Source of the DNA: a bacterium UBP8_UBA817
GTDB taxonomy: Bacteria > Margulisbacteria > Marinamargulisbacteria > CAMDBA01
Length of the DNA: 64,000 nucleotides
Assembly: GCA_945888995.1 (NCBI GenBank)
Contig: CAMDBA010000003.1
Location: 64,279 to 128,278 of the forward strand
Reading direction: 5' to 3'
Shown: positions 1 to 64,000 of the stretch, one piece after another
How the letters are laid out: each line of letters opens with the position of its first letter
Position numbering within the stretch: position 1 is the stretch's first letter
Translations under genes and position numbers: made by a program
Notes under the pieces: generated by a model
Seen by the model: the letters and a program-made list of their open reading frames with translations, nothing else
Told to the model about the DNA's origin: nothing
Databases searched by the model: none

Positions 1-29
1 CGTTGATCTCGCTGTAAAACTGATTATCC

Positions 30-815
30 ATGGGGCATAAACTCGGACAAGTCTTCATTAAAGACAAAAACATTTTTGAAAAGCTTATTCGATATGCCGA
101 CATTCAGCCGGATAACATTGTCGTCGAAATCGGATGTGGGGAAGGTTATCTCTCAGCGGAAATGGCTAAAAAATGCAAAAAACTCTATATCATCGAGATT
201 GATCCGCGGTGCATCGAGCTCACCGTCCCAAAGCTTCCCGAAAACGTCACGATTATCGAGGCGGACATTCTTAAAACCGGATTTTCCGAAATCACCGAAC
301 CCCGGTTTCGGGTCATCGCCAATATCCCCTATTATATTTCAGCGCCGATCGTCAAAGTTTTAATCGACTACAAAGACAAATTAGACTCTGCAATCTTAAT
401 GGTCCAAGACGAATTCGCCCGAAAATTATTAGCCGCTCCAGGCCAAAAAGACTATGGATCTTTCTCGGTCTACACCCGATATTTCTTTCATACCGACTGG
501 TTATTTCCGGTCTCCAGAACATGTTTTCGCCCGGTCCCTAAAGTCGAATCCGCCGTCATTCGCATGACCCCTCACGAGAATCCACCTTTTGAATGTGACA
601 TCGACTTATTTTCAAGCATCGTACGCTCCGCCTTTTGGGGGCGCCGCAAGACCCTGTCGAATTGCGTCACCAATAGCCCCTACCTCTCGCATCTAGGGCT
701 CAAAGCCGCAACCATTCCATTTTTCACAAAACATCCTGCCGTCCGTGGCGAAACCCTTTCAATCCTGCAATTCTATGAACTCTATCAAGACATTCACGCC
801 ATTCTTCAAAATTAA
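30..815 (+). CDS. rsmA: 16S rRNA (adenine1518/1519-N6)-dimethyltransferase RsmA/KsgA
   Basis: 261-aa ORF. SAM-binding motif VVEIGCGEGYLS, IIEID acidic loop and the NIPYYISAPI motif typical of KsgA/Erm-family dimethyltransferases. Confidence 0.9.
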   Translation: MGHKLGQVFIKDKNIFEKLIRYADIQPDNIVVEIGCGEGYLSAEMAKKCKKLYIIEIDPRCIELTVPKLPENVTIIEADILKTGFSEITEPRFRVIANIPYYISAPIVKVLIDYKDKLDSAILMVQDEFARKLLAAPGQKDYGSFSVYTRYFFHTDWLFPVSRTCFRPVPKVESAVIRMTPHENPPFECDIDLFSSIVRSAFWGRRKTLSNCVTNSPYLSHLGLKAATIPFFTKHPAVRGETLSILQFYELYQDIHAILQN

Positions 816-862
816 CCATTCTCTAATTGACCGGCGTTCGATCAGCATGATAGCTTCACAAG

Positions 863-1123
863 ATGATTTTTGACCTCACTACCATCGTCGGACTCTCTGC
901 AGGATTAGTGACTACTTTAGGATACTTCCCTCAAGTCATCCGCTGCTACCGGACCAAAAGCGCCGCAGATATTTCGCTTTATATGCCCTGTCTTTTGATC
1001 TTTGGTATCTCACTATGGCTGGCATACGGATTTCTACTTCACTCCTGGCCGATCATCCTCGCCAATATTTTCTCTCTATTCGCCAATTTTTTTCTTCTGC
1101 TATTAAAAATTAAATACCGCTAA
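863..1123 (+). CDS. SemiSWEET-like small PQ-loop transporter (3 TM helices)
   Basis: 86 aa with three hydrophobic helices and a PQ motif (GYFPQVIRCYRTK). Size and topology fit bacterial SemiSWEETs. Confidence 0.65.
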   Translation: MIFDLTTIVGLSAGLVTTLGYFPQVIRCYRTKSAADISLYMPCLLIFGISLWLAYGFLLHSWPIILANIFSLFANFFLLLLKIKYR

Positions 1124-1190
1124 TTCAAGTTTCCAACTCTGAGCTGGTGTTTAAAAAGCCATTTTTTAAGCTCAAAAATTCGTATTAGAC

Positions 1191-1219
1191 TTGAAAAATA
1201 CCCCGCAATAAAAGATAAT
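1191..1219 (+). promoter_or_regulatory. sigma70-type promoter candidate for the aconitase gene
   Basis: TTGAAA (1191-1196), exact 17-nt spacer, GATAAT (1214-1219). The ATG at 1229 lies only 9 nt after the -10 box and has no Shine-Dalgarno. Confidence 0.45.
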
Positions 1220-1228
1220 AACCTCACT

Positions 1229-3490
<2,262 letters not shown>

Positions 3491-3505
3491 TAAGGATCAA
3501 ACTAT

Positions 3506-3537
3506 AAAGAAAGGGCTAAATAATCAGCCCTTTCTTT
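3506..3537. terminator. hairpin terminator between convergent aconitase and gmhB
   Basis: Perfect 12-bp stem AAAGAAAGGGCT (3506-3517) / AGCCCTTTCTTT (3526-3537) with an 8-nt loop. The right arm is T-rich. The hairpin overlaps the last codons of gmhB. Confidence 0.55.
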
Positions 3538-4052
3538 ACGTCTTCCAGATCTTTACAGACAAAATTCGCCTTTGTTACCGCCGGTATATTACTCGACAAT
3601 AGAATAGTCTGAGTCCCCATCTCATTCCCACATTCGATATCGGATTCAGAATCCCCGATAAAAATGGATCTCGAAAAGTCGATATCAGGAAAAGCGGCCT
3701 TTGCCTGTAGTCCCATCCCAATCGCAGGTTTTCGGCAAGAACAATTGTCGGATTTTAAATGAGGACAAACATAAATCCCATCGATACGTCCGCCACGCGA
3801 GTCTACCTGAGCGCAAAGCTTCTCATGAATCTGATGAACATTCTCTAGACTCATCAGTCCTTTTCCGACCCCTTGCTGATTAGTGATAATCACAATACGC
3901 GCAAAATAAGTCGAAAAAAACGGAATGGTCTCCAGAAAATCCGGCAAAAACTCAAACGCATCCCAATTCCGGACATACTCGTCGATCAGCCGCCGGTTAA
4001 TCACCCCATCTCGGTCAAGAAAAAGTGTCCAACCGACCCAATTTACCTTCAT
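3516..4052 (-). CDS. gmhB: D-glycero-D-manno-heptose 1,7-bisphosphate phosphatase (HAD family)
   Basis: HAD motif I LFLDRDGVIN, Zn-binding CPHLKSDNCSCRKP and GDSESD motif. Translationally coupled to gmhA. Confidence 0.85.
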   Translation of the reverse strand: MKVNWVGWTLFLDRDGVINRRLIDEYVRNWDAFEFLPDFLETIPFFSTYFARIVIITNQQGVGKGLMSLENVHQIHEKLCAQVDSRGGRIDGIYVCPHLKSDNCSCRKPAIGMGLQAKAAFPDIDFSRSIFIGDSESDIECGNEMGTQTILLSSNIPAVTKANFVCKDLEDVKKGLII

Positions 4053-4639
4053 GCAGCCGGTTTGCCGAATAACGCTTCTTCAACCCATTCGCAGATAATA
4101 TGTCCAATCATAATATGGGATTCCTGAATTCGCGGCGTATCGGTAGACGGAACACCGATCCAATGGGTAGCTAAAGACTTCATTGCCCCGCCGGATTGCC
4201 CGGTCAGTCCCACGGTAATCATATTTTTCTCAGCCGCCGCTTCAAAAGCGCGAACAATATTTTTAGAATTACCGGACGTTGATAACCCAACCAGAATATC
4301 TCCCGGACGGCCAAAACCTCTTACAAGACGCGCATAAACTTCATCATACGCATAATCATTTGCAACAGCCGTCAGGTAAGACGAATTCACATGGAGCGCT
4401 TCTGAAAACAACGGAGGGCGGTCAAAATAAAACCGGCCGGACAATTCTGCTGACAAATGTTGCGCATCGGCCGCACTACCACCATTTCCGCAAAACCAAA
4501 CTTTATGATCCTGACGAAAAGCAGACACCATAACAGTTGAAACCTCTTCAATACATCCAAGCACCGCCGTATCGGCCAAAACCGCTTGTTTAGTCTCAAT
4601 AGACTGTTGAATTCTCTGAGCGATATTAAGGACACTCAT
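4049..4639 (-). CDS. gmhA: phosphoheptose isomerase (SIS domain)
   Basis: 196 aa with SIS-domain motifs CGNGGSAADAQHLSAEL and GLSTSGNS. Adjacent to gmhB. Confidence 0.85.
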   Translation of the reverse strand: MSVLNIAQRIQQSIETKQAVLADTAVLGCIEEVSTVMVSAFRQDHKVWFCGNGGSAADAQHLSAELSGRFYFDRPPLFSEALHVNSSYLTAVANDYAYDEVYARLVRGFGRPGDILVGLSTSGNSKNIVRAFEAAAEKNMITVGLTGQSGGAMKSLATHWIGVPSTDTPRIQESHIMIGHIICEWVEEALFGKPAA

Positions 4640-4648
4640 CGATATCCC

Positions 4649-4948
4649 CTACCGTTTCCCATATTGAAATAAGAAGTCCTCTTCACTCATGAGAAAATAA
4701 CGAATCCCTTCAATAAACCCAATCAATGCAGGTATAAATGTCCAGGAAAAAACGAGATAAATCAGGCCTTGAATCGGCTTACCTAAATAAAACTTATGAA
4801 TCCCGAATCCACCGACAAACAACGCCAGAATACCCGCCACAAATTTACTCTTATAAGACAAATTCCGCGATCCGCAATGCATGCAAAGCTCGGCACGAAG
4901 TGGAATCTGCTCCCCACATCCTTTACATTCGATCATCACTCGATTCAC
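4649..4948 (-). CDS. TM2 domain membrane protein with N-terminal zinc ribbon
   Basis: CxxC...CxxC (CKGCGEQ...CMHCGS) followed by a TM2-like pair of helices (GGFGIHKFYLGK). Confidence 0.7.
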   Translation of the reverse strand: MNRVMIECKGCGEQIPLRAELCMHCGSRNLSYKSKFVAGILALFVGGFGIHKFYLGKPIQGLIYLVFSWTFIPALIGFIEGIRYFLMSEEDFLFQYGKR

Positions 4949-4971
4949 AATACTTTCCTTTCAAAGAAAAA

Positions 4972-5048
4972 TGGTGTCCCCGACAGGAATTGAACCTGTG
5001 GCCTTCAGATTAGGAATCTGACGCTCTATCCAACTGAGCTACGAGGAC
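4972..5048 (-). tRNA. tRNA-Arg (anticodon CCT), CCA encoded
   Basis: The reverse complement folds as a cloverleaf: acceptor GTCCTCG/CGGGGAC, D arm GCTC-AGTTGGATA-GAGC, anticodon stem TCAGA/TCTGA with loop TTCCTAA, T arm ACAGG-TTCAATT-CCTGT, discriminator A plus CCA. Confidence 0.92.
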
Positions 5049-5101
5049 ACACGTGCAATGAAACTATAGCGAGGATCACCTTCAAGGTCAACTTAGGCCG
5101 G

Positions 5102-6484
5102 TTAGCCGATTAATTCCCTCAAAAAATTTCGGTCCAAAAAGTCCTGATAATACCGGTCAATCGACATCGCCAAAGCACGTGTCTGCTCGTCGGGATCTTC
5201 TTTTAATTGCGCCAGACGTTGAAGGCTTTGTCCGATCGGCTGCAGCTCGGTGATATCTTTTAATAACGCACCTTCAATATAACGCGGCACCAGATAACGA
5301 TGCAGATGTTCCGCCTTCGGTGATGGATGATAATTCAGATAGGCCCGATTAAAAAGCTGAATCAGGTACGTATCTTTTTTCTCGGACTTGGCCGCAAGAA
5401 GCTGACGAAGTAAGCCATGATAGCGCTCCGGGTCCGCCATTAAATCGGCCACCCACTCTCCCAACGTTTCAATCCGCTGAAACCCGAGCTCATGAATCTG
5501 GTGTTCGATATCCCAGTCTTTTTTGATCATCTCAAAGTATTGATCCCGCTTCAATGAATTCAGAAACAGATCAGCGGAGGCCTGTTGAACAAGTGAGCTA
5601 AACCGCATCACTTCTTCAGTACTCATTGGCTCCAGAATAAAACTTGCCTTGTTCGGATTAATATATCGAATCGCAGCCAACGGCTCCGACGGTTGCAAAA
5701 AATACGCTTCAAGATCCAACGCCAATACATCTTTTCCCCCATAGACTAAGCGAAGCCAATACCGATAGGTAAACTTTTTTGGCGTTTCCCCATTTTTCGG
5801 ATAATCTGCGACCTTCTGCTTAGCAAGACCGGGAGTCGCTTCAAGAAACTCCGGAATAAGCCAAACTGGCCGAAAGTCCAGCAAAGACTCTCCATAGCGT
5901 GCCTGAATCGCTTGAACCAAGCGAATCAAAAGCGTGACATCTTCTTCAGCACTATGAATCTGCGCGCCGGCTAATAACGCATGCGACGTCGCCACAGTTT
6001 CAAGGGTAAATGTATAATAAAAATTTCGGTCGGCTTTTTCAACCAATGCCCAAGGAAATTGATCGACATGGGTATAAGCCACCCACTGCACAAAATGCAG
6101 AACATCCAAATTCCCCATTTTTCCATCAAAGTACGGATTAATCCCATATCGAATCAATAAATTCCGCAAGAAATTCAGGTCAAATTGATTGGAATTATAT
6201 CCCACCAAGGTACAGTATCCATGTTGCTGAACCTGGCTTAATAAAAACCGGTAAATACGGACGGCCGCCTGAAATTCAGTATTACCCTCTTGTTGATGCG
6301 TTTCCAAATCAATTTTATTGGTCAAAATCGCATCAATTTCGGGAAGTTGAATCCGATTCAGGCGGATTTTTCCTGAACAGGTTTCGACCACCTGAAATTG
6401 ACTATCCACCACGACAAAGCAGTAAGTCAGAATCTGACCGAGTAGCTGCCTTGACGAGGTTTCGAAATCATAAAAAATATACAC
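5102..6484 (-). CDS. sbcB: exodeoxyribonuclease I-like DEDDh 3'-5' exonuclease
   Basis: 460 aa. Exo motifs YDFETS, GYNSNQFD and HSAEEDV in the order and spacing of E. coli ExoI, and a similar overall length. Confidence 0.6.
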   Translation of the reverse strand: MYIFYDFETSSRQLLGQILTYCFVVVDSQFQVVETCSGKIRLNRIQLPEIDAILTNKIDLETHQQEGNTEFQAAVRIYRFLLSQVQQHGYCTLVGYNSNQFDLNFLRNLLIRYGINPYFDGKMGNLDVLHFVQWVAYTHVDQFPWALVEKADRNFYYTFTLETVATSHALLAGAQIHSAEEDVTLLIRLVQAIQARYGESLLDFRPVWLIPEFLEATPGLAKQKVADYPKNGETPKKFTYRYWLRLVYGGKDVLALDLEAYFLQPSEPLAAIRYINPNKASFILEPMSTEEVMRFSSLVQQASADLFLNSLKRDQYFEMIKKDWDIEHQIHELGFQRIETLGEWVADLMADPERYHGLLRQLLAAKSEKKDTYLIQLFNRAYLNYHPSPKAEHLHRYLVPRYIEGALLKDITELQPIGQSLQRLAQLKEDPDEQTRALAMSIDRYYQDFLDRNFLRELIG

Positions 6485-6506
6485 AGGCGTGTTTAGTTAA
6501 AACGCT

Positions 6507-7643
6507 CTAAAACAGACTTTTCACATAGTCGAAAATGTTTTTAGAGGATTTGTCAGTCGTTCGCAACGCGTCTAATTGTTCCAAAAGTTCTTTTTCTTTA
6601 GACGACAAATTATGGGGGATTGAAAGCTTCACCGCCACATGCTGATCTCCGCGACCATAGCCTTTAAGATGAGGAATCCCTTTACCTTTTAATTTTAGAA
6701 TGGTGTTCGGTTGAGTCCCGGCAGGAATCTTCAATGACGCTTTCCCATCTAAAATCGGCACATCCATCTCGGTTCCCAACGCCGCTTTCGTATATGGAAT
6801 CTCGACTTCCATGAACAAGTCGTCGTTTCTTCGTTGAAAATACTTATGGTTTTTAACCGCAATAAAGACGTATAAATCGCCGGCAGGCCCACCACCTTCT
6901 CCGGCATTTCCTTCTCCGGACACCCGCAAGCGAGTCCCGTTATCCACACCGGCAGGAACCTGTACTTTAATGCGTTTTTTAGCTTTTTCAATCCCATGAC
7001 CATGGCAAAGCAAACATGGGTTTTTCACAATTGAACCACTGCCATTACAATGATGACAGGGCACGACTTGCGAAAAACTTCCCAACATTGTGCGTTGAAC
7101 CGTTCGCAATTTCCCGGCCCCCTTACAAGTCGAACACGTGGTTTTCGCGGTTCCGGGCTGAGCGCCGCTGCCTTCGCAACGGGAACACTTTTCGAGATGA
7201 AAAATATCAATTTCCCGTGAAACACCAGTCGCCACTTCTTCTAAAGTCAGCTCCATATCATATCGAAGATCTTCTCCGCGCCGGGCTCCGGTAGACCCAC
7301 CTCCGGCATTACCGCCTCTGGAGCGGCGTTGGCCGCCCCCAAAAAAGACGTCGAAGATATCTTCGAATGAATCACCGAATCCACCTTCAAAGCCGCCGCC
7401 GAATCCACCCGCGCCTGCGCCAGGTGAATCATCCGTTACGCCAAATTGATCATAATTAGATTTTTTCTGAGCATCGGATAAAATATCATACGATTTTTGG
7501 ATCTCTTTGAATCTAGTTTCGGCATCAGCTGCCTTATTCACATCCGGATGATACTCACGCGCCAAACGGCGATACGCTTTTTTAATCTCGGCATCCGATG
7601 CGCCTTTAGACAACCCTAAAACTACATATAAGTCTTGTGCCAT
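6507..7643 (-). CDS. dnaJ: molecular chaperone DnaJ
   Basis: J-domain HPD motif (YHPDVN), G/F-rich linker and four CxxCxGxG zinc-finger repeats. Confidence 0.96.
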   Translation of the reverse strand: MAQDLYVVLGLSKGASDAEIKKAYRRLAREYHPDVNKAADAETRFKEIQKSYDILSDAQKKSNYDQFGVTDDSPGAGAGGFGGGFEGGFGDSFEDIFDVFFGGGQRRSRGGNAGGGSTGARRGEDLRYDMELTLEEVATGVSREIDIFHLEKCSRCEGSGAQPGTAKTTCSTCKGAGKLRTVQRTMLGSFSQVVPCHHCNGSGSIVKNPCLLCHGHGIEKAKKRIKVQVPAGVDNGTRLRVSGEGNAGEGGGPAGDLYVFIAVKNHKYFQRRNDDLFMEVEIPYTKAALGTEMDVPILDGKASLKIPAGTQPNTILKLKGKGIPHLKGYGRGDQHVAVKLSIPHNLSSKEKELLEQLDALRTTDKSSKNIFDYVKSLF

Positions 7644-7646
7644 GTG

Positions 7647-9578
7647 TTATTTCTTACCTTGCTCGTCCACCTCTGAATAATCAGCATCTACGATGGTATC
7701 GTCGTTTTTATTGGTTGTAGATTCGGAAGAAGTGGCATCAGGACCTTCCTGAGCACCGGATTGAGATTGAGGAGCGCCTTCAGCAGATTTATAAAGTTCC
7801 GCTGACATTTCATAAACGGCTTGTTGAAATTTTTCCACTTCAGCCGTAATTTGTGCCGCATCTTCAGACAGCAATACTTGCTTCAGGGATTCAAGACCGG
7901 ATTCAATTTTCGCCTTGGTTTCAGGATTGATCTTTTCTTCATTTTCTTTCAAGGTTTTCTCAGTCGAATAGACCAAAGAGTCCGCCTGATTTTTAGCTTC
8001 AATCAATTCTTTACGTTTTTTATCTTCTTCAGCGTGCAATTCCGCATCCTGTTTCATTTTCTCGATATCATCTTTGCTCAAACCGGAAGACGCGGTAATG
8101 GTAATACGTTGCTCTTTACCGGTCGCTTTATCTTTGGCTCGAACATTCAAAATACCGTTCGCATCGATATCAAATGTCACTTCCACCTGAGGAACGCCAC
8201 GGGGCGAAGATGGAATGCCTTCAAGAGTAAATCGCCCTAAGCTACGGTTATGAGTGGCGATTTCACGCTCACCTTGTAAAACATGAATTTCAACGCTGGT
8301 CTGGCCATCCGCAGCCGTTGAGAACACCTGGCTCTTAGAGGTTGGAATTGTGGTATTACGTTCGATTAACCGAGTCATAACACCGCCCAATGTTTCAATA
8401 CCAAAAGATAGTGGCGTCACATCAAGCAAGACAATGTCTTTAACATCGCCGGCTAAAACTGCACCTTGAATCGCCGCACCGATGGCCACGACTTCATCAG
8501 GGTTCACACCTTTATGAGGTTCTTTACCGAAATAGTTTTTAACCGCTTGCTGAATTGCAGGAATCCGGGTCGTTCCACCCACAAGAATAACTTCATGAAT
8601 TTCGTTGACGCTAAGGCCCGCATCCGCAATCGCTTTTTTACAAGGCTCCATCGAGCGTTGGATAAACTTATCGATCATTTGCTCAAATTTAGCCCGGGTC
8701 AGCTGAACATTTAAATGCTTCGGCCCATTGTTATCCGCGGTAATAAACGGAAGATTAATATCAGTTGTCACGGTAGAAGAAAGCTCAATTTTGGCTTTTT
8801 CCGCGGCTTCTTTCAAACGTTGAACCGCCATTTGGTCTTTGCTCAAATCCACACCTTGGTCTTTTTTGAATTCCGCTACCAACCAGTTAATAATTTCTTG
8901 GTCGATATCGTCTCCACCCAAGTGGGTATCTCCATTTGTAGATAACACTTCAAAAACGCCATCACCGATTTCCAAAATCGAGACGTCAAATGTACCTCCA
9001 CCGAAGTCATAAACTGCGATTTTCTGGTCGTGTTTTTTATCTAATCCGTAAGCCAATGCCGCCGCAGTCGGCTCATTGATAATACGTAAGACTTCAAGAC
9101 CTGCAATTTCACCGGCATCTTTAGTGGCTTTACGCTGGCTGTCATTAAAGTAAGCCGGAACAGTAATAACCGCTTGCTTCACTTCTTCGCCCAGGTAGCT
9201 TTCAGCGTCTTTTTTCAATTTTTGAAGAACCATCGCTGAAATTTCAGGTGGCGTGTATTGCTTGCCGACAACCTCCACAACAATAACACCGTCTTTACGA
9301 TCGGTAATTTTATATGGCACCATTTTTTCTTCGGATAATACTTCATCATGTTTGCGACCCATAAACCGTTTAATACTATAAACCGTATTTTGAGGATTGG
9401 TGACCGCTTGGCGCTTTGCGACTTGTCCGACAAGACGTTCTCCGTCTTTTGTAAAACCCACAACGGATGGAGTTGTTCTTGCACCTTCAGCGTTCGCGAT
9501 AACCTGAGGGTCTCCCGCTTCCATAACCGATACACAAGAGTTTGTTGTTCCTAAATCTATACCAATAATTTTAGCCAT
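7647..9578 (-). CDS. dnaK: molecular chaperone DnaK (Hsp70)
   Basis: Hsp70 signatures [19 protein letters not shown] and [11 protein letters not shown]. 643 aa. Confidence 0.98.
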
Positions 9579-9593
9579 TGTATTTTCTCCTTT

Positions 9594-10217
9594 TTATTTT
9601 GAAACGACGACCATTGAAGGCCGTAAAATTTTACCGTGAAACAAATATCCGGTCTGTAAAACCTTGATAACCGTATTAGACTCCACGCCGTCTTTTTCTT
9701 CACTCATCACCGCCTGGTGCTTATTCGGATCAAAAGGCGTATTGTCTGCCTCAATAGGGGTCACCCCTATTTTTTCTAAAATCGTGTGGAATTGTTTTTG
9801 AATCAACACAAACCCTTCCAACGCGTCTTCGGGTTTCTCGCTACCTTCAAAGGCATGCTGAACCGCTCTGTCAAAACTATCCAACACCGGTAAAAGCGCC
9901 AGAACCAATTTCTCGTTTCCGAACTTGATTGCATCCGCTTTTTCAAGTTCCTTACGTTTTTTATAATTTTCCATCTCAGCGTATACGCGCAAATATTTTT
10001 CCTGCGCTTCTTTAATGATCTGGTCTTTTTGCACTAATAACGCGTCTTTTTTATCTTCTTGAGAAGAAATAGGCGCATCTTCACTCTCATCTTCGCTCAA
10101 TTCCATATCCATCACTTCCAACGCATCCAATTCGTCTGCGGTCGGCTCAGGATCGATCGTAAGCGGCTCTTCAGGGATCGTTTTTTCTTGAGTATCTTGC
10201 ATAAAACCCTCCTTCAT
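9594..10217 (-). CDS. grpE: nucleotide exchange factor GrpE
   Basis: Acidic N-terminus, coiled coil and a GrpE C-terminal beta domain (GYLFHGKILRPSMVVV). Located between hrcA and dnaK. Confidence 0.93.
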   Translation of the reverse strand: MKEGFMQDTQEKTIPEEPLTIDPEPTADELDALEVMDMELSEDESEDAPISSQEDKKDALLVQKDQIIKEAQEKYLRVYAEMENYKKRKELEKADAIKFGNEKLVLALLPVLDSFDRAVQHAFEGSEKPEDALEGFVLIQKQFHTILEKIGVTPIEADNTPFDPNKHQAVMSEEKDGVESNTVIKVLQTGYLFHGKILRPSMVVVSK

Positions 10218-11284
10218 TCTATGATTTTCAGACTTTCCGACACATCTTGTGCCCCTAAATAAGTATTAACCCTCTGAGTAATCTTTTCAAGCATCGGTGC
10301 AATTGTCGGATAATTCATCCGCTTAGGCCCCAGAACGCACACCATTCCCACGGACGTCTCCCCCATTTTCAAAGGAGAAATCAACAAGCCGCATTCCTTA
10401 AAATTTTCTACCCTATGTTCTTCTCCGATCACTATCTGTTGGTTTCCTTCCGACAAATAGTGAGACAAAACGCTGCATAATACCTTGGTTTCCTCTAATG
10501 CTTCCAGTACTTTTTGGGTATATTCAATATTCTTAAACTCAGGCAATCGCAACATTTTGGCAATTCCTTTAGTTAGAACAGAGCGATTCTGAGTAAAAGA
10601 AGTCGAAATCCGCTGCACCTGCACATAAAGCTGGGATAATACGATCTTGAACTGAGGCAATTCCGCCACTAGTTCATTTAATACTTGCTCATCCAAGCGA
10701 GCTAGAGATTTACCTGCAAGCTTCCGGGTCAATAATTGAGATAAGGCATTCAAGTCATCCTGACCAATCGCATCACTAATATTGAGTAAAAATTCTTGAT
10801 TTACCCCGATCGAATTCAGAATCACCACTAAAATTTTATTAAGATCCACCAGAACAAGCTGAATAAGCTTCAACGAATCCTGATACACATCCGGCGTCAT
10901 CACAATAATCGTATAATCAATTAACGACGTCAAAATAGACGTTACCTGAAAGACCACCTCTTCCAGATCCGATCCGACTAATAGCAATTTCTGCTCCATT
11001 TCCTCCGCTTGAATCGAAGGCACTGTATGCTGCGGCATGAGATCATCCACATAGAGCCGGTACCCTTTATCGGTAGGCACTCGCCCGGAAGACGTATGTA
11101 AATGCGCCAGATACCCATCTTTTTCCAGGTCGTTAAGCTCACCGCGAATGGTAGCCGCACTCAATTGGAACTGCCCCGAATCCAACAACGCCTTAGACCC
11201 GACAGGTTCTGCCGTTTTAATATAATTGGAGATCGTCGCCTCCAAAATTATTTTTTTACGCTCATCTAACTGCTTATTGATCAT
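10214..11284 (-). CDS. hrcA: heat-inducible transcription repressor HrcA
   Basis: N-terminal winged helix (ERKKIILEATISNYIKTAEPVGSKAL) and HrcA C-terminal domain. I prefer the ATG at 11284, because the GTG extension to 11302 would run into the CIRCE operator. Confidence 0.93.
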   Translation of the reverse strand: MINKQLDERKKIILEATISNYIKTAEPVGSKALLDSGQFQLSAATIRGELNDLEKDGYLAHLHTSSGRVPTDKGYRLYVDDLMPQHTVPSIQAEEMEQKLLLVGSDLEEVVFQVTSILTSLIDYTIIVMTPDVYQDSLKLIQLVLVDLNKILVVILNSIGVNQEFLLNISDAIGQDDLNALSQLLTRKLAGKSLARLDEQVLNELVAELPQFKIVLSQLYVQVQRISTSFTQNRSVLTKGIAKMLRLPEFKNIEYTQKVLEALEETKVLCSVLSHYLSEGNQQIVIGEEHRVENFKECGLLISPLKMGETSVGMVCVLGPKRMNYPTIAPMLEKITQRVNTYLGAQDVSESLKIIE

Positions 11285-11295
11285 TATTAACCATA

Positions 11296-11322
11296 TTAGC
11301 ACTCTATAGGAGAGAGTGCCAG
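11296..11322. promoter_or_regulatory. CIRCE operator (HrcA binding site)
   Basis: TTAGCACTC-N9-GAGTGCCAG compared with consensus TTAGCACTC-N9-GAGTGCTAA. Sits 12 nt upstream of the hrcA ATG. Confidence 0.85.
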
Positions 11323-11328
11323 ATCTGA

Positions 11329-12147
11329 CTAAGAAAAAGCTCCTGTATTATCCGATTCCAAAAATAAGTCATACGCTTTTTTTATCGAATGACTAATAGG
11401 CCCGGATTTTAAATGAGGATAGCCGTTCGTTTGGCTAATTAGTGCGATACCTTTCAATGAATTTGTCAAAAAGATCTCATCCGCATTTTGCAAATCAGCC
11501 TGAAAGAGAGGCTTTTCAATAATCTCAAAACCAAAATAAGCACCCTTTTTCAGCAGACATTTCCGTACAATACCCGGCAAAACAAAAAGCGATTTAGGCG
11601 TAAAAATTATCTTGTCCATTACCAGGAAAACCGATGCCATCGTGGTTTCATACAGACGTCCCGACTTGCCATATAAAAGAACATCATCAAAGTCCGACGC
11701 TCGCTTTTTTTCTAAAATCGGTTTTAGATACGACATCGATTTAAACCGGTCCAACAGTGTCCGCGCAAATTGTTCTTTTTGAACGGTGATACTTAGGGGG
11801 TGATCGTCAGGCAACTTTCGAACCCCCATCCACCAACGAGGCGAATTAGAATCTCGGTCCCCGCCCGTCAGATAAATATTGAGTACGACATCAGGTGACT
11901 GGTTCGCAATAACAAGAGATTGAACCGCCTGATCAAGATCTGCTAAAGAGTCCGGCAAAGGAATACCCAACTGCCCGGCACTGTATTTAAGTCGATCCAC
12001 ATGCGCCTTTAAAAAAATGGGCCGGGATTGCTTCACCAGAATCGTCTCAAACACACCATATCCATATAAGACGCCCTGATCCTGCCATGGCATTTTAACA
12101 GCCTGCACATTAAATAACTGTCCATCCGCTATAATCCAGGGATACAT
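11329..12147 (-). CDS. pabC: aminodeoxychorismate lyase / class IV aminotransferase
   Basis: 272-aa fold-type IV PLP enzyme pattern. Overlaps and follows pabB. Confidence 0.7.
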   Translation of the reverse strand: MYPWIIADGQLFNVQAVKMPWQDQGVLYGYGVFETILVKQSRPIFLKAHVDRLKYSAGQLGIPLPDSLADLDQAVQSLVIANQSPDVVLNIYLTGGDRDSNSPRWWMGVRKLPDDHPLSITVQKEQFARTLLDRFKSMSYLKPILEKKRASDFDDVLLYGKSGRLYETTMASVFLVMDKIIFTPKSLFVLPGIVRKCLLKKGAYFGFEIIEKPLFQADLQNADEIFLTNSLKGIALISQTNGYPHLKSGPISHSIKKAYDLFLESDNTGAFS

Positions 12148-13520
12148 AACGCCGTCCTTCCTAAGGTTTGAAAAAAGCCTTTAGCCTTTGCTAATAATTC
12201 TCCGTATTCAGATTCGGGGTCCGAATCTGCCACAATGCCGCAACCTGCATGAAAATATAAGTAATTCTGACAAGAATACATCGTCCGAATCGCAATGTTA
12301 AAGTCACAATTCCCGTCAAATCCAATATAACCGATGGCGCCGGTATACACACTCCGGGGCACAGTTTCTAATGCGACCGCTATCTCGGTGGCCCGAAGTT
12401 TCGGAGCGCCTGTAATAGACCCGCCGGGAAACAACGACTTAAGCGCATCAACGGCGCCGACCGTCTTTTTCAAACGTCCTTCAATCGTCGCTACCAGATG
12501 ATGGACCTGAGCATAAGATTCCAAGACAAGCAATTCCGGCACGGTCACAGACCCATACTCGCATACCCGACCGAGATCATGGCGCTCCAGATCCACGATC
12601 ATTAATAACTCCGCCCGGTTCTTCTCAGAATTCCACAACGAATCCCGATTATATAAATCTTGTGAAGGGCTCTCTCCTCTAGGCATCGTTCCTTTAATCG
12701 GTCGTGTCTGAATCACACCGTCCCGAATAGAAAAAAACCGCTCCGGAGAAGCTGAATAAATCGCTGCATCAGAATAATGTAGAAATGCCCCGAACGGCGC
12801 AGGAGATTCCTCTCTAAAAATAGAATAAAGCGCGGCCGATGACCCTTCAAAAGAGGCTGAAAACCGCGCCGAAAGATTGACCTGATAGATATCGCCTTGG
12901 GTAATATGCCATTTAGCCCGGCCGACATGGTGCATATACTCCGCTTTAGTCTGGGAAAGCACCGGATGGCCAATGGCACATGTCCCGATACCGGTCGCAT
13001 CAGAAAAAGAGCTCCAAAACGCAGCAAAAGACCCAAATTGTTTGGCCCCAATATTCTCAGATAATGGCCATTCGATATACCATTTTTTATCTTCAATATG
13101 ATCTAAAACAATCACAATATGGTATAGCCCTACCCGGCAATCTGGTAACAAAGAATCAGACGGATGAACATGATACCCCAGATCTCCCGCCATCTCATAA
13201 GAAAAATACCCCATCGCCCCGCCATAAAAAGGAAACGGTCCAACATCCGGGCAAATAAACGTCGAGAAAGCTGCGAGTTCAGCCTGCAGAACTTCCCAAA
13301 TATCTTGCCCAACAGAAGGCTTATCCGAACCAAACTCCTGATAAACGCTCCCGTCTTTAAACTCATAGCTGCGAAAGGGAAATACGCCCATCACACTAAA
13401 TCGACTCCATTTAGACGTCTCGTCCGCACTATCCAGATAACAGAAGCCGATAGTCCCCGCTAAACAATCAAAGAGCTGCCTTTCCGAAACAGAGGCGATC
13501 TCTTCAACGTGAGGCTTCAC
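12129..13520 (-). CDS. pabB: aminodeoxychorismate synthase component I (chorismate-binding enzyme)
   Basis: Chorismate-binding family C-terminal motifs (PGGSITGAPK, YTGAIGY, GCGIVADSDPESEY). Coupled to pabC. Confidence 0.75.
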   Translation of the reverse strand: MKPHVEEIASVSERQLFDCLAGTIGFCYLDSADETSKWSRFSVMGVFPFRSYEFKDGSVYQEFGSDKPSVGQDIWEVLQAELAAFSTFICPDVGPFPFYGGAMGYFSYEMAGDLGYHVHPSDSLLPDCRVGLYHIVIVLDHIEDKKWYIEWPLSENIGAKQFGSFAAFWSSFSDATGIGTCAIGHPVLSQTKAEYMHHVGRAKWHITQGDIYQVNLSARFSASFEGSSAALYSIFREESPAPFGAFLHYSDAAIYSASPERFFSIRDGVIQTRPIKGTMPRGESPSQDLYNRDSLWNSEKNRAELLMIVDLERHDLGRVCEYGSVTVPELLVLESYAQVHHLVATIEGRLKKTVGAVDALKSLFPGGSITGAPKLRATEIAVALETVPRSVYTGAIGYIGFDGNCDFNIAIRTMYSCQNYLYFHAGCGIVADSDPESEYGELLAKAKGFFQTLGRTALCIPGL

Positions 13521-13524
13521 CGTC

Positions 13525-15330
13525 TCATTCCTCGATACGGAGCACCGCTAAGAAGGCTTCTTTAGGCACTTGAACGGATCCGATGCTCTTCATCTTCTTC
13601 TTACCTTCTTTTTGCTTTTCCAGAAGTTTCCGCTTACGGGAAATATCCCCGCCATAACATTTAGCAGTCACATTTTTACGCAAGGCTGAAATCGATTCAC
13701 GGCAGATAATCTTACCTCCGATAGTCCCCTGAATCACTACTTCATACAGCTGCCTTGGGATTAATTCTTTGAGTTTCTCGGCCATTTTGCGCGCGATGTT
13801 TGAAGACTTGCTGTCATGACAAACAAACGACAAGGCATCAACCGGCTCTGCATTAATCATCATATTCACTTTAACGAGTTTAGATTGGCGGTAATCTTCA
13901 AACCAATAATCCATACTCGCATACCCACGGGTGCGGGACTTGAGCTTGTCAAAAAAATTTGCGATCAGCTCATTCAACGGAATCGAAAATGTCACCATCT
14001 GACGCTCGGCATCCAGATATTCCGTTTTCTTGTATTCCGCCCGATGCTCCTGGGCCAGCTCCATCACAGTCCCGATATAAGCGTTAGGCGTAATGACGGA
14101 TAACCCCATATACGGTTCTTCCATAATCTGAATGTGATTAACCGGCGGAAAATAACTGGGATTTTCAAGCATCACGACGGTACCATCCGTCTTAGTCAGG
14201 CGATACGTCACGTTCGGTGCAGTCGCCACAATATCGATATTATATTCTCGTTCAAGGCGTTCCTGAACGATTTCCATATGCAACAATCCCAAAAATCCGC
14301 ATCGATATCCAAAACCAAGCGCTTGAGATGATTCTGTCTCAAAATGAAGAGCCGCATCGTTTAACTGAAGTTTTTCCAAAGCTTCTCTTAATTCGGGATA
14401 ATCCTCCGTATCCACCGGATAAAATCCACAAAACACCATAGGCTTTGACTCGGTATAGCCGGGCAAAGGCTCTACCGCCGGAATTTTACTATCTGTGACC
14501 GTATCGCCCACACGCGCATCCGCCACATTTTTAATATTTGAAATTAGATACCCGACTTCCCCGATCTCAATACCGGCAGATTGTGTCATCTTAGGTTTAA
14601 AAAATCCGAGATCCAGCACATCGAAAGACTTTCCCGTCGACATGAGTTTTATTTTCTGACCTTTGCGCAGCATCCCGCTAAAGACTCTGACATAAATAAT
14701 AACGCCCTTATATTCATCAAAATGAGCATCAAAAATAAGCGCTTTTAAAGCGGCTTCCTCACTAAACTTCGGAGCCGGGATATTGGCCACGATCGATTCT
14801 AAAATATCTTGAATCCCAATCCCAGTCTTCGCACTGGCCAAGACACACTCTTCAGCGGGGATCCCCAAAACCATTTCAATTTCTTGGGTCACTTTATCAA
14901 TATCGGCAGAGGGCAAATCTATTTTATTAATTACCGGAATAATTTCCAGATTGTGTTCAAGCGCCAGATAAAAATTAGCCATAGTTTGGGCCTCAATACC
15001 CTGGGTCGCATCCACTAAAAGTAACGCCCCCTCACAAGCTGCCAAAGAGCGGGACACTTCATAACTAAAGTCCACATGCCCCGGCGTATCAATTAAATTT
15101 AGAATATAGGTTTCGTTATTCTTTGCCCGGTATTCCAAGCGAACGGCTTGCATCTTGATCGTAATACCGCGTTCACGCTCCAGATCCATCGAATCCAGAA
15201 GTTGCTCTTTCATATCACGATCCGCCACAGTGCCGGTAAATTGCAACAACCGGTCGGCCAGGGTTGATTTTCCATGATCAATATGAGCAATAATACAAAA
15301 ATTGCGAATATGCTGGCGATGGTCGGACAT
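13525..15330 (-). CDS. lepA: translation elongation factor 4 (LepA)
   Basis: GTPase motifs [14 protein letters not shown] and NKID, plus the LepA-specific C-terminal domain. 601 aa. Confidence 0.97.
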
Positions 15331-15371
15331 AGCGGCTATTGTAGTATGATTTTCAGATTTTTAGTATGGGG

Positions 15372-16592
15372 TTAGTAAGACAGCCTGGTTAAGACCAAGC
15401 GATCAGAACTAAATACCGTCTCAGAATCAGGTCCGAGAATCCGGGCAGTAAACACATTTTGACCTTCTCTGAGTGATACTTGCGCTGTCCAGTGACCGCT
15501 ATTATCCGCATAAACGGTCCTGACCAAAACTTCATTATTATAGATCATGACACGGCCTTGGGGTTGGGTAGTCCCTTCCAGAATCGATTGAGATTGCGCC
15601 ACTGTCCCTGAACCGGGTCCGGTAATCTTAGGGCCTTCGAACTGAGAGTTACCCATGATCGTGAAACTAACCGTGTGAGTCGGATCGGAATCAAAAGAAT
15701 TCGGATTCATCGTGTAATTGTAGTCTAAGCGGAATCCATATTGCTGAAAGTTAAAGCCACCCAGATTATCAATTTGAAGCCCGGTTCCCAAGCTAATCCG
15801 TTTCAAGTCGGTTGAGGCACGAAGAAAGAAATTTGCAGGGAACGCATACTCTCCGCCAATAGAAAAACCTTCAAGCGCATTTTGAGCAAAAAGCGAGAGT
15901 TTTTTATCAAACATATCCGCCCGAACACCTGCAAAAAGCTGAAGAGGCAGCGTACTCGTATCACCGGTATCACCCCAAACAAGCGGGGTTGAAAAAACGT
16001 TAATCACCGACACACCAACGGATACCTGATTCATAAATGGAAGTCCGGTATACGCCCAGGTTCCGATCGCACCGATATCAAATCCAAAAGCATACCGGGT
16101 TTTATCTTTAATCGCCTGTTGGTAAATCTTCGCACTTGTCCCGACAGAAAGAAAATTCATTCCCCATACCGGATCAAACGTTTTAGAAAGCGTTGCCTGT
16201 AAGATATTAAACCCAGAAGAATAACTTCCGATAGATCGGATGCGATCCCCGTCAAGAATCGTCTCCGGAATACCATTCAGCATCGTAGAACCAAAACCGC
16301 CACCGATAACAAAGTCATTCCAAGGCAGGCTAAATAAAGCCGTTTTATTGTCGAAATAACCAAGCAACGACTGGCTAGCCAACATAAATTGATTATATTT
16401 AGTACCCCCGATCACCGCCGGATTCAAAAAGATGCCGTTAACATCTCCCCACAAAGTCGGACTGGTCACACCGAGAGACATCATCCGGGCACTCGGCATC
16501 GTCAATTGAGGATTGGCAATCGGTGCACGTGCCGCCGCCATTGATGTTGTCGGCATTAAGAGAATCCCAAAAATACAAAGCCATTTTTTCAT
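15372..16592 (-). CDS. outer-membrane beta-barrel protein (PorV/FadL-like) with C-terminal Ig-like domain
   Basis: Signal peptide MKKWLCIFGILLMPTTSMAAA. N-terminal motif SARMMSLG...GDVNGIFLNPA resembles the PorV/FadL-type plug region. Alternating beta-strand pattern, and the protein ends in an aromatic residue (..RLSY). Confidence 0.5.
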   Translation of the reverse strand: MKKWLCIFGILLMPTTSMAAARAPIANPQLTMPSARMMSLGVTSPTLWGDVNGIFLNPAVIGGTKYNQFMLASQSLLGYFDNKTALFSLPWNDFVIGGGFGSTMLNGIPETILDGDRIRSIGSYSSGFNILQATLSKTFDPVWGMNFLSVGTSAKIYQQAIKDKTRYAFGFDIGAIGTWAYTGLPFMNQVSVGVSVINVFSTPLVWGDTGDTSTLPLQLFAGVRADMFDKKLSLFAQNALEGFSIGGEYAFPANFFLRASTDLKRISLGTGLQIDNLGGFNFQQYGFRLDYNYTMNPNSFDSDPTHTVSFTIMGNSQFEGPKITGPGSGTVAQSQSILEGTTQPQGRVMIYNNEVLVRTVYADNSGHWTAQVSLREGQNVFTARILGPDSETVFSSDRLVLTRLSY

Positions 16593-16595
16593 AAC

Positions 16596-19500
16596 TTAAT
16601 ACACCGCCAATTTAGTGTAGGCATACGACTTATTGCCGGAATTGTCAGTTGCCACCATTTTTGCAATATACATACCGGAACCGATAATTTGTCCGGAAGA
16701 AAGAATCCCATTCCATACAATCTGTTGATATCCGACCGTCGTATAGGTGGTATCGGATGTCCACACCACAATACCGTTCAAATTATAAAGATACAGCTGA
16801 ACACGGGCCGGTTGCGTAATCGAGAACCCAATTCGCAAATTACTTCCGACCGTATAAGGACTTGGATAAAACAAAAGATTATCAATGTTAATAGTAGATG
16901 AAATAGAAAAACGCATACTGGCCGTCGGCAATGTATTAGCATCCCGATCTTTAATGCCTAATTGAATAATCGCGGGCGTCGTTCCCAGATTAAAGATTTC
17001 CAAAGACCCGTTACTTCTTGTAAATGTGCTGGTCAAAGTAGATGACGGATAAGCCGCGCCTGATGTCGCTGTATGAATCAGCCTAATACTTCCCGCATCC
17101 AGAGCCGCTGCTTGATTCTGGAAATAGAGGATCAGACTGCTGTTAGCCGGAACTGCGTCATAATTTTGGAAAGGAATTAAAGTCCCCCCATTATTAACCT
17201 GAATAGAATCGATATAGGCAGGGAGTTGCCAATCATATTTTGTTTTACTAGAAGACGCGCTTAACTGCGCATAAGTTTGAGCACCGGCCACCCAGGTTGT
17301 TCCGCTGGATTTATAGCGGCCAACAGTCGCATAATTTCCGGAGGAGACAAGATAAGTCAAGACCCCGTCCACATAGATATTACCTTGAGAAAACACGGAA
17401 GACGGATTAATGGTAAAGCCCACCGTCACACCAGTTGAAGCCGCTAATGTGAACGGGAAAATTCGATTCGTGGTGGTCACCCATTCATAGGAAATATCCG
17501 CTCCCGATAAAGCTCCCAGATAAAATTTAGGTAAAAGTGAAGTAACCTGAATACTACCGGTGGTCGGATTTTCAATTCGAATATCGATATTAAATGTAGC
17601 CGCCGCATTGGTAACCGAAGTAATCGACGATAATACTTTTTTGATTGTCATTAAAGCCGATGTCACGTTCAGCGTGGCAGCATATTGCGGCACGGGCAAT
17701 TCCCCACCGAATACAGCTGAAATTCCGCCGGTCGCTGTAATATTATTGAGCTGAGCGGCAATATTAATAGTCGTGGTATTGGCCACATCACCGACATCAT
17801 ATGTAACAAAGAAACTATTTACGCCTTGAGGCAGTAAAAAGCTCGGCAAGTCCGCACGCAAGGTCGTATTAAATGATGAGGTAGTCGCTTCAAGCACATC
17901 CGAACTATCCAGAACCGAATTCTGATTCGCATCCATATAAAGAGAGACTCGGCTCACACCCGTATGATCATCGACAAAGCTTCCTTTATTATTTAGCACA
18001 CTAAACACAGCGGAGGTGACGGTCTGTTCAGCCCGAATCGTGACATAAAGCATTGGCACATTAACTTGGCCTCTTAAAGCTGAACCGGGAGATACACTTT
18101 GGATACTAACCGCTGAAAAAGTTGAGTTCTGAACCGGCAAAAATGCATCGGGACTGGCCTGAGCTGGCAGCGTTCCACTTAGCTCAATCGCAATAGTTGA
18201 AAGATTGGACGTGCCCACAGCGGCTTCTAAACGCGCATTCGCAGAAGAAATCAAATTACCTGAGGCATTGCGAATCTCTGTCGTACCGATACCAAGGTCA
18301 TAGACCGCAAAAATAGTTTTTTGATTACCGGTGGTGATATTGAGGCCGGCACCGTTCACCTGGATCGGGACGGGAGCCAACAGCGCAGTTTGACCTTGTC
18401 CGTTCCCTAAAATCAAAGACCCGATTAAGGTGTCTGAAACGGTCTCGTCATACGCATTATTGAGATTAGTATCTTCATACAAACGGACCCGCGTGATACC
18501 ATTCGTATTAGTTGGATTCGTTATATATTGAATTGTACCGGCATTACGAATCGTAATGGTGTTAACGGTAACCGATACATTTTCGCTCTTAAGCACAAAG
18601 CTAATAACCGGGATTTTCTGATTACCTCGAGAAAAATTACTGCTCGGAACAACATTGGTCACATCACTATAAACAAGTCCCGCAACTTTCGAAGAAGCAG
18701 GTGTAACCGGAGTCGCGTTAACCAGAGAAATCGCACGCCCGGAATCAGACCCGGTGCCGGTTATCGAAATAACCTGAGCTTTAACCTTTGCATCAGTCGA
18801 TACAGGGATACCCTTACCGATATCATATACAACAAACAGGTCTTTAGGCGTATTACTAGAAAGCGTAAAAGACGGCAAAAAGGAACTAAATGTCACCGTA
18901 CTTACCGAAGAAATCTGAGAACCGGTACGCTGTTTTAATACAGTCGTATCGATGGTAGGATCAAAAATCCCATTACTATTGGTATCAGCATATAAATAGA
19001 CCGTAGTCACTCCATTAGTACTACCATCGGTAATGGCAAAATTATTACTTTCATTTTGAACAGTGATACTAATATCATTGTTATTCATATCTTCACTTCG
19101 TGAAGTCAAAGTCAATCTCAACATCGGAACCAATGTCTGATTCGGCAATACAATCGTCGGCGCAATGGAATTAGCAGTTGCGGCAATACCTGTCACGGTA
19201 ATTGTATTACTAGTCACATTCCCCCCAACGTTAGTTGCAAGCGTGCCTAAAGTGCTTTCAACATAATTCAAAATCAGATTGGTTGTTGCCGCAGCCTGAG
19301 CCGAAGTATCCAGATCATAAACGACAAAAAAACCTTCACTGCGTCCGCTTGTAATGGAAGTCGGCGCTGAGAATTGAATGTTTTGTGAACTGACAGCAGT
19401 GCTTGTTAAACTGACGGTATTACCTTTTAACGTATCCACCACCGAATCAAACTGGCCGTCGCCGTTATCCTGATAAATATAAACCACTTTAACACCGGTT

Positions 19501-19784
19501 CCGAATTTAACCGTCGGACTAACGTTGCTAAATCCAACGCGTCTAACCGTATCATCTCCAGTTGCCAAGATATTAAAGTACAACATCGGCACTTTTGTAC
19601 TACCCTGAGGGGCTTTCGAAGCGGGAAGGGTCGAACTCTGAATAGCATTGGCAGCCAAAGCTGGGCTTGCCATAACTGCCACAAGGGCAATGACAAGAAC
19701 GACTTCTTTAATCAATTGAGTAGACGAATTAGTCAAAAACGAATGTAGTTTTGAATTAGACATGAATAAGACCGGGTTATGCAC
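16596..19784 (-). CDS. large repeat-containing cell-surface protein with C-terminal FlgD-Ig/T9SS-CTD-like beta-sandwich
   Basis: 1062 aa with a signal peptide (..LVIALVAVMASPALAANA). Four related modules and a Thr/Ser/Asn/Val-rich beta composition. C-terminus FYPSPYTVGSNLRIGFSITQPARVQLYLYNLNGIVVW...GMYIAKMVATD. The ATG at 19763 is an alternative start. Confidence 0.7.
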   Translation of the reverse strand: MHNPVLFMSNSKLHSFLTNSSTQLIKEVVLVIALVAVMASPALAANAIQSSTLPASKAPQGSTKVPMLYFNILATGDDTVRRVGFSNVSPTVKFGTGVKVVYIYQDNGDGQFDSVVDTLKGNTVSLTSTAVSSQNIQFSAPTSITSGRSEGFFVVYDLDTSAQAAATTNLILNYVESTLGTLATNVGGNVTSNTITVTGIAATANSIAPTIVLPNQTLVPMLRLTLTSRSEDMNNNDISITVQNESNNFAITDGSTNGVTTVYLYADTNSNGIFDPTIDTTVLKQRTGSQISSVSTVTFSSFLPSFTLSSNTPKDLFVVYDIGKGIPVSTDAKVKAQVISITGTGSDSGRAISLVNATPVTPASSKVAGLVYSDVTNVVPSSNFSRGNQKIPVISFVLKSENVSVTVNTITIRNAGTIQYITNPTNTNGITRVRLYEDTNLNNAYDETVSDTLIGSLILGNGQGQTALLAPVPIQVNGAGLNITTGNQKTIFAVYDLGIGTTEIRNASGNLISSANARLEAAVGTSNLSTIAIELSGTLPAQASPDAFLPVQNSTFSAVSIQSVSPGSALRGQVNVPMLYVTIRAEQTVTSAVFSVLNNKGSFVDDHTGVSRVSLYMDANQNSVLDSSDVLEATTSSFNTTLRADLPSFLLPQGVNSFFVTYDVGDVANTTTINIAAQLNNITATGGISAVFGGELPVPQYAATLNVTSALMTIKKVLSSITSVTNAAATFNIDIRIENPTTGSIQVTSLLPKFYLGALSGADISYEWVTTTNRIFPFTLAASTGVTVGFTINPSSVFSQGNIYVDGVLTYLVSSGNYATVGRYKSSGTTWVAGAQTYAQLSASSSKTKYDWQLPAYIDSIQVNNGGTLIPFQNYDAVPANSSLILYFQNQAAALDAGSIRLIHTATSGAAYPSSTLTSTFTRSNGSLEIFNLGTTPAIIQLGIKDRDANTLPTASMRFSISSTINIDNLLFYPSPYTVGSNLRIGFSITQPARVQLYLYNLNGIVVWTSDTTYTTVGYQQIVWNGILSSGQIIGSGMYIAKMVATDNSGNKSYAYTKLAVY

Positions 19785-19892
19785 CTTTCAATATTTACAG
19801 GAGTTTTCGGATTTAGCTCCGAAGCTTTTTCAAATTGTATCAAATATTACTTCAAAAACCTATTAGGATTAACATTGGAACGTATAAGCACC

Positions 19893-20642
19893 CTATCCCT
19901 CTAAGAGCGCCATCACGTCAGCCGGAATATCATGATTGCCGTAGACACCTTGAACATCATCGTCGTCTTCAAGTTTGTCCACGAGTTTCAAAATTTTTTC
20001 CGCCTGCTCAAATGTCAGGTTAACGGATGTACCCGCCATATAGGTCAGCTCAGCATCTTCATACACCAGAGACACTGCGTCAAAGGCATCTTTCACGCCG
20101 ATAAAGGCCGTCAGTGCCGTCGTGACTTCTATAGAACCATCGTCATGCAATACCACATCATCAGCACCTGCCTCCGTGGCAATTTCCATGACGTGATCTT
20201 CGGACGCGCCCGGCTCAAATAAAATAAGCCCTTTTCGTTCAAATAAATAAGAGACAGCGCCTTTCGTAGCCATAGAGCCGCCGGCCTTACTAAGAATATT
20301 TTTCACATTAGAAATCGTCCGAATCTTATTATCCGTCAACGTATCGATTAGCAACGCAACGCCATACGGACCATAAGCTTCAAACACAATTTCTTCGAGA
20401 TCCGCGCCCTCTCCGCCACCAGAGCCTTTTTGGATCGCTCTTTTTATATTGTCGTTCGGCATATTCGCTGCTTTGGCTTTTTGTAAAACCAAGCGCAAAC
20501 GGGCATTGGATTCCGGATCAGCCCCACCTATCCTGGCCGCCATAATAATCTCACGAACAATTTTCGAAAAAATCTTGCCTCGTTGAGAATCTATTACCGC
20601 TTTTTTTCGTTTAATCGTGGACCATTTACTATGTCCGGACAT
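19893..20642 (-). CDS. yebC: YebC/PmpR family DNA-binding transcriptional regulator
   Basis: MSGHSKWSTIKRKKA N-terminus and full-length YebC architecture (249 aa). Confidence 0.95.
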   Translation of the reverse strand: MSGHSKWSTIKRKKAVIDSQRGKIFSKIVREIIMAARIGGADPESNARLRLVLQKAKAANMPNDNIKRAIQKGSGGGEGADLEEIVFEAYGPYGVALLIDTLTDNKIRTISNVKNILSKAGGSMATKGAVSYLFERKGLILFEPGASEDHVMEIATEAGADDVVLHDDGSIEVTTALTAFIGVKDAFDAVSLVYEDAELTYMAGTSVNLTFEQAEKILKLVDKLEDDDDVQGVYGNHDIPADVMALLEG

Positions 20643-20734
20643 AGGGTTCCTCCTCGTATGAAACGTCTTTTTTGAAGACCCGAGTGTAACATATACCCCT
20701 TTTTAGAAAAAGACAGGGAAAAAAAGACCCCATC

Positions 20735-22624
20735 CTAAAGCTTCACACGCTCCAAAATTTTCTCAAATGAAAGTCCGTATTTATTCCGAAGCTGATCCAC
20801 GCTGCCGTGGTCCAAATAGTCATCAGGAAAGGAAATACTGTGGAAATCAGATCGTTTTTTATAAAGGTCCGGAAGTGAACCCAGAACATGGCTAAAGACC
20901 CCCCCAATTTCACAGCCTTCTTCAATCACATAAACCTGATCCGATTGCTCACAATAGGATTTCAAAAGTGCGGTATCCAACGGCTTAATAAAACGCAAAT
21001 TAATCACCGCTACCGATAAGTGCTCTTGTTCGAACAACTGTTTTGCAACCCTGAGCGTAGGATCCACCATTGAACCCGCCGCGATTAAAAGACGTTTAAA
21101 GCCTTCCTCTCCGGCAGCTTTCAGCTCGCACAAGACTTCAGACTTACCCAGTTCCACCGGCAATGTCGTCTCGGATAATTCAGGGGCAGCGCCCTTCGGA
21201 TATCGGATGGAAACAGCGTCATTCTGGGCAACAGCCCATGCCAACATCGCCCGTAATTCCGGACCGTCTTTTGGCGCCAGAATCATCAAATCCGGGATCG
21301 GCAACAAAAATGCATAATCAAATACTCCATGATGCGTCGGCCCATCTTCCCCGACAACACCGGCCCGATCCAAACAAAAAATAACCGGCAAATGCTGCAA
21401 ACATACGTCATGAATCACTTGATCAAAACCGCGTTGTAAAAATGTCGAATAAATCGATAAAACGGGTTTGACCCCAACCCGGGCAAGGCCGGCGGCAAAT
21501 GTCACGGCATGTTCTTCGGCAATCCCCACATCAAAAAACCGGTCGGGAAATTGCTGAGCATACTCCACAAGACCACTGCCTTCTTTCATCGCAGGGGTTA
21601 TCACCACTAATCGGGACTCTTGAGTCGCCAATGCAATCATTTCTTCACCAAAAATCTGAGTATAGGTTTTAGGCGCAACGACAGGAGGTGCAGAAGAAAC
21701 CGGCTTTTTAGGAGAGACCCCATGATATTTAATCGGATCTTTCTCCGCCAGAACATGGCCTTTTCCTTTAGTTGTAATCACGTGCACCATAATCGGCCCG
21801 GGATAGGTCTTGGCGTACTTGAATGCCGCCATTAAAACAGGAATATTATGCCCGTCAATCGGACCCAAATAACGGAATCCGAATTCCTCAAAAATAACGC
21901 CGAACTTCATATCCAGCACCATATCGCGGAAACGGTCGACTATTTTTTCGACGCGACGCTTCAGGGGAACACCAATCCGAGGAATTTTCTCTAAAATACG
22001 TTCGAAATTAATCTTCGCCTGATTATAGACACCTGACGTTCTCAAGCGCGTCATATAATTCGCCATACTCCCGATCGGACGGGAAATCGACATATCATTA
22101 TCATTTAATACGCAAACAAAATTCGTTTTTAGCTTTTCAATATTATTAAGGGCTTCAAACGCCATCCCACCGGACAGCGACGCATCTCCGATTACAGAAA
22201 AAACCGAATAGTCTTCTTTTAAAATATCTCTTGCATGCGCTACGCCCATAGCCGCAGATAATGCGGTAGACGCATGCCCCGCACCAAAAATATCGTGGTC
22301 ACTTTCGGTAATTTTAGCAAATCCCGATAATCCACCGAACTGGCGAATCGTTAACATCCGGTCGAGTCGACCGGTTAAAATCTTATGCACATAACATTGA
22401 TGAGACGTGTCCCAGATGATTTTATCGGTAGGGCTATCCAGCACCGCATGCATCGCAATCGTTAATTCAACCACACCCAGATTAGAGGCAAGATGCCCTC
22501 CGCACGCATCCCCGATCGCAATTAATTTTTGCCGGATATCGTCGGCGAGCACTTCGAGATCATGTTTGGATAGATGTTTAAGATCGTCAGGAAAATGAAG
22601 TTGTTCTAACAAGGTTTGATTCAT
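20735..22624 (-). CDS. dxs: 1-deoxy-D-xylulose-5-phosphate synthase
   Basis: DXS N-terminus, TPP-binding GDASLSGGMAFEALNN, and transketolase-like pyrimidine-binding and C-terminal domains. I prefer the ATG at 22624 over the GTG at 22645. Confidence 0.96.
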   Translation of the reverse strand: MNQTLLEQLHFPDDLKHLSKHDLEVLADDIRQKLIAIGDACGGHLASNLGVVELTIAMHAVLDSPTDKIIWDTSHQCYVHKILTGRLDRMLTIRQFGGLSGFAKITESDHDIFGAGHASTALSAAMGVAHARDILKEDYSVFSVIGDASLSGGMAFEALNNIEKLKTNFVCVLNDNDMSISRPIGSMANYMTRLRTSGVYNQAKINFERILEKIPRIGVPLKRRVEKIVDRFRDMVLDMKFGVIFEEFGFRYLGPIDGHNIPVLMAAFKYAKTYPGPIMVHVITTKGKGHVLAEKDPIKYHGVSPKKPVSSAPPVVAPKTYTQIFGEEMIALATQESRLVVITPAMKEGSGLVEYAQQFPDRFFDVGIAEEHAVTFAAGLARVGVKPVLSIYSTFLQRGFDQVIHDVCLQHLPVIFCLDRAGVVGEDGPTHHGVFDYAFLLPIPDLMILAPKDGPELRAMLAWAVAQNDAVSIRYPKGAAPELSETTLPVELGKSEVLCELKAAGEEGFKRLLIAAGSMVDPTLRVAKQLFEQEHLSVAVINLRFIKPLDTALLKSYCEQSDQVYVIEEGCEIGGVFSHVLGSLPDLYKKRSDFHSISFPDDYLDHGSVDQLRNKYGLSFEKILERVKL

Positions 22625-22657
22625 AAGGACACTCTCTTCATACACTTAAAGTATCAA

Positions 22658-23110
22658 CTAATAATAAAGGGAAAAAGCAATGCCGATGCCAAGCAATGAT
22701 CCGACAACGACTTCCAAAGGCGTGTGCCCGAGGAATTCTGAAAGCTTTTCAGGTTTGAATTCGCCTTTTTGTAAGACATCTTCGATAACCTGATTGAGCA
22801 CCGTGGCCTGCTTTCCTGCGGCCCGTCGGATACCAGCCGCATCATATAATACCACAAGAGAAAAAATGACACATACGCAAAACAGTGTCGAAGTCCACCC
22901 TTCCTGCAACCCGACAGCCATGCTCAGCCCCGTCACCATCGCCGCATGGGAAGACGGCATACCACCGGTCGAAATCAGACTCTTTGGGTTAAGAGAGCCT
23001 TCTTTTATATAGTAATAAACAATTTTAAGAATCTGAGCGAGCAACACACTGACCAAGCCCGCAACTAAAGGGTACACTTCTAATAAAAACTGTAAGGTAG
23101 CCAACCGCAT
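22658..23110 (-). CDS. divergent PAP2 (DUF212) membrane protein
   Basis: Motifs GGMPSSHAA, LYDAAGIRRAAGKQA and LGHTPLEVVVG, typical of the DUF212/acid-phosphatase-related family. Confidence 0.8.
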   Translation of the reverse strand: MRLATLQFLLEVYPLVAGLVSVLLAQILKIVYYYIKEGSLNPKSLISTGGMPSSHAAMVTGLSMAVGLQEGWTSTLFCVCVIFSLVVLYDAAGIRRAAGKQATVLNQVIEDVLQKGEFKPEKLSEFLGHTPLEVVVGSLLGIGIAFSLYY

Positions 23111-24004
23111 CTAAGACGTCCTCTGAGTCAAATACCCAATAAGATCTTCCAGAACCGCCGATGATCTCGGCCTAATCGCATCCAGACATACAAGCGCGGC
23201 ATCAGCTTCAGCCTGGGCAAGACTCCGAGCCTTATCCAGCCCCCAGTAAGAGACATAGGTAAGCTTGTTCTGAGCAATATCTTTTTGAATAGATTTTCCC
23301 AATTCATCCTGGCTACCGACGACATCCAAAATATCATCGACAATCTGAAACAGCATGCCCAGATGCTCACCAAATTGAGCCAAATACGCACGTTCAGTTG
23401 CACTAGCATCCTCCAGATAAGCTGGCAACACAATGCAAGTTTTGAGCAACACGCCGGTCTTAAGCCGATGCGTTGTTTCCAGATAATCCACATCCCGCTC
23501 TGCTTCAGGAGATTTCAAATCCAGCACCTGACCGCCCGCCATTCCCAATATTCCCAATGCCTGAGCAAACTCTCGGATCACATGCAGCGTTTTTTCCAAG
23601 GAATAGTAACGCGGTAATTCCTGCGCCAATAATTCAAATGCATATGTATTTAGCGTATCACCGGCCAGAACTGCGATATCCTCGCCGAATTTTTTATGGC
23701 ATGTCAGCTGCCCACGCCGATAATCATCATCATCCATAGCAGGCAAATCATCATGAATTAAAGAATAGACATGAATCAGCTCTACCGCGCAAGCAAGAGG
23801 TAAAATGCGGTCGATATCCGAAGAAAACAACTGAAATACCGCCAACGCAAGCAATGGTCGGATCCGTTTACCAGGAGCCATAACGCTATACCGCATCGCA
23901 TTCGCCAAAAGATACCGCGGATCGGAGAGCTCAAAATGCAGTGTTTTTTGCAAACAAGCTTCGAGAGTCGGCTTATATTGTTCGGAAAACGCAATAAAAC
24001 TCAT
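23111..24004 (-). CDS. ispA: polyprenyl (farnesyl/geranylgeranyl) diphosphate synthase
   Basis: First Asp-rich motif DDLPAMDDDDYRRG and second FQIVDDILD. Confidence 0.9.
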   Translation of the reverse strand: MSFIAFSEQYKPTLEACLQKTLHFELSDPRYLLANAMRYSVMAPGKRIRPLLALAVFQLFSSDIDRILPLACAVELIHVYSLIHDDLPAMDDDDYRRGQLTCHKKFGEDIAVLAGDTLNTYAFELLAQELPRYYSLEKTLHVIREFAQALGILGMAGGQVLDLKSPEAERDVDYLETTHRLKTGVLLKTCIVLPAYLEDASATERAYLAQFGEHLGMLFQIVDDILDVVGSQDELGKSIQKDIAQNKLTYVSYWGLDKARSLAQAEADAALVCLDAIRPRSSAVLEDLIGYLTQRTS

Positions 24005-24207
24005 AGCATCTCCGTCGCGATTACCGCATCTCCCTGAACTTTCAGGACCCTCACTTTGTCTTCGATTTTATTGAGTTGTTTGAGAGCAGCGCCCCCCAGC
24101 TTAACGGCCTTAGCATACTTATCGACGGCTGAATCCAGATCGATATCTTCGCTTTCCAGCTCTTCTAATAACGTTTCCAGCTGCTGAACGGTTTTTTGAA
24201 AAGTCAT
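24001..24207 (-). CDS. xseB: exodeoxyribonuclease VII small subunit
   Basis: 68-aa helical protein (LETLLEELESEDIDLDSAV) immediately after xseA with an overlapping stop/start. Confidence 0.9.
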   Translation of the reverse strand: MTFQKTVQQLETLLEELESEDIDLDSAVDKYAKAVKLGGAALKQLNKIEDKVRVLKVQGDAVIATEML

Positions 24208-25343
24208 AATTTTTTTTCAACTTTTGATTGAAATTGTCCATCTTTAAGGGTCGTAATGACCGAATCATCAGACCGGATTTGGGTAATAGATGTGATCACC
24301 TCTCTGGTACTCAAAAGCCTGGTTATACTATAGCCTTGCTGTAATTTATGCAAGGGATTCGTCAGGGCCAGGCGATCCAATAAACGGTCAACAAGCGCTT
24401 TTTCAGACGTTATTTTTCGATCAAGCCCACGCTCAAAATCGGATAAAATCATCATCAGTTGATCACGACGCGATTCGCAAATCCCCCTAACTTTTTCACC
24501 GACATACGTCACGATCTTTATCAGCCCTTCCCGCAATTTCGCATAAGGCGCGGCCACGAGCTGAGCCGCGGCTGTCGGGGTCGCCGCCCGATAATCCGCG
24601 ACAAAATCCACCAACGTATAATCTACTTCATGGCCGATCGCAGATATCACCGGAATCGAACAAGCAAAAACACGTCGAACCAGCGCTTCATCATTAAACC
24701 CAGCAAGGTCTTCAGCGGATCCACCACCCCGCAGCAATACCAGAACATCCAATTCACCGAAACGCTCTGCCATCTCAATCCCGGACATCACGGACCCGGC
24801 ACACCCTGGCCCTTGTACGACAGACGGAATAATATAAAAAATGAGATGGGGAGCCTGCGACCGTGCAATCGAAACAAAATCCCACATCGCCGCAGAATCA
24901 GGCGCAGTCAGTAGACCAATACGCTGACAATAAAGCGGAATCGACACCTTGTGATCGGGATCAAAAAGCCCTTCGGCAACTAACTTTTTTTTCAATGCCT
25001 CAATCGACTTGGATTGATCTCCCTGACCGCTTTTCGTCAAATACGCGATCTGAAAGGTGTAGGTACCCTTCTTCTGAAAGGTTTTAATCTTTCCCCTCGC
25101 AATAACCGTCAGACCGTTCTCGAGTTTAAATCCGATATTTTTAAAAAACGTCCCGTATACCACGCAATTAATACAGGATTGACCGTCAGACAAATTAAAA
25201 TAAATCTGCTCACCCAAGGCATAAAATTTGAGATTCGTAATCTCACCGACAATCCATATATCCTGCAAAACCGGATCTGTTTCCAGACATTGTTTAATAT
25301 AGGCATTGACCTGGGTGACCGAAAACTTCGACGAGTCCATCAT
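24204..25343 (-). CDS. xseA: exodeoxyribonuclease VII large subunit
   Basis: N-terminal OB fold (WIVGEITNLK), catalytic core (RGGGSAEDL, SAIGHEVD). 379 aa. Confidence 0.92.
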   Translation of the reverse strand: MMDSSKFSVTQVNAYIKQCLETDPVLQDIWIVGEITNLKFYALGEQIYFNLSDGQSCINCVVYGTFFKNIGFKLENGLTVIARGKIKTFQKKGTYTFQIAYLTKSGQGDQSKSIEALKKKLVAEGLFDPDHKVSIPLYCQRIGLLTAPDSAAMWDFVSIARSQAPHLIFYIIPSVVQGPGCAGSVMSGIEMAERFGELDVLVLLRGGGSAEDLAGFNDEALVRRVFACSIPVISAIGHEVDYTLVDFVADYRAATPTAAAQLVAAPYAKLREGLIKIVTYVGEKVRGICESRRDQLMMILSDFERGLDRKITSEKALVDRLLDRLALTNPLHKLQQGYSITRLLSTREVITSITQIRSDDSVITTLKDGQFQSKVEKKL

Positions 25344-26090
25344 TTATATGGTGCTATTACGGAGGGCTAAAATAGCATTTCGGGTTTGATCCATCAATGA
25401 AGCCGCCAGCTGTTTTTTAGACATTACACCGACTTGGGCTTCTGCCGGATAAATCGGCTCACCGAACACCACCGTTACCGTCCCGGGGGTCACGGCAAGC
25501 TGGTTCTTTTTATTGATCTTGTTCGTACCGCTAATATAGCAGGGCACAATCGGCACACCGGCTTCCAAGGCAACAGAAAACAGCCCCCGCTTAAATGGCA
25601 AAACCGTCTCATCGCTAGACCGGGTACCTTCTGCAAAACCTAAAATCGAACGGCCTTGAGCAAGAAATGCATTCAAACCACCCAAGGTCTCCATCGCCTG
25701 CCGGCCATTCTGGCGGTCAATCGTGATATGTTTTTGTATTTTAATATCGGTCCCGATAATAGGCGCACTCATCAGTTCTTTTTTTGCAATAAATGAAAAC
25801 TTCACGGGGATTAATGAAACATAAACCAGAATATCCAGCAAACTTTGGTGATTTGAAATAATCATAACGGCCCGGTCACGCGGAAAAAGGTCCAAACCCG
25901 ACACCTTCATCTTGATTCCGATTAACCAAAACCCCATCTTTATGAATGGCTGACTCGCTCTGAGATGCGCATATGCACGGTCACGAAACATGAGGCTATA
26001 CACAAAAGCGACAACAAAATGCAGTGAAAATCCCACAATAATAATGGTCCAAGAATAAATCGTGAATAACGTCCGAAAAGCCGAATTCAT
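25344..26090 (-). CDS. plsC: 1-acyl-sn-glycerol-3-phosphate acyltransferase
   Basis: Acyltransferase motifs NHQSLLD (HX4D) and FAEGTRS. The ATG at 26090 forms an ATGA overlap with the gltX stop, and the longer ORF to 26141 would overlap gltX by 55 nt. Confidence 0.85.
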   Translation of the reverse strand: MNSAFRTLFTIYSWTIIIVGFSLHFVVAFVYSLMFRDRAYAHLRASQPFIKMGFWLIGIKMKVSGLDLFPRDRAVMIISNHQSLLDILVYVSLIPVKFSFIAKKELMSAPIIGTDIKIQKHITIDRQNGRQAMETLGGLNAFLAQGRSILGFAEGTRSSDETVLPFKRGLFSVALEAGVPIVPCYISGTNKINKKNQLAVTPGTVTVVFGEPIYPAEAQVGVMSKKQLAASLMDQTRNAILALRNSTI

Positions 26091-27364
26091 ACGCCCAGAC
26101 TCTCCTGTCTCGCCAAAAATGTGTTCAAACGTCGAATACAAGCCTCTTTTCCAACGGCCATCATCAAGTCAAACAATCCCGGCCCGACCGTGCCACCGGT
26201 GAGCGCAAGACGAGTCGGATGAATCAATTCAGCCGGCTTGAAGTCCAGTTTATCTGCGACATCACGAAGCTGGTATTCCAAGCGCATCGGATCAAACACG
26301 GTATTCTCATCTATTTTTTTAACCCATATCGCCAAGGCGGACCGGGTATGAGGCTTAATAAATTTAGCCACACCTTTCGGATCAAATTCATCGGGGTCAT
26401 TCAAAATCCGATCTACGTGATCCGCCACTTCCAAAAGCGTCTGACATTTTGGCCTGACTAAATCAACATGAGCCTCATAGCCAGCATACGGCCGCCCAGT
26501 CACATCCGAAATCGCCTGAACAATCTCGCCTAACGGCGTCGACTTAATATGCTGACCGTTGATCCAATAGAGCTTTTGCAGATCAAAAACAGCCGGATTT
26601 TTTGATACTCTCTTCAGATCAAATTTCGCCAGTAGATCTTCATCATCAAAAACTTCCTGGTTCTCATGCCCCCACCCAAGACGAGCGAGAAAATTACGCA
26701 TCGCAATAGGCAAAATACCCATTTTCTTATACTCATCTACCCCCGACGCGCCATGCCGTTTAGAGAGGGGTTGTTTATCCGTGCCTAAAATCATCGGAAG
26801 ATGCGCAAAAACCGGAACCTCAAAGCCCAAGGCCCGAAACAATAAGATATGCTTCGGCGTATTGGCCAAATGATCCATACCCCGAATCACATGCGTAATC
26901 GACATCAACGCATCGTCCACCACAACCGCCAAATGATAGGTGGGAGAGCCATCTTGTTTTCGGATCACAAAATCCGTCATTTCCTTTGCGGGAAACCGAA
27001 CACTACCTAAAATCAAATCGTCGACTACAACCGCTTCCGTTGTTTTAGCTCTAAAATAAATAGCGCCGTCTTTCTCATACGCCTTGTCCGCATCGAGTAA
27101 CCGGCGGCAATAATCGTGGTAAAGATCAAAACGCTCGGATTGATAAAAAGGCCCTTCATCTGCCGTCAAACCCAGAAATGACAAGCCGTCTAAAATCTGA
27201 ATGGCCGACGCCTCCGAAGAACGCTGGATGTCGGTATCCTCTATTCTCAAAACAAACTCCCCGCCGCTTTGACGGGCAAACAACCAACTATAAAGTGCGG
27301 TTCTGGCACCGCCTACATGCAAATATCCCGTCGGGGAAGGAGCAAACCGTGTTCTGATCTTCAC
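26087..27364 (-). CDS. gltX: glutamate--tRNA ligase
   Basis: Class I HIGH-type motif PSPTGYLHVGG and KMSKS-type LSKRHG. GluRS N-terminal pattern RFAPSPTG. 425 aa. Confidence 0.93.
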   Translation of the reverse strand: MKIRTRFAPSPTGYLHVGGARTALYSWLFARQSGGEFVLRIEDTDIQRSSEASAIQILDGLSFLGLTADEGPFYQSERFDLYHDYCRRLLDADKAYEKDGAIYFRAKTTEAVVVDDLILGSVRFPAKEMTDFVIRKQDGSPTYHLAVVVDDALMSITHVIRGMDHLANTPKHILLFRALGFEVPVFAHLPMILGTDKQPLSKRHGASGVDEYKKMGILPIAMRNFLARLGWGHENQEVFDDEDLLAKFDLKRVSKNPAVFDLQKLYWINGQHIKSTPLGEIVQAISDVTGRPYAGYEAHVDLVRPKCQTLLEVADHVDRILNDPDEFDPKGVAKFIKPHTRSALAIWVKKIDENTVFDPMRLEYQLRDVADKLDFKPAELIHPTRLALTGGTVGPGLFDLMMAVGKEACIRRLNTFLARQESLGV

Positions 27365-27563
27365 GCAAGAATCGCCTCCGAATCAAATTATAGAAAAACC
27401 CTATCATATCATACAGAAAGTGGCGTATTACGAATACTTTCTGAGAAATCCGGAAGGTATAAAAAATGGCTATATGCCAGGCCGAGTGAGCACAAACACG
27501 AAGGTCTATCATGCATTCGAGCGGAGCGCTAAGCCCGCAGATAGTCATTTTTATACCTTCCAT

Positions 27564-27593
27564 TTGATTTCTTGGTAGAAATAAGTTTAAAAT
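27564..27593 (+). promoter_or_regulatory. weak sigma70-type promoter candidate for glgP
   Basis: TTGATT (27564-27569), 18-nt spacer, TAAAAT (27588-27593). The ATG at 27604 follows closely. Confidence 0.3.
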
Positions 27594-27603
27594 TGATAGC
27601 ATT

Positions 27604-30174
27604 ATGAATAAACTAAAATCGTTCAGCGTTCTCGCCAATATTCCAGACAAACTCGCACCCTTGAAAACCCTTGCTTCAAATCTTTGGTTTTCTTGGAATT
27701 TCTCAGCTATTGACGTCTTCCGCAGATTGGATCCGGACAGATGGGAAAAATCCCGAAGCAATCCTAAGTTCCTTCTCAATACCATCCCACAGGAGAAATA
27801 TAACAAAGCCCTTCTCGATGAGAGCTTCCTCTCTTATATGCATACCGTATTTAAAAAATATGTCGAATATTTCAGTGATGAAACCTGGTATTCGCATCAA
27901 TACAGCCACGTCAAACAAGAAAAAAATCACGTTATCGCCTACTTTTCATTAGAATTCGGACTGGATGAGAGCCTTCCGATTTATTCAGGCGGTCTTGGGA
28001 TTTTAGCCGGAGATCACTTAAAAGCAGCCAGCGATCTTGGACTCCCTTTAATTGGTGTCGGATTGCTGTATCGCCAAGGATATTTCAAACAATATTTAAA
28101 CAGCGACGGATGGCAGCAGGAACTCTATCCTGACAGTGATTTCTTCAATATTCCCGTACAGCCCATGCTCGACAATGATCAAAACCCTTATATTATCGAA
28201 GTTCAGTGCAAAACAACGACCATTTATTGCCAATTATGGAGATCGGACGTCGGCCGGGTCCCATTGCTCTTACTAGATGCCAACATTCCTCAAAACTCCC
28301 CTGAAGACCGATTGATCACGTCCAGATTATACGGCGGAGATATCGAGATGCGGATTAAACAGGAAATCCTGATCGGAATCGGCGGCCTGCGGGCACTTGA
28401 AAGAGCCGGGTACAATCCGATTGTTTGCCATATGAATGAAGGACATGCCGCATTTCTATCGCTCGAGCGTATCCGGTCCTTAATGGCCAAACACCAATTA
28501 AGCCTCGGAGAAGCAAAAGAACTCGTAAAAGCCACCAATGTGTTTACGACACACACACCGGTTCCTGCCGGAAATGATCGGTTTGAAATCGATATCGTCT
28601 ATAGCTATCTCGAAGGGCTCCTCAACGAAATCGGCATGTCTAAACAAGGGTTATTTGATCTCGCCAGAGAAAAATATGAAGAAAACAAAGAACTCTTTTG
28701 CATGACCGTCTTAGCGCTTAATATGGCGGCATTTTCGAATGGCGTGAGTGAACTACATGGATTTGTTTCCCGCAAAATGTGGCAGAAAATCTGGCCGGAA
28801 CTTCCGGAATCCGAGATTCCGATCCAACACATCACCAACGGTATTCATATCAGAACTTGGATCAGCCATGATCTTGGTGATCTGTATGACCGCTACCTTG
28901 GCCCAAAATGGGGCCGAGATCCCGAAGAAACCGAAATCTGGAACCGCGTCCACAATATCCCCGACATCGAATTATGGGGAACCCATGAACGCCGCCGTGA
29001 ACGGTTGGTATCTTTCGCGCGCCGAAGATTGACCGACCAGTTTGCCCGTCGCGGCGCAACGATCGGCGATATTAAATCCGCGCAAGAAGTCCTAAATCCT
29101 AAGGCCCTAACCATCGGATTTGCGAAACGATTCGCGACATACAAGCGCGCAGCCTTGATCTTCAGCGACCTCGATCGGCTCAAGAAAATTTTATGCAATG
29201 ACAAACAGCCCGTTCAGCTAATCTTTTCCGGAAAAGCACATCCGCTGGATAATCCTGGAAAACGATTTATCCAAATGATCGTTCATTATGCCAGATTGCC
29301 TGAATTCAAAAACAAAATCGTCTTTATCGAAGATTATGATATGAATGTCGGACGGTACCTGGTTCAGGGATGCGATGTTTGGCTCAACAACCCACGCCGC
29401 CCTCTTGAAGCCAGTGGAACTTCTGGAATGAAAGCAGCCGCCAACGGGGTTCTTAATTTAAGCGTTTTGGACGGTTGGTGGGTAGAAGCCTACAACCACG
29501 ATAACGGCTGGGCCATCGGCTCAGGCGAAGAATATGATGACGAAAATGTCCAAGACGAAGTCGAGAGCATGAACATTTATGACCTGCTAGAAGAAGAAGT
29601 CATCCCGATGTTCTACAAACGGGGCGTCGATGGATTGCCACGAGACTGGATCAATCGAATGAAGAACTGCATCAGCTCCATTTCTCCGGTATTTAATACG
29701 ACTAGAATGGTCTCTGAGTATGCAAAGAAATTCTACATTCCCTGCTTAGAATCCTACAATACACTGACCGCCAATGATTTCGGCCAGCTTAAAAACTTCA
29801 CAAACTGGATTAACACTGTCCGCCATCACTGGGGAGATGTCCTGGTCTTACGAGCAGATTCAAGCAGTGCTTCCTTACTCAAGGTCGGCGATCAAAGTGT
29901 GATTACGGCGACCCTTCAAATCCATCAACTGGCACCTCAGGACATTAAAGTGGAGTTATATTACGGTTTATTGGATTCGAATGATAAAATCGAAAAATCA
30001 TACTCCGTCCCAATGGCGATCAAAGAAACCCTCGAGAACAACCACTATCTCTATGAGGCCACTCTCACCTGCGAATCTTCGGGTAAGTACGGATATGCCG
30101 TCCGGGCACTACCTCATCACCCCTTGATGTCAGGCGGATTTGAACCACGGCTCATCACCTGGAACATCGAATAA
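27604..30174 (+). CDS. glgP: alpha-glucan phosphorylase (GT35, DUF3417-type N-terminus)
   Basis: 856 aa. N-terminal LASNLWFSWN region and PLP-site context EASGTSGMKAAANG. Confidence 0.9.
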   Translation: MNKLKSFSVLANIPDKLAPLKTLASNLWFSWNFSAIDVFRRLDPDRWEKSRSNPKFLLNTIPQEKYNKALLDESFLSYMHTVFKKYVEYFSDETWYSHQYSHVKQEKNHVIAYFSLEFGLDESLPIYSGGLGILAGDHLKAASDLGLPLIGVGLLYRQGYFKQYLNSDGWQQELYPDSDFFNIPVQPMLDNDQNPYIIEVQCKTTTIYCQLWRSDVGRVPLLLLDANIPQNSPEDRLITSRLYGGDIEMRIKQEILIGIGGLRALERAGYNPIVCHMNEGHAAFLSLERIRSLMAKHQLSLGEAKELVKATNVFTTHTPVPAGNDRFEIDIVYSYLEGLLNEIGMSKQGLFDLAREKYEENKELFCMTVLALNMAAFSNGVSELHGFVSRKMWQKIWPELPESEIPIQHITNGIHIRTWISHDLGDLYDRYLGPKWGRDPEETEIWNRVHNIPDIELWGTHERRRERLVSFARRRLTDQFARRGATIGDIKSAQEVLNPKALTIGFAKRFATYKRAALIFSDLDRLKKILCNDKQPVQLIFSGKAHPLDNPGKRFIQMIVHYARLPEFKNKIVFIEDYDMNVGRYLVQGCDVWLNNPRRPLEASGTSGMKAAANGVLNLSVLDGWWVEAYNHDNGWAIGSGEEYDDENVQDEVESMNIYDLLEEEVIPMFYKRGVDGLPRDWINRMKNCISSISPVFNTTRMVSEYAKKFYIPCLESYNTLTANDFGQLKNFTNWINTVRHHWGDVLVLRADSSSASLLKVGDQSVITATLQIHQLAPQDIKVELYYGLLDSNDKIEKSYSVPMAIKETLENNHYLYEATLTCESSGKYGYAVRALPHHPLMSGGFEPRLITWNIE

Positions 30175-30188
30175 GACGATACCTCCAA

Positions 30189-30222
30189 GCGTGCATTTTC
30201 TAATACAGGAAATGCGCGCTTT
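30189..30222. terminator. intrinsic terminator after glgP
   Basis: 12-bp stem GCGTGCATTTTC (30189-30200) / GGAAATGCGCGC (30208-30219) with two G-U pairs and a 7-nt loop, followed by TTT. Confidence 0.55.
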
Positions 30223-30239
30223 AAGTGCCTAAACCCGAT

Positions 30240-30452
30240 TTAAAGGCCTAAATTCCGCCTCAGTATTTCATCTGAGAATCCACCAAGAGTAGGATCGATA
30301 GACGCAGATGAAGGGGCTTTTTCAGGAGAGGCAACACCGCCAAATTGAATCGGCACTTCCTGTTTTTTGATAACTTTTTGCCGTGAGGCTAAATCTGCTC
30401 TAAGCTGCGCTGATTCTTCTTTCCATAATTTCTTTTGCTCGTCTTGTGTCAT
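30240..30452 (-). CDS. hypothetical small protein (70 aa)
   Basis: GAGG Shine-Dalgarno 5 nt upstream of the ATG. Lies directly downstream of the M50 protease gene on the same strand. No recognisable motif. Confidence 0.5.
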   Translation of the reverse strand: MTQDEQKKLWKEESAQLRADLASRQKVIKKQEVPIQFGGVASPEKAPSSASIDPTLGGFSDEILRRNLGL

Positions 30453-30463
30453 AACAACCTCGC

Positions 30464-31084
30464 TTATGGCAGTAAAAGAGATAAAATCGGTGGCAGAAAA
30501 AATGAGAAAACAAGATTAAAAAGCCCCAAATAAGCAAGGCCAAATACGATTAAAATACCGTAAGGCTCCATTTTATCCATAGCATGGCGCCAAGCTTCCG
30601 GAAGAAACGGCGCGATGATACGGGAACCATCTAACGGAGGAATCGGACAAAGATTAAAAACAGCTAGCACAATATTCAGCTGAATCGTCAGAATCAATCC
30701 AATTCCAACAACCGATACTGCCCCGAGTGGAATCCCCGCATATAATGCCTTAAGAATCAGGCTGGCCACAAATGCAATCGTCAAATTAGTTAAAGGTCCG
30801 GCCAGCGCCACCCACATCATATCGACTACTGGGCGTTTGAAATATCTCGAATTCACAGGAACCGGCTTCGCCCAACCAATAAAAACGGAAGAGCCCGTTA
30901 ACAAAAAAACCGCCGGCAGCAAGACAGATCCGATAGGGTCAATATGAGGAATCGGATTAAGCGTCAGTCGCCCGGCCATTCGTGCAGTCGGATCTCCAAA
31001 GCGGGCCGCCACGTACCCATGGGCAATTTCGTGAAAAATCACCGAAATAATCAAAATCACAAATTGAAAAACAAGAGAAATCAT
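30464..31084 (-). CDS. site-2 protease family (M50) membrane metalloprotease
   Basis: HEIAHG zinc motif inside TM helix 1, multiple TM helices, and a PPLDG motif. Confidence 0.85.
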   Translation of the reverse strand: MISLVFQFVILIISVIFHEIAHGYVAARFGDPTARMAGRLTLNPIPHIDPIGSVLLPAVFLLTGSSVFIGWAKPVPVNSRYFKRPVVDMMWVALAGPLTNLTIAFVASLILKALYAGIPLGAVSVVGIGLILTIQLNIVLAVFNLCPIPPLDGSRIIAPFLPEAWRHAMDKMEPYGILIVFGLAYLGLFNLVFSFFLPPILSLLLP

Positions 31085-31091
31085 AGTCCCA

Positions 31092-31982
31092 TTATGCCCT
31101 AGGATGGGCTTGTTGATAAGCCTGTCTCAATCTCGCCCGTGACACATGGGTATAAATTTCAGTTGTTGCGATATCCGCATGTCCCAATAATTCCTGAACC
31201 TCCCTGAGATCTGCACCACCTTCCAAAAGATGACTGGCAAAGGCATGACGCAGAGTATGCGGAGATGCTTTTTGGGTAATACCCGCGGCCCTCAAGTAAA
31301 GTTTAATCAATCCATACACCGCTTGGCGGGTAAGTGGATTCCCCCGGGAACTTAAAAACAATTTTCCGGCGCCTCCTTGTGAGGAGAAGTCTGGATATTC
31401 GGATTTCAGGTAGGCCAAAATCGAAGCTTTTGCACGTTGACCCAACGGCACGATCCGCTCCTTATCGCCTTTACCCAATACCCTAAGAAACTGTGTTTCC
31501 TCGTGAAACTGACCGACATCCAGTGCGATCAGCTCCGACACACGTAATCCGCATGAATAAAACAACTCAATCATCGCCCGATCCCGCAAAGGGGTCATCT
31601 TTGACTGATCAGTCGCGTCAATCAACCTTTCGACCTGTGACAGCTGAAGTGACCCCGGGAGCCTCGAAGCCCGCTTCGGCCTGACTACCAGTGTGTCTAA
31701 GCCGTCACCCAGCACGTTTTCCAAAAATAAATATTTAGCAAAAGTCCGGACGGCCGAAAGTTTACGGTTTATCGTATTTAAAAGACGTTTCTTCTGATAG
31801 AGATTCACACAAAACGCCGAGATCTCTTCCGAAACAAGCATACGATCTTCCAGAAACAACATAAATTCCGTCAAATCCGATCGGTATGAAATAACCGTGT
31901 TTACAGAAAGTCCTTTTTGATAGGTCAGGAAATGAAAAAATCCATCTAAATACACTGCTTTTTTTCGGGGGTCGTATCCCAT
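31092..31982 (-). CDS. xerD: site-specific tyrosine recombinase XerD/XerC
   Basis: Catalytic region HTLRHAFASHLL...LLGHADIATTEIYTHV with a C-terminal RLRQAYQQAHPRA like XerD. The ATG at 31982 has an AAGGGA RBS, whereas the ORF extension to 32015 overlaps the upstream gene. Confidence 0.85.
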   Translation of the reverse strand: MGYDPRKKAVYLDGFFHFLTYQKGLSVNTVISYRSDLTEFMLFLEDRMLVSEEISAFCVNLYQKKRLLNTINRKLSAVRTFAKYLFLENVLGDGLDTLVVRPKRASRLPGSLQLSQVERLIDATDQSKMTPLRDRAMIELFYSCGLRVSELIALDVGQFHEETQFLRVLGKGDKERIVPLGQRAKASILAYLKSEYPDFSSQGGAGKLFLSSRGNPLTRQAVYGLIKLYLRAAGITQKASPHTLRHAFASHLLEGGADLREVQELLGHADIATTEIYTHVSRARLRQAYQQAHPRA

Positions 31983-31990
31983 TTTTATTT

Positions 31991-32956
31991 TTATCCCTTG
32001 GTTTGATCCAGCCATGCCCGAACGTCATTAAATACCTGTTCTCGATTTAGTTCATTGAGACTTTCATGTCTCCCATTCGGATAAATGGCCACATCCACAG
32101 TCTTAATACCCGCGTCTAAATAGTGCCTCACCCATGTTTTGAGTTGTTTCGCAGAGTCGGACACCGGATCTTTTTCCCCGGAAAAAATATAAAAAGGTAG
32201 TGATGTCGGGATCATCGAAAGGCGGTCAGGATCGGTAATATATAAAAGCCCGCCGAATAAATCGATATAAAACTGATAAGAGCATACAAATCCACACCAA
32301 GGATCACGGCAATATCGATCGACCCTATCCGTGTCCCGGCTCAACCAGTCGAATGGTGTCCGGACAGGCTTAAACTGTTGATTATAAGGGCCAAACAAGC
32401 GAGATTGGAGCCACTTTGCAGGACTTTTCTTTTTGAATAATCGCCCAGACCCACGCGCCATCTCTAATCCCAAAACCAATTTGTACCGAGGCTCAAAAGA
32501 CGTACCGGACAATAAAACTCCCGATAAATATTCGCCATACAAAATCGCCACATGCTGAGCAACAAAGCTCCCCATACTATGCCCTAAAAGAAAAATAGGC
32601 GCTTTAGGGTGTGTCCTTAGGCAATAATCAATTAAAGTCCGGGCATCATCCACAATGATTTGCCACCCGTCATGCGCGCCTAAATACCCCCACTCCCCAC
32701 TGTCTGCAGCAGTCTGTCCATGCCCTCGTTGATCAGGCGCATATACAACATACCCCGCAGAAGCCAAATACAGCGCAAAGTCAGAATATCGCCCCGCATG
32801 CTCGGCCATCCCATGCAGCAAGATCAATATCCCGCGCAAAGGACGCTCAACGGCTGGTGTCCACACATAAGTAGTCACCAACACCCCATCTTTCCCGGCA
32901 AGCTTAAAAGACGACATAGGCATGCCATACATCATATCACACCCCCTCCCCATCAA
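31991..32956 (-). CDS. alpha/beta hydrolase (lysophospholipase/monoacylglycerol lipase-like)
   Basis: Oxyanion HG (LLHGMAEH) and nucleophile elbow GHSMGS. 321 aa. Confidence 0.85.
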   Translation of the reverse strand: MMGRGCDMMYGMPMSSFKLAGKDGVLVTTYVWTPAVERPLRGILILLHGMAEHAGRYSDFALYLASAGYVVYAPDQRGHGQTAADSGEWGYLGAHDGWQIIVDDARTLIDYCLRTHPKAPIFLLGHSMGSFVAQHVAILYGEYLSGVLLSGTSFEPRYKLVLGLEMARGSGRLFKKKSPAKWLQSRLFGPYNQQFKPVRTPFDWLSRDTDRVDRYCRDPWCGFVCSYQFYIDLFGGLLYITDPDRLSMIPTSLPFYIFSGEKDPVSDSAKQLKTWVRHYLDAGIKTVDVAIYPNGRHESLNELNREQVFNDVRAWLDQTKG

Positions 32957-33108
32957 AAATCACCATTCGGTAACAATATGAGCTCAGAATAGGGCGAAGC
33001 GTATAGGGGAATAGGCAAGGCATTTTGAGCACGAACCGGAGGTATAGCCGCGCTATATCGAGGATTCGCGCGGAAAAATAACGCCGAATATTCTCCTATA
33101 CGCAAGCC

Positions 33109-41811: not shown

Positions 41812-42403
41812 CATCATTATCTGTATTTTTATAGTGACAGGAACAGCGCAAGTACAAGCCGACAGCTTGTATGATCGTAATCAGCCTTCCTTATTCAGCA
41901 CGGCCCGTCCTCCTAAAATCGGGGACGTGATCACCGTCTATGTGTCAGAAGCCTCTTCAGCGGCACAACAAGCCGGCACTAACACCTCTAAATCATCCAG
42001 CATTCAGGGAACATTTACTGATATCTGGAATCAGGTAGCCAACCCCGGCAGCAGCGAATCTTCACGTAAAGACAAGCAGATACAAATCGGCGGGGGTGAC
42101 AAGTATACCGGCGCAGGTAAAACTACCCGTACAAGCCAAGTCAAAGCCATTGTATCCGTAATGGTGACAGAAATCCTGGAAAACGGAAACCTATACATCG
42201 TCGGCGACCATCAGGTCAAAGTAAATGACGAAGCCGAAACCATTCACATTACAGGCATCATCCGTCCGATCGATATCGGACCTAACAACAGCATTTATTC
42301 GTACCAAATCGCCAAAGCCGAGGTTTCGGTTAAAGGCACCGGTGTTGTAGCTTCTAAGCAAACACCCGGCATCCTCACAAAAATGTTTGATTGGTTATTC
42401 TAA
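41786..42403 (+). CDS. flgH: flagellar L-ring protein FlgH
   Basis: Signal peptide then DSLYD, and FlgH core motifs (GDVITVYVSE, GNLYIVGDHQVKVNDE, ITGIIRPIDI). Confidence 0.9.
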   Translation: MCILRLLFSIIICIFIVTGTAQVQADSLYDRNQPSLFSTARPPKIGDVITVYVSEASSAAQQAGTNTSKSSSIQGTFTDIWNQVANPGSSESSRKDKQIQIGGGDKYTGAGKTTRTSQVKAIVSVMVTEILENGNLYIVGDHQVKVNDEAETIHITGIIRPIDIGPNNSIYSYQIAKAEVSVKGTGVVASKQTPGILTKMFDWLF

Positions 42404-43489
42404 ATGATATTAAAAAAACTAGCCCTCTGTTTATTAATTGTCTTACTCTTTTCTCAAACACTTCACGCGGAAGCTCAGCCTGTAAGGCTCAAAGATATTG
42501 GTAAAATCATCGAAGACAGGGGCAATCAGCTCTTAGGATTCGGATTGGTTGTAGGGTTACGGGGAAGCGGAGATTCCAGAGCCTCATTGTTCACGACAAA
42601 AGCCTTGACCAATTTACTTAAAAAATTGGGAATCACACCGGATGAGAAAGACTACTCATCACGAAATGTCGCAGCCGTTATGGTCACGACAACGCTGCCT
42701 GCTTTCGTGAAAAAAGGCCAGCAAATTCCCGTTGTCGTTTCCTCAATCGGAGATAGCACCAGCTTAGTCGGAGGAACCTTGCTGCTAACACAGCTTCAGG
42801 GATCGGACCTCGTGACCTATGCCGTAGCACAAGGACCCATTGTAGTCGGTGGATTTTCCGAGCAAACCTCTCGAGTGATGTATTCAAAGAACCAGTCTAC
42901 CGTAGGAAGCATTCCTCAAGGCGCGATTGTTGAAACCGAAATCCCGACAACCCTTCTGGATAGCACGAGCATCACCATTGTATTAAACAGAGCGGATTTT
43001 TTAACCGCCTCACGTGCAGCAAAAGCCATTCAAAACGCAGGCTTCCCAGGTGCCGTTGCGCTGGACTCCAACACCATTCGCATCCCTGTGCCAATACTCG
43101 ACAGTACGACATTCGTCGATACGGTGGCCCGATTGGAAAGTATTAAATTCGTACCGGATTCATCATCAAAAATTGTCGTAAATTCAAAAACCGGCACCAT
43201 TGTTATTGGTGAAATGGTCCGCTTATCTCCGGTGGCGATTACACACGGCAATATTTCAGTAAAAATTGCCGATCCCGATGAGTTCGGCTATATGCCAATA
43301 GAGGCCACTGAAGCCCCGTTAATTGTCAAAGAAAATGCAAGCAAACTTATTTATTTAAAACCAGATTCAACATTATCCAGCCTTGTAAAAGCGCTTAATG
43401 ACATCGGCGCAACGCCTAAAGATCTCATTTCCATTATCCAGGCGCTCAAAGAAGCCGGTGCGCTGGTTGCCACGATTGAAGTTTTATAG
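42404..43489 (+). CDS. flgI: flagellar P-ring protein FlgI
   Basis: Signal peptide, then VRLKDIGKIIEDRGNQLLGFGLVVGLRGSGD, and a C-terminal LNDIGATPKDLISIIQALKEAGAL. Confidence 0.95.
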   Translation: MILKKLALCLLIVLLFSQTLHAEAQPVRLKDIGKIIEDRGNQLLGFGLVVGLRGSGDSRASLFTTKALTNLLKKLGITPDEKDYSSRNVAAVMVTTTLPAFVKKGQQIPVVVSSIGDSTSLVGGTLLLTQLQGSDLVTYAVAQGPIVVGGFSEQTSRVMYSKNQSTVGSIPQGAIVETEIPTTLLDSTSITIVLNRADFLTASRAAKAIQNAGFPGAVALDSNTIRIPVPILDSTTFVDTVARLESIKFVPDSSSKIVVNSKTGTIVIGEMVRLSPVAITHGNISVKIADPDEFGYMPIEATEAPLIVKENASKLIYLKPDSTLSSLVKALNDIGATPKDLISIIQALKEAGALVATIEVL

Positions 43490-43492
43490 CCT

Positions 43493-43831
43493 ATGAGCAG
43501 CTTCGATCTGTCGCCGGTTTTTTCCCAGATAAATACCATTTCGCAGGCTAACTACTCAAAAATGGATAAAACGGAAAGAGCGAATGTCGAATTCCAAACC
43601 TTTTTGCTAAAAGAAATTTATCTTAAGTCTCTCGTCGCAAAATCTGAATTAATGAATGATGATGAGGAAGAAGCAGCAAACGAAGATCGGGATAGCAATA
43701 TTCCCAATCTCTCAAAAGGCCAAGTAGATACATATAATGACATTATGACTAACAACTTAGCTTATAAACTCGCTAAAGAAGATGTGTTCGGATTTAATAG
43801 GGTATTACAAAAAAGGGGGCCTAGTCTCTGA
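43493..43831 (+). CDS. rod-binding protein (FlgJ N-terminal domain-like, no muramidase domain)
   Basis: 112 aa. EFQTFLLKEIYLKSL and a C-terminal NNLAYKLAKEDVFGFNRVL resemble the rod-binding domain. Position directly after flgI. Confidence 0.55.
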   Translation: MSSFDLSPVFSQINTISQANYSKMDKTERANVEFQTFLLKEIYLKSLVAKSELMNDDEEEAANEDRDSNIPNLSKGQVDTYNDIMTNNLAYKLAKEDVFGFNRVLQKRGPSL

Positions 43832-43875
43832 GCCAGAAACAAGCCGTTAATATCGATAATTTAAAACATCAAGAA

Positions 43876-44589
43876 GTGGTTCAAAAAAAACACCAGGAAA
43901 AAATCCCGGCAGAATTTATTGAAGAACACCTCTCGATTATTGAGTCCGTCGCATCTGGCTTATCGGTAGGTGGCAAGCTGCCGCCCGGCATTGTTTTCGA
44001 AGATCTGGTCAGTTGGGGCGTCGAAGGTATTATTAAAGCCCGTAAGAGCTATGATCCGGATAAAGGCACGCAGTTTACAACCTATGCCTATTATCGGATC
44101 CGAGGCGAAATGTTGGACCGAATTCGTCGAGAGTGGAATTACCGGAACCCATCCGATTACAAACTCCAACAAGAGCGTATTCAGCAACGCATTGCTGAGA
44201 TGACCCGCGATTCTGTTGATTACGACGAAAACGGTAGCGGATCTGAAGAAGAAAAAGTCTCTCACTTAATCGCCAGTTCTGCCGTTGTATATTTACTTTC
44301 TTTGGAAGACATCAATATCGCCTCAACAATGCACGGCACGATGGACCCCGCAATAGAAGTCATCGACGAAGTGGAGCGGCTTCAAGACAAATCTGATCTT
44401 TGGGCTGAAATTAAAAATTTAGCTGAAGATGAGAAAAAAATCATCGAAATGTTCTACATTCAAGAAATGAAGCAAAAAGATATTGCCGAAAAACTTAACT
44501 TGTCTCGAAGTAAAGTCTGTCGCATTCATATGAAAGTGCTCGAAAAATTACGTCGGCGGCTACAGCGGCGGTTTAACCAACAAAACTAG
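43876..44589 (+). CDS. fliA: flagellar sigma factor FliA (sigma-28 family)
   Basis: Region 2 (FEDLVSWGVEGIIKARKSYDPDKGTQFTTYAYYRIRGEMLD) and a region 4 HTH (QKDIAEKLNLSRSKVCRIHMKVLEKLR). 237 aa, GTG start. Confidence 0.85.
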   Translation: MVQKKHQEKIPAEFIEEHLSIIESVASGLSVGGKLPPGIVFEDLVSWGVEGIIKARKSYDPDKGTQFTTYAYYRIRGEMLDRIRREWNYRNPSDYKLQQERIQQRIAEMTRDSVDYDENGSGSEEEKVSHLIASSAVVYLLSLEDINIASTMHGTMDPAIEVIDEVERLQDKSDLWAEIKNLAEDEKKIIEMFYIQEMKQKDIAEKLNLSRSKVCRIHMKVLEKLRRRLQRRFNQQN

Positions 44590-44593
44590 CGCT

Positions 44594-45025
44594 ATGAAAA
44601 AAAATCTTATCGCTCTTTTTTCTATTTTTTTTATCACACTACTTAGCCCTATCTGGGGTGCGGTAAGTCATAATACACGGACAAGCATCGATCCACCGCG
44701 ACGGCCTACCCTTATCGACAGTGTTATTTATGACCCGGTCTCACAGAAAGTTCGGAACGAAATTTACGCAACCAGTAAACGTCAGTCTGTCTATTCCTAT
44801 AATATTGCCAATTCAGCAACACCCGGATTTCGCCCGGTTCACCTTCCAAACGACCCCTCTGACATGAATACCCTCGGATCGAACGATACTAGTGGAGACT
44901 TTAACCTCGAATCAGAAATGGCCAAAATGAATGATAATAGAATGCGCCAAATGACCTTACTCAAAATCCTGTCGACCCGAAGCGCAATCCGTCAAAAAAT
45001 CATCACCATGGGAAAAGGAGGTTAA
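44594..45025 (+). CDS. flgB: flagellar basal-body rod protein FlgB (with N-terminal signal peptide)
   Basis: Rod motif SYNIANSATPGFRP and a C-terminal helical region. The N-terminus is MKKNLIALFSIFFITLLSPIWGAVS. Confidence 0.8.
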   Translation: MKKNLIALFSIFFITLLSPIWGAVSHNTRTSIDPPRRPTLIDSVIYDPVSQKVRNEIYATSKRQSVYSYNIANSATPGFRPVHLPNDPSDMNTLGSNDTSGDFNLESEMAKMNDNRMRQMTLLKILSTRSAIRQKIITMGKGG

Positions 45026-45027
45026 GT

Positions 45028-45477
45028 ATGCTTAAAGTAGGATTAATCATACTAAGCGGACTACTCATCCTCTCGTCCGGCGCTTGGGCCAACGGTTCGG
45101 ATGAAGCAATGGCCATCAGCACGAAAGGTATTTTAATTCAAAAAGCCCGGCTGAGATTAGTGGCAGAAAACGTTGCCAACGTTAATACGCTCAAGACCTC
45201 TACCGGACGTCCTTATCAGAAAAAAACAGCCTTAGTCGGCTCGGATAAAAACGGGGTAAAGCTGATCGGTATTCAAAAAAGCACTGCGCCGTTCCCTAAA
45301 AGATACGACCCGGCAAATCCTGCGGCGGACGATGAAGGCTTTGTTTATTTACCTAATGTAAATCTTGCAGAAGAAATGGTAGATTTGAGTTATACTAATA
45401 TATTGTATGATGCCAATCTCACTGCATATAAATCAGCTAAGAGCATGTACCAACAAGTTATTGAAATACTTAAATAA
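45028..45477 (+). CDS. flgC: flagellar basal-body rod protein FlgC (with N-terminal signal peptide)
   Basis: Perfect AAGGAGG SD 6 nt upstream. RLRLVAENVANVNT and a C-terminal LPNVNLAEEMVDLSYTNILYDANLTAYKSAKSMYQQVIEI. The N-terminus is MLKVGLIILSGLLILSSGAWANG. Confidence 0.9.
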   Translation: MLKVGLIILSGLLILSSGAWANGSDEAMAISTKGILIQKARLRLVAENVANVNTLKTSTGRPYQKKTALVGSDKNGVKLIGIQKSTAPFPKRYDPANPAADDEGFVYLPNVNLAEEMVDLSYTNILYDANLTAYKSAKSMYQQVIEILK

Positions 45478-45488
45478 AGGAGTCTTAA

Positions 45489-45836
45489 ATGCCCACAATT
45501 GATCCGATCACTTCACTTAACCTCGTAAACAACCTTAAAACAAACACTGTGGAAGAGGTTGTCTCACCTAAAAACGTCGAACCTCTCTTAAGAAAAGAAG
45601 GCCTACATGTCACGCCCTTCCAACAATTTTTGGATCAGGCGGTAGAAGCACTTCAGGGCATCAGTAATATTGAATTCAAAGCCAATGACCTCTCTCAACA
45701 ATATATAGAGGGCACCGCATCCGTCGAAGATGCTGTCTTTTCTACCAGCAAATTAAATATGGCCATGTCATTAGCAACGTCGGTAGTAAACTCCAGCATT
45801 CAAACCTTTAAAGAAATCCAACAGATTCAGGTTTAG
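45489..45836 (+). CDS. fliE: flagellar hook-basal body complex protein FliE
   Basis: 115 aa. F(Q)QFLDQAVE...NDLSQQY and a C-terminal helix ending TFKEIQQIQV. AAAGGAG RBS. Confidence 0.85.
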   Translation: MPTIDPITSLNLVNNLKTNTVEEVVSPKNVEPLLRKEGLHVTPFQQFLDQAVEALQGISNIEFKANDLSQQYIEGTASVEDAVFSTSKLNMAMSLATSVVNSSIQTFKEIQQIQV

Positions 45837-45865
45837 TTTGAGAGACTAGGAAGGAAGGAATAATA

Positions 45866-47542
45866 GTGTCAGACGAAGATATTGATTTAGACGAGGAATC
45901 CTCCTCCCACTCAGGGTTTCTTAGTAAAAAACGACTCTTATTTTTTGGTGTAATTGCAGCAGTATTATTGCTCATTATCTTCTTGGTATTCCTACGCTCT
46001 CCGAGTAATGGAAAAAAGAAAATAATGAACGCCAATTTAACCAAAGAAGAACGGTCGTCGCTTTTACAGGACGAACAGGTTAAAGAACTAGAAGTCGCCC
46101 AAAAAAAAGAGCTAGAACGCCTCTCCAAAGTCAAATACGAAAAGCTATATGAACAGCTATCCGGCGACCAAGCCGCGAATGTATTACAAGAGCTCAGTTT
46201 CGATGGCATTTTGTTCAAGACCGAACAAAAGGGTAAATATTACAACATCATGGTCGACAAAAACCGGTTTGTCGAAGCCCAGAACAAGCTCGCGATCAAA
46301 GGCCTGCCTTCAGGTGGAATCAAAGGCTATGAAATATTCGACAATGCGTCGAATATGGGTGTCACGGAATTCGATAAACGAATCAGGCTGGTTCGTGCAC
46401 TATCCGGTGAGCTTGAAAAAGCCATTATGCAAATTAACGGCATTATCAGTGCCAAGGTCCAAGTGGTTATGCCGGAACAACGGCTATTTACCGTCTCACA
46501 GCCCCCTGTCACAGCCGCCATTCTGATTCGGAAATCACTAGGTAAAGTCATTGATGACGAAATGGTCTATGGCATTATTCAATTGGTTGCGAACGCCGTT
46601 GAAAATCTTCAGCCTGAAAACGTCAGCCTAGTCGATACAGACGGACATGTTCTCTCGACCGGGGTATTTGAGCGCATTGCCGAAAAATACCGTAAAAAGA
46701 ACATTGCACTGCCCTACAGCAACAAATTATACCCCAATCACTTCGCGGATCTTCCTGTCGATGAATTAGGTCTCAATCCCTCAACAGATGACCCGACATT
46801 GCTCGGCGTCCATGACACGGTTAAAAGCTGGCTGAAAGCTCAAAAAGAATACGAAAAAAACCTGACCGAGAAAATTAAGCTCTTTTTAATGGGTCTATTA
46901 CCTGAAAAGAGCTATAAAATCGCGCTCAGCACCGAAGTAAATCCCGAATCCAGCAAAGGATTCGTAATTAAACGTACGTCCGTTGGGATTCTCATCAATA
47001 AAAAATATCCCTCGCTTTATACAACCGCAAAAAAAGCAGAGATTACACGAGCGATTTCCGGTGCAATCGGGTACAATCGTCAACGTGATTTTATCCAAGT
47101 AAACCCTGTTGACTTCTCGTTTTTCACCTCAGAAACGGTCGCAACGCCTGAAATAAAAGCGATTCCACAAGTAGTCGCACCTGTAGTCGTCCTCAAAGCC
47201 CCGGATCAGAAAAAATCGATGGGCATCAAGATGAAGACAGAAAAAGCAACCCAACATTGGGCGCATATACTAAAAAAATACTGGCGCTACATTGCCGTCG
47301 TAGGAGGCGTTATATTAGCCATCGGGCTTGTCGGTTTCTTGATTCGCCGCTGGCGGATCGCCAAATCGCATGAAGTCCACCTCGGCGGAACCAGAGAAAC
47401 AGACTTTTCGTCGATCAGCCGTGAAATTAACGGTGAGAAGAAAATAGAACGGCTCCGAGAGATTGCCCTCCAAAACCCAGCCGCTCTGGCACATCTAATG
47501 GAAGAATGGCTCCAATCCGAATATGAAGAGGTCGCATTATAA
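45866..47542 (+). CDS. fliF: flagellar MS-ring protein FliF
   Basis: N-terminal TM helix, a YscJ/FliF ring-building domain (LSGDQAANVLQELSFDGILFK...), a second TM helix near the C-terminus and a C-terminal FliG-binding helix. GTG start with a GGAAGGAAGGA RBS. Confidence 0.9.
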   Translation: MSDEDIDLDEESSSHSGFLSKKRLLFFGVIAAVLLLIIFLVFLRSPSNGKKKIMNANLTKEERSSLLQDEQVKELEVAQKKELERLSKVKYEKLYEQLSGDQAANVLQELSFDGILFKTEQKGKYYNIMVDKNRFVEAQNKLAIKGLPSGGIKGYEIFDNASNMGVTEFDKRIRLVRALSGELEKAIMQINGIISAKVQVVMPEQRLFTVSQPPVTAAILIRKSLGKVIDDEMVYGIIQLVANAVENLQPENVSLVDTDGHVLSTGVFERIAEKYRKKNIALPYSNKLYPNHFADLPVDELGLNPSTDDPTLLGVHDTVKSWLKAQKEYEKNLTEKIKLFLMGLLPEKSYKIALSTEVNPESSKGFVIKRTSVGILINKKYPSLYTTAKKAEITRAISGAIGYNRQRDFIQVNPVDFSFFTSETVATPEIKAIPQVVAPVVVLKAPDQKKSMGIKMKTEKATQHWAHILKKYWRYIAVVGGVILAIGLVGFLIRRWRIAKSHEVHLGGTRETDFSSISREINGEKKIERLREIALQNPAALAHLMEEWLQSEYEEVAL

Positions 47543-48057
47543 TGATTAGCGGTAAACAAAAAGCCCAATTACTACTTGCCTATCTGGGACCGGTCGGAAA
47601 AAACGTCCTCCAGAAACTTTCTGCTGAAAGCGCCACATTCCTGACCTCCCATGTCGAAAATGTAGCCACCGGTGATCCGGCTTTATTATCGGCTATTTAT
47701 GAAGAAGTCGAAGAAAAATTAACCGAAAGCCCCGCCGACTCGTTCGCACAAACGCAGCAAGAAGATGAAGAAGTCTATTCAGATTTCGGAGATGAAGCCA
47801 GTCCAAGCGAACCCGAAACAGCACCCGCGATTGCGGCCGGATATAATTTCCGACAAATGGCCTCATTACTGACTCATGAAAAACCTCAGATCATTGCATT
47901 TAGCCTTTCAAAAATGGAAGAAAGCTTAAGAAACAATATTATAGAATGCCTTCCTGATGATGTCAGGCAAGACGTGGAGAGGCGTTCGATTGAGGCCATT
48001 CCGCTATCAGACAAGGTATTTGATAGTATCTGGGCTAAGCTGACTAGCGTTAATTAA
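47542..48057 (+). CDS. fliG: FliG-like protein comprising only the N-terminal and middle (ARM-M) domains
   Basis: GKQKAQLLLAYLGPVGKNVLQKLSAE (FliG-N) and LLTHEKPQIIAFSLSKMEESLRNNIIECLPDDVRQDVERR (EHPQ-type middle domain). 171 aa versus about 330 for canonical FliG. ATGA-type overlap with fliF. Confidence 0.65.
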   Translation: MISGKQKAQLLLAYLGPVGKNVLQKLSAESATFLTSHVENVATGDPALLSAIYEEVEEKLTESPADSFAQTQQEDEEVYSDFGDEASPSEPETAPAIAAGYNFRQMASLLTHEKPQIIAFSLSKMEESLRNNIIECLPDDVRQDVERRSIEAIPLSDKVFDSIWAKLTSVN

Positions 48058-48064
48058 TAGATCT

Positions 48065-48089
48065 GAGCACCGGGGGCGCTACGGTGCTC
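48065..48089 (+). terminator. GC-rich hairpin just after the fliG-like stop
   Basis: GAGCACCG (48065-48072) / CGGTGCTC (48082-48089) with a 9-nt loop. Confidence 0.4.
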
Positions 48090-48155
48090 CGTCCCATTGA
48101 TTCACCACTCATTCACTCCGTGGACCCTCCCGGATGGAATCTAGGTATAAACCGA

Positions 48156-48189
48156 ATCCGCCATTCCCCTGAAGACGGGAATGGCGGAT
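48156..48189 (+). terminator. 13-bp hairpin, probable terminator of the flagellar operon
   Basis: ATCCGCCATTCCC (48156-48168) / GGGAATGGCGGAT (48177-48189) with an 8-nt loop. The T-rich tract (TCTGAATTTTT) begins a few nt downstream. Confidence 0.5.
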
Positions 48190-48314
48190 CTATCTCTGAA
48201 TTTTTAACCTGCAATTAAATTCAGATTTACTTACACGTATATCCTTTCCCCCACCCTGATTGTGGATTATAATAACGAGCACTTATTATCCTACTTTCGT
48301 GAAGGAAAATTACT

Positions 48315-50837
48315 ATGGAATGGTTAAATAAAATTCTTAAATTGCTTTTCGGAGATCCAAAGAAAAAGCAAATCCGTGAATATTGGCCGATTGTCGAAAA
48401 AATCAATGCCCTGGAACCTGAAATTTCGGCACTGACAGATGACGAATTACGGGCCAAAACACTCGAATTCCGGGAACGCCTCGCCGCAGGTGAAACGCTA
48501 GAGGATCTATTGCCTGAAGCCTTTGCCGTGACCAGAGAAGCGAGTAAACGGGTGCTGAATATGCGCCACTTTGACGTACAGCTAATCGGTGGGGTGACCC
48601 TACACCAGGGGAAAATCGCCGAAATGAAAACCGGTGAAGGTAAGACCCTGGTATCCACCCTTCCCGCTTATCTCAATGCCTTAGAAGGAAAAGGCGTCTA
48701 CGTCGTGACGGTAAACGACTATCTGGCACGTAGAGACAGCCAATGGATGGGACAGATTTTTACCTTCCTGGGTCTTAAAGTCGGATTAATTCAAGCGGGC
48801 ATCGGCCCTGAAGAACGACTCGATGCCTATTCCTGTGATATCACCTATGGCACCAATAACGAGTTCGGGTTTGATTATTTAAGAGACCATCTTGTCTATG
48901 ACACCCATCAAGTCTGCCAAACCCGCCGCCACTACGCCATCATCGACGAAGTCGACAGCATCTTGATCGATGAAGCCCGTACACCCCTGGTCATTTCGGG
49001 GCCGATCCAGGACTCTACGTCCAAATACCTCACCATTGCCAATGAGATCCGGCATCTGCAAAAAGGAACCCACTTTACCCTGGATGAAAAACACAAAAAC
49101 ATCGTCCTGACGGAAGCCGGTATCGATAAACTGGAATCTGATCTAAAAATCGACAATATTTATTCGGTCCAAACAATGGATGTCGCCCATATCGCCGTTC
49201 AATGTCTAAAAGCGCTCAATCTGTACAGACGAGATGTGGATTATGTCATCAAAGACGATGAAGTCGTGATTGTCGATGAATTTACAGGACGGCTTTTGGA
49301 CGGCCGCCGGTATTCGGACGGACTCCATCAGGCCATCGAAGCCATCGAAAATGTCACGATCAAAGAAGAAAGTCAGACATTGGCCAGCGTCACGTTCCAG
49401 AATTACTTCAGACTCTTCCCGAAACTCAGCGGGATGACCGGAACCGCGTTAACCGAAGAAGCCGAGTTTATTAAAATCTACGGACTGGAAGTCTTAAGCA
49501 TCCCGACCCATCGCGATATGGTCAGAAAAGATATGCCGGACCTCGTCTACAAAACCAAAGAAGAAAAATACAAAGCCGTCATCGCCGAAATCAAAACTGC
49601 CCACCAAAAAGGACAGCCCGTCCTCGTCGGGACTATTTCAATCGAAACCTCCGAAATGCTCTCTACCTATCTGACCCGGCAAAACGTTCCGCATAGCGTT
49701 CTAAACGCCAAATATCACGAAAAAGAAGCCGAAATCATCTCCAAAGCCGGTCAAAAAGGCAATGTCATCATCGCGACAAACATGGCGGGACGTGGAACCG
49801 ATATCGTATTAGGCGAAGGCGTTTGCGAACTCGGCGGATTGTTTGTCATCGGCACCGAGCGGCATGAATCCCGGCGTATCGATAACCAGCTTCGCGGCAG
49901 GTCAGGCCGACAGGGAGATCCGGGGATGTCACGGTTCTATGTGGCCCTCAATGACGATCTGATGCGCCTGTTCGGATCCGACCGTATTTCACGGGTGATG
50001 GAAACATTGGGATTACCTGCGGACACGCCGATCGAACATCCATTGATCAGCCGGTCTATCGAGAAAGCCCAGAGCAAGGTTGAGCAATATTATTTTTCAA
50101 TCAGAAAACAAATTCTCCAATACGACGACGTCATGAACAAACAACGGGAAACCGTCTACGGCCTGAGAAACCAGCTGTTATTCAAACAAGACCTCGATAA
50201 AAAACTCTCCGAATTCTCCTACTCTCTCGTGACCTATTACTACGCCATGTTTTTCGGAGAAAAAGACGCCGTAGCGCCCACTGATGACATCGATAGTTTC
50301 GCTCAAAAAATGAACGTGATATTTCCGATCGATGATCTGGAAAACCTCGTGATTTCAGCTAAAACACGCAGCGCCATCACCACTCAGATATGCGAAAAAG
50401 CAGATGCACTATATCTGGCCAGAAAGGCCGAATATCCGGAAGGGCTTTTCGAAGAAGCCGTCACAAAACCGATATTGCTACTCTCTCTGGATCGCAAATG
50501 GATCGATCATTTAAATGATATGGAAGTCCTTCGCGAAGGGATCGGACTCCGGGCATGGGGTCAGAAAGATCCACTGGTCGAATACAAAATCGAGGCGTTT
50601 GAGCTCTTCGAAGAGCTCATCATCCATGTCACCGAAGAAGCACTGGAGGCCATACACCGGGCCACGTTGGTTGAAACCAGCGACATCCCTCCGATCGAGC
50701 CGCCGAAATCTATTACCTATAATACCCCTGAAGCGGCCCTCAATCCGCCTGCAGCCACCGCCCCTCAAAAGGCAGGCCGTAATGATGAATGCCCTTGCGG
50801 CTCAGGAAGGAAGTATAAAAAATGCTGCATGACTTAA
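48315..50837 (+). CDS. secA: preprotein translocase ATPase SecA
   Basis: Motor motifs MKTGEGKT and DEVDSILIDEARTPLVISG, and a C-terminal zinc-binding tail CPCGSGRKYKKCC. 840 aa. Confidence 0.98.
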   Translation: MEWLNKILKLLFGDPKKKQIREYWPIVEKINALEPEISALTDDELRAKTLEFRERLAAGETLEDLLPEAFAVTREASKRVLNMRHFDVQLIGGVTLHQGKIAEMKTGEGKTLVSTLPAYLNALEGKGVYVVTVNDYLARRDSQWMGQIFTFLGLKVGLIQAGIGPEERLDAYSCDITYGTNNEFGFDYLRDHLVYDTHQVCQTRRHYAIIDEVDSILIDEARTPLVISGPIQDSTSKYLTIANEIRHLQKGTHFTLDEKHKNIVLTEAGIDKLESDLKIDNIYSVQTMDVAHIAVQCLKALNLYRRDVDYVIKDDEVVIVDEFTGRLLDGRRYSDGLHQAIEAIENVTIKEESQTLASVTFQNYFRLFPKLSGMTGTALTEEAEFIKIYGLEVLSIPTHRDMVRKDMPDLVYKTKEEKYKAVIAEIKTAHQKGQPVLVGTISIETSEMLSTYLTRQNVPHSVLNAKYHEKEAEIISKAGQKGNVIIATNMAGRGTDIVLGEGVCELGGLFVIGTERHESRRIDNQLRGRSGRQGDPGMSRFYVALNDDLMRLFGSDRISRVMETLGLPADTPIEHPLISRSIEKAQSKVEQYYFSIRKQILQYDDVMNKQRETVYGLRNQLLFKQDLDKKLSEFSYSLVTYYYAMFFGEKDAVAPTDDIDSFAQKMNVIFPIDDLENLVISAKTRSAITTQICEKADALYLARKAEYPEGLFEEAVTKPILLLSLDRKWIDHLNDMEVLREGIGLRAWGQKDPLVEYKIEAFELFEELIIHVTEEALEAIHRATLVETSDIPPIEPPKSITYNTPEAALNPPAATAPQKAGRNDECPCGSGRKYKKCCMT

Positions 50838-51938
50838 TGCAAACGCTCTCCCGCTATCAGGAGAAACTCTATCTTCTGGGAGACTATCTTTGAGATCGCT
50901 CGACTCAAATTAGACATCGAACGTCTGGAAGCTGAAATTACCCTGCCGAGTTTTTGGGATAACAATACCCAGGCACAGGATATTTTCAGCTCTCTGACCA
51001 AGCTCAAAAAAACCGTCGAATCGTTTGAACAAACCCAGCGTCTGGCCGAAGATATCTTATTAGTGGCTAATATGGTGGCCGAAAGTGGAGATGATCCGGA
51101 CGCCATGGCCGAGCTGGAATCTGACCTCGAACAGCTCGTCAGCACTGTCGACGAACTCGAAATTCAATCCCTCTTATCCGATAAATACGATCGGTTGAAC
51201 TGCATTTTCAGCTTGAATGCTGGTGCCGGTGGAACCGATGCCCAAGACTGGGTCCAGATTATGCTCAGAATGTATGTACGGTGGTTCGAAAAACGCGGAT
51301 ATGAGTACGAAATCGTGGATCAAAGCCCCGGTGAAGAAGCCGGCATCAAATCCGTCACGATCATCGTGAAAGGGGAATTTGCCTACGGATATCTCAAAAA
51401 CGAAATCGGCATTCATCGCCTGGTCCGACTCTCTCCGTTCAATGCAAATAACAAACGTCAGACGTCTTTTGCCGCTGTGGACGTCATCCCGGAAATCGAA
51501 CAAAGCATCGATCTCGAAATCGACCCCAAAGACCTGCGGGTCGACACCTTCAGAGCCACCGGTGCAGGCGGACAGCATGTCAATAAAACCGATTCGGCGG
51601 TCCGAATTACCCATCTGCCAACCGGGATTACCGCCCAATCCCAAAGCAGCCGCTCCCAGATATCTAACCGGGAAACCGCACTCAAAATGCTGACTTCCCG
51701 CCTAGTGAAACGGATGGAAGAAGCCCAAAAAGAAAAGCTGAACGAATTACGCGGGACCCCGAAAGATATCGCGTGGGGACATCAGGTCCGCTCATACGTC
51801 TTTCACCCGTATACACTGATCAAAGACCACCGAACCGACTATCAGGAAACAGACCTGAATAAAGTCCTGGACGGTGGACTGGATCCGTTTATTCAATCCG
51901 TTCTCAAAATTAAATTAAAATCGGAGGCCCCGTCATGA
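50837..51938 (+). CDS. prfB: peptide chain release factor 2 (programmed +1 frameshift at 50888-50894)
   Basis: Frame-0 ORF ATG 50837..CTT 50890 (MQTLSRYQEKLYLLGDYL) hits TGA at 50891. The +1 frame from 50892 is continuous with the 291-aa ORF that carries SPF (RLSPFNANN) and GGQ (GAGGQHVNKT). Confidence 0.95.
50878..50894 (+). promoter_or_regulatory. prfB autoregulatory +1 frameshift site
   Basis: Internal SD-like GGGAG (50878-50882), then TAT CTT TGA G (slippery CTT plus in-frame UGA). Nearly identical to the E. coli AGGGGGTATCTTTGAC site. Confidence 0.9.
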
Positions 51939-53890
51939 AGTCGTTTACGACGTTATACCCCAAAATCCTCGCCGCATGTCTTTTTCTCGCGATGATCATC
52001 AGTCTGGGTATTACCGGCCATCGGATTCTGTCCGAAGACCGCCAAAGCACGGTCGATGTCGTGGCATCTGCTCATGAAATGGAGACATTGGCCCTCGAAA
52101 GCGGCCTATCAACGCCTCAATTATGGCAAAAACTCAAAAAAGAAGTCGGGATTTCATCGGTGGCGCTTGAAGAAGACGCCATAGATACCCTCGTCCAATC
52201 CGGGGACATTACCCTGCTATCCGGGTATGAAATCCTATCCGCCAGGCGACTCGGCCTCCCGCTACAAGACCTGGACTTACGACAAGCTTCGATTAATGCC
52301 GACTATCAATACCTGATGCTACGCCCCTCTTCAGCCGACCGGGTCATCCGTCATTTGACGGCCACACTGGGCCAGACATGTGTTCATAGACTCTCCCCCA
52401 CCCTAATTAGCGTCGCCCATCGCCGGGACGATCTGCTCAAAGTCGGCGTCGGAATATCGGAAACCAAAGCCAAAGCCTTGATTGCACACGGATTTGCTGT
52501 GATTCCACGATTCAAATCCTCTGCCGCGATCACACCCGATATTTTTAGAATAAAACTAGCGGACCTGACCGCACTGACCCAAATCCATACCTTAATTTTT
52601 GAAGGCGACCGAGTGATCGGATATCCGGTCAGCCTCGGGCCGATCGCCAAGCAAATCCGGGAAAAAGGCTATTTATTCGGCCATATCGAATTTGCCGAAC
52701 AACTCGGCGCAGACCCACTCGCCGCATTCATGATCCCATCCGTGATCCGAGTCCACAGCATGACCGAATCCGAAATGCTCGTCGTTCCCCAAAAAGACGC
52801 CTTTTCCCGCTACCTGCGCGCCACGAAAGAACGAAAAATCAGGCTCTTATTCCTCCATCCCTATCCCTCATCCGATCAGCCAAAAGACTCGTTGCTGACT
52901 TATAACCTCCACTATTTCGGATCCATTGTCACCGCACTCAAAGACGCTAATTTCAAGGTCGAGGCACTAACCGAATCCGGCCTGGAAACGTATCCATCGC
53001 CAAGTCCGTTTAATGTCTTGATCCTGAGCTGGGGAATCGCAGCCGCCGGACTTATATTATTGGGATATTTTGTCACCTTGAAGGGCAGTGTCAAAAACCT
53101 GATCTTTTTATTGACCGGTATCGCGATTTTGTTTTGCGCAGCATGGGTCATGCATCAGTTCCTGCTCTGGACACGCCTCGCCGCTCTTGGCGCAGCTATT
53201 ATATTCCCGACATTAGGCGTCATCTATGCCTGGCACCAGGCGCGGCATAAACCGGCCTGGCAACTGGTACTCTCTGCCGCCGGCATTACCGGTGCAGGGG
53301 TGCTATTAGGAACCGCGTTGTTGGATCAACCCGCGTTCTTGCTAGGTGTCCGCCACTTTATGGGGATCAAACTTGCATTTTTATTTCCGTTAGCCGCTGT
53401 GTGGATCTACACCTTTATCCGCCCGGAACGATTAACCGGCTGGCGCGCCATTGTCCAGCGAATCGCCGCAGCACCCCTGAGTCTCGGCCTCTTTTTGGCC
53501 ATCCTGGTCGCCACGGCCTTAGGCGGACTCTATCTGATCCGCAGCGGCAACGCCTCCCCGGCGACTGTTTCCGGCATCGAAACCCATCTCCGCCAATTAT
53601 TAGAAACCTGGCTCACCGTCCGCCCCCGTACCAAAGAATTCTTGATCGGTTATCCCGCCCTATATGTCAGTCTGGTCTACGCCAAATCACTCAGCACCCA
53701 TCGATGGGGATGGATTCTCCCCGTGATCGGCACGATCAGTATGATTTCGTTATTTAATTCGTTCTGCCATCTCCACACGCCCTTCTGGATCTCCGCTGTT
53801 AGAAGTCTCTTAGGGATGGGCATCGGGCTGGTCATCGGAATGGCGCTCACCCGGCTGATCCGAACCTCTATACGCTATGTCAACCGATAA
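51935..53890 (+). CDS. large polytopic membrane protein of unknown function
   Basis: 651 aa: an N-terminal TM anchor, a soluble domain of about 330 aa, then about 8-9 TM helices. Overlaps the prfB stop and the rnc start. Confidence 0.8.
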   Translation: MKSFTTLYPKILAACLFLAMIISLGITGHRILSEDRQSTVDVVASAHEMETLALESGLSTPQLWQKLKKEVGISSVALEEDAIDTLVQSGDITLLSGYEILSARRLGLPLQDLDLRQASINADYQYLMLRPSSADRVIRHLTATLGQTCVHRLSPTLISVAHRRDDLLKVGVGISETKAKALIAHGFAVIPRFKSSAAITPDIFRIKLADLTALTQIHTLIFEGDRVIGYPVSLGPIAKQIREKGYLFGHIEFAEQLGADPLAAFMIPSVIRVHSMTESEMLVVPQKDAFSRYLRATKERKIRLLFLHPYPSSDQPKDSLLTYNLHYFGSIVTALKDANFKVEALTESGLETYPSPSPFNVLILSWGIAAAGLILLGYFVTLKGSVKNLIFLLTGIAILFCAAWVMHQFLLWTRLAALGAAIIFPTLGVIYAWHQARHKPAWQLVLSAAGITGAGVLLGTALLDQPAFLLGVRHFMGIKLAFLFPLAAVWIYTFIRPERLTGWRAIVQRIAAAPLSLGLFLAILVATALGGLYLIRSGNASPATVSGIETHLRQLLETWLTVRPRTKEFLIGYPALYVSLVYAKSLSTHRWGWILPVIGTISMISLFNSFCHLHTPFWISAVRSLLGMGIGLVIGMALTRLIRTSIRYVNR

Positions 53891-54599
53891 TTCACGACAG
53901 ATCCCACAACTAGAAAAGATCCTAAACATCCGATTTTCGGACCAGGAGCTGCTTTCGACCGCTATCACCCATAGTTCATATGCCAATCGCCACAAAAGCC
54001 TCCAGATACCGGACAACGAGCGTCTGGAGTTTTTTGGAGATGCGGTACTCAAGCTGATCGTCTCCGAATATCTCTATATCCGCTTCCCCGATCATCGAGA
54101 AGGAGATTTAACCAAAATGCGGGCCCAGATCGTCTCAGATAAAACCCTCGCCCAGCTCTCCGCCAACCTCGGTCTCGGCACGTTTCTCCGACTGTCCCTA
54201 AGCGAGCAACGAACAGGAGGCTATACCCGAGTCTCCAACCTGGCTAACGTCTTCGAGGCCGTCCTCGGCGCCATCTATCTCGATGCCGGCCTGGAGACCG
54301 CCCGCGAATTCGTCCTACGGCAGCTCCATACCCTCCCACATCTGATTACCGCCGAACCCGAGATCTCAGATTACAAATCCTATCTCCAAGAGTTCCTGCA
54401 ACAAAAAAGAAGCGACCTCCCCGATTACCGGGTCTGCAAGGAAGACGGCCCCGCCCATCAAAAAACCTTCCACGTCGAAGCCACGATCCAGGTCAACACC
54501 CGCACCTACACCGCCACCGGCATCGGCGCATCCAAAAAAGAAGCCGAACAAGCCGCCGCTGCAGCGATCATCGGTCAGTTAGATCGGGATCCGGTATAA
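53877..54599 (+). CDS. rnc: ribonuclease III
   Basis: RNase III signature NERLEFFGDAVL and a C-terminal dsRBD (KSYLQEFLQQ...GIGASKKEAEQAAA). Confidence 0.95.
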   Translation: MSTDNSRQIPQLEKILNIRFSDQELLSTAITHSSYANRHKSLQIPDNERLEFFGDAVLKLIVSEYLYIRFPDHREGDLTKMRAQIVSDKTLAQLSANLGLGTFLRLSLSEQRTGGYTRVSNLANVFEAVLGAIYLDAGLETAREFVLRQLHTLPHLITAEPEISDYKSYLQEFLQQKRSDLPDYRVCKEDGPAHQKTFHVEATIQVNTRTYTATGIGASKKEAEQAAAAAIIGQLDRDPV

Positions 54600-54613
54600 C
54601 ACCCTACTACTCT

Positions 54614-54649
54614 AACCGGTCATCATAGTGGTGAGTCTGATGACCGGTT
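54614..54649. terminator. terminator hairpin 1 between convergent rnc and the giant gene
   Basis: Perfect 12-bp stem AACCGGTCATCA (54614-54625) / TGATGACCGGTT (54638-54649), followed by CTTT. Confidence 0.6.
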
Positions 54650-54651
54650 CT

Positions 54652-54689
54652 TTCCCTCGTCTCGATCAGAAATGATAAAGACGAGGGAA
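54652..54689. terminator. terminator hairpin 2 between convergent rnc and the giant gene
   Basis: Perfect 11-bp stem TTCCCTCGTCT (54652-54662) / AGACGAGGGAA (54679-54689). Confidence 0.55.
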
Positions 54690-54711
54690 ATTCAAACCTG
54701 TATCGGAATTA

Positions 54712-57700
54712 TTAGTCTGATTCTGAGCCGTTACCATCGCCGGCTGGTGATTCTGAGTCTGAGGCTGAGGCTCCATCATTACTCAATGAGAGTGGGGGTG
54801 AGCCTGGGGAAACAACTTGAGAGAGCTTACCCGATTTAGCTCCTCTACCTAAAACAGGGACACGAGACCCCCCCCTCGAGCTTCTACCTAATGGCGTTTC
54901 ATCTGCACCAGGACTAGCCGTCATGGCGAGTAGTTTACTCCAGCGAGATTCAGAAATACTAGCACCAACAGCCGCGCGGCTACTCATTGAAATGGCTGAG
55001 CCTCCTCGTTGCCCGCCCGATACGAAGACTGCTTTAGCAGGTGGTGCAGGAATTTGAAACTTTAGATCTTTGAACAACGCCTTAAAAAGGGGGACATCCT
55101 TATATGGAGATAAGATTTCCATAATAGCGGCCTTCGGAGAACTCTCTGCAGCAGGTGCAGCTTCTGTGGCCTTCCCAGCACCCCCAGAGGCACCAGAGAC
55201 CGCGGCACTATCGGCAGGAATCAAGTGGCGCGCCGCCGCAAGACGAACTGTATCCGAATAGCCTACCTGAAGGTACTGCGCAGCCAGATCGACGCTACCC
55301 TTACTAATCGCATCCTGAATATGTGCTTCAAGCGCTGCAAGCGCTACCTGAAAAGGGTCTGTTTTCTTAGAAAGGCTTCCGAAAACCCCAGCCGAAGATG
55401 AAGATGAAACCCGTTGCTGAACAGCATTAAAGATCTCCAGAGACTCTTTAGACGGAACCCCCTCCTTAAACCTGACTACCAACGCCGCTAATGCCGCGTT
55501 TCTAGCATCAGAATTATGATCTGGGCCTAAAAATAAAATCAACTTATTCGTATTGGGAGAGGCACTGCGCGAAGAAGAGGCTGCATCCACTTGGCGCGCC
55601 TCCTCAGCTATGAACCGGACACGATCCGCTCCCTTAGAACGAATAAATGCCTTCACTTCCGAATTCGTACCCATACTCGTTGCTAAGGAAACATACACCA
55701 CGCTTTTCTGATCATCGGTTAAAAAGGGATAGAGATTCATCAATGCCCGCGCCGCCGGCAACGATGCCCCATCCTCTGATGATCCATTAGATAGAAAGTC
55801 ACCTAGAGCCGTCACAACAGCCACTGCTGAAGAGTGATTCTTATGATAAGAGAGCACCACTTCATCGATTGCCACTAGCTTCTGCGTAAGCGTCATACCC
55901 TGAAGAGTGGAAGTGACATCTGTACGGAACGCGTGAACCACAGCCCTGATGCCAGCAAGGGTCTCCTCATTACGCGCATCCTTATCACCAAACTGTTTTT
56001 TCAGAACACTGCGCATCGCATCATTCGCCTCGGCTGGACCGGCTAAGAGTTTCAAGCACGTCGCTGTCGCCGCATCCTTAACCGACTGGTCCAACCCAGT
56101 AGTCGCCAAGACCTGAAGACGTTTCACAACAACGTTGCCGCTATCCGTGCATAGCGCAGCAAATTGGCCCAGAAGCGGTACGACTTTGAATTGAACCAAA
56201 GCAAGTCCGCTGGTAGATACTCTCAGAAGGAAGTCACGCACGTCATTTGAGGTCGCCAGCTCAGGATAACTAGACATCCAGAATGCCAATAGGTCTAAAT
56301 GCTGGCTAATTGAAACAAAGTCAGGCGCGCCTTTGCTACGCAGTTTAGCGTTAACAGCCGTTGTAATATCACTTAAAATCGGGCCACCCTCGTTACCAGC
56401 GGCAATACCTTCATGAAGAGTATGAAGTGTAGATTCAGCTTTTTCAGTGGAAGGCGATTCGCGAAGGGTAGATGATGTAGATGAAGTGCTCACTACCGGA
56501 CCAGAATCCAGCGACGATAAAAAGGGAGTGCTCGATCCACCAGCAACCCCTCCACTTGAATACAATTCAGACACTTCGCCTCTCGATTTTACAGCCTCCC
56601 CTGCAGGAACGCCCATCCAGGCTAACGCCTCTGCCGCCTGAGAACGAAGCTGAGCGAACTCGGCAGCACCAGTAGCAGGGACTTTATCCTGCATAATCTC
56701 CTTAAATATAGTCTTAATACCTATTTGCACGCCCGTATCCATCAACGGATATAAAACCCGCAGAGTCTGCAAGGCCATCAACCGTTCCCGAGACGCATAG
56801 GTGACGCCCTGAGCAGGCGATGATGCAATACCCCCCACAAACCCTAACAAGGCAACCACAGCCTTACCCTCGCGCTTGTCATCGGTCATCACCCTCTTCG
56901 TAACCGCATCTAACATCATGGCCACTGCGCGTGGACGAAGCTCAAGTGAATCGCGCAGAGTCCCTAATGTATCGCCAAAGCGGTCTACAAGGTCGGAATC
57001 CGATTTTTGCGCCATTAAATCTCGAACGCCTGCAAGGACACTTTGTTTAGCCTTGTTCTCATCAGTACCCACTCGGATAGCGCCGTTCGGCATGAAGCTA
57101 GAGGGCGAGGATCCTAAACCGGCATCTTTCATCCCGATTTTCACCATATGGCGCATGTTGTTACCATCAGCATCTCCTAAACCCATCATAGCAGGATCAG
57201 AGCTATACAACTGGAAAAGTCCGTCTTTTGCCGCTTTTTCCACCACCGAAGATTTATCTTTGGCCAATTTCGCTAATAACATCACGCTTAGCTCACCACA
57301 GGTCGTACCCGCAGACGAGCCCCTTAACTTGAGCGGATGAGCGAGCCCAAGGGTGAGGACACGCCGCGCCCGTTCCCAGGACTTAGATGGATAGTCCTTT
57401 GTCAGTAAGGCCAAGTCAGTCGCCGCTTTCACCACTTCCGCCTTCAAGGCCGCATTCGGCTGCGACGCACATGAGCCAAGCAATGTGGCAATTCGAGTCC
57501 CATATACGGCTGCAATAGAGACCTCGCTATCGTTATGCGTAACCTTTAAATCCATTAAGGGTCTTAAAAAGGGGACTAGCTGTAAGGCCGTATCAACATC
57601 ATTATCCTTAAATGCCGCGTCTATCATCGGGATAAGTAGCTCTATCACTTCCTTATGCTGAGCATTGTCTTTAGAATTCACAGCAGCTTTGAGCCTATCG

Positions 57701-60700
57701 GCCAATGCAACAATCGGGCGGAACTTCTCACTAGCAGTAACTGCGCCGGAGAGCTGACCACGATAAATAGAGACCAACCGGGCAGTGTCTGCCGGCGAAA
57801 TGCTTGAAAGCGGCAGAATTCCTTTAGGCTTCGGAGAGCGAGAAGAGTCAGGCACAGAGTCGCTATCTTCACTCGTAGCTTCCACAGTCGCCTCTCCAGA
57901 CCCACCCTGCGCCAACGCCATCATAATCTCACTATGGCGACGGCGCAGTTCTGGACGATCTTTCTTAGGGGCCTCGTTCAGTGTCTTTTCGGATCCCAGT
58001 AAGCGCATGGTTTCCAGAAAGTCTCCTCGAATAGTGGCAGCGGCAGCGGCAGCGGCAGCGTCAGCGGGCTTGAGAGCGGCAGCGTCAGCGGGCTTGAGAG
58101 CGGCAGCGTCAGCGGCAGCGGCAGCGGGAATCGCATGAGCGCTAGTGTCCATAATGCTCATCAGCGTCTTCAGCTGGGCGCCAGTAAATGCCCGGCCGGA
58201 TTTGCCTTGGGTCATTTTTGTCACGAGATGCTTTAACTCTGCGAGCAAGCCAATCTGTACTTCAGTATCCTCAATATGCGCTAAGCCCTGCGCCATTTCA
58301 AGGAATGTAGTAACAGCCTGGGCATCATAATTATGAACACCCTCAACAAACACTTCCGGAACCGAATCTCCAACTGAAGCCGCTTGGAAATCCAAAACTG
58401 TATGACCACTATGGCGAACGATGCCGGGTTTGGATAATGCCAGACTGACTCGTCTGAATACGCTGATTAACTCGAGTCTAAACGCTTGCAACGAGTCTGC
58501 AGCACCTGGATATTTCATAGTCGCAAGAGTATCTAAGACGCGGACATGTACGGCAGAGTCGATCGCAGGCGAGCATTTAATCTCTGCGACTTTATCGCCT
58601 AGTAACTTACCCATACGAGGTAATAAAGTAAGAAGATTCTCATCCTTTAGATTATCGGGATTAGAAAGGAAAGAATTGGCGGTGGTAAGAAAAGCAGCTT
58701 GCAGCGCAGGCGTACTAACTAAACCAGAGGCCTTCAAACACTCAGTAAAAGGTAGATTATTGATAATAATGACCTTCGCATCAGCTTCAGGATGTCCTAG
58801 AGCCCGTAAAGTTGCGAGACTCGCATCAACATCGGCGCGACCTCTGCCTAAATACAATTCGATAGCTTTAATCAGATGAGGGTAGACACCAGGCGTGCCT
58901 TGATTTACACCAAGTGGGGCAAGAGCCGCTATAATGCCATCTACATTAGCAGGAGTCATCGCTACAGTTTCAGGCGGGAGTTTGCTCGCAACATTAATAC
59001 CGGCACATGCTGCAGGAATAGCTTGAACTTGAACCTCTAATACGCCTAGATCAGCTACAAGCTGATTAACACAGTCTATAAATGACTGTGCAGTCTGAGC
59101 CTCAGGAAGCGCGTTATACAGTGCCACAGATTGAGTAACTAGGGCACCCCGAACGGCGTCCTTATCAGCAGCTGCATCAAGTCCTCTATAAATCGCTTTA
59201 ATATCTTCAGGAGTTAAATGGGCGGGGAGAAGAGTGGCAATATTTTTGGCCTGCATCGCTCGAGCTAGATCATCCCCACCATAGTTCAAAGCAGTTAACT
59301 GTTCCCGTAATCTATTCACAGAACCAGCAAAGTCCGCTGCAGTCCCGTTATCAATTACTTGCTCCCAAACACGCTGCGCTAAAGGCTCCCGAAGTGCATT
59401 AGGAATATCATCACCCATTCCACCATCCGCTCTCACAAGATAAGTATATAAAGCAACACACGCCTCAGGCGTCAAATTCCCAGCAATGGTGGTCATAAGG
59501 GCCGTCAAAACCAGATCATGATACCGATCCAACTCATCCCCAGAGATTGTGGGAATAGCATCTAGAAAACTTACAATATGCGCTTGCAGATAGGCATTAT
59601 CCATCCTCGCAGGAAGAACTTGGGCTTGCTGCATTAAAGTCGCTAAGAAAAGGACTCTAAGCGCCGCTTGACCCTCCCCTAACTGGCCAAATTGCGCAGC
59701 CAGGCCTGCTGGATTATCAGATAATCTTGAGTGAAGAATACCAGTAAGCTGGGTAAGAGCCTCACCGCGAGGTAACCTCAGTCCCTCTACTAATACCGGC
59801 ACATAGGTCTGAACAATATGAAGAAGAGCGCCCCTATCATCGGTAGCTAGAGCTAGGACTCGGTCTAGTAAAATTGGCCGCACTACTGCCTTAGGCGCAT
59901 CACCGTTAATACCCGCATACACATCCTGAATCTGAGCAGCTGTAAGCCCATCAGGCAATTTGGCACGACATAGGTCTGCAAACTCATCCGGAGCAATTGC
60001 AGTATAAGCGGCATGAAAGTCATTCACAAACGCAATATAAGCAGCAGCCTCATTAACCTCAACTGCCTGCGCAAGCGCCGACAACCGGCTAGTCAACACA
60101 GCTTTAACCGCAGGGTCATCACCTAAATCGCCCAAATCCCCATGCGCTTCCAGTAGAGCACCAGTAGTATCCATATCCGCTACGAGAGGCCTCAGTTTAG
60201 CCCCTATAGGCAATGAATCAGCAGCAACACCCAGAGTTCTAAGAGTCTCTCGACACTCTACTACAAGACCCGTAAAGGCGCCTATCTGAACCACAGTCCT
60301 TACAAAATGAGCCGAAACAGCCGCGCCCAAGGGCGCAGATAGTAGTACCTTATCAGCAGCATTAGTTATCTCATCATGGATTCCGGCTATATCCGCTAAA
60401 GTCATATCGGCTGGCAAAAAGGGAGTAATCTGACCCGATAAGGCGTTCATTTTGACCGTAGCTGCCGCATCATCACCTGACGACAAAGCCACATGAAAAT
60501 CACGAAGATGGTTCACGAGCTGCACAAAGCCAGCTACCGCTAACCGGTCAGGAGCAGCACCAGCTAGAGTGCCAAGTTTAGCCTCAATAAGCACAAGAGC
60601 CTCATGATGCAATGGACCTAAAAGTCCAGGCGTCTCATCAGCATAGTAAGTCATTATGCTAGCCATAGTCAGATCAAGCGCAGCTAACCTAGTATTCACC

Positions 60701-64000: not shown

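Follow-up and report, generated by a model that had tools for sequence, protein, structure and literature searches.

How would the first subunits of a flagellar rod reach their place if they began with a signal for another export system? In textbook flagellar assembly, which proceeds from the inside out, the subunits of rod, hook, and filament are exported through the type III channel and added at the tip; to our knowledge, all characterized axial proteins use this channel and are inserted under a tip cap. A sequence-only reading of a 64-kb stretch of a Marinamargulisbacteria genome (hereafter the window), that of an uncultured marine bacterium from a poorly known phylum sister to Cyanobacteria, had noticed Sec-type signal peptides on the proximal rod proteins FlgB and FlgC. 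We compared the window with its clade (10 syntenic genomes), with 72 other, mostly alphaproteobacterial FlgC loci, and with a wider set of the 150 nearest FlgC cluster representatives.

Rod genes and their N-terminal extensions

The rod genes belong to a conserved flagellar module (Table 1), whose gene order is identical in nine Marinamargulisbacteria relatives and is the same, extended by fliHIJ, in the sister locus L092; in all relatives flgF lies directly upstream of flgG, and flgB lies between fliA and flgC. Besides the rod signals, the module has a short FliG, which lacks the C-terminal torque domain in the Marinamargulisbacteria clade, and a FlgH that is not a lipoprotein. Searches of the 64-kb window, of a further 10 kb upstream, and of up to 10 kb around the cluster in nine relatives returned housekeeping genes only, and no flhA, flhB, fliPQR, fliHIJ, hook or stator genes or second rod copies.

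Table 1. Coordinates of the flagellar module, the rod-protein segments, and the internal controls in the window
Feature	Position	Strand	Basis or remark
14-gene flagellar module, conserved: fliK, flhB-C-domain gene, flgF, flgG, flgA, flgH, flgI, flgJ-like, fliA, flgB, flgC, fliE, fliF, short fliG	37801..48057	+	Gene order
FlgF N-terminal extension: MIPFRLILFGLLFLLFTSIAEA, AEA/K site, mature part from KSY	39480..39545	+	In 11/11 clade FlgF
FlgF-like rod protein, mature part	39546..40259	+	Pfam and position directly upstream of flgG
FlgG distal rod protein, ordinary N-terminus (internal negative control)	40306..41112	+	Hydrophobic N-terminus 0/10
FlgH L-ring protein, signal peptide ending ...QVQA/DSLY, no lipobox (positive control)	41786..42403	+	
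FlgI P-ring protein, signal peptide MILKKLALCLLIVLLFSQTLHA/EAQ (internal positive control for Sec signals)	42404..43489	+	
FlgB N-terminal extension, signal-peptide-like: MKKNLIALFSIFFITLLSPIWGA	44594..44662	+	n-region MKKN, hydrophobic core, Pro at −5
FlgB mature part: 13-residue linker and canonical proximal-rod domain (SYNIANSATPGF ... MGKGG)	44663..45025	+	Pfam, profile match, synteny
Shine-Dalgarno AAGGAGG	45015..45021	+	6 nt before flgC ATG, inside conserved FlgB C-terminal GKGG codons
FlgC N-terminal extension: MLKVGLIILSGLLILSSGAWA, classical AxA site (AWA/N)	45028..45090	+	Register versus solved FlgC
FlgC mature part, canonical proximal rod protein	45091..45477	+	PDB and Pfam matches
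FliE, ordinary N-terminus (internal negative control)	45489..45836	+	Hydrophobic N-terminus 0/10

The open reading frames, translations, and motifs of FlgB (gene 44594–45025; protein N-terminus MKKNLIALFSIFFITLLSPIWGAVSH...) and FlgC (gene 45028–45477; MLKVGLIILSGLLILSSGAWANGS...) are exactly as the sequence-only reading had them, and a third carrier, FlgF (39480–40259), joins this pair. FlgC matched FlgC chains in the PDB over residues 28–148 (E values of 1.6e-20, 6.9e-15, and 4.9e-14) and scored 28 bits with Pfam Flg_bbr_C (cut-off 23); this similarity and the position of its gene between flgB and fliE indicate that it is the proximal rod protein FlgC. Aligned with three solved FlgC chains, it runs exactly 21 residues out of register (query residues 28, 32, and 36 correspond to residues 7, 11, and 15), which bears out the suggestion that the hydrophobic segment is an N-terminal extension. 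As the extension of FlgC comprises exactly 21 residues, cleavage at AWA/N would give the canonical FlgC N-terminus.

FlgB scored 20.3 bits with Pfam Flg_bb_rod, slightly below the cut-off of 20.7; as a single sequence it reached an E value of 0.24 against the PDB and, in a homologue search, matched nothing but itself. A profile of 12 FlgB orthologues had solved FlgB chains as its top matches (E values of 2.5e-5 and 2.5e-4). The N-terminal rod motif, this profile similarity, and the position directly upstream of flgC indicate that it is the proximal rod protein FlgB; in the alignment it is 36 residues longer than the signal-less orthologues of L007 and L008. For FlgF, a match to Pfam LlgE_F_G_D1 (33.6 bits, cut-off 27), the presence of the rod N-terminal motif (TPGF), and flgF–flgG synteny point in the same way to the proximal rod protein FlgF; its C-terminal helix domain was not detected by Pfam at E ≤ 0.01. 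The start of flgF is likely the ATG at 39480 rather than the TTG at 39357 of the mechanical list of open reading frames.

It could be argued that the real starts lie downstream and that the hydrophobic codons are an untranslated leader, an annotation artefact that can hardly account for the data. A downstream start of flgC does occur near the canonical position in the window (Met27) and in L009, L011, L013, and L015. However, window flgB, from codon 1 to the rod motif, lacks any alternative in-frame ATG, GTG, or TTG, as had been claimed, and codon 1 is the sole possible start of the frame; flgC of L007, L008, L010, L012, and L014 has no usable downstream start; and ~30 genes of 10 genomes, at 30–57% identity, retain an open frame whose profile is signal-like. 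The strong Shine-Dalgarno sites also stand ahead of the upstream starts: the AAGGAGG in front of flgC lies where the earlier reading placed it, and GGAGG-like sites occur at the equivalent place upstream of the extension-including start in most relatives, where the flgC start is tightly coupled to the flgB stop. A wrong start codon was rejected on the lack of alternative starts and on these upstream sites. Translation of the segments is thus supported by conserved Shine-Dalgarno sites, by coupling to the upstream stop, and by the lack of an alternative start in half the genomes, and the view that the segments are true N-terminal add-ons preceding canonical rod domains is supported as well.

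Anatomy and distribution of the segments

The segments of FlgB, FlgC, and FlgF share a basic n-region (MKKN, MLK, and MIPFR, respectively), a hydrophobic core of 12–20 residues, and a candidate small-x-small site: in all three, lysine or arginine comes right after Met1, followed by 15–25 uncharged residues with a mean Kyte-Doolittle value of ~3 in the core, a helix breaker, and small residues at the putative −3/−1 positions. We scored signal-type segments with a heuristic script of our own; the net charge of the n-region is +1 to +3 in every carrier scored as signal-peptide-like, and candidate −3/−1 sites are present in all carriers (e.g. AWA/N, AEA/K, AVS/H or IWG/A), under a rule that is permissive and often satisfied by chance. 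In the case of FlgB, the cleavage site first proposed, WGA/V, gives way to another, in that it would put Trp at −3, and the candidates IWG/A or AVS/H suit the −3/−1 rule better.

The median uncharged length and core hydrophobicity are 18.5 and 3.25 for FlgB, 19 and 3.2 for FlgC, and 16 and 3.06 for FlgF, as compared with 19.5 and 3.46 for FlgI and 17.5 and 3.14 for FlgH, the Sec controls of the same genomes; by such simple metrics the rod segments are indistinguishable from the bona fide Sec signals that FlgI and FlgH of these operons carry. The N-termini of FlgG and FliE are normal and non-hydrophobic in the window, as first described, and throughout the clade (0/10 each), and those examined of FliK and the FlgJ-like protein of the module have no signal-type segment either. 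Carriers depart from the canonical non-hydrophobic type III N-terminus: their core averages ~3 over 8–9 residues, versus <2.0 over 11 residues in the 72 other FlgC loci and <2.3 over 9 residues in 129 of the 150 nearest representatives. The conserved motif of the A-x-N-[ILVM]-[AGS]-N type starts at residue 40–57 in FlgC carriers versus mostly 20–29 in non-carriers. Pairwise identity is 0.19–0.28 in the extension versus 0.40–0.54 in the remainder, and hydrophobicity is kept; this combination points to a signal-peptide-like evolution of the extensions.

Three other kinds of signal were considered and rejected. The lipobox [LVI][ASTVI][GAS]C of lipoprotein signals is absent, and no cysteine occurs in the N-terminal region of any of the three window proteins; none of the three n-regions has the twin arginine of Tat signals; and Gly at −1 with an F/M-T-L-x-E helix carrying Glu at +5, as in prepilins, was seen in no carrier.

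Across the 10 clade genomes, FlgC (10/10), FlgF (11/11), and FlgB (8/10) carry the extension, and FlgG and FliE lack it. Whether orthologues share the feature, a point raised by the sequence-only reading, is thus answered in the affirmative for FlgC, FlgF, and most FlgB, and in the negative for FlgB of L007 and L008. The same reading had asked whether the trait is common in ordinary motile bacteria; none of the 72 other FlgC loci has it (0/72), and all of them are canonical. This recurrence in the clade, set against the absence from FlgG, FliE, and the 72 loci, is more than chance, and conservation of the extensions throughout a class-level clade is supported. In some of the 72 loci, tblastn alignments seemed to reach query residues 6–13; these alignments had read through into non-coding or flgB sequence upstream. 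In L011, FlgF occurs as two paralogues, both with the extension.

The trait is not confined to this genome: the extension occurs in 21 of the 150 nearest FlgC representatives, at three places of the tree (e.g. L090, L093, and L088; the label “Alphaproteobacteria-like” is based on FlgC tree position and gene context only). At least two separate lineages outside Marinamargulisbacteria carry the FlgC extension beside flagellar type III genes, and the neighbours of carrier genes include fliH/I/J in L090, L091, and L092 and fliQ in L093. In L090, L092, and L093 the carrier is the sole FlgC, in an otherwise standard flgB–flgC–fliE operon, and L090 pairs it with a full-length FliG of 344 amino acids. 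FlgC is the first carrier in every case. In our searches we found no relevant literature on the flagella of Margulisbacteria or on signal peptides of rod proteins.

Possible export routes

Our comparison suggests that the segments of FlgB, FlgC, and FlgF may be cleavable Sec/SPase I signals on canonical proximal-rod proteins, resulting in a hybrid of Sec and type III rod assembly, a reading whose chances of being right or wrong we judge to be about equal. The very hydrophobic N-terminus, leaving the ribosome first, would be captured by SRP/Sec; the chain would then cross the inner membrane through SecYEG and be cut after the small-x-small site, which for FlgC, given the observed register, would release a periplasmic subunit whose N-terminus is canonical residue 1. 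The subunits, presumably few in number, could be incorporated into the growing rod from the periplasm, on a FliE/FliPQR template, while FliE, FlgG, FliK, and the FlgJ-like cap, which have no such segment, would keep to the flagellar type III channel. Rod subunits of Salmonella are present in 5 to 6 copies each. FlgC appears to be the subunit that switched earliest, with FlgF and FlgB following later in Marinamargulisbacteria. On this basis we propose, tentatively and with doubt slightly outweighing belief, that Sec delivers part of the axial structure, for assembly from the periplasm, both in Marinamargulisbacteria and, independently, in two or more further lineages, FlgC having switched first and then FlgF and FlgB. 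Among the points against Sec delivery are that a periplasmic subunit would somehow have to enter under a FlgJ-like cap, inside the MS-ring collar, and that fliH/I/J or fliQ adjoin carrier genes, so that the type III route is available to the carrier proteins.

The latter point would be accommodated if the segment were an enlarged hydrophobic type III export signal, with exit still through the flagellar channel and the long stretch opening the FliPQR gate or binding a lineage-specific gate variant. We consider this unlikely, even though the carrier operons include fliHIJ or fliQ, the adjoining axial proteins are clearly type III substrates, and, as shown by Bryant et al. 2022 (PMC8983047), rod and hook subunits depend on small non-polar residues at their very N-terminus. 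According to the same study, the docking motif has to follow the signal of early subunits at a distance of at least 19–30 residues, and the signal of FlgD, 2-SIAV-5, consists of a few small non-polar residues acting together with this motif (PMC8983047); carriers, unlike these subunits, have what looks like a full n-h-c signal, in which a Leu/Ile/Phe-rich core of 12–20 residues is flanked by K/R and followed by a candidate AxA-type site, and a docking-type motif tends to be absent. The canonical N-terminus is, moreover, retained downstream of the add-on, and an N-terminus as hydrophobic as this is generally expected to be captured by SRP/Sec. Where Salmonella rod and hook subunits have the FlhB-docking motif, carriers tend to lack F-x-x-x-hydrophobic, contrary to the expectation for continued type III docking: at the position inferred from FlgD and FlgE it occurs in 2/8 carriers versus 4/4 non-carriers for FlgB, in 0/30 versus 33/119 for FlgC, and in 0/3 versus 13/15 within the alphaproteobacteria-like FlgC subgroup, and window FlgB and FlgC have LPNDP and VGSDK there. 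Most non-carrier FlgC lack the motif too, and phylogeny confounds all these counts.

Uncleaved signal anchors, which would keep the proximal rod subunits attached to the inner membrane, either as a membrane reservoir like that of pilins or as the static anchor of a basal body that does not rotate, seem quite improbable. Several uncharged stretches are as long as 21–25 residues, and the lack of a torque domain in FliG of the clade means that the structure might not rotate; however, L090 combines the FlgC extension with a full-length FliG, neither a prepilin motif nor a lipobox is present, and the h-region of carriers has the length of a signal peptide, its median uncharged stretch of 16–19 residues, polar c-region included, equalling that of the FlgI and FlgH signals and falling short of the FliF transmembrane segment. 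In addition, the linker from the segment to the first rod helix has only 0–13 residues and in Salmonella structures the FliE and FlgB layers lie beneath FlgC (PMC12403130), so that a tethered subunit could hardly get to its place; membrane tethering is therefore unlikely on steric grounds. We regard it as very improbable that the carriers are diverged paralogues building another periplasmic structure, with canonical flgB, flgC, and flgF elsewhere in the genome making the real rod. The cluster is unusual, with its short FliG and no fliHIJ, flhA, fliPQR, or hook genes either in the window or up to 10 kb away in 10 genomes, and the search for second copies of flgB, flgC, and flgF covered the 64-kb window; none was found there, the genes occupy the canonical positions flgF–flgG and flgB–flgC–fliE–fliF in a conserved module, and the sole FlgC in the standard operons of L090, L092, and L093 is itself a carrier. 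The two FlgF paralogues of L011 count in favour of this reading, but both have the extension.

Relation to known systems and significance

Window FlgB, FlgC, and FlgF resemble those of Salmonella and E. coli in family, N-terminal rod motif, C-terminal helix, and gene neighbourhoods (flgB–flgC–fliE–fliF and flgF–flgG); whereas the canonical proteins are type III substrates that begin with a disordered non-hydrophobic N-terminus, here 21–36 extra residues with signal-peptide anatomy come first. The Salmonella/E. coli proximal rod proteins have been solved within the basal body (e.g. PDB 7CGO, 7BIN, and 7E80). The extensions appear to be of the same kind as the N-terminal signals of the Sec-dependent flagellar components FlgI, FlgH, FlgA, and FliP, the last of which has a cleavable signal of 21 residues, cut at Ala21/Gln22 (PMC12403130). 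These components, however, belong to rings or membrane, and no axial subunit of rod, hook, or filament is among them. Mixed routing has a precedent in FlaA of the spirochaete flagellar sheath, which is exported by Sec, loses its signal by cleavage, and in the periplasm joins an axial structure that is itself a product of type III export; yet FlaA is an outer sheath protein unrelated to the axial family, whereas here members of that family bear the signal. Type IV pilins and the pseudopilins of type II secretion are likewise fibre subunits with an N-terminal hydrophobic helix and are inserted by Sec before assembly, but the rod proteins lack a site for prepilin peptidase (Gly at −1, Phe/Met at +1, Glu at +5), and their hydrophobic helix lies outside the conserved mature domain.

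If the Sec reading is true, some axial subunits bypass the flagellar type III channel, and the rule of a single route would not be universal; the first rod layers could be supplied from the periplasm, with subunits adding to the template from outside. The finding bears on the templating of the rod upon FliE/FliPQR, on the true role of the rod cap, and on the evolution or loss of type III export signals in axial proteins. The rod extensions also mark a poorly known phylum whose flagellar module is odd in other respects.

N-terminal extensions of FlgB, FlgC, and FlgF

A sequence-only reading had ascribed Sec-type signal peptides to the proximal rod proteins FlgB and FlgC, and both proteins do open with a signal-peptide-like extension (basic n-region, hydrophobic core, and small-x-small site; proteins bearing it are termed carriers). 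The AAGGAGG it placed 6 nt before the flgC ATG is present, and in flgB, as it claimed, no alternative ATG, GTG, or TTG lies in frame ahead of the conserved rod motif. The cleavage site it drew in FlgB had to be moved: IWG↓A or AVS↓H fit better, because Trp at −3 is disfavoured. We add FlgF to the carriers, as it has the same kind of N-terminus. FlgG and FliE, considered normal in that reading, both open with ordinary polar sequence, as do FliK and the FlgJ-like protein. Only 2 nt separate the flgB stop from the flgC start; the codons GGA AAA GGA GGT of the FlgB C-terminus (...LGKGG) double as the flgC Shine-Dalgarno sequence, likewise in orthologues, so that both roles constrain these bases.

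The hydrophobic segment is an N-terminal addition to otherwise recognizable rod proteins. FlgC aligns with solved FlgC chains (E values of 1.6e-20, 6.9e-15, and 4.9e-14) with a register offset of exactly 21 residues in all three alignments (query residues 28, 32, and 36 match chain residues 7, 11, and 15); therefore, cleavage at AWA↓N would leave a protein starting at the canonical FlgC start. FlgB alone matches weakly (Pfam, 20.3 bits vs. a 20.7 cut-off); a profile of 12 orthologues has solved FlgB chains as its top match (E 2.5e-5). Compared with signal-less orthologues, window FlgB is 36 residues longer: 23 of signal-like segment and 13 of linker. The window proteins are FlgB, FlgC, and FlgF family members; the difference lies in their predicted routing.

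Features of the flagellar module and its surroundings (window positions unless a locus is named)
Feature	Position	Strand	Description
Flagellar module	37801-48057	+	compact, 14 genes
FlgB	44594-45025	+	begins MKKNLIALFSIFFITLLSPIWGAVSH
FlgC	45028-45477	+	begins MLKVGLIILSGLLILSSGAWANGS
FlgF	start ATG 39480	+	begins MIPFRLILFGLLFLLFTSIAEA; site before KSY
AAGGAGG	45015-45021		before flgC
LGKGG codons	45010-45025		FlgB C-terminus
ORF	39068-39415	+	directly 3' of fliK; kept in all relatives
FlgH	41786-42403	+	
Short FliG	47542-48057	+	171 aa
Secretin gene	33109-35778	-	Secretin and Secretin_N
1062-aa ORF	16596-19784	-	
2456-aa ORF	54712-62082	-	no Pfam match
FliE, L009-L015	~10400-11100 (locus coordinates)		169-213 aa
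FlgF paralogues, L011	3545-4351; 4420-5220		tandem; both with signal-peptide-like N-termini

Gene content of the flagellar module

The module runs fliK, a stand-alone FlhB C-domain gene, flgF, flgG, flgA, flgH, flgI, a small FlgJ-like gene, fliA, flgB, flgC, fliE, fliF, and short fliG, and all nine syntenic relatives (L007-L015) have the same 14-gene arrangement. No flhA, flhB, fliPQR, fliHIJ, hook, or stator genes were found in the window, 10 kb upstream, or the 10-kb flanks of the nine relatives. The only signs of a type III system here are indirect: the conserved signal-less FlgG, FliE, FliK, and FlgJ-like protein, and fliHIJ in sister loci. The module stops at short fliG in 10/10 Marinamargulisbacteria genomes; the sister loci L091 and L092 run on into fliH-fliI-fliJ, genes that may have been either relocated or lost in Marinamargulisbacteria.

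Window FliG has N and middle domains and lacks the C-terminal torque/stator-contact domain. The same domain is missing from FliG of all nine relatives (169-243 aa) and of L091 (193 aa) and L092 (165 aa), and L090 has a normal 344-aa FliG; either a separate FliG C-domain or full FliG is encoded elsewhere, or the basal body does not rotate. In FlgH of the window and of L007-L015, the cleavage site is of signal peptidase I type (...A↓DSLW/Y), with no lipobox cysteine; FlgH of enterobacteria is a lipoprotein. FliE of L009-L015 has long non-hydrophobic N-terminal extensions (107-115 aa in total length in the window, L007, and L008). About 2 kb upstream of the module, the opposite strand encodes a secretin, preceded on that strand by three small ORFs without Pfam match. 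The sole match of the 1062-aa ORF is a weak one to the C-terminal FlgD Ig-like domain (22.9 bits, below the 27-bit cut-off).

Conservation and distribution of the extension

Relatives were found by scanning one genome per GTDB species, with a JGI contig (L007) added; the closest loci (L008-L015, 41-57% identity) come from MAGs including ones labelled Candidatus Marinamargulisbacteria or Margulisiibacteriota, and several metagenome contigs in ENA and Logan encode the same FlgC protein as the window. Every stop-to-stop frame was read with all possible starts and scored by a simple script, the signal call being our own heuristic with internal controls. Orthologues share the signal-like N-terminus in FlgC (10/10), FlgF (11/11, L011 having two copies), and FlgB (8/10; L007 and L008, a sister pair, lack it, and in L013 it requires an alternative TTG start), and it occurs in 0/10 FlgG and 0/10 FliE. 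Pairwise identity is 0.19-0.28 in the extension vs. 0.40-0.54 in the remainder, with hydrophobicity maintained, which is usual signal peptide behaviour. Extensions match the FlgI/FlgH signal peptides of the same genomes in median uncharged stretch (16-19 vs. 17.5-19.5) and core hydrophobicity (3.06-3.25 vs. 3.14-3.46).

The feature does not appear common in ordinary motile bacteria: a hydrophobic stretch was found in 0/72 other FlgC loci of the same scan, mostly Alphaproteobacteria, all of which start 21-24 residues ahead of the RLRVIAENIAN motif. Among 1.84 billion cluster representatives, an exhaustive phmmer search recovered 2209 FlgC-like proteins; among the best 150 of these, 21 have the extension, with the conserved motif at residue 40-57 vs. 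about 20-29. In a neighbour-joining FlgC tree (indicative only, as the protein is short), carriers occupy three places: a large contiguous group of the Margulis clade and its relatives (P0031 and P0033 among them); a small group within alphaproteobacteria-like FlgC (P0086, P0124, and P0136); and the pair P0030 and P0039. Gene contexts of further loci holding carrier FlgC agree with different lineages: L092 (the window module continuing into fliH-fliI-fliJ, extension in FlgC only), L091 (flgH-flgI-x-fliA-flgB-flgC(ext)-fliE-fliF-short fliG-fliHIJ), L090 (a standard flgB-flgC(ext)-fliE-fliF-fliG-fliH-fliI-fliJ operon with normal FlgB), L093 (flgB(ext)-flgC(ext)-fliE-fliQ), and L088 (flgB-flgC(ext)-fliE). 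FliE and FlgG are never carriers, and a single carrier is always FlgC. The trait is rare, recurrent, and co-occurring with flagellar type III genes.

Putative routing of the signal-bearing rod proteins

Cleavable Sec/signal peptidase I signals are the best-supported reading of the three extensions, and one to which we give an even chance. It rests on n-h-c anatomy, the exact register of the addition, metrics equal to those of established Sec substrates, translation, selective conservation, and recurrence across separate lineages. SRP/Sec would capture the extension-bearing proteins, cleavage would occur at the small-x-small site, and the few-copy proximal subunits (in Salmonella, 5 FlgB, 6 FlgC, and 5 FlgF; PMC12403130) would join the FliE/FliPQR template from the periplasmic side.

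Adjacent type III genes favour a rival reading, in which the extension enlarges the known N-terminal type III signal, itself small and hydrophobic, and the proteins still leave by the type III channel; we consider this unlikely given the full Sec anatomy, the canonical N-terminus intact downstream, and loss of the docking-type motif in carriers. This docking motif adds suggestive evidence for the Sec reading. In Salmonella, a short hydrophobic motif docks rod and hook subunits at FlhB (FlgD 36-40, FLTLL; FlgE 39-43, as defined by the ΔGRM construct; PMC8983047). At the position that we take to correspond, behind the PGF motif, F-x-x-x-[LIM] occurs in 4/4 signal-less FlgB of this group vs. 2/8 carriers, and window FlgB has LPNDP. 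In a register that we likewise assigned, the strict FlgC motif occurs in 33/119 non-carriers vs. 0/30 carriers (13/15 vs. 0/3 in the alphaproteobacteria-like subgroup). Both sets are raw counts that ignore phylogeny, and we read them as a hint that type III docking may no longer be selected in carriers.

Uncleaved membrane anchors are quite improbable: the extensions are as long as signal peptides, the linkers are very short, and L090 has a complete FliG. Slightly more improbable are diverged paralogues with canonical copies elsewhere in the genome, as carriers sit in canonical operon slots and the 64-kb window has no second copy. Mis-called start codons we regard as very improbable; extension-including flgC starts are preceded by Shine-Dalgarno sites in most clade genomes, and L007, L008, L010, L012, and L014 have no downstream flgC start near the domain, so the extension must be translated.

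Our literature search found no paper on axial flagellar proteins with Sec signals and no account of Margulisbacteria flagella. Canonical FlgB, FlgC, and FlgF belong to the same families but are type III-exported. The closest likenesses are FlgI, FlgH, FlgA, and the FliP leader, all known Sec-dependent cases; the small hydrophobic export signal of early subunits; and the spirochaete sheath protein FlaA, which is Sec-exported and assembles on a type III-built core.

In conclusion, the extension is real, conserved, and selectively distributed; putative Sec routing of the rod proteins is the best available reading of these sequences and a readily testable one.

What the first reader, a model, noticed from the sequence alone, without database searches (positions are those of the whole stretch)
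47542..48057. FliG stops after its middle domain, so there is no torque-generating C-terminal domain
The 171-aa product aligns with FliG-N (GKQKAQLLLAYLGPVGKNVLQKL) and with the EHPQ-type ARM-M domain (THEKPQIIAFSLSKM...LPDDVRQDVERR). It terminates where the Gly-Gly linker, ARM-C and the charged torque helix that contacts MotA normally begin; canonical FliG is about 330 aa.

The stop at 48055-48057 is followed by three hairpins and then secA. No ORF continues in any + frame, and no fliH/fliI/fliJ follow. Such a protein could cap FliF and perhaps bind FliM, but it could not couple to stators.
Basis: partly seen in the sequence, partly recalled or inferred. Interest (0 to 1): 0.65.

Follow-up and report, generated by a model that had tools for sequence, protein, structure and literature searches.

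The report
Conserved short FliG lacking torque domain
In an uncultured marine bacterial lineage (Margulisbacteria), the flagellar rotor protein FliG encoded next to fliF is a conserved half-size protein without the part that meets the stator; a related genome has a second fliG-annotated gene beside the stator genes that probably supplies it.

Summary
ORF 47542-48057 encodes a 171-aa protein with a FliG N-terminal domain, a disordered acidic linker and a FliG middle domain, and nothing else.

The stop codon is not an artefact. The identical gene occurs in independent assemblies, and six strain variants are all 171 aa. An exhaustive HMMER search found 111 cluster representatives; apart from two canonical FliG at the bottom of the list, all lack FliG_C.

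In seven further loci the short gene is the last gene of the same operon: fliK-flhB'-flgF-flgG-flgA-flgH-flgI-flgJ'-fliA-flgB-flgC-fliE-fliF-fliG'. In five of six junctions it overlaps the fliF stop codon. Unrelated housekeeping genes always follow. The nearest named FlgI relatives are Margulisbacteria (Marinamargulisbacteria).

In the related 'Ca. Ruthmannia eludens' genome, the published RAST table lists a separate FliG directly before MotA-MotB, together with FliM, FliN, FliPQR, FlhAB and FliI.

Best reading: FliG' is the FliF-bound adaptor, and torque generation is supplied in trans. This would be either a gene fission or a two-FliG rotor. I could not retrieve the second gene's sequence. 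I found no description of this arrangement in the literature searched.

The parts
47542..48057 (+). fliG' : 171-aa short FliG (N-terminal domain, linker, middle domain), including the stop codon
47551..47763 (+). FliG N-terminal ARM-like domain (residues 4-74, four helices). It corresponds to the first ~64 positions of Pfam FliG_N and is the presumed FliF-C binding module.
   Evidence: The GK[EQ]KA..LL..LG motif is conserved across the family.
47764..47847 (+). Acidic, disordered linker (residues 75-102). It replaces the second half of FliG_N and helix NM.
   Evidence: pLDDT is below 50 at residues 77-93. Linker length varies from 2 to 103 aa in the family, median 48.
47848..48048 (+). FliG middle (ARM-M) domain, residues 103-169, with an E-K-P-Q version of the EHPQ motif
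   Evidence: Foldseek matches to 4qrm_B and 3soh_B have TM 0.66-0.70 and rmsd 2.1-2.3 A.
47540..47544 (+). TAATG overlap of the fliF stop and the fliG' start (translational coupling)
   Evidence: The same TAATG/TGATG overlap occurs in L004, L005, L013 and L017.
48055..48060 (+). Tandem stop codons TAA TAG ending fliG'
48060..48189 (+). Three stem-loops after the stop. The last (48156-48189) is a 13-bp stem followed by a T-rich tail and is the probable operon terminator.
   Evidence: The simple terminator scan did not call it.
45866..47542 (+). fliF (558 aa) with a conserved C-terminal FliG-binding helix motif NPxx[LI]A.[LI][MV][ER].WL
37801..45836 (+). Rest of the conserved basal-body operon: fliK, stand-alone flhB C-domain, flgF, flgG, flgA, flgH, flgI, flgJ-like, fliA, flgB, flgC, fliE
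   Evidence: The same order is seen in L004, L005, L011, L013 and L017.
48315..50837 (+). secA, an unrelated housekeeping gene that marks the end of the flagellar cluster

Best explanation
fliG' is the normal, selected form of the fliF-adjacent FliG in Margulisbacteria (Marinamargulisbacteria-like lineages). It is a two-domain adaptor.

Proposed mechanism:
1. It is translated in step with FliF, because the fliF stop and fliG' start codons overlap (shown).
2. Its N-terminal ARM domain binds the conserved FliF C-terminal helices (inferred from homology and motif conservation).
3. It holds a FliG middle (ARM-M) domain below the MS ring on a flexible acidic linker (AF2 model).
4. The polypeptide itself cannot contact MotA, because helix MC, ARM-C and the charged C-terminal bundle are absent (shown).
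5. The torque-generating module is most probably supplied in trans by a second fliG-family gene that sits directly upstream of motA-motB. Such a gene is annotated in the related 'Ca. Ruthmannia eludens' genome.
6. That second protein would dock on FliG' ARM-M and/or on FliM/FliN, as ARM-C stacks on ARM-M between neighbouring subunits in canonical C rings (inferred).

In other words, the three-domain rotor protein is divided between two polypeptides, one encoded with the MS ring and one with the stator. Whether the second protein is a C-terminal fragment (true fission) or a full-length paralogue is not known.
For: Real and conserved:
- 111 representatives of 50%-identity clusters matched at E <= 1e-3, with a median length of 199 aa.
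- Only the two weakest hits, P0107 and P0110, carry a true FliG_C.
- All other members end 0-10 aa after ARM-M or continue only as an acidic, Ser-rich low-complexity tail.
- Pfam found FliG_M in 94 of the 111 and FliG_N in 90.
- The gene is identical in independent assemblies, and all strain variants are 171 aa.

Partner of FliF:
- It is always the gene after fliF.
- The TAATG/TGATG overlap occurs in 5 of 6 loci, and FliF keeps the C-terminal NPxxIAQLMExWL motif shared with canonical FliF.
- The N-terminal motif is the best-conserved part of the family.

End of operon:
- Different housekeeping genes follow in every locus.
- No FliG_C is encoded in any frame of the window or of the related loci.

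Torque part elsewhere:
- The RAST table for the Marinamargulisbacterium R. eludens lists peg.420 FliG, peg.421 MotA and peg.422 MotB, about 94 genes away from FliF (peg.514).
- The same table lists FliM 1251, FliN 1252, FliP 1254, FliR 1258, FlhB 1259, FlhA 1260, FliI 232 and FlgE 763 (PMC6784892 supplement 3).

Lineage: the nearest named FlgI homologues (55-61% identity) are 'Candidatus Margulisiibacteriota' and 'Ca. Marinamargulisbacteria' single-cell genomes. One family member comes from such a single-cell genome.
Against: - I could not obtain the sequence of the second fliG, so its domain content is unknown. Its presence in the window's own genome is also not shown; the evidence is an automatic annotation in a relative.
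- In that relative I could not confirm that a fliG' lies next to fliF. The neighbouring entries are 'hypothetical protein' and oddly interleaved trp/pab annotations.
- The canonical FliM-binding EHPQR motif is degraded in the family, so docking may not follow the canonical geometry.
- That relative's table has no entries named flagellin, FlgK, FlgL, FliD, FliS, FlgD or chemotaxis, and MotA transcripts were zero. Motility itself is therefore unproven.
Confidence: 0.45

Rival explanations
1. Accessory paralogue. The genome has a full-length FliG (next to motAB) that does all rotor work. FliG' is an extra FliF-binding protein. It might act as a co-folding or assembly chaperone for the FliF C-terminus. 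It might instead be a spacer that occupies part of the FliF C-termini and sets C-ring stoichiometry, or a brake.
For: - RAST recognised peg.420 of R. eludens as FliG but called the neighbours of FliF hypothetical. This fits a well-conserved canonical FliG plus a divergent extra one.
- Genomes with two FliG genes are known in spirochaetes (my own knowledge).
- The degraded EHPQR motif fits a protein that no longer sits in the FliM-binding register.
Against: - Two proteins competing for the same FliF C-terminal helix would be awkward.
- The strict fliF-fliG' start/stop overlap suggests 1:1 production with FliF.
- No full-length FliG closer than FliG of other phyla appeared in the exhaustive search with the N+M query. 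This is weak evidence, because the family is very divergent.
Confidence: 0.28
2. Non-rotating basal body. The lineage builds a flagellum-derived envelope-spanning structure used for secretion, anchoring or something else. FliG' merely caps FliF, and no torque is generated.
For: - No FliG_C, motAB or fliMN occurs in the 64-kb window or within about 10 kb of the cluster in six relatives.
- FlgB, FlgC, FlgF and the FlgJ-like protein carry conserved Sec-type signal peptides, which is not how canonical rods are exported.
- R. eludens has no annotated flagellin, hook-junction, cap or chemotaxis genes.
Against: - R. eludens does have annotated MotA, MotB, FliG, FliM and FliN.
- The operon keeps FliK (hook-length ruler), a FlhB C-domain protein and sigma-28. 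These make sense for a hook-bearing, hierarchically regulated flagellum.
- FlgG, FliE and FliK lack signal peptides and so still need a type III gate.
Confidence: 0.2
3. Artefact or recent pseudogene: a sequencing or assembly error, or a fresh nonsense mutation, that cut a normal 330-aa fliG.
For: None, beyond the short length itself.
Against: - The DNA is identical in independent assemblies.
- All strain variants are 171 aa.
- About 109 diverged homologues share the architecture.
- Only 257 bp separate the stop from secA, with no FliG_C remnant in any frame.
Confidence: 0.02

Closest known systems
Canonical FliG (Salmonella, PDB 8UMD/8VIB; Aquifex 3HJL; Thermotoga 5TDY, 4QRM)
   Same: - The gene follows fliF directly.
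- The N-terminal ARM-like domain matches the FliF-binding part.
- The ARM-M fold matches (TM 0.66-0.70 to isolated FliG_M).
- The profile aligns to Salmonella FliG residues 4-158.
   Different: - Helix MC, the Gly-Gly hinge, ARM-C and the six-helix C-terminal bundle with the charged ridge are all absent.
- The second half of FliG_N and helix NM are replaced by a disordered acidic linker.
- EHPQR is reduced to [Q/E][K/R]PQ, without the Arg.
- Many members add an acidic tail ending in aromatic residues.
- The score against the NCBIfam FliG equivalog is 35.6 bits, against a cut-off of 226.7.
Two-FliG genomes of spirochaetes (FliG1/FliG2; from my own knowledge, not tested here)
   Same: More than one fliG-family gene per genome, only one of them in the fliF operon.
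   Different: As far as I know, both spirochaete proteins are full length with a FliG_C. Here the fliF-linked copy has lost it.
Canonical flgB-flgC-fliE-fliF-fliG-fliH-fliI-fliJ operon (loci L015, L021 and L022 here)
   Same: The order flgB, flgC, fliE, fliF, fliG is kept.
   Different: - In the canonical loci FliG is 325-343 aa with FliG_C, and fliH-fliI-fliJ follow.
- Here the operon stops after the short fliG'.
- Here the operon is fused upstream to fliK, flgFG, flgAHI and fliA.
MgtE N-terminal domain (Pfam MgtE_N), the known structural relative of FliG repeats
   Same: Weak Pfam MgtE_N hits in 30 of 111 members, and weak Foldseek hits.
   Different: There is no CBS or transporter domain. 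The synteny and the best hits are all flagellar.

Membership tests
FliG (flagellar rotor/switch protein; Pfam FliG_N + FliG_M + FliG_C; NCBIfam TIGR00207) | N-terminal domain that binds the FliF C-terminus | tested here: inconclusive
   - Pfam FliG_N scores 19.4 bits, below the 25-bit cut-off, and covers only positions 2-64 of 104.
- 90 of 111 family members match FliG_N at E <= 0.01.
- The fold matches 5TDY FliG_N.
- The FliF C-terminal motif is conserved.
- Binding itself was not tested.
FliG (flagellar rotor/switch protein; Pfam FliG_N + FliG_M + FliG_C; NCBIfam TIGR00207) | Middle ARM domain (FliG_M) | tested here: met
   Pfam FliG_M scores 38.9 bits against a 25-bit cut-off. Foldseek TM is 0.66-0.70 to FliG_M crystal structures.
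FliG (flagellar rotor/switch protein; Pfam FliG_N + FliG_M + FliG_C; NCBIfam TIGR00207) | EHPQR motif that binds FliM | tested here: not met
   The window protein has E-K-P-Q and an Arg at 147/148. In the family the motif reads [Q71/E32][K53/R20]P72 Q103, His is essentially absent, and the Arg is kept in 12 of 109 members.
FliG (flagellar rotor/switch protein; Pfam FliG_N + FliG_M + FliG_C; NCBIfam TIGR00207) | C-terminal domain (ARM-C plus the charged torque helix) that contacts MotA | tested here: not met
   - No FliG_C hit for the window protein.
- A FliG_C HMM built from 7 canonical proteins hits only P0107 and P0110 among the 111 members.
- The same HMM hits nothing in six frames of the window.
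FliG (flagellar rotor/switch protein; Pfam FliG_N + FliG_M + FliG_C; NCBIfam TIGR00207) | Score above the curated equivalog cut-off | tested here: not met
   TIGR00207 scores 35.6 bits against a cut-off of 226.7.
FliG (flagellar rotor/switch protein; Pfam FliG_N + FliG_M + FliG_C; NCBIfam TIGR00207) | Gene located directly after fliF in a flagellar operon | tested here: met
Split / two-polypeptide FliG (proposed here) | A separate gene in the same genome that encodes FliG_C | not testable with these tools
   The only evidence is an annotation in a relative: R. eludens peg.420 'FliG', before MotA and MotB.

The most novel reading that the evidence does not exclude
FliG has undergone a natural gene fission in Marinamargulisbacteria. 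The FliF-binding N+M module stays with fliF, and the torque module (helix MC, ARM-C and the C-terminal bundle) is a separate protein encoded with motAB. Rotor assembly and torque transmission would then run through a non-covalent ARM-M/ARM-C joint.

This may be coupled to a second oddity: the proximal rod proteins FlgB, FlgC and FlgF and the FlgJ-like protein appear to be delivered by the Sec pathway rather than through the type III channel.
Probability: 0.3. Interest if true: 0.8.

Novelty: new variant of a known kind. Interest (0 to 1): 0.62.

Why it matters
FliG is treated as a universal three-domain protein. Its single chain links the MS ring (through FliF), the switch (through FliM) and the stator (through MotA).

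A whole lineage in which the FliF-linked FliG lacks the stator-facing domain has two possible meanings. Either these jobs can be separated onto two polypeptides, or a basal body is kept for something other than rotation.

Either outcome bears on several open questions:
- how torque passes from the C ring to the MS ring;
- how the C ring assembles by ARM-M/ARM-C stacking;
- what use 'half a motor' can be;
- how to score motility from genomes.

On the last point, automatic pipelines would call this protein hypothetical and could misjudge the flagellar gene set. The lineage is uncultured and includes an intracellular animal symbiont.

Tried and rejected
- Word-indexed protein search with the 171-aa protein found only itself. 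The exhaustive search was needed to see the family.
- A profile search with the 45-sequence alignment in the word-indexed database returned few members plus canonical FliG. I hoped these canonical hits were the lineage's second FliG. P0110, P0133 and P0134 turned out to be ordinary fliF-fliG-fliH-fliI operons of other organisms.
- The genome-contig scan gave one locus and the metagenome-contig scan gave four. The first attempt failed for lack of a conserved stretch. None had further flagellar genes next to the cluster.
- Extending the window: 10 kb upstream holds no flagellar genes. The look-up of the 2456-aa ORF to reach downstream failed.
- Rfam and tRNA scans gave no taxonomic marker.
- Literature searches for truncated or short FliG, for FliG in Chlamydiae or Melainabacteria, and for flagella in Margulisbacteria, Margulisiibacteriota or Termititenax found no description of this protein.
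- I first suspected Chlamydiae, because of weak NCBIfam hits to chlamydial models. The FlgI relatives ruled this out.
- Of the 10 Pfam FliG_C matches among the 111 members, only two are confirmed by my own FliG_C HMM. I take the other eight to be ARM-repeat cross-matches. An example is L019 residues 133-192, which match both FliG_M and FliG_C weakly.
- The simple terminator scan did not call the hairpins after the stop. Folding supports them.
Full report
**1. The observation**

The + strand ORF 47542-48057 encodes 171 aa. Its ATG shares one base with the TAA stop of the upstream 558-aa gene (TAATG at 47540-47544). It ends in tandem stops, TAA TAG.

- Pfam finds FliG_M (E = 1.1e-9, residues 104-160).
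- Pfam also finds a sub-threshold FliG_N (E = 1.6e-3, residues 2-63, covering only the first 64 of 104 model positions).
- Pfam finds no FliG_C.
- The NCBIfam FliG equivalog scores 35.6 bits against a cut-off of 226.7.

An AlphaFold2 model built on a 45-sequence family alignment has mean pLDDT 81. It shows two helical domains, residues 4-74 and 103-169, joined by a disordered acidic stretch. All leading Foldseek hits in the PDB are FliG. The middle domain superposes on isolated FliG_M structures with TM 0.66-0.70 and rmsd 2.1-2.3 A. A family profile aligns to Salmonella FliG residues 4-158 of 331 (E = 1.5e-14).

The 257-bp spacer before secA (48315) folds into three hairpins (z = -3.35). No frame of the 64-kb window encodes anything resembling FliG_C, whereas the same search found the canonical controls.

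**2. Not an error and not a pseudogene**

The same 516-bp gene is present, base for base, in three other assemblies. The 90%-identity cluster holds six different sequences, all 171 aa, differing by 1-6 substitutions.

An exhaustive HMMER search of 1.84 billion cluster representatives returned 111 proteins at E <= 1e-3, with a median length of 199 aa. A FliG_C HMM built from seven canonical FliG proteins hits only the two weakest of these, P0107 and P0110. All the others fall into two groups:
- they stop 0-10 residues after the middle domain, often with an F-x-N-x-N end; or
- they continue as an acidic, Ser-rich low-complexity tail of up to 165 aa that frequently ends in aromatic residues (FSL, FSF, FFF).

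Pfam sees FliG_M in 94 and FliG_N in 90 of the 111.

**3. Context and lineage**

The window carries one compact flagellar operon. Its genes, in order, are:
- fliK;
- a stand-alone FlhB C-domain gene;
- flgF, flgG, flgA, flgH and flgI;
- a small FlgJ-like gene;
- fliA (sigma-28);
- flgB, flgC, fliE and fliF;
- fliG'.

The same order, always ending in the short fliG', recurs in seven other loci:
- L004, MAG Bpl_23;
- L005;
- L007, a Ca. Marinamargulisbacteria single-cell genome;
- L011/L012, including a 1.92-Mb contig;
- L013/L014, a 576-kb contig of a Ca. Margulisiibacteriota MAG;
- L017 and L019.

What follows differs each time: secA here, and elsewhere a nitrilase-family gene, thioredoxin-reductase-like and purA genes, or YdcZ-YbeY-DAGK. 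The cluster therefore ends at fliG'.

The fliF stop and fliG' start overlap (TAATG or TGATG) in five of six loci. FliF keeps the C-terminal motif NPxxIAQLMExWL that it shares with canonical FliF.

The closest FlgI homologues with organism names are 'Candidatus Margulisiibacteriota' and 'Ca. Marinamargulisbacteria' single-cell genomes, at 55-61% identity. By contrast, the canonical FliG proteins most similar to the family sit in ordinary flgB-flgC-fliE-fliF-fliG-fliH-fliI-fliJ operons of other organisms.

**4. What the protein can and cannot do**

- The N-terminal motif (G-K-[EQ]-K-A..LL..LG..VL..L) is the best-conserved region of the family and matches the FliF-binding ARM of FliG.
- The middle domain keeps a near-invariant Gln and mostly Pro of the EHPQ motif. 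The His is replaced by Lys or Arg, and the Arg of EHPQR survives in only 12 of 109 members. Canonical FliM docking is therefore doubtful.
- Helix MC, the Gly-Gly hinge, ARM-C and the charged C-terminal bundle are absent. This polypeptide cannot meet MotA. That is a direct reading of the sequence.

**5. Is there a torque domain elsewhere?**

I could not scan the source genome. The published RAST gene table of 'Ca. Ruthmannia eludens', a Marinamargulisbacterium living inside Trichoplax H2 cells (PMC6784892, supplement 3), gives the following:

| Gene(s) | Entry (peg) |
|---|---|
| FliF | 514 |
| FliA, FlgC | 520, 518 |
| FlgI, FlgH, FlgG, FlhB-like | 304, 305, 307, 309 |
| 'Flagellar motor switch protein FliG', then MotA, then MotB | 420, 421, 422 |
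| FliM, FliN, FliP, FliR, FlhB, FlhA | 1251, 1252, 1254, 1258, 1259, 1260 |
| FliQ | listed among the flagellar entries; peg number not shown in the retrieved text |
| FliI | 232 |
| FlgE | 763 |

There are no entries named flagellin, FlgK, FlgL, FlgD, FliD, FliS, FliH, chemotaxis or CheY.

At least one member of the wider lineage therefore has stator, C-ring and export-gate genes. It also has a FliG-annotated gene beside the stator genes, far from fliF.

The table gives no lengths. I therefore cannot say whether that gene is full length or only the C-terminal part. I also could not confirm that fliG' lies next to fliF in that genome.

**6. Explanation**

The best-supported reading (confidence about 0.45) is a divided rotor protein. 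FliG' is made 1:1 with FliF, binds its C-terminus and presents ARM-M. A second FliG-family protein encoded with motAB supplies ARM-C and the torque helix in trans.

Rivals:
- FliG' is an accessory FliF-binding paralogue next to a complete FliG (0.28).
- The basal body does not rotate (0.20).
- The short length is an artefact (0.02, effectively refuted).

The non-rotating reading draws some support from a second unusual feature described below, and from the missing filament and chemotaxis annotations in R. eludens. It is weakened by the presence of motAB, fliMN, fliK and sigma-28.

**7. Seen in passing**

FlgB, FlgC and FlgF carry N-terminal extensions of about 20-50 residues that look like Sec signal peptides: a basic start, a hydrophobic core and an AxA-like end. 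In relatives the FlgJ-like protein carries one too.

The extensions are conserved in the window and in five relatives and are absent from canonical FlgB and FlgC controls. The FlgC extension is preceded by a strong AAGGAGG ribosome-binding site. FlgG, FliE and FliK have ordinary N-termini. I found no report of Sec-type signal peptides on rod proteins.

**8. Novelty and score**

None of the literature searches found a description of a FliG without its C-terminal domain, or of the flagellar apparatus of Margulisbacteria. I class it as a new variant of a known kind.

Interest is 0.62. It is a conserved departure from an architecture regarded as universal, in an uncultured phylum, with a clear and cheap decisive test: a domain scan of the motA-adjacent fliG in the available genomes.

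Noticed in passing
window 44594-45025 (flgB), 45028-45477 (flgC), 39480-40259 (flgF, probable start at the internal Met); also L004, L005, L011, L013, L017: The proximal rod proteins FlgB, FlgC and FlgF carry conserved N-terminal Sec-type signal-peptide-like extensions, for example MLKVGLIILSGLLILSSGAWA|NG in FlgC. In relatives the small FlgJ-like protein after flgI carries one too. Canonical controls lack them. FlgG, FliE and FliK have normal N-termini. This suggests Sec-dependent delivery of part of the rod.
   Followed up: partly
window 39068-39415: A stand-alone 115-aa protein consisting only of the FlhB C-terminal (autocleavage/switch) domain lies directly after fliK. It is conserved in all related loci.
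   Followed up: partly
window 43493-43831: The 112-aa ORF between flgI and fliA has no Pfam hit. It carries an F..[FI]LKE[MI][FY]LK motif that, from memory, resembles the FlgJ rod-binding domain; this was not tested. Relatives (126-146 aa) add a signal peptide that the window copy lacks.
   Followed up: partly
L004 7477-8235, L005 7723-8358, L013 13066-13707, L017 7570-8310, compared with window 45489-45836: FliE is 180-252 aa in relatives, with a long N-terminal extension, but only 115 aa in the window organism.
   Followed up: no
window 35874-37541: A 555-aa ORF with no Pfam hit heads the flagellar cluster. A 544-aa counterpart sits at the same place in L011/L012 but not in L013.
   Followed up: no
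window 50837-51938: prfB (release factor 2) has the classical programmed +1 frameshift site CTT TGA G at 50887-50893, preceded by GGGAG.
   Followed up: yes
window 62589-62967: Direct repeats: 122 nt at 91% identity and 56 nt at 96% identity, spaced about 190-209 nt apart. They lie in the non-coding stretch between the giant ORF and an AAA-ATPase-like ORF that runs off the window end.
   Followed up: partly
window 54712-62082 (- strand): A 2456-aa ORF with no Pfam hit. Its exact product is not on record in the gene-position index. The surrounding region (52-58 kb) has higher G+C (0.51-0.53) than the rest of the window (0.42-0.49).
   Followed up: no
window 16596-19784 (- strand): A 1062-aa protein whose only Pfam match is a weak FlgD Ig-like domain at the C-terminus (E = 8.6e-5, below the cut-off).
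   Followed up: no
window 33109-35322 (- strand): A small secretin (351 aa, Secretin + Secretin_N) preceded by two ORFs with no Pfam hit, just upstream of the flagellar cluster on the opposite strand.
   Followed up: no
PMC6784892 supplement 3 (R. eludens gene table): This Marinamargulisbacterial symbiont has annotated rotor, stator, export-gate, rod, ring and hook genes. It has no entries named flagellin, FlgK/L, FliD, FliS, FlgD or chemotaxis. MotA transcripts were zero, while FliM, FliN, FlhA and FliI were expressed.
   Followed up: partly
L012 14010-15247, compared with L011: In the long-read contigs, fliF and fliA are broken into several ORFs. These are probably frameshift errors of the assemblies rather than decay.
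   Followed up: no
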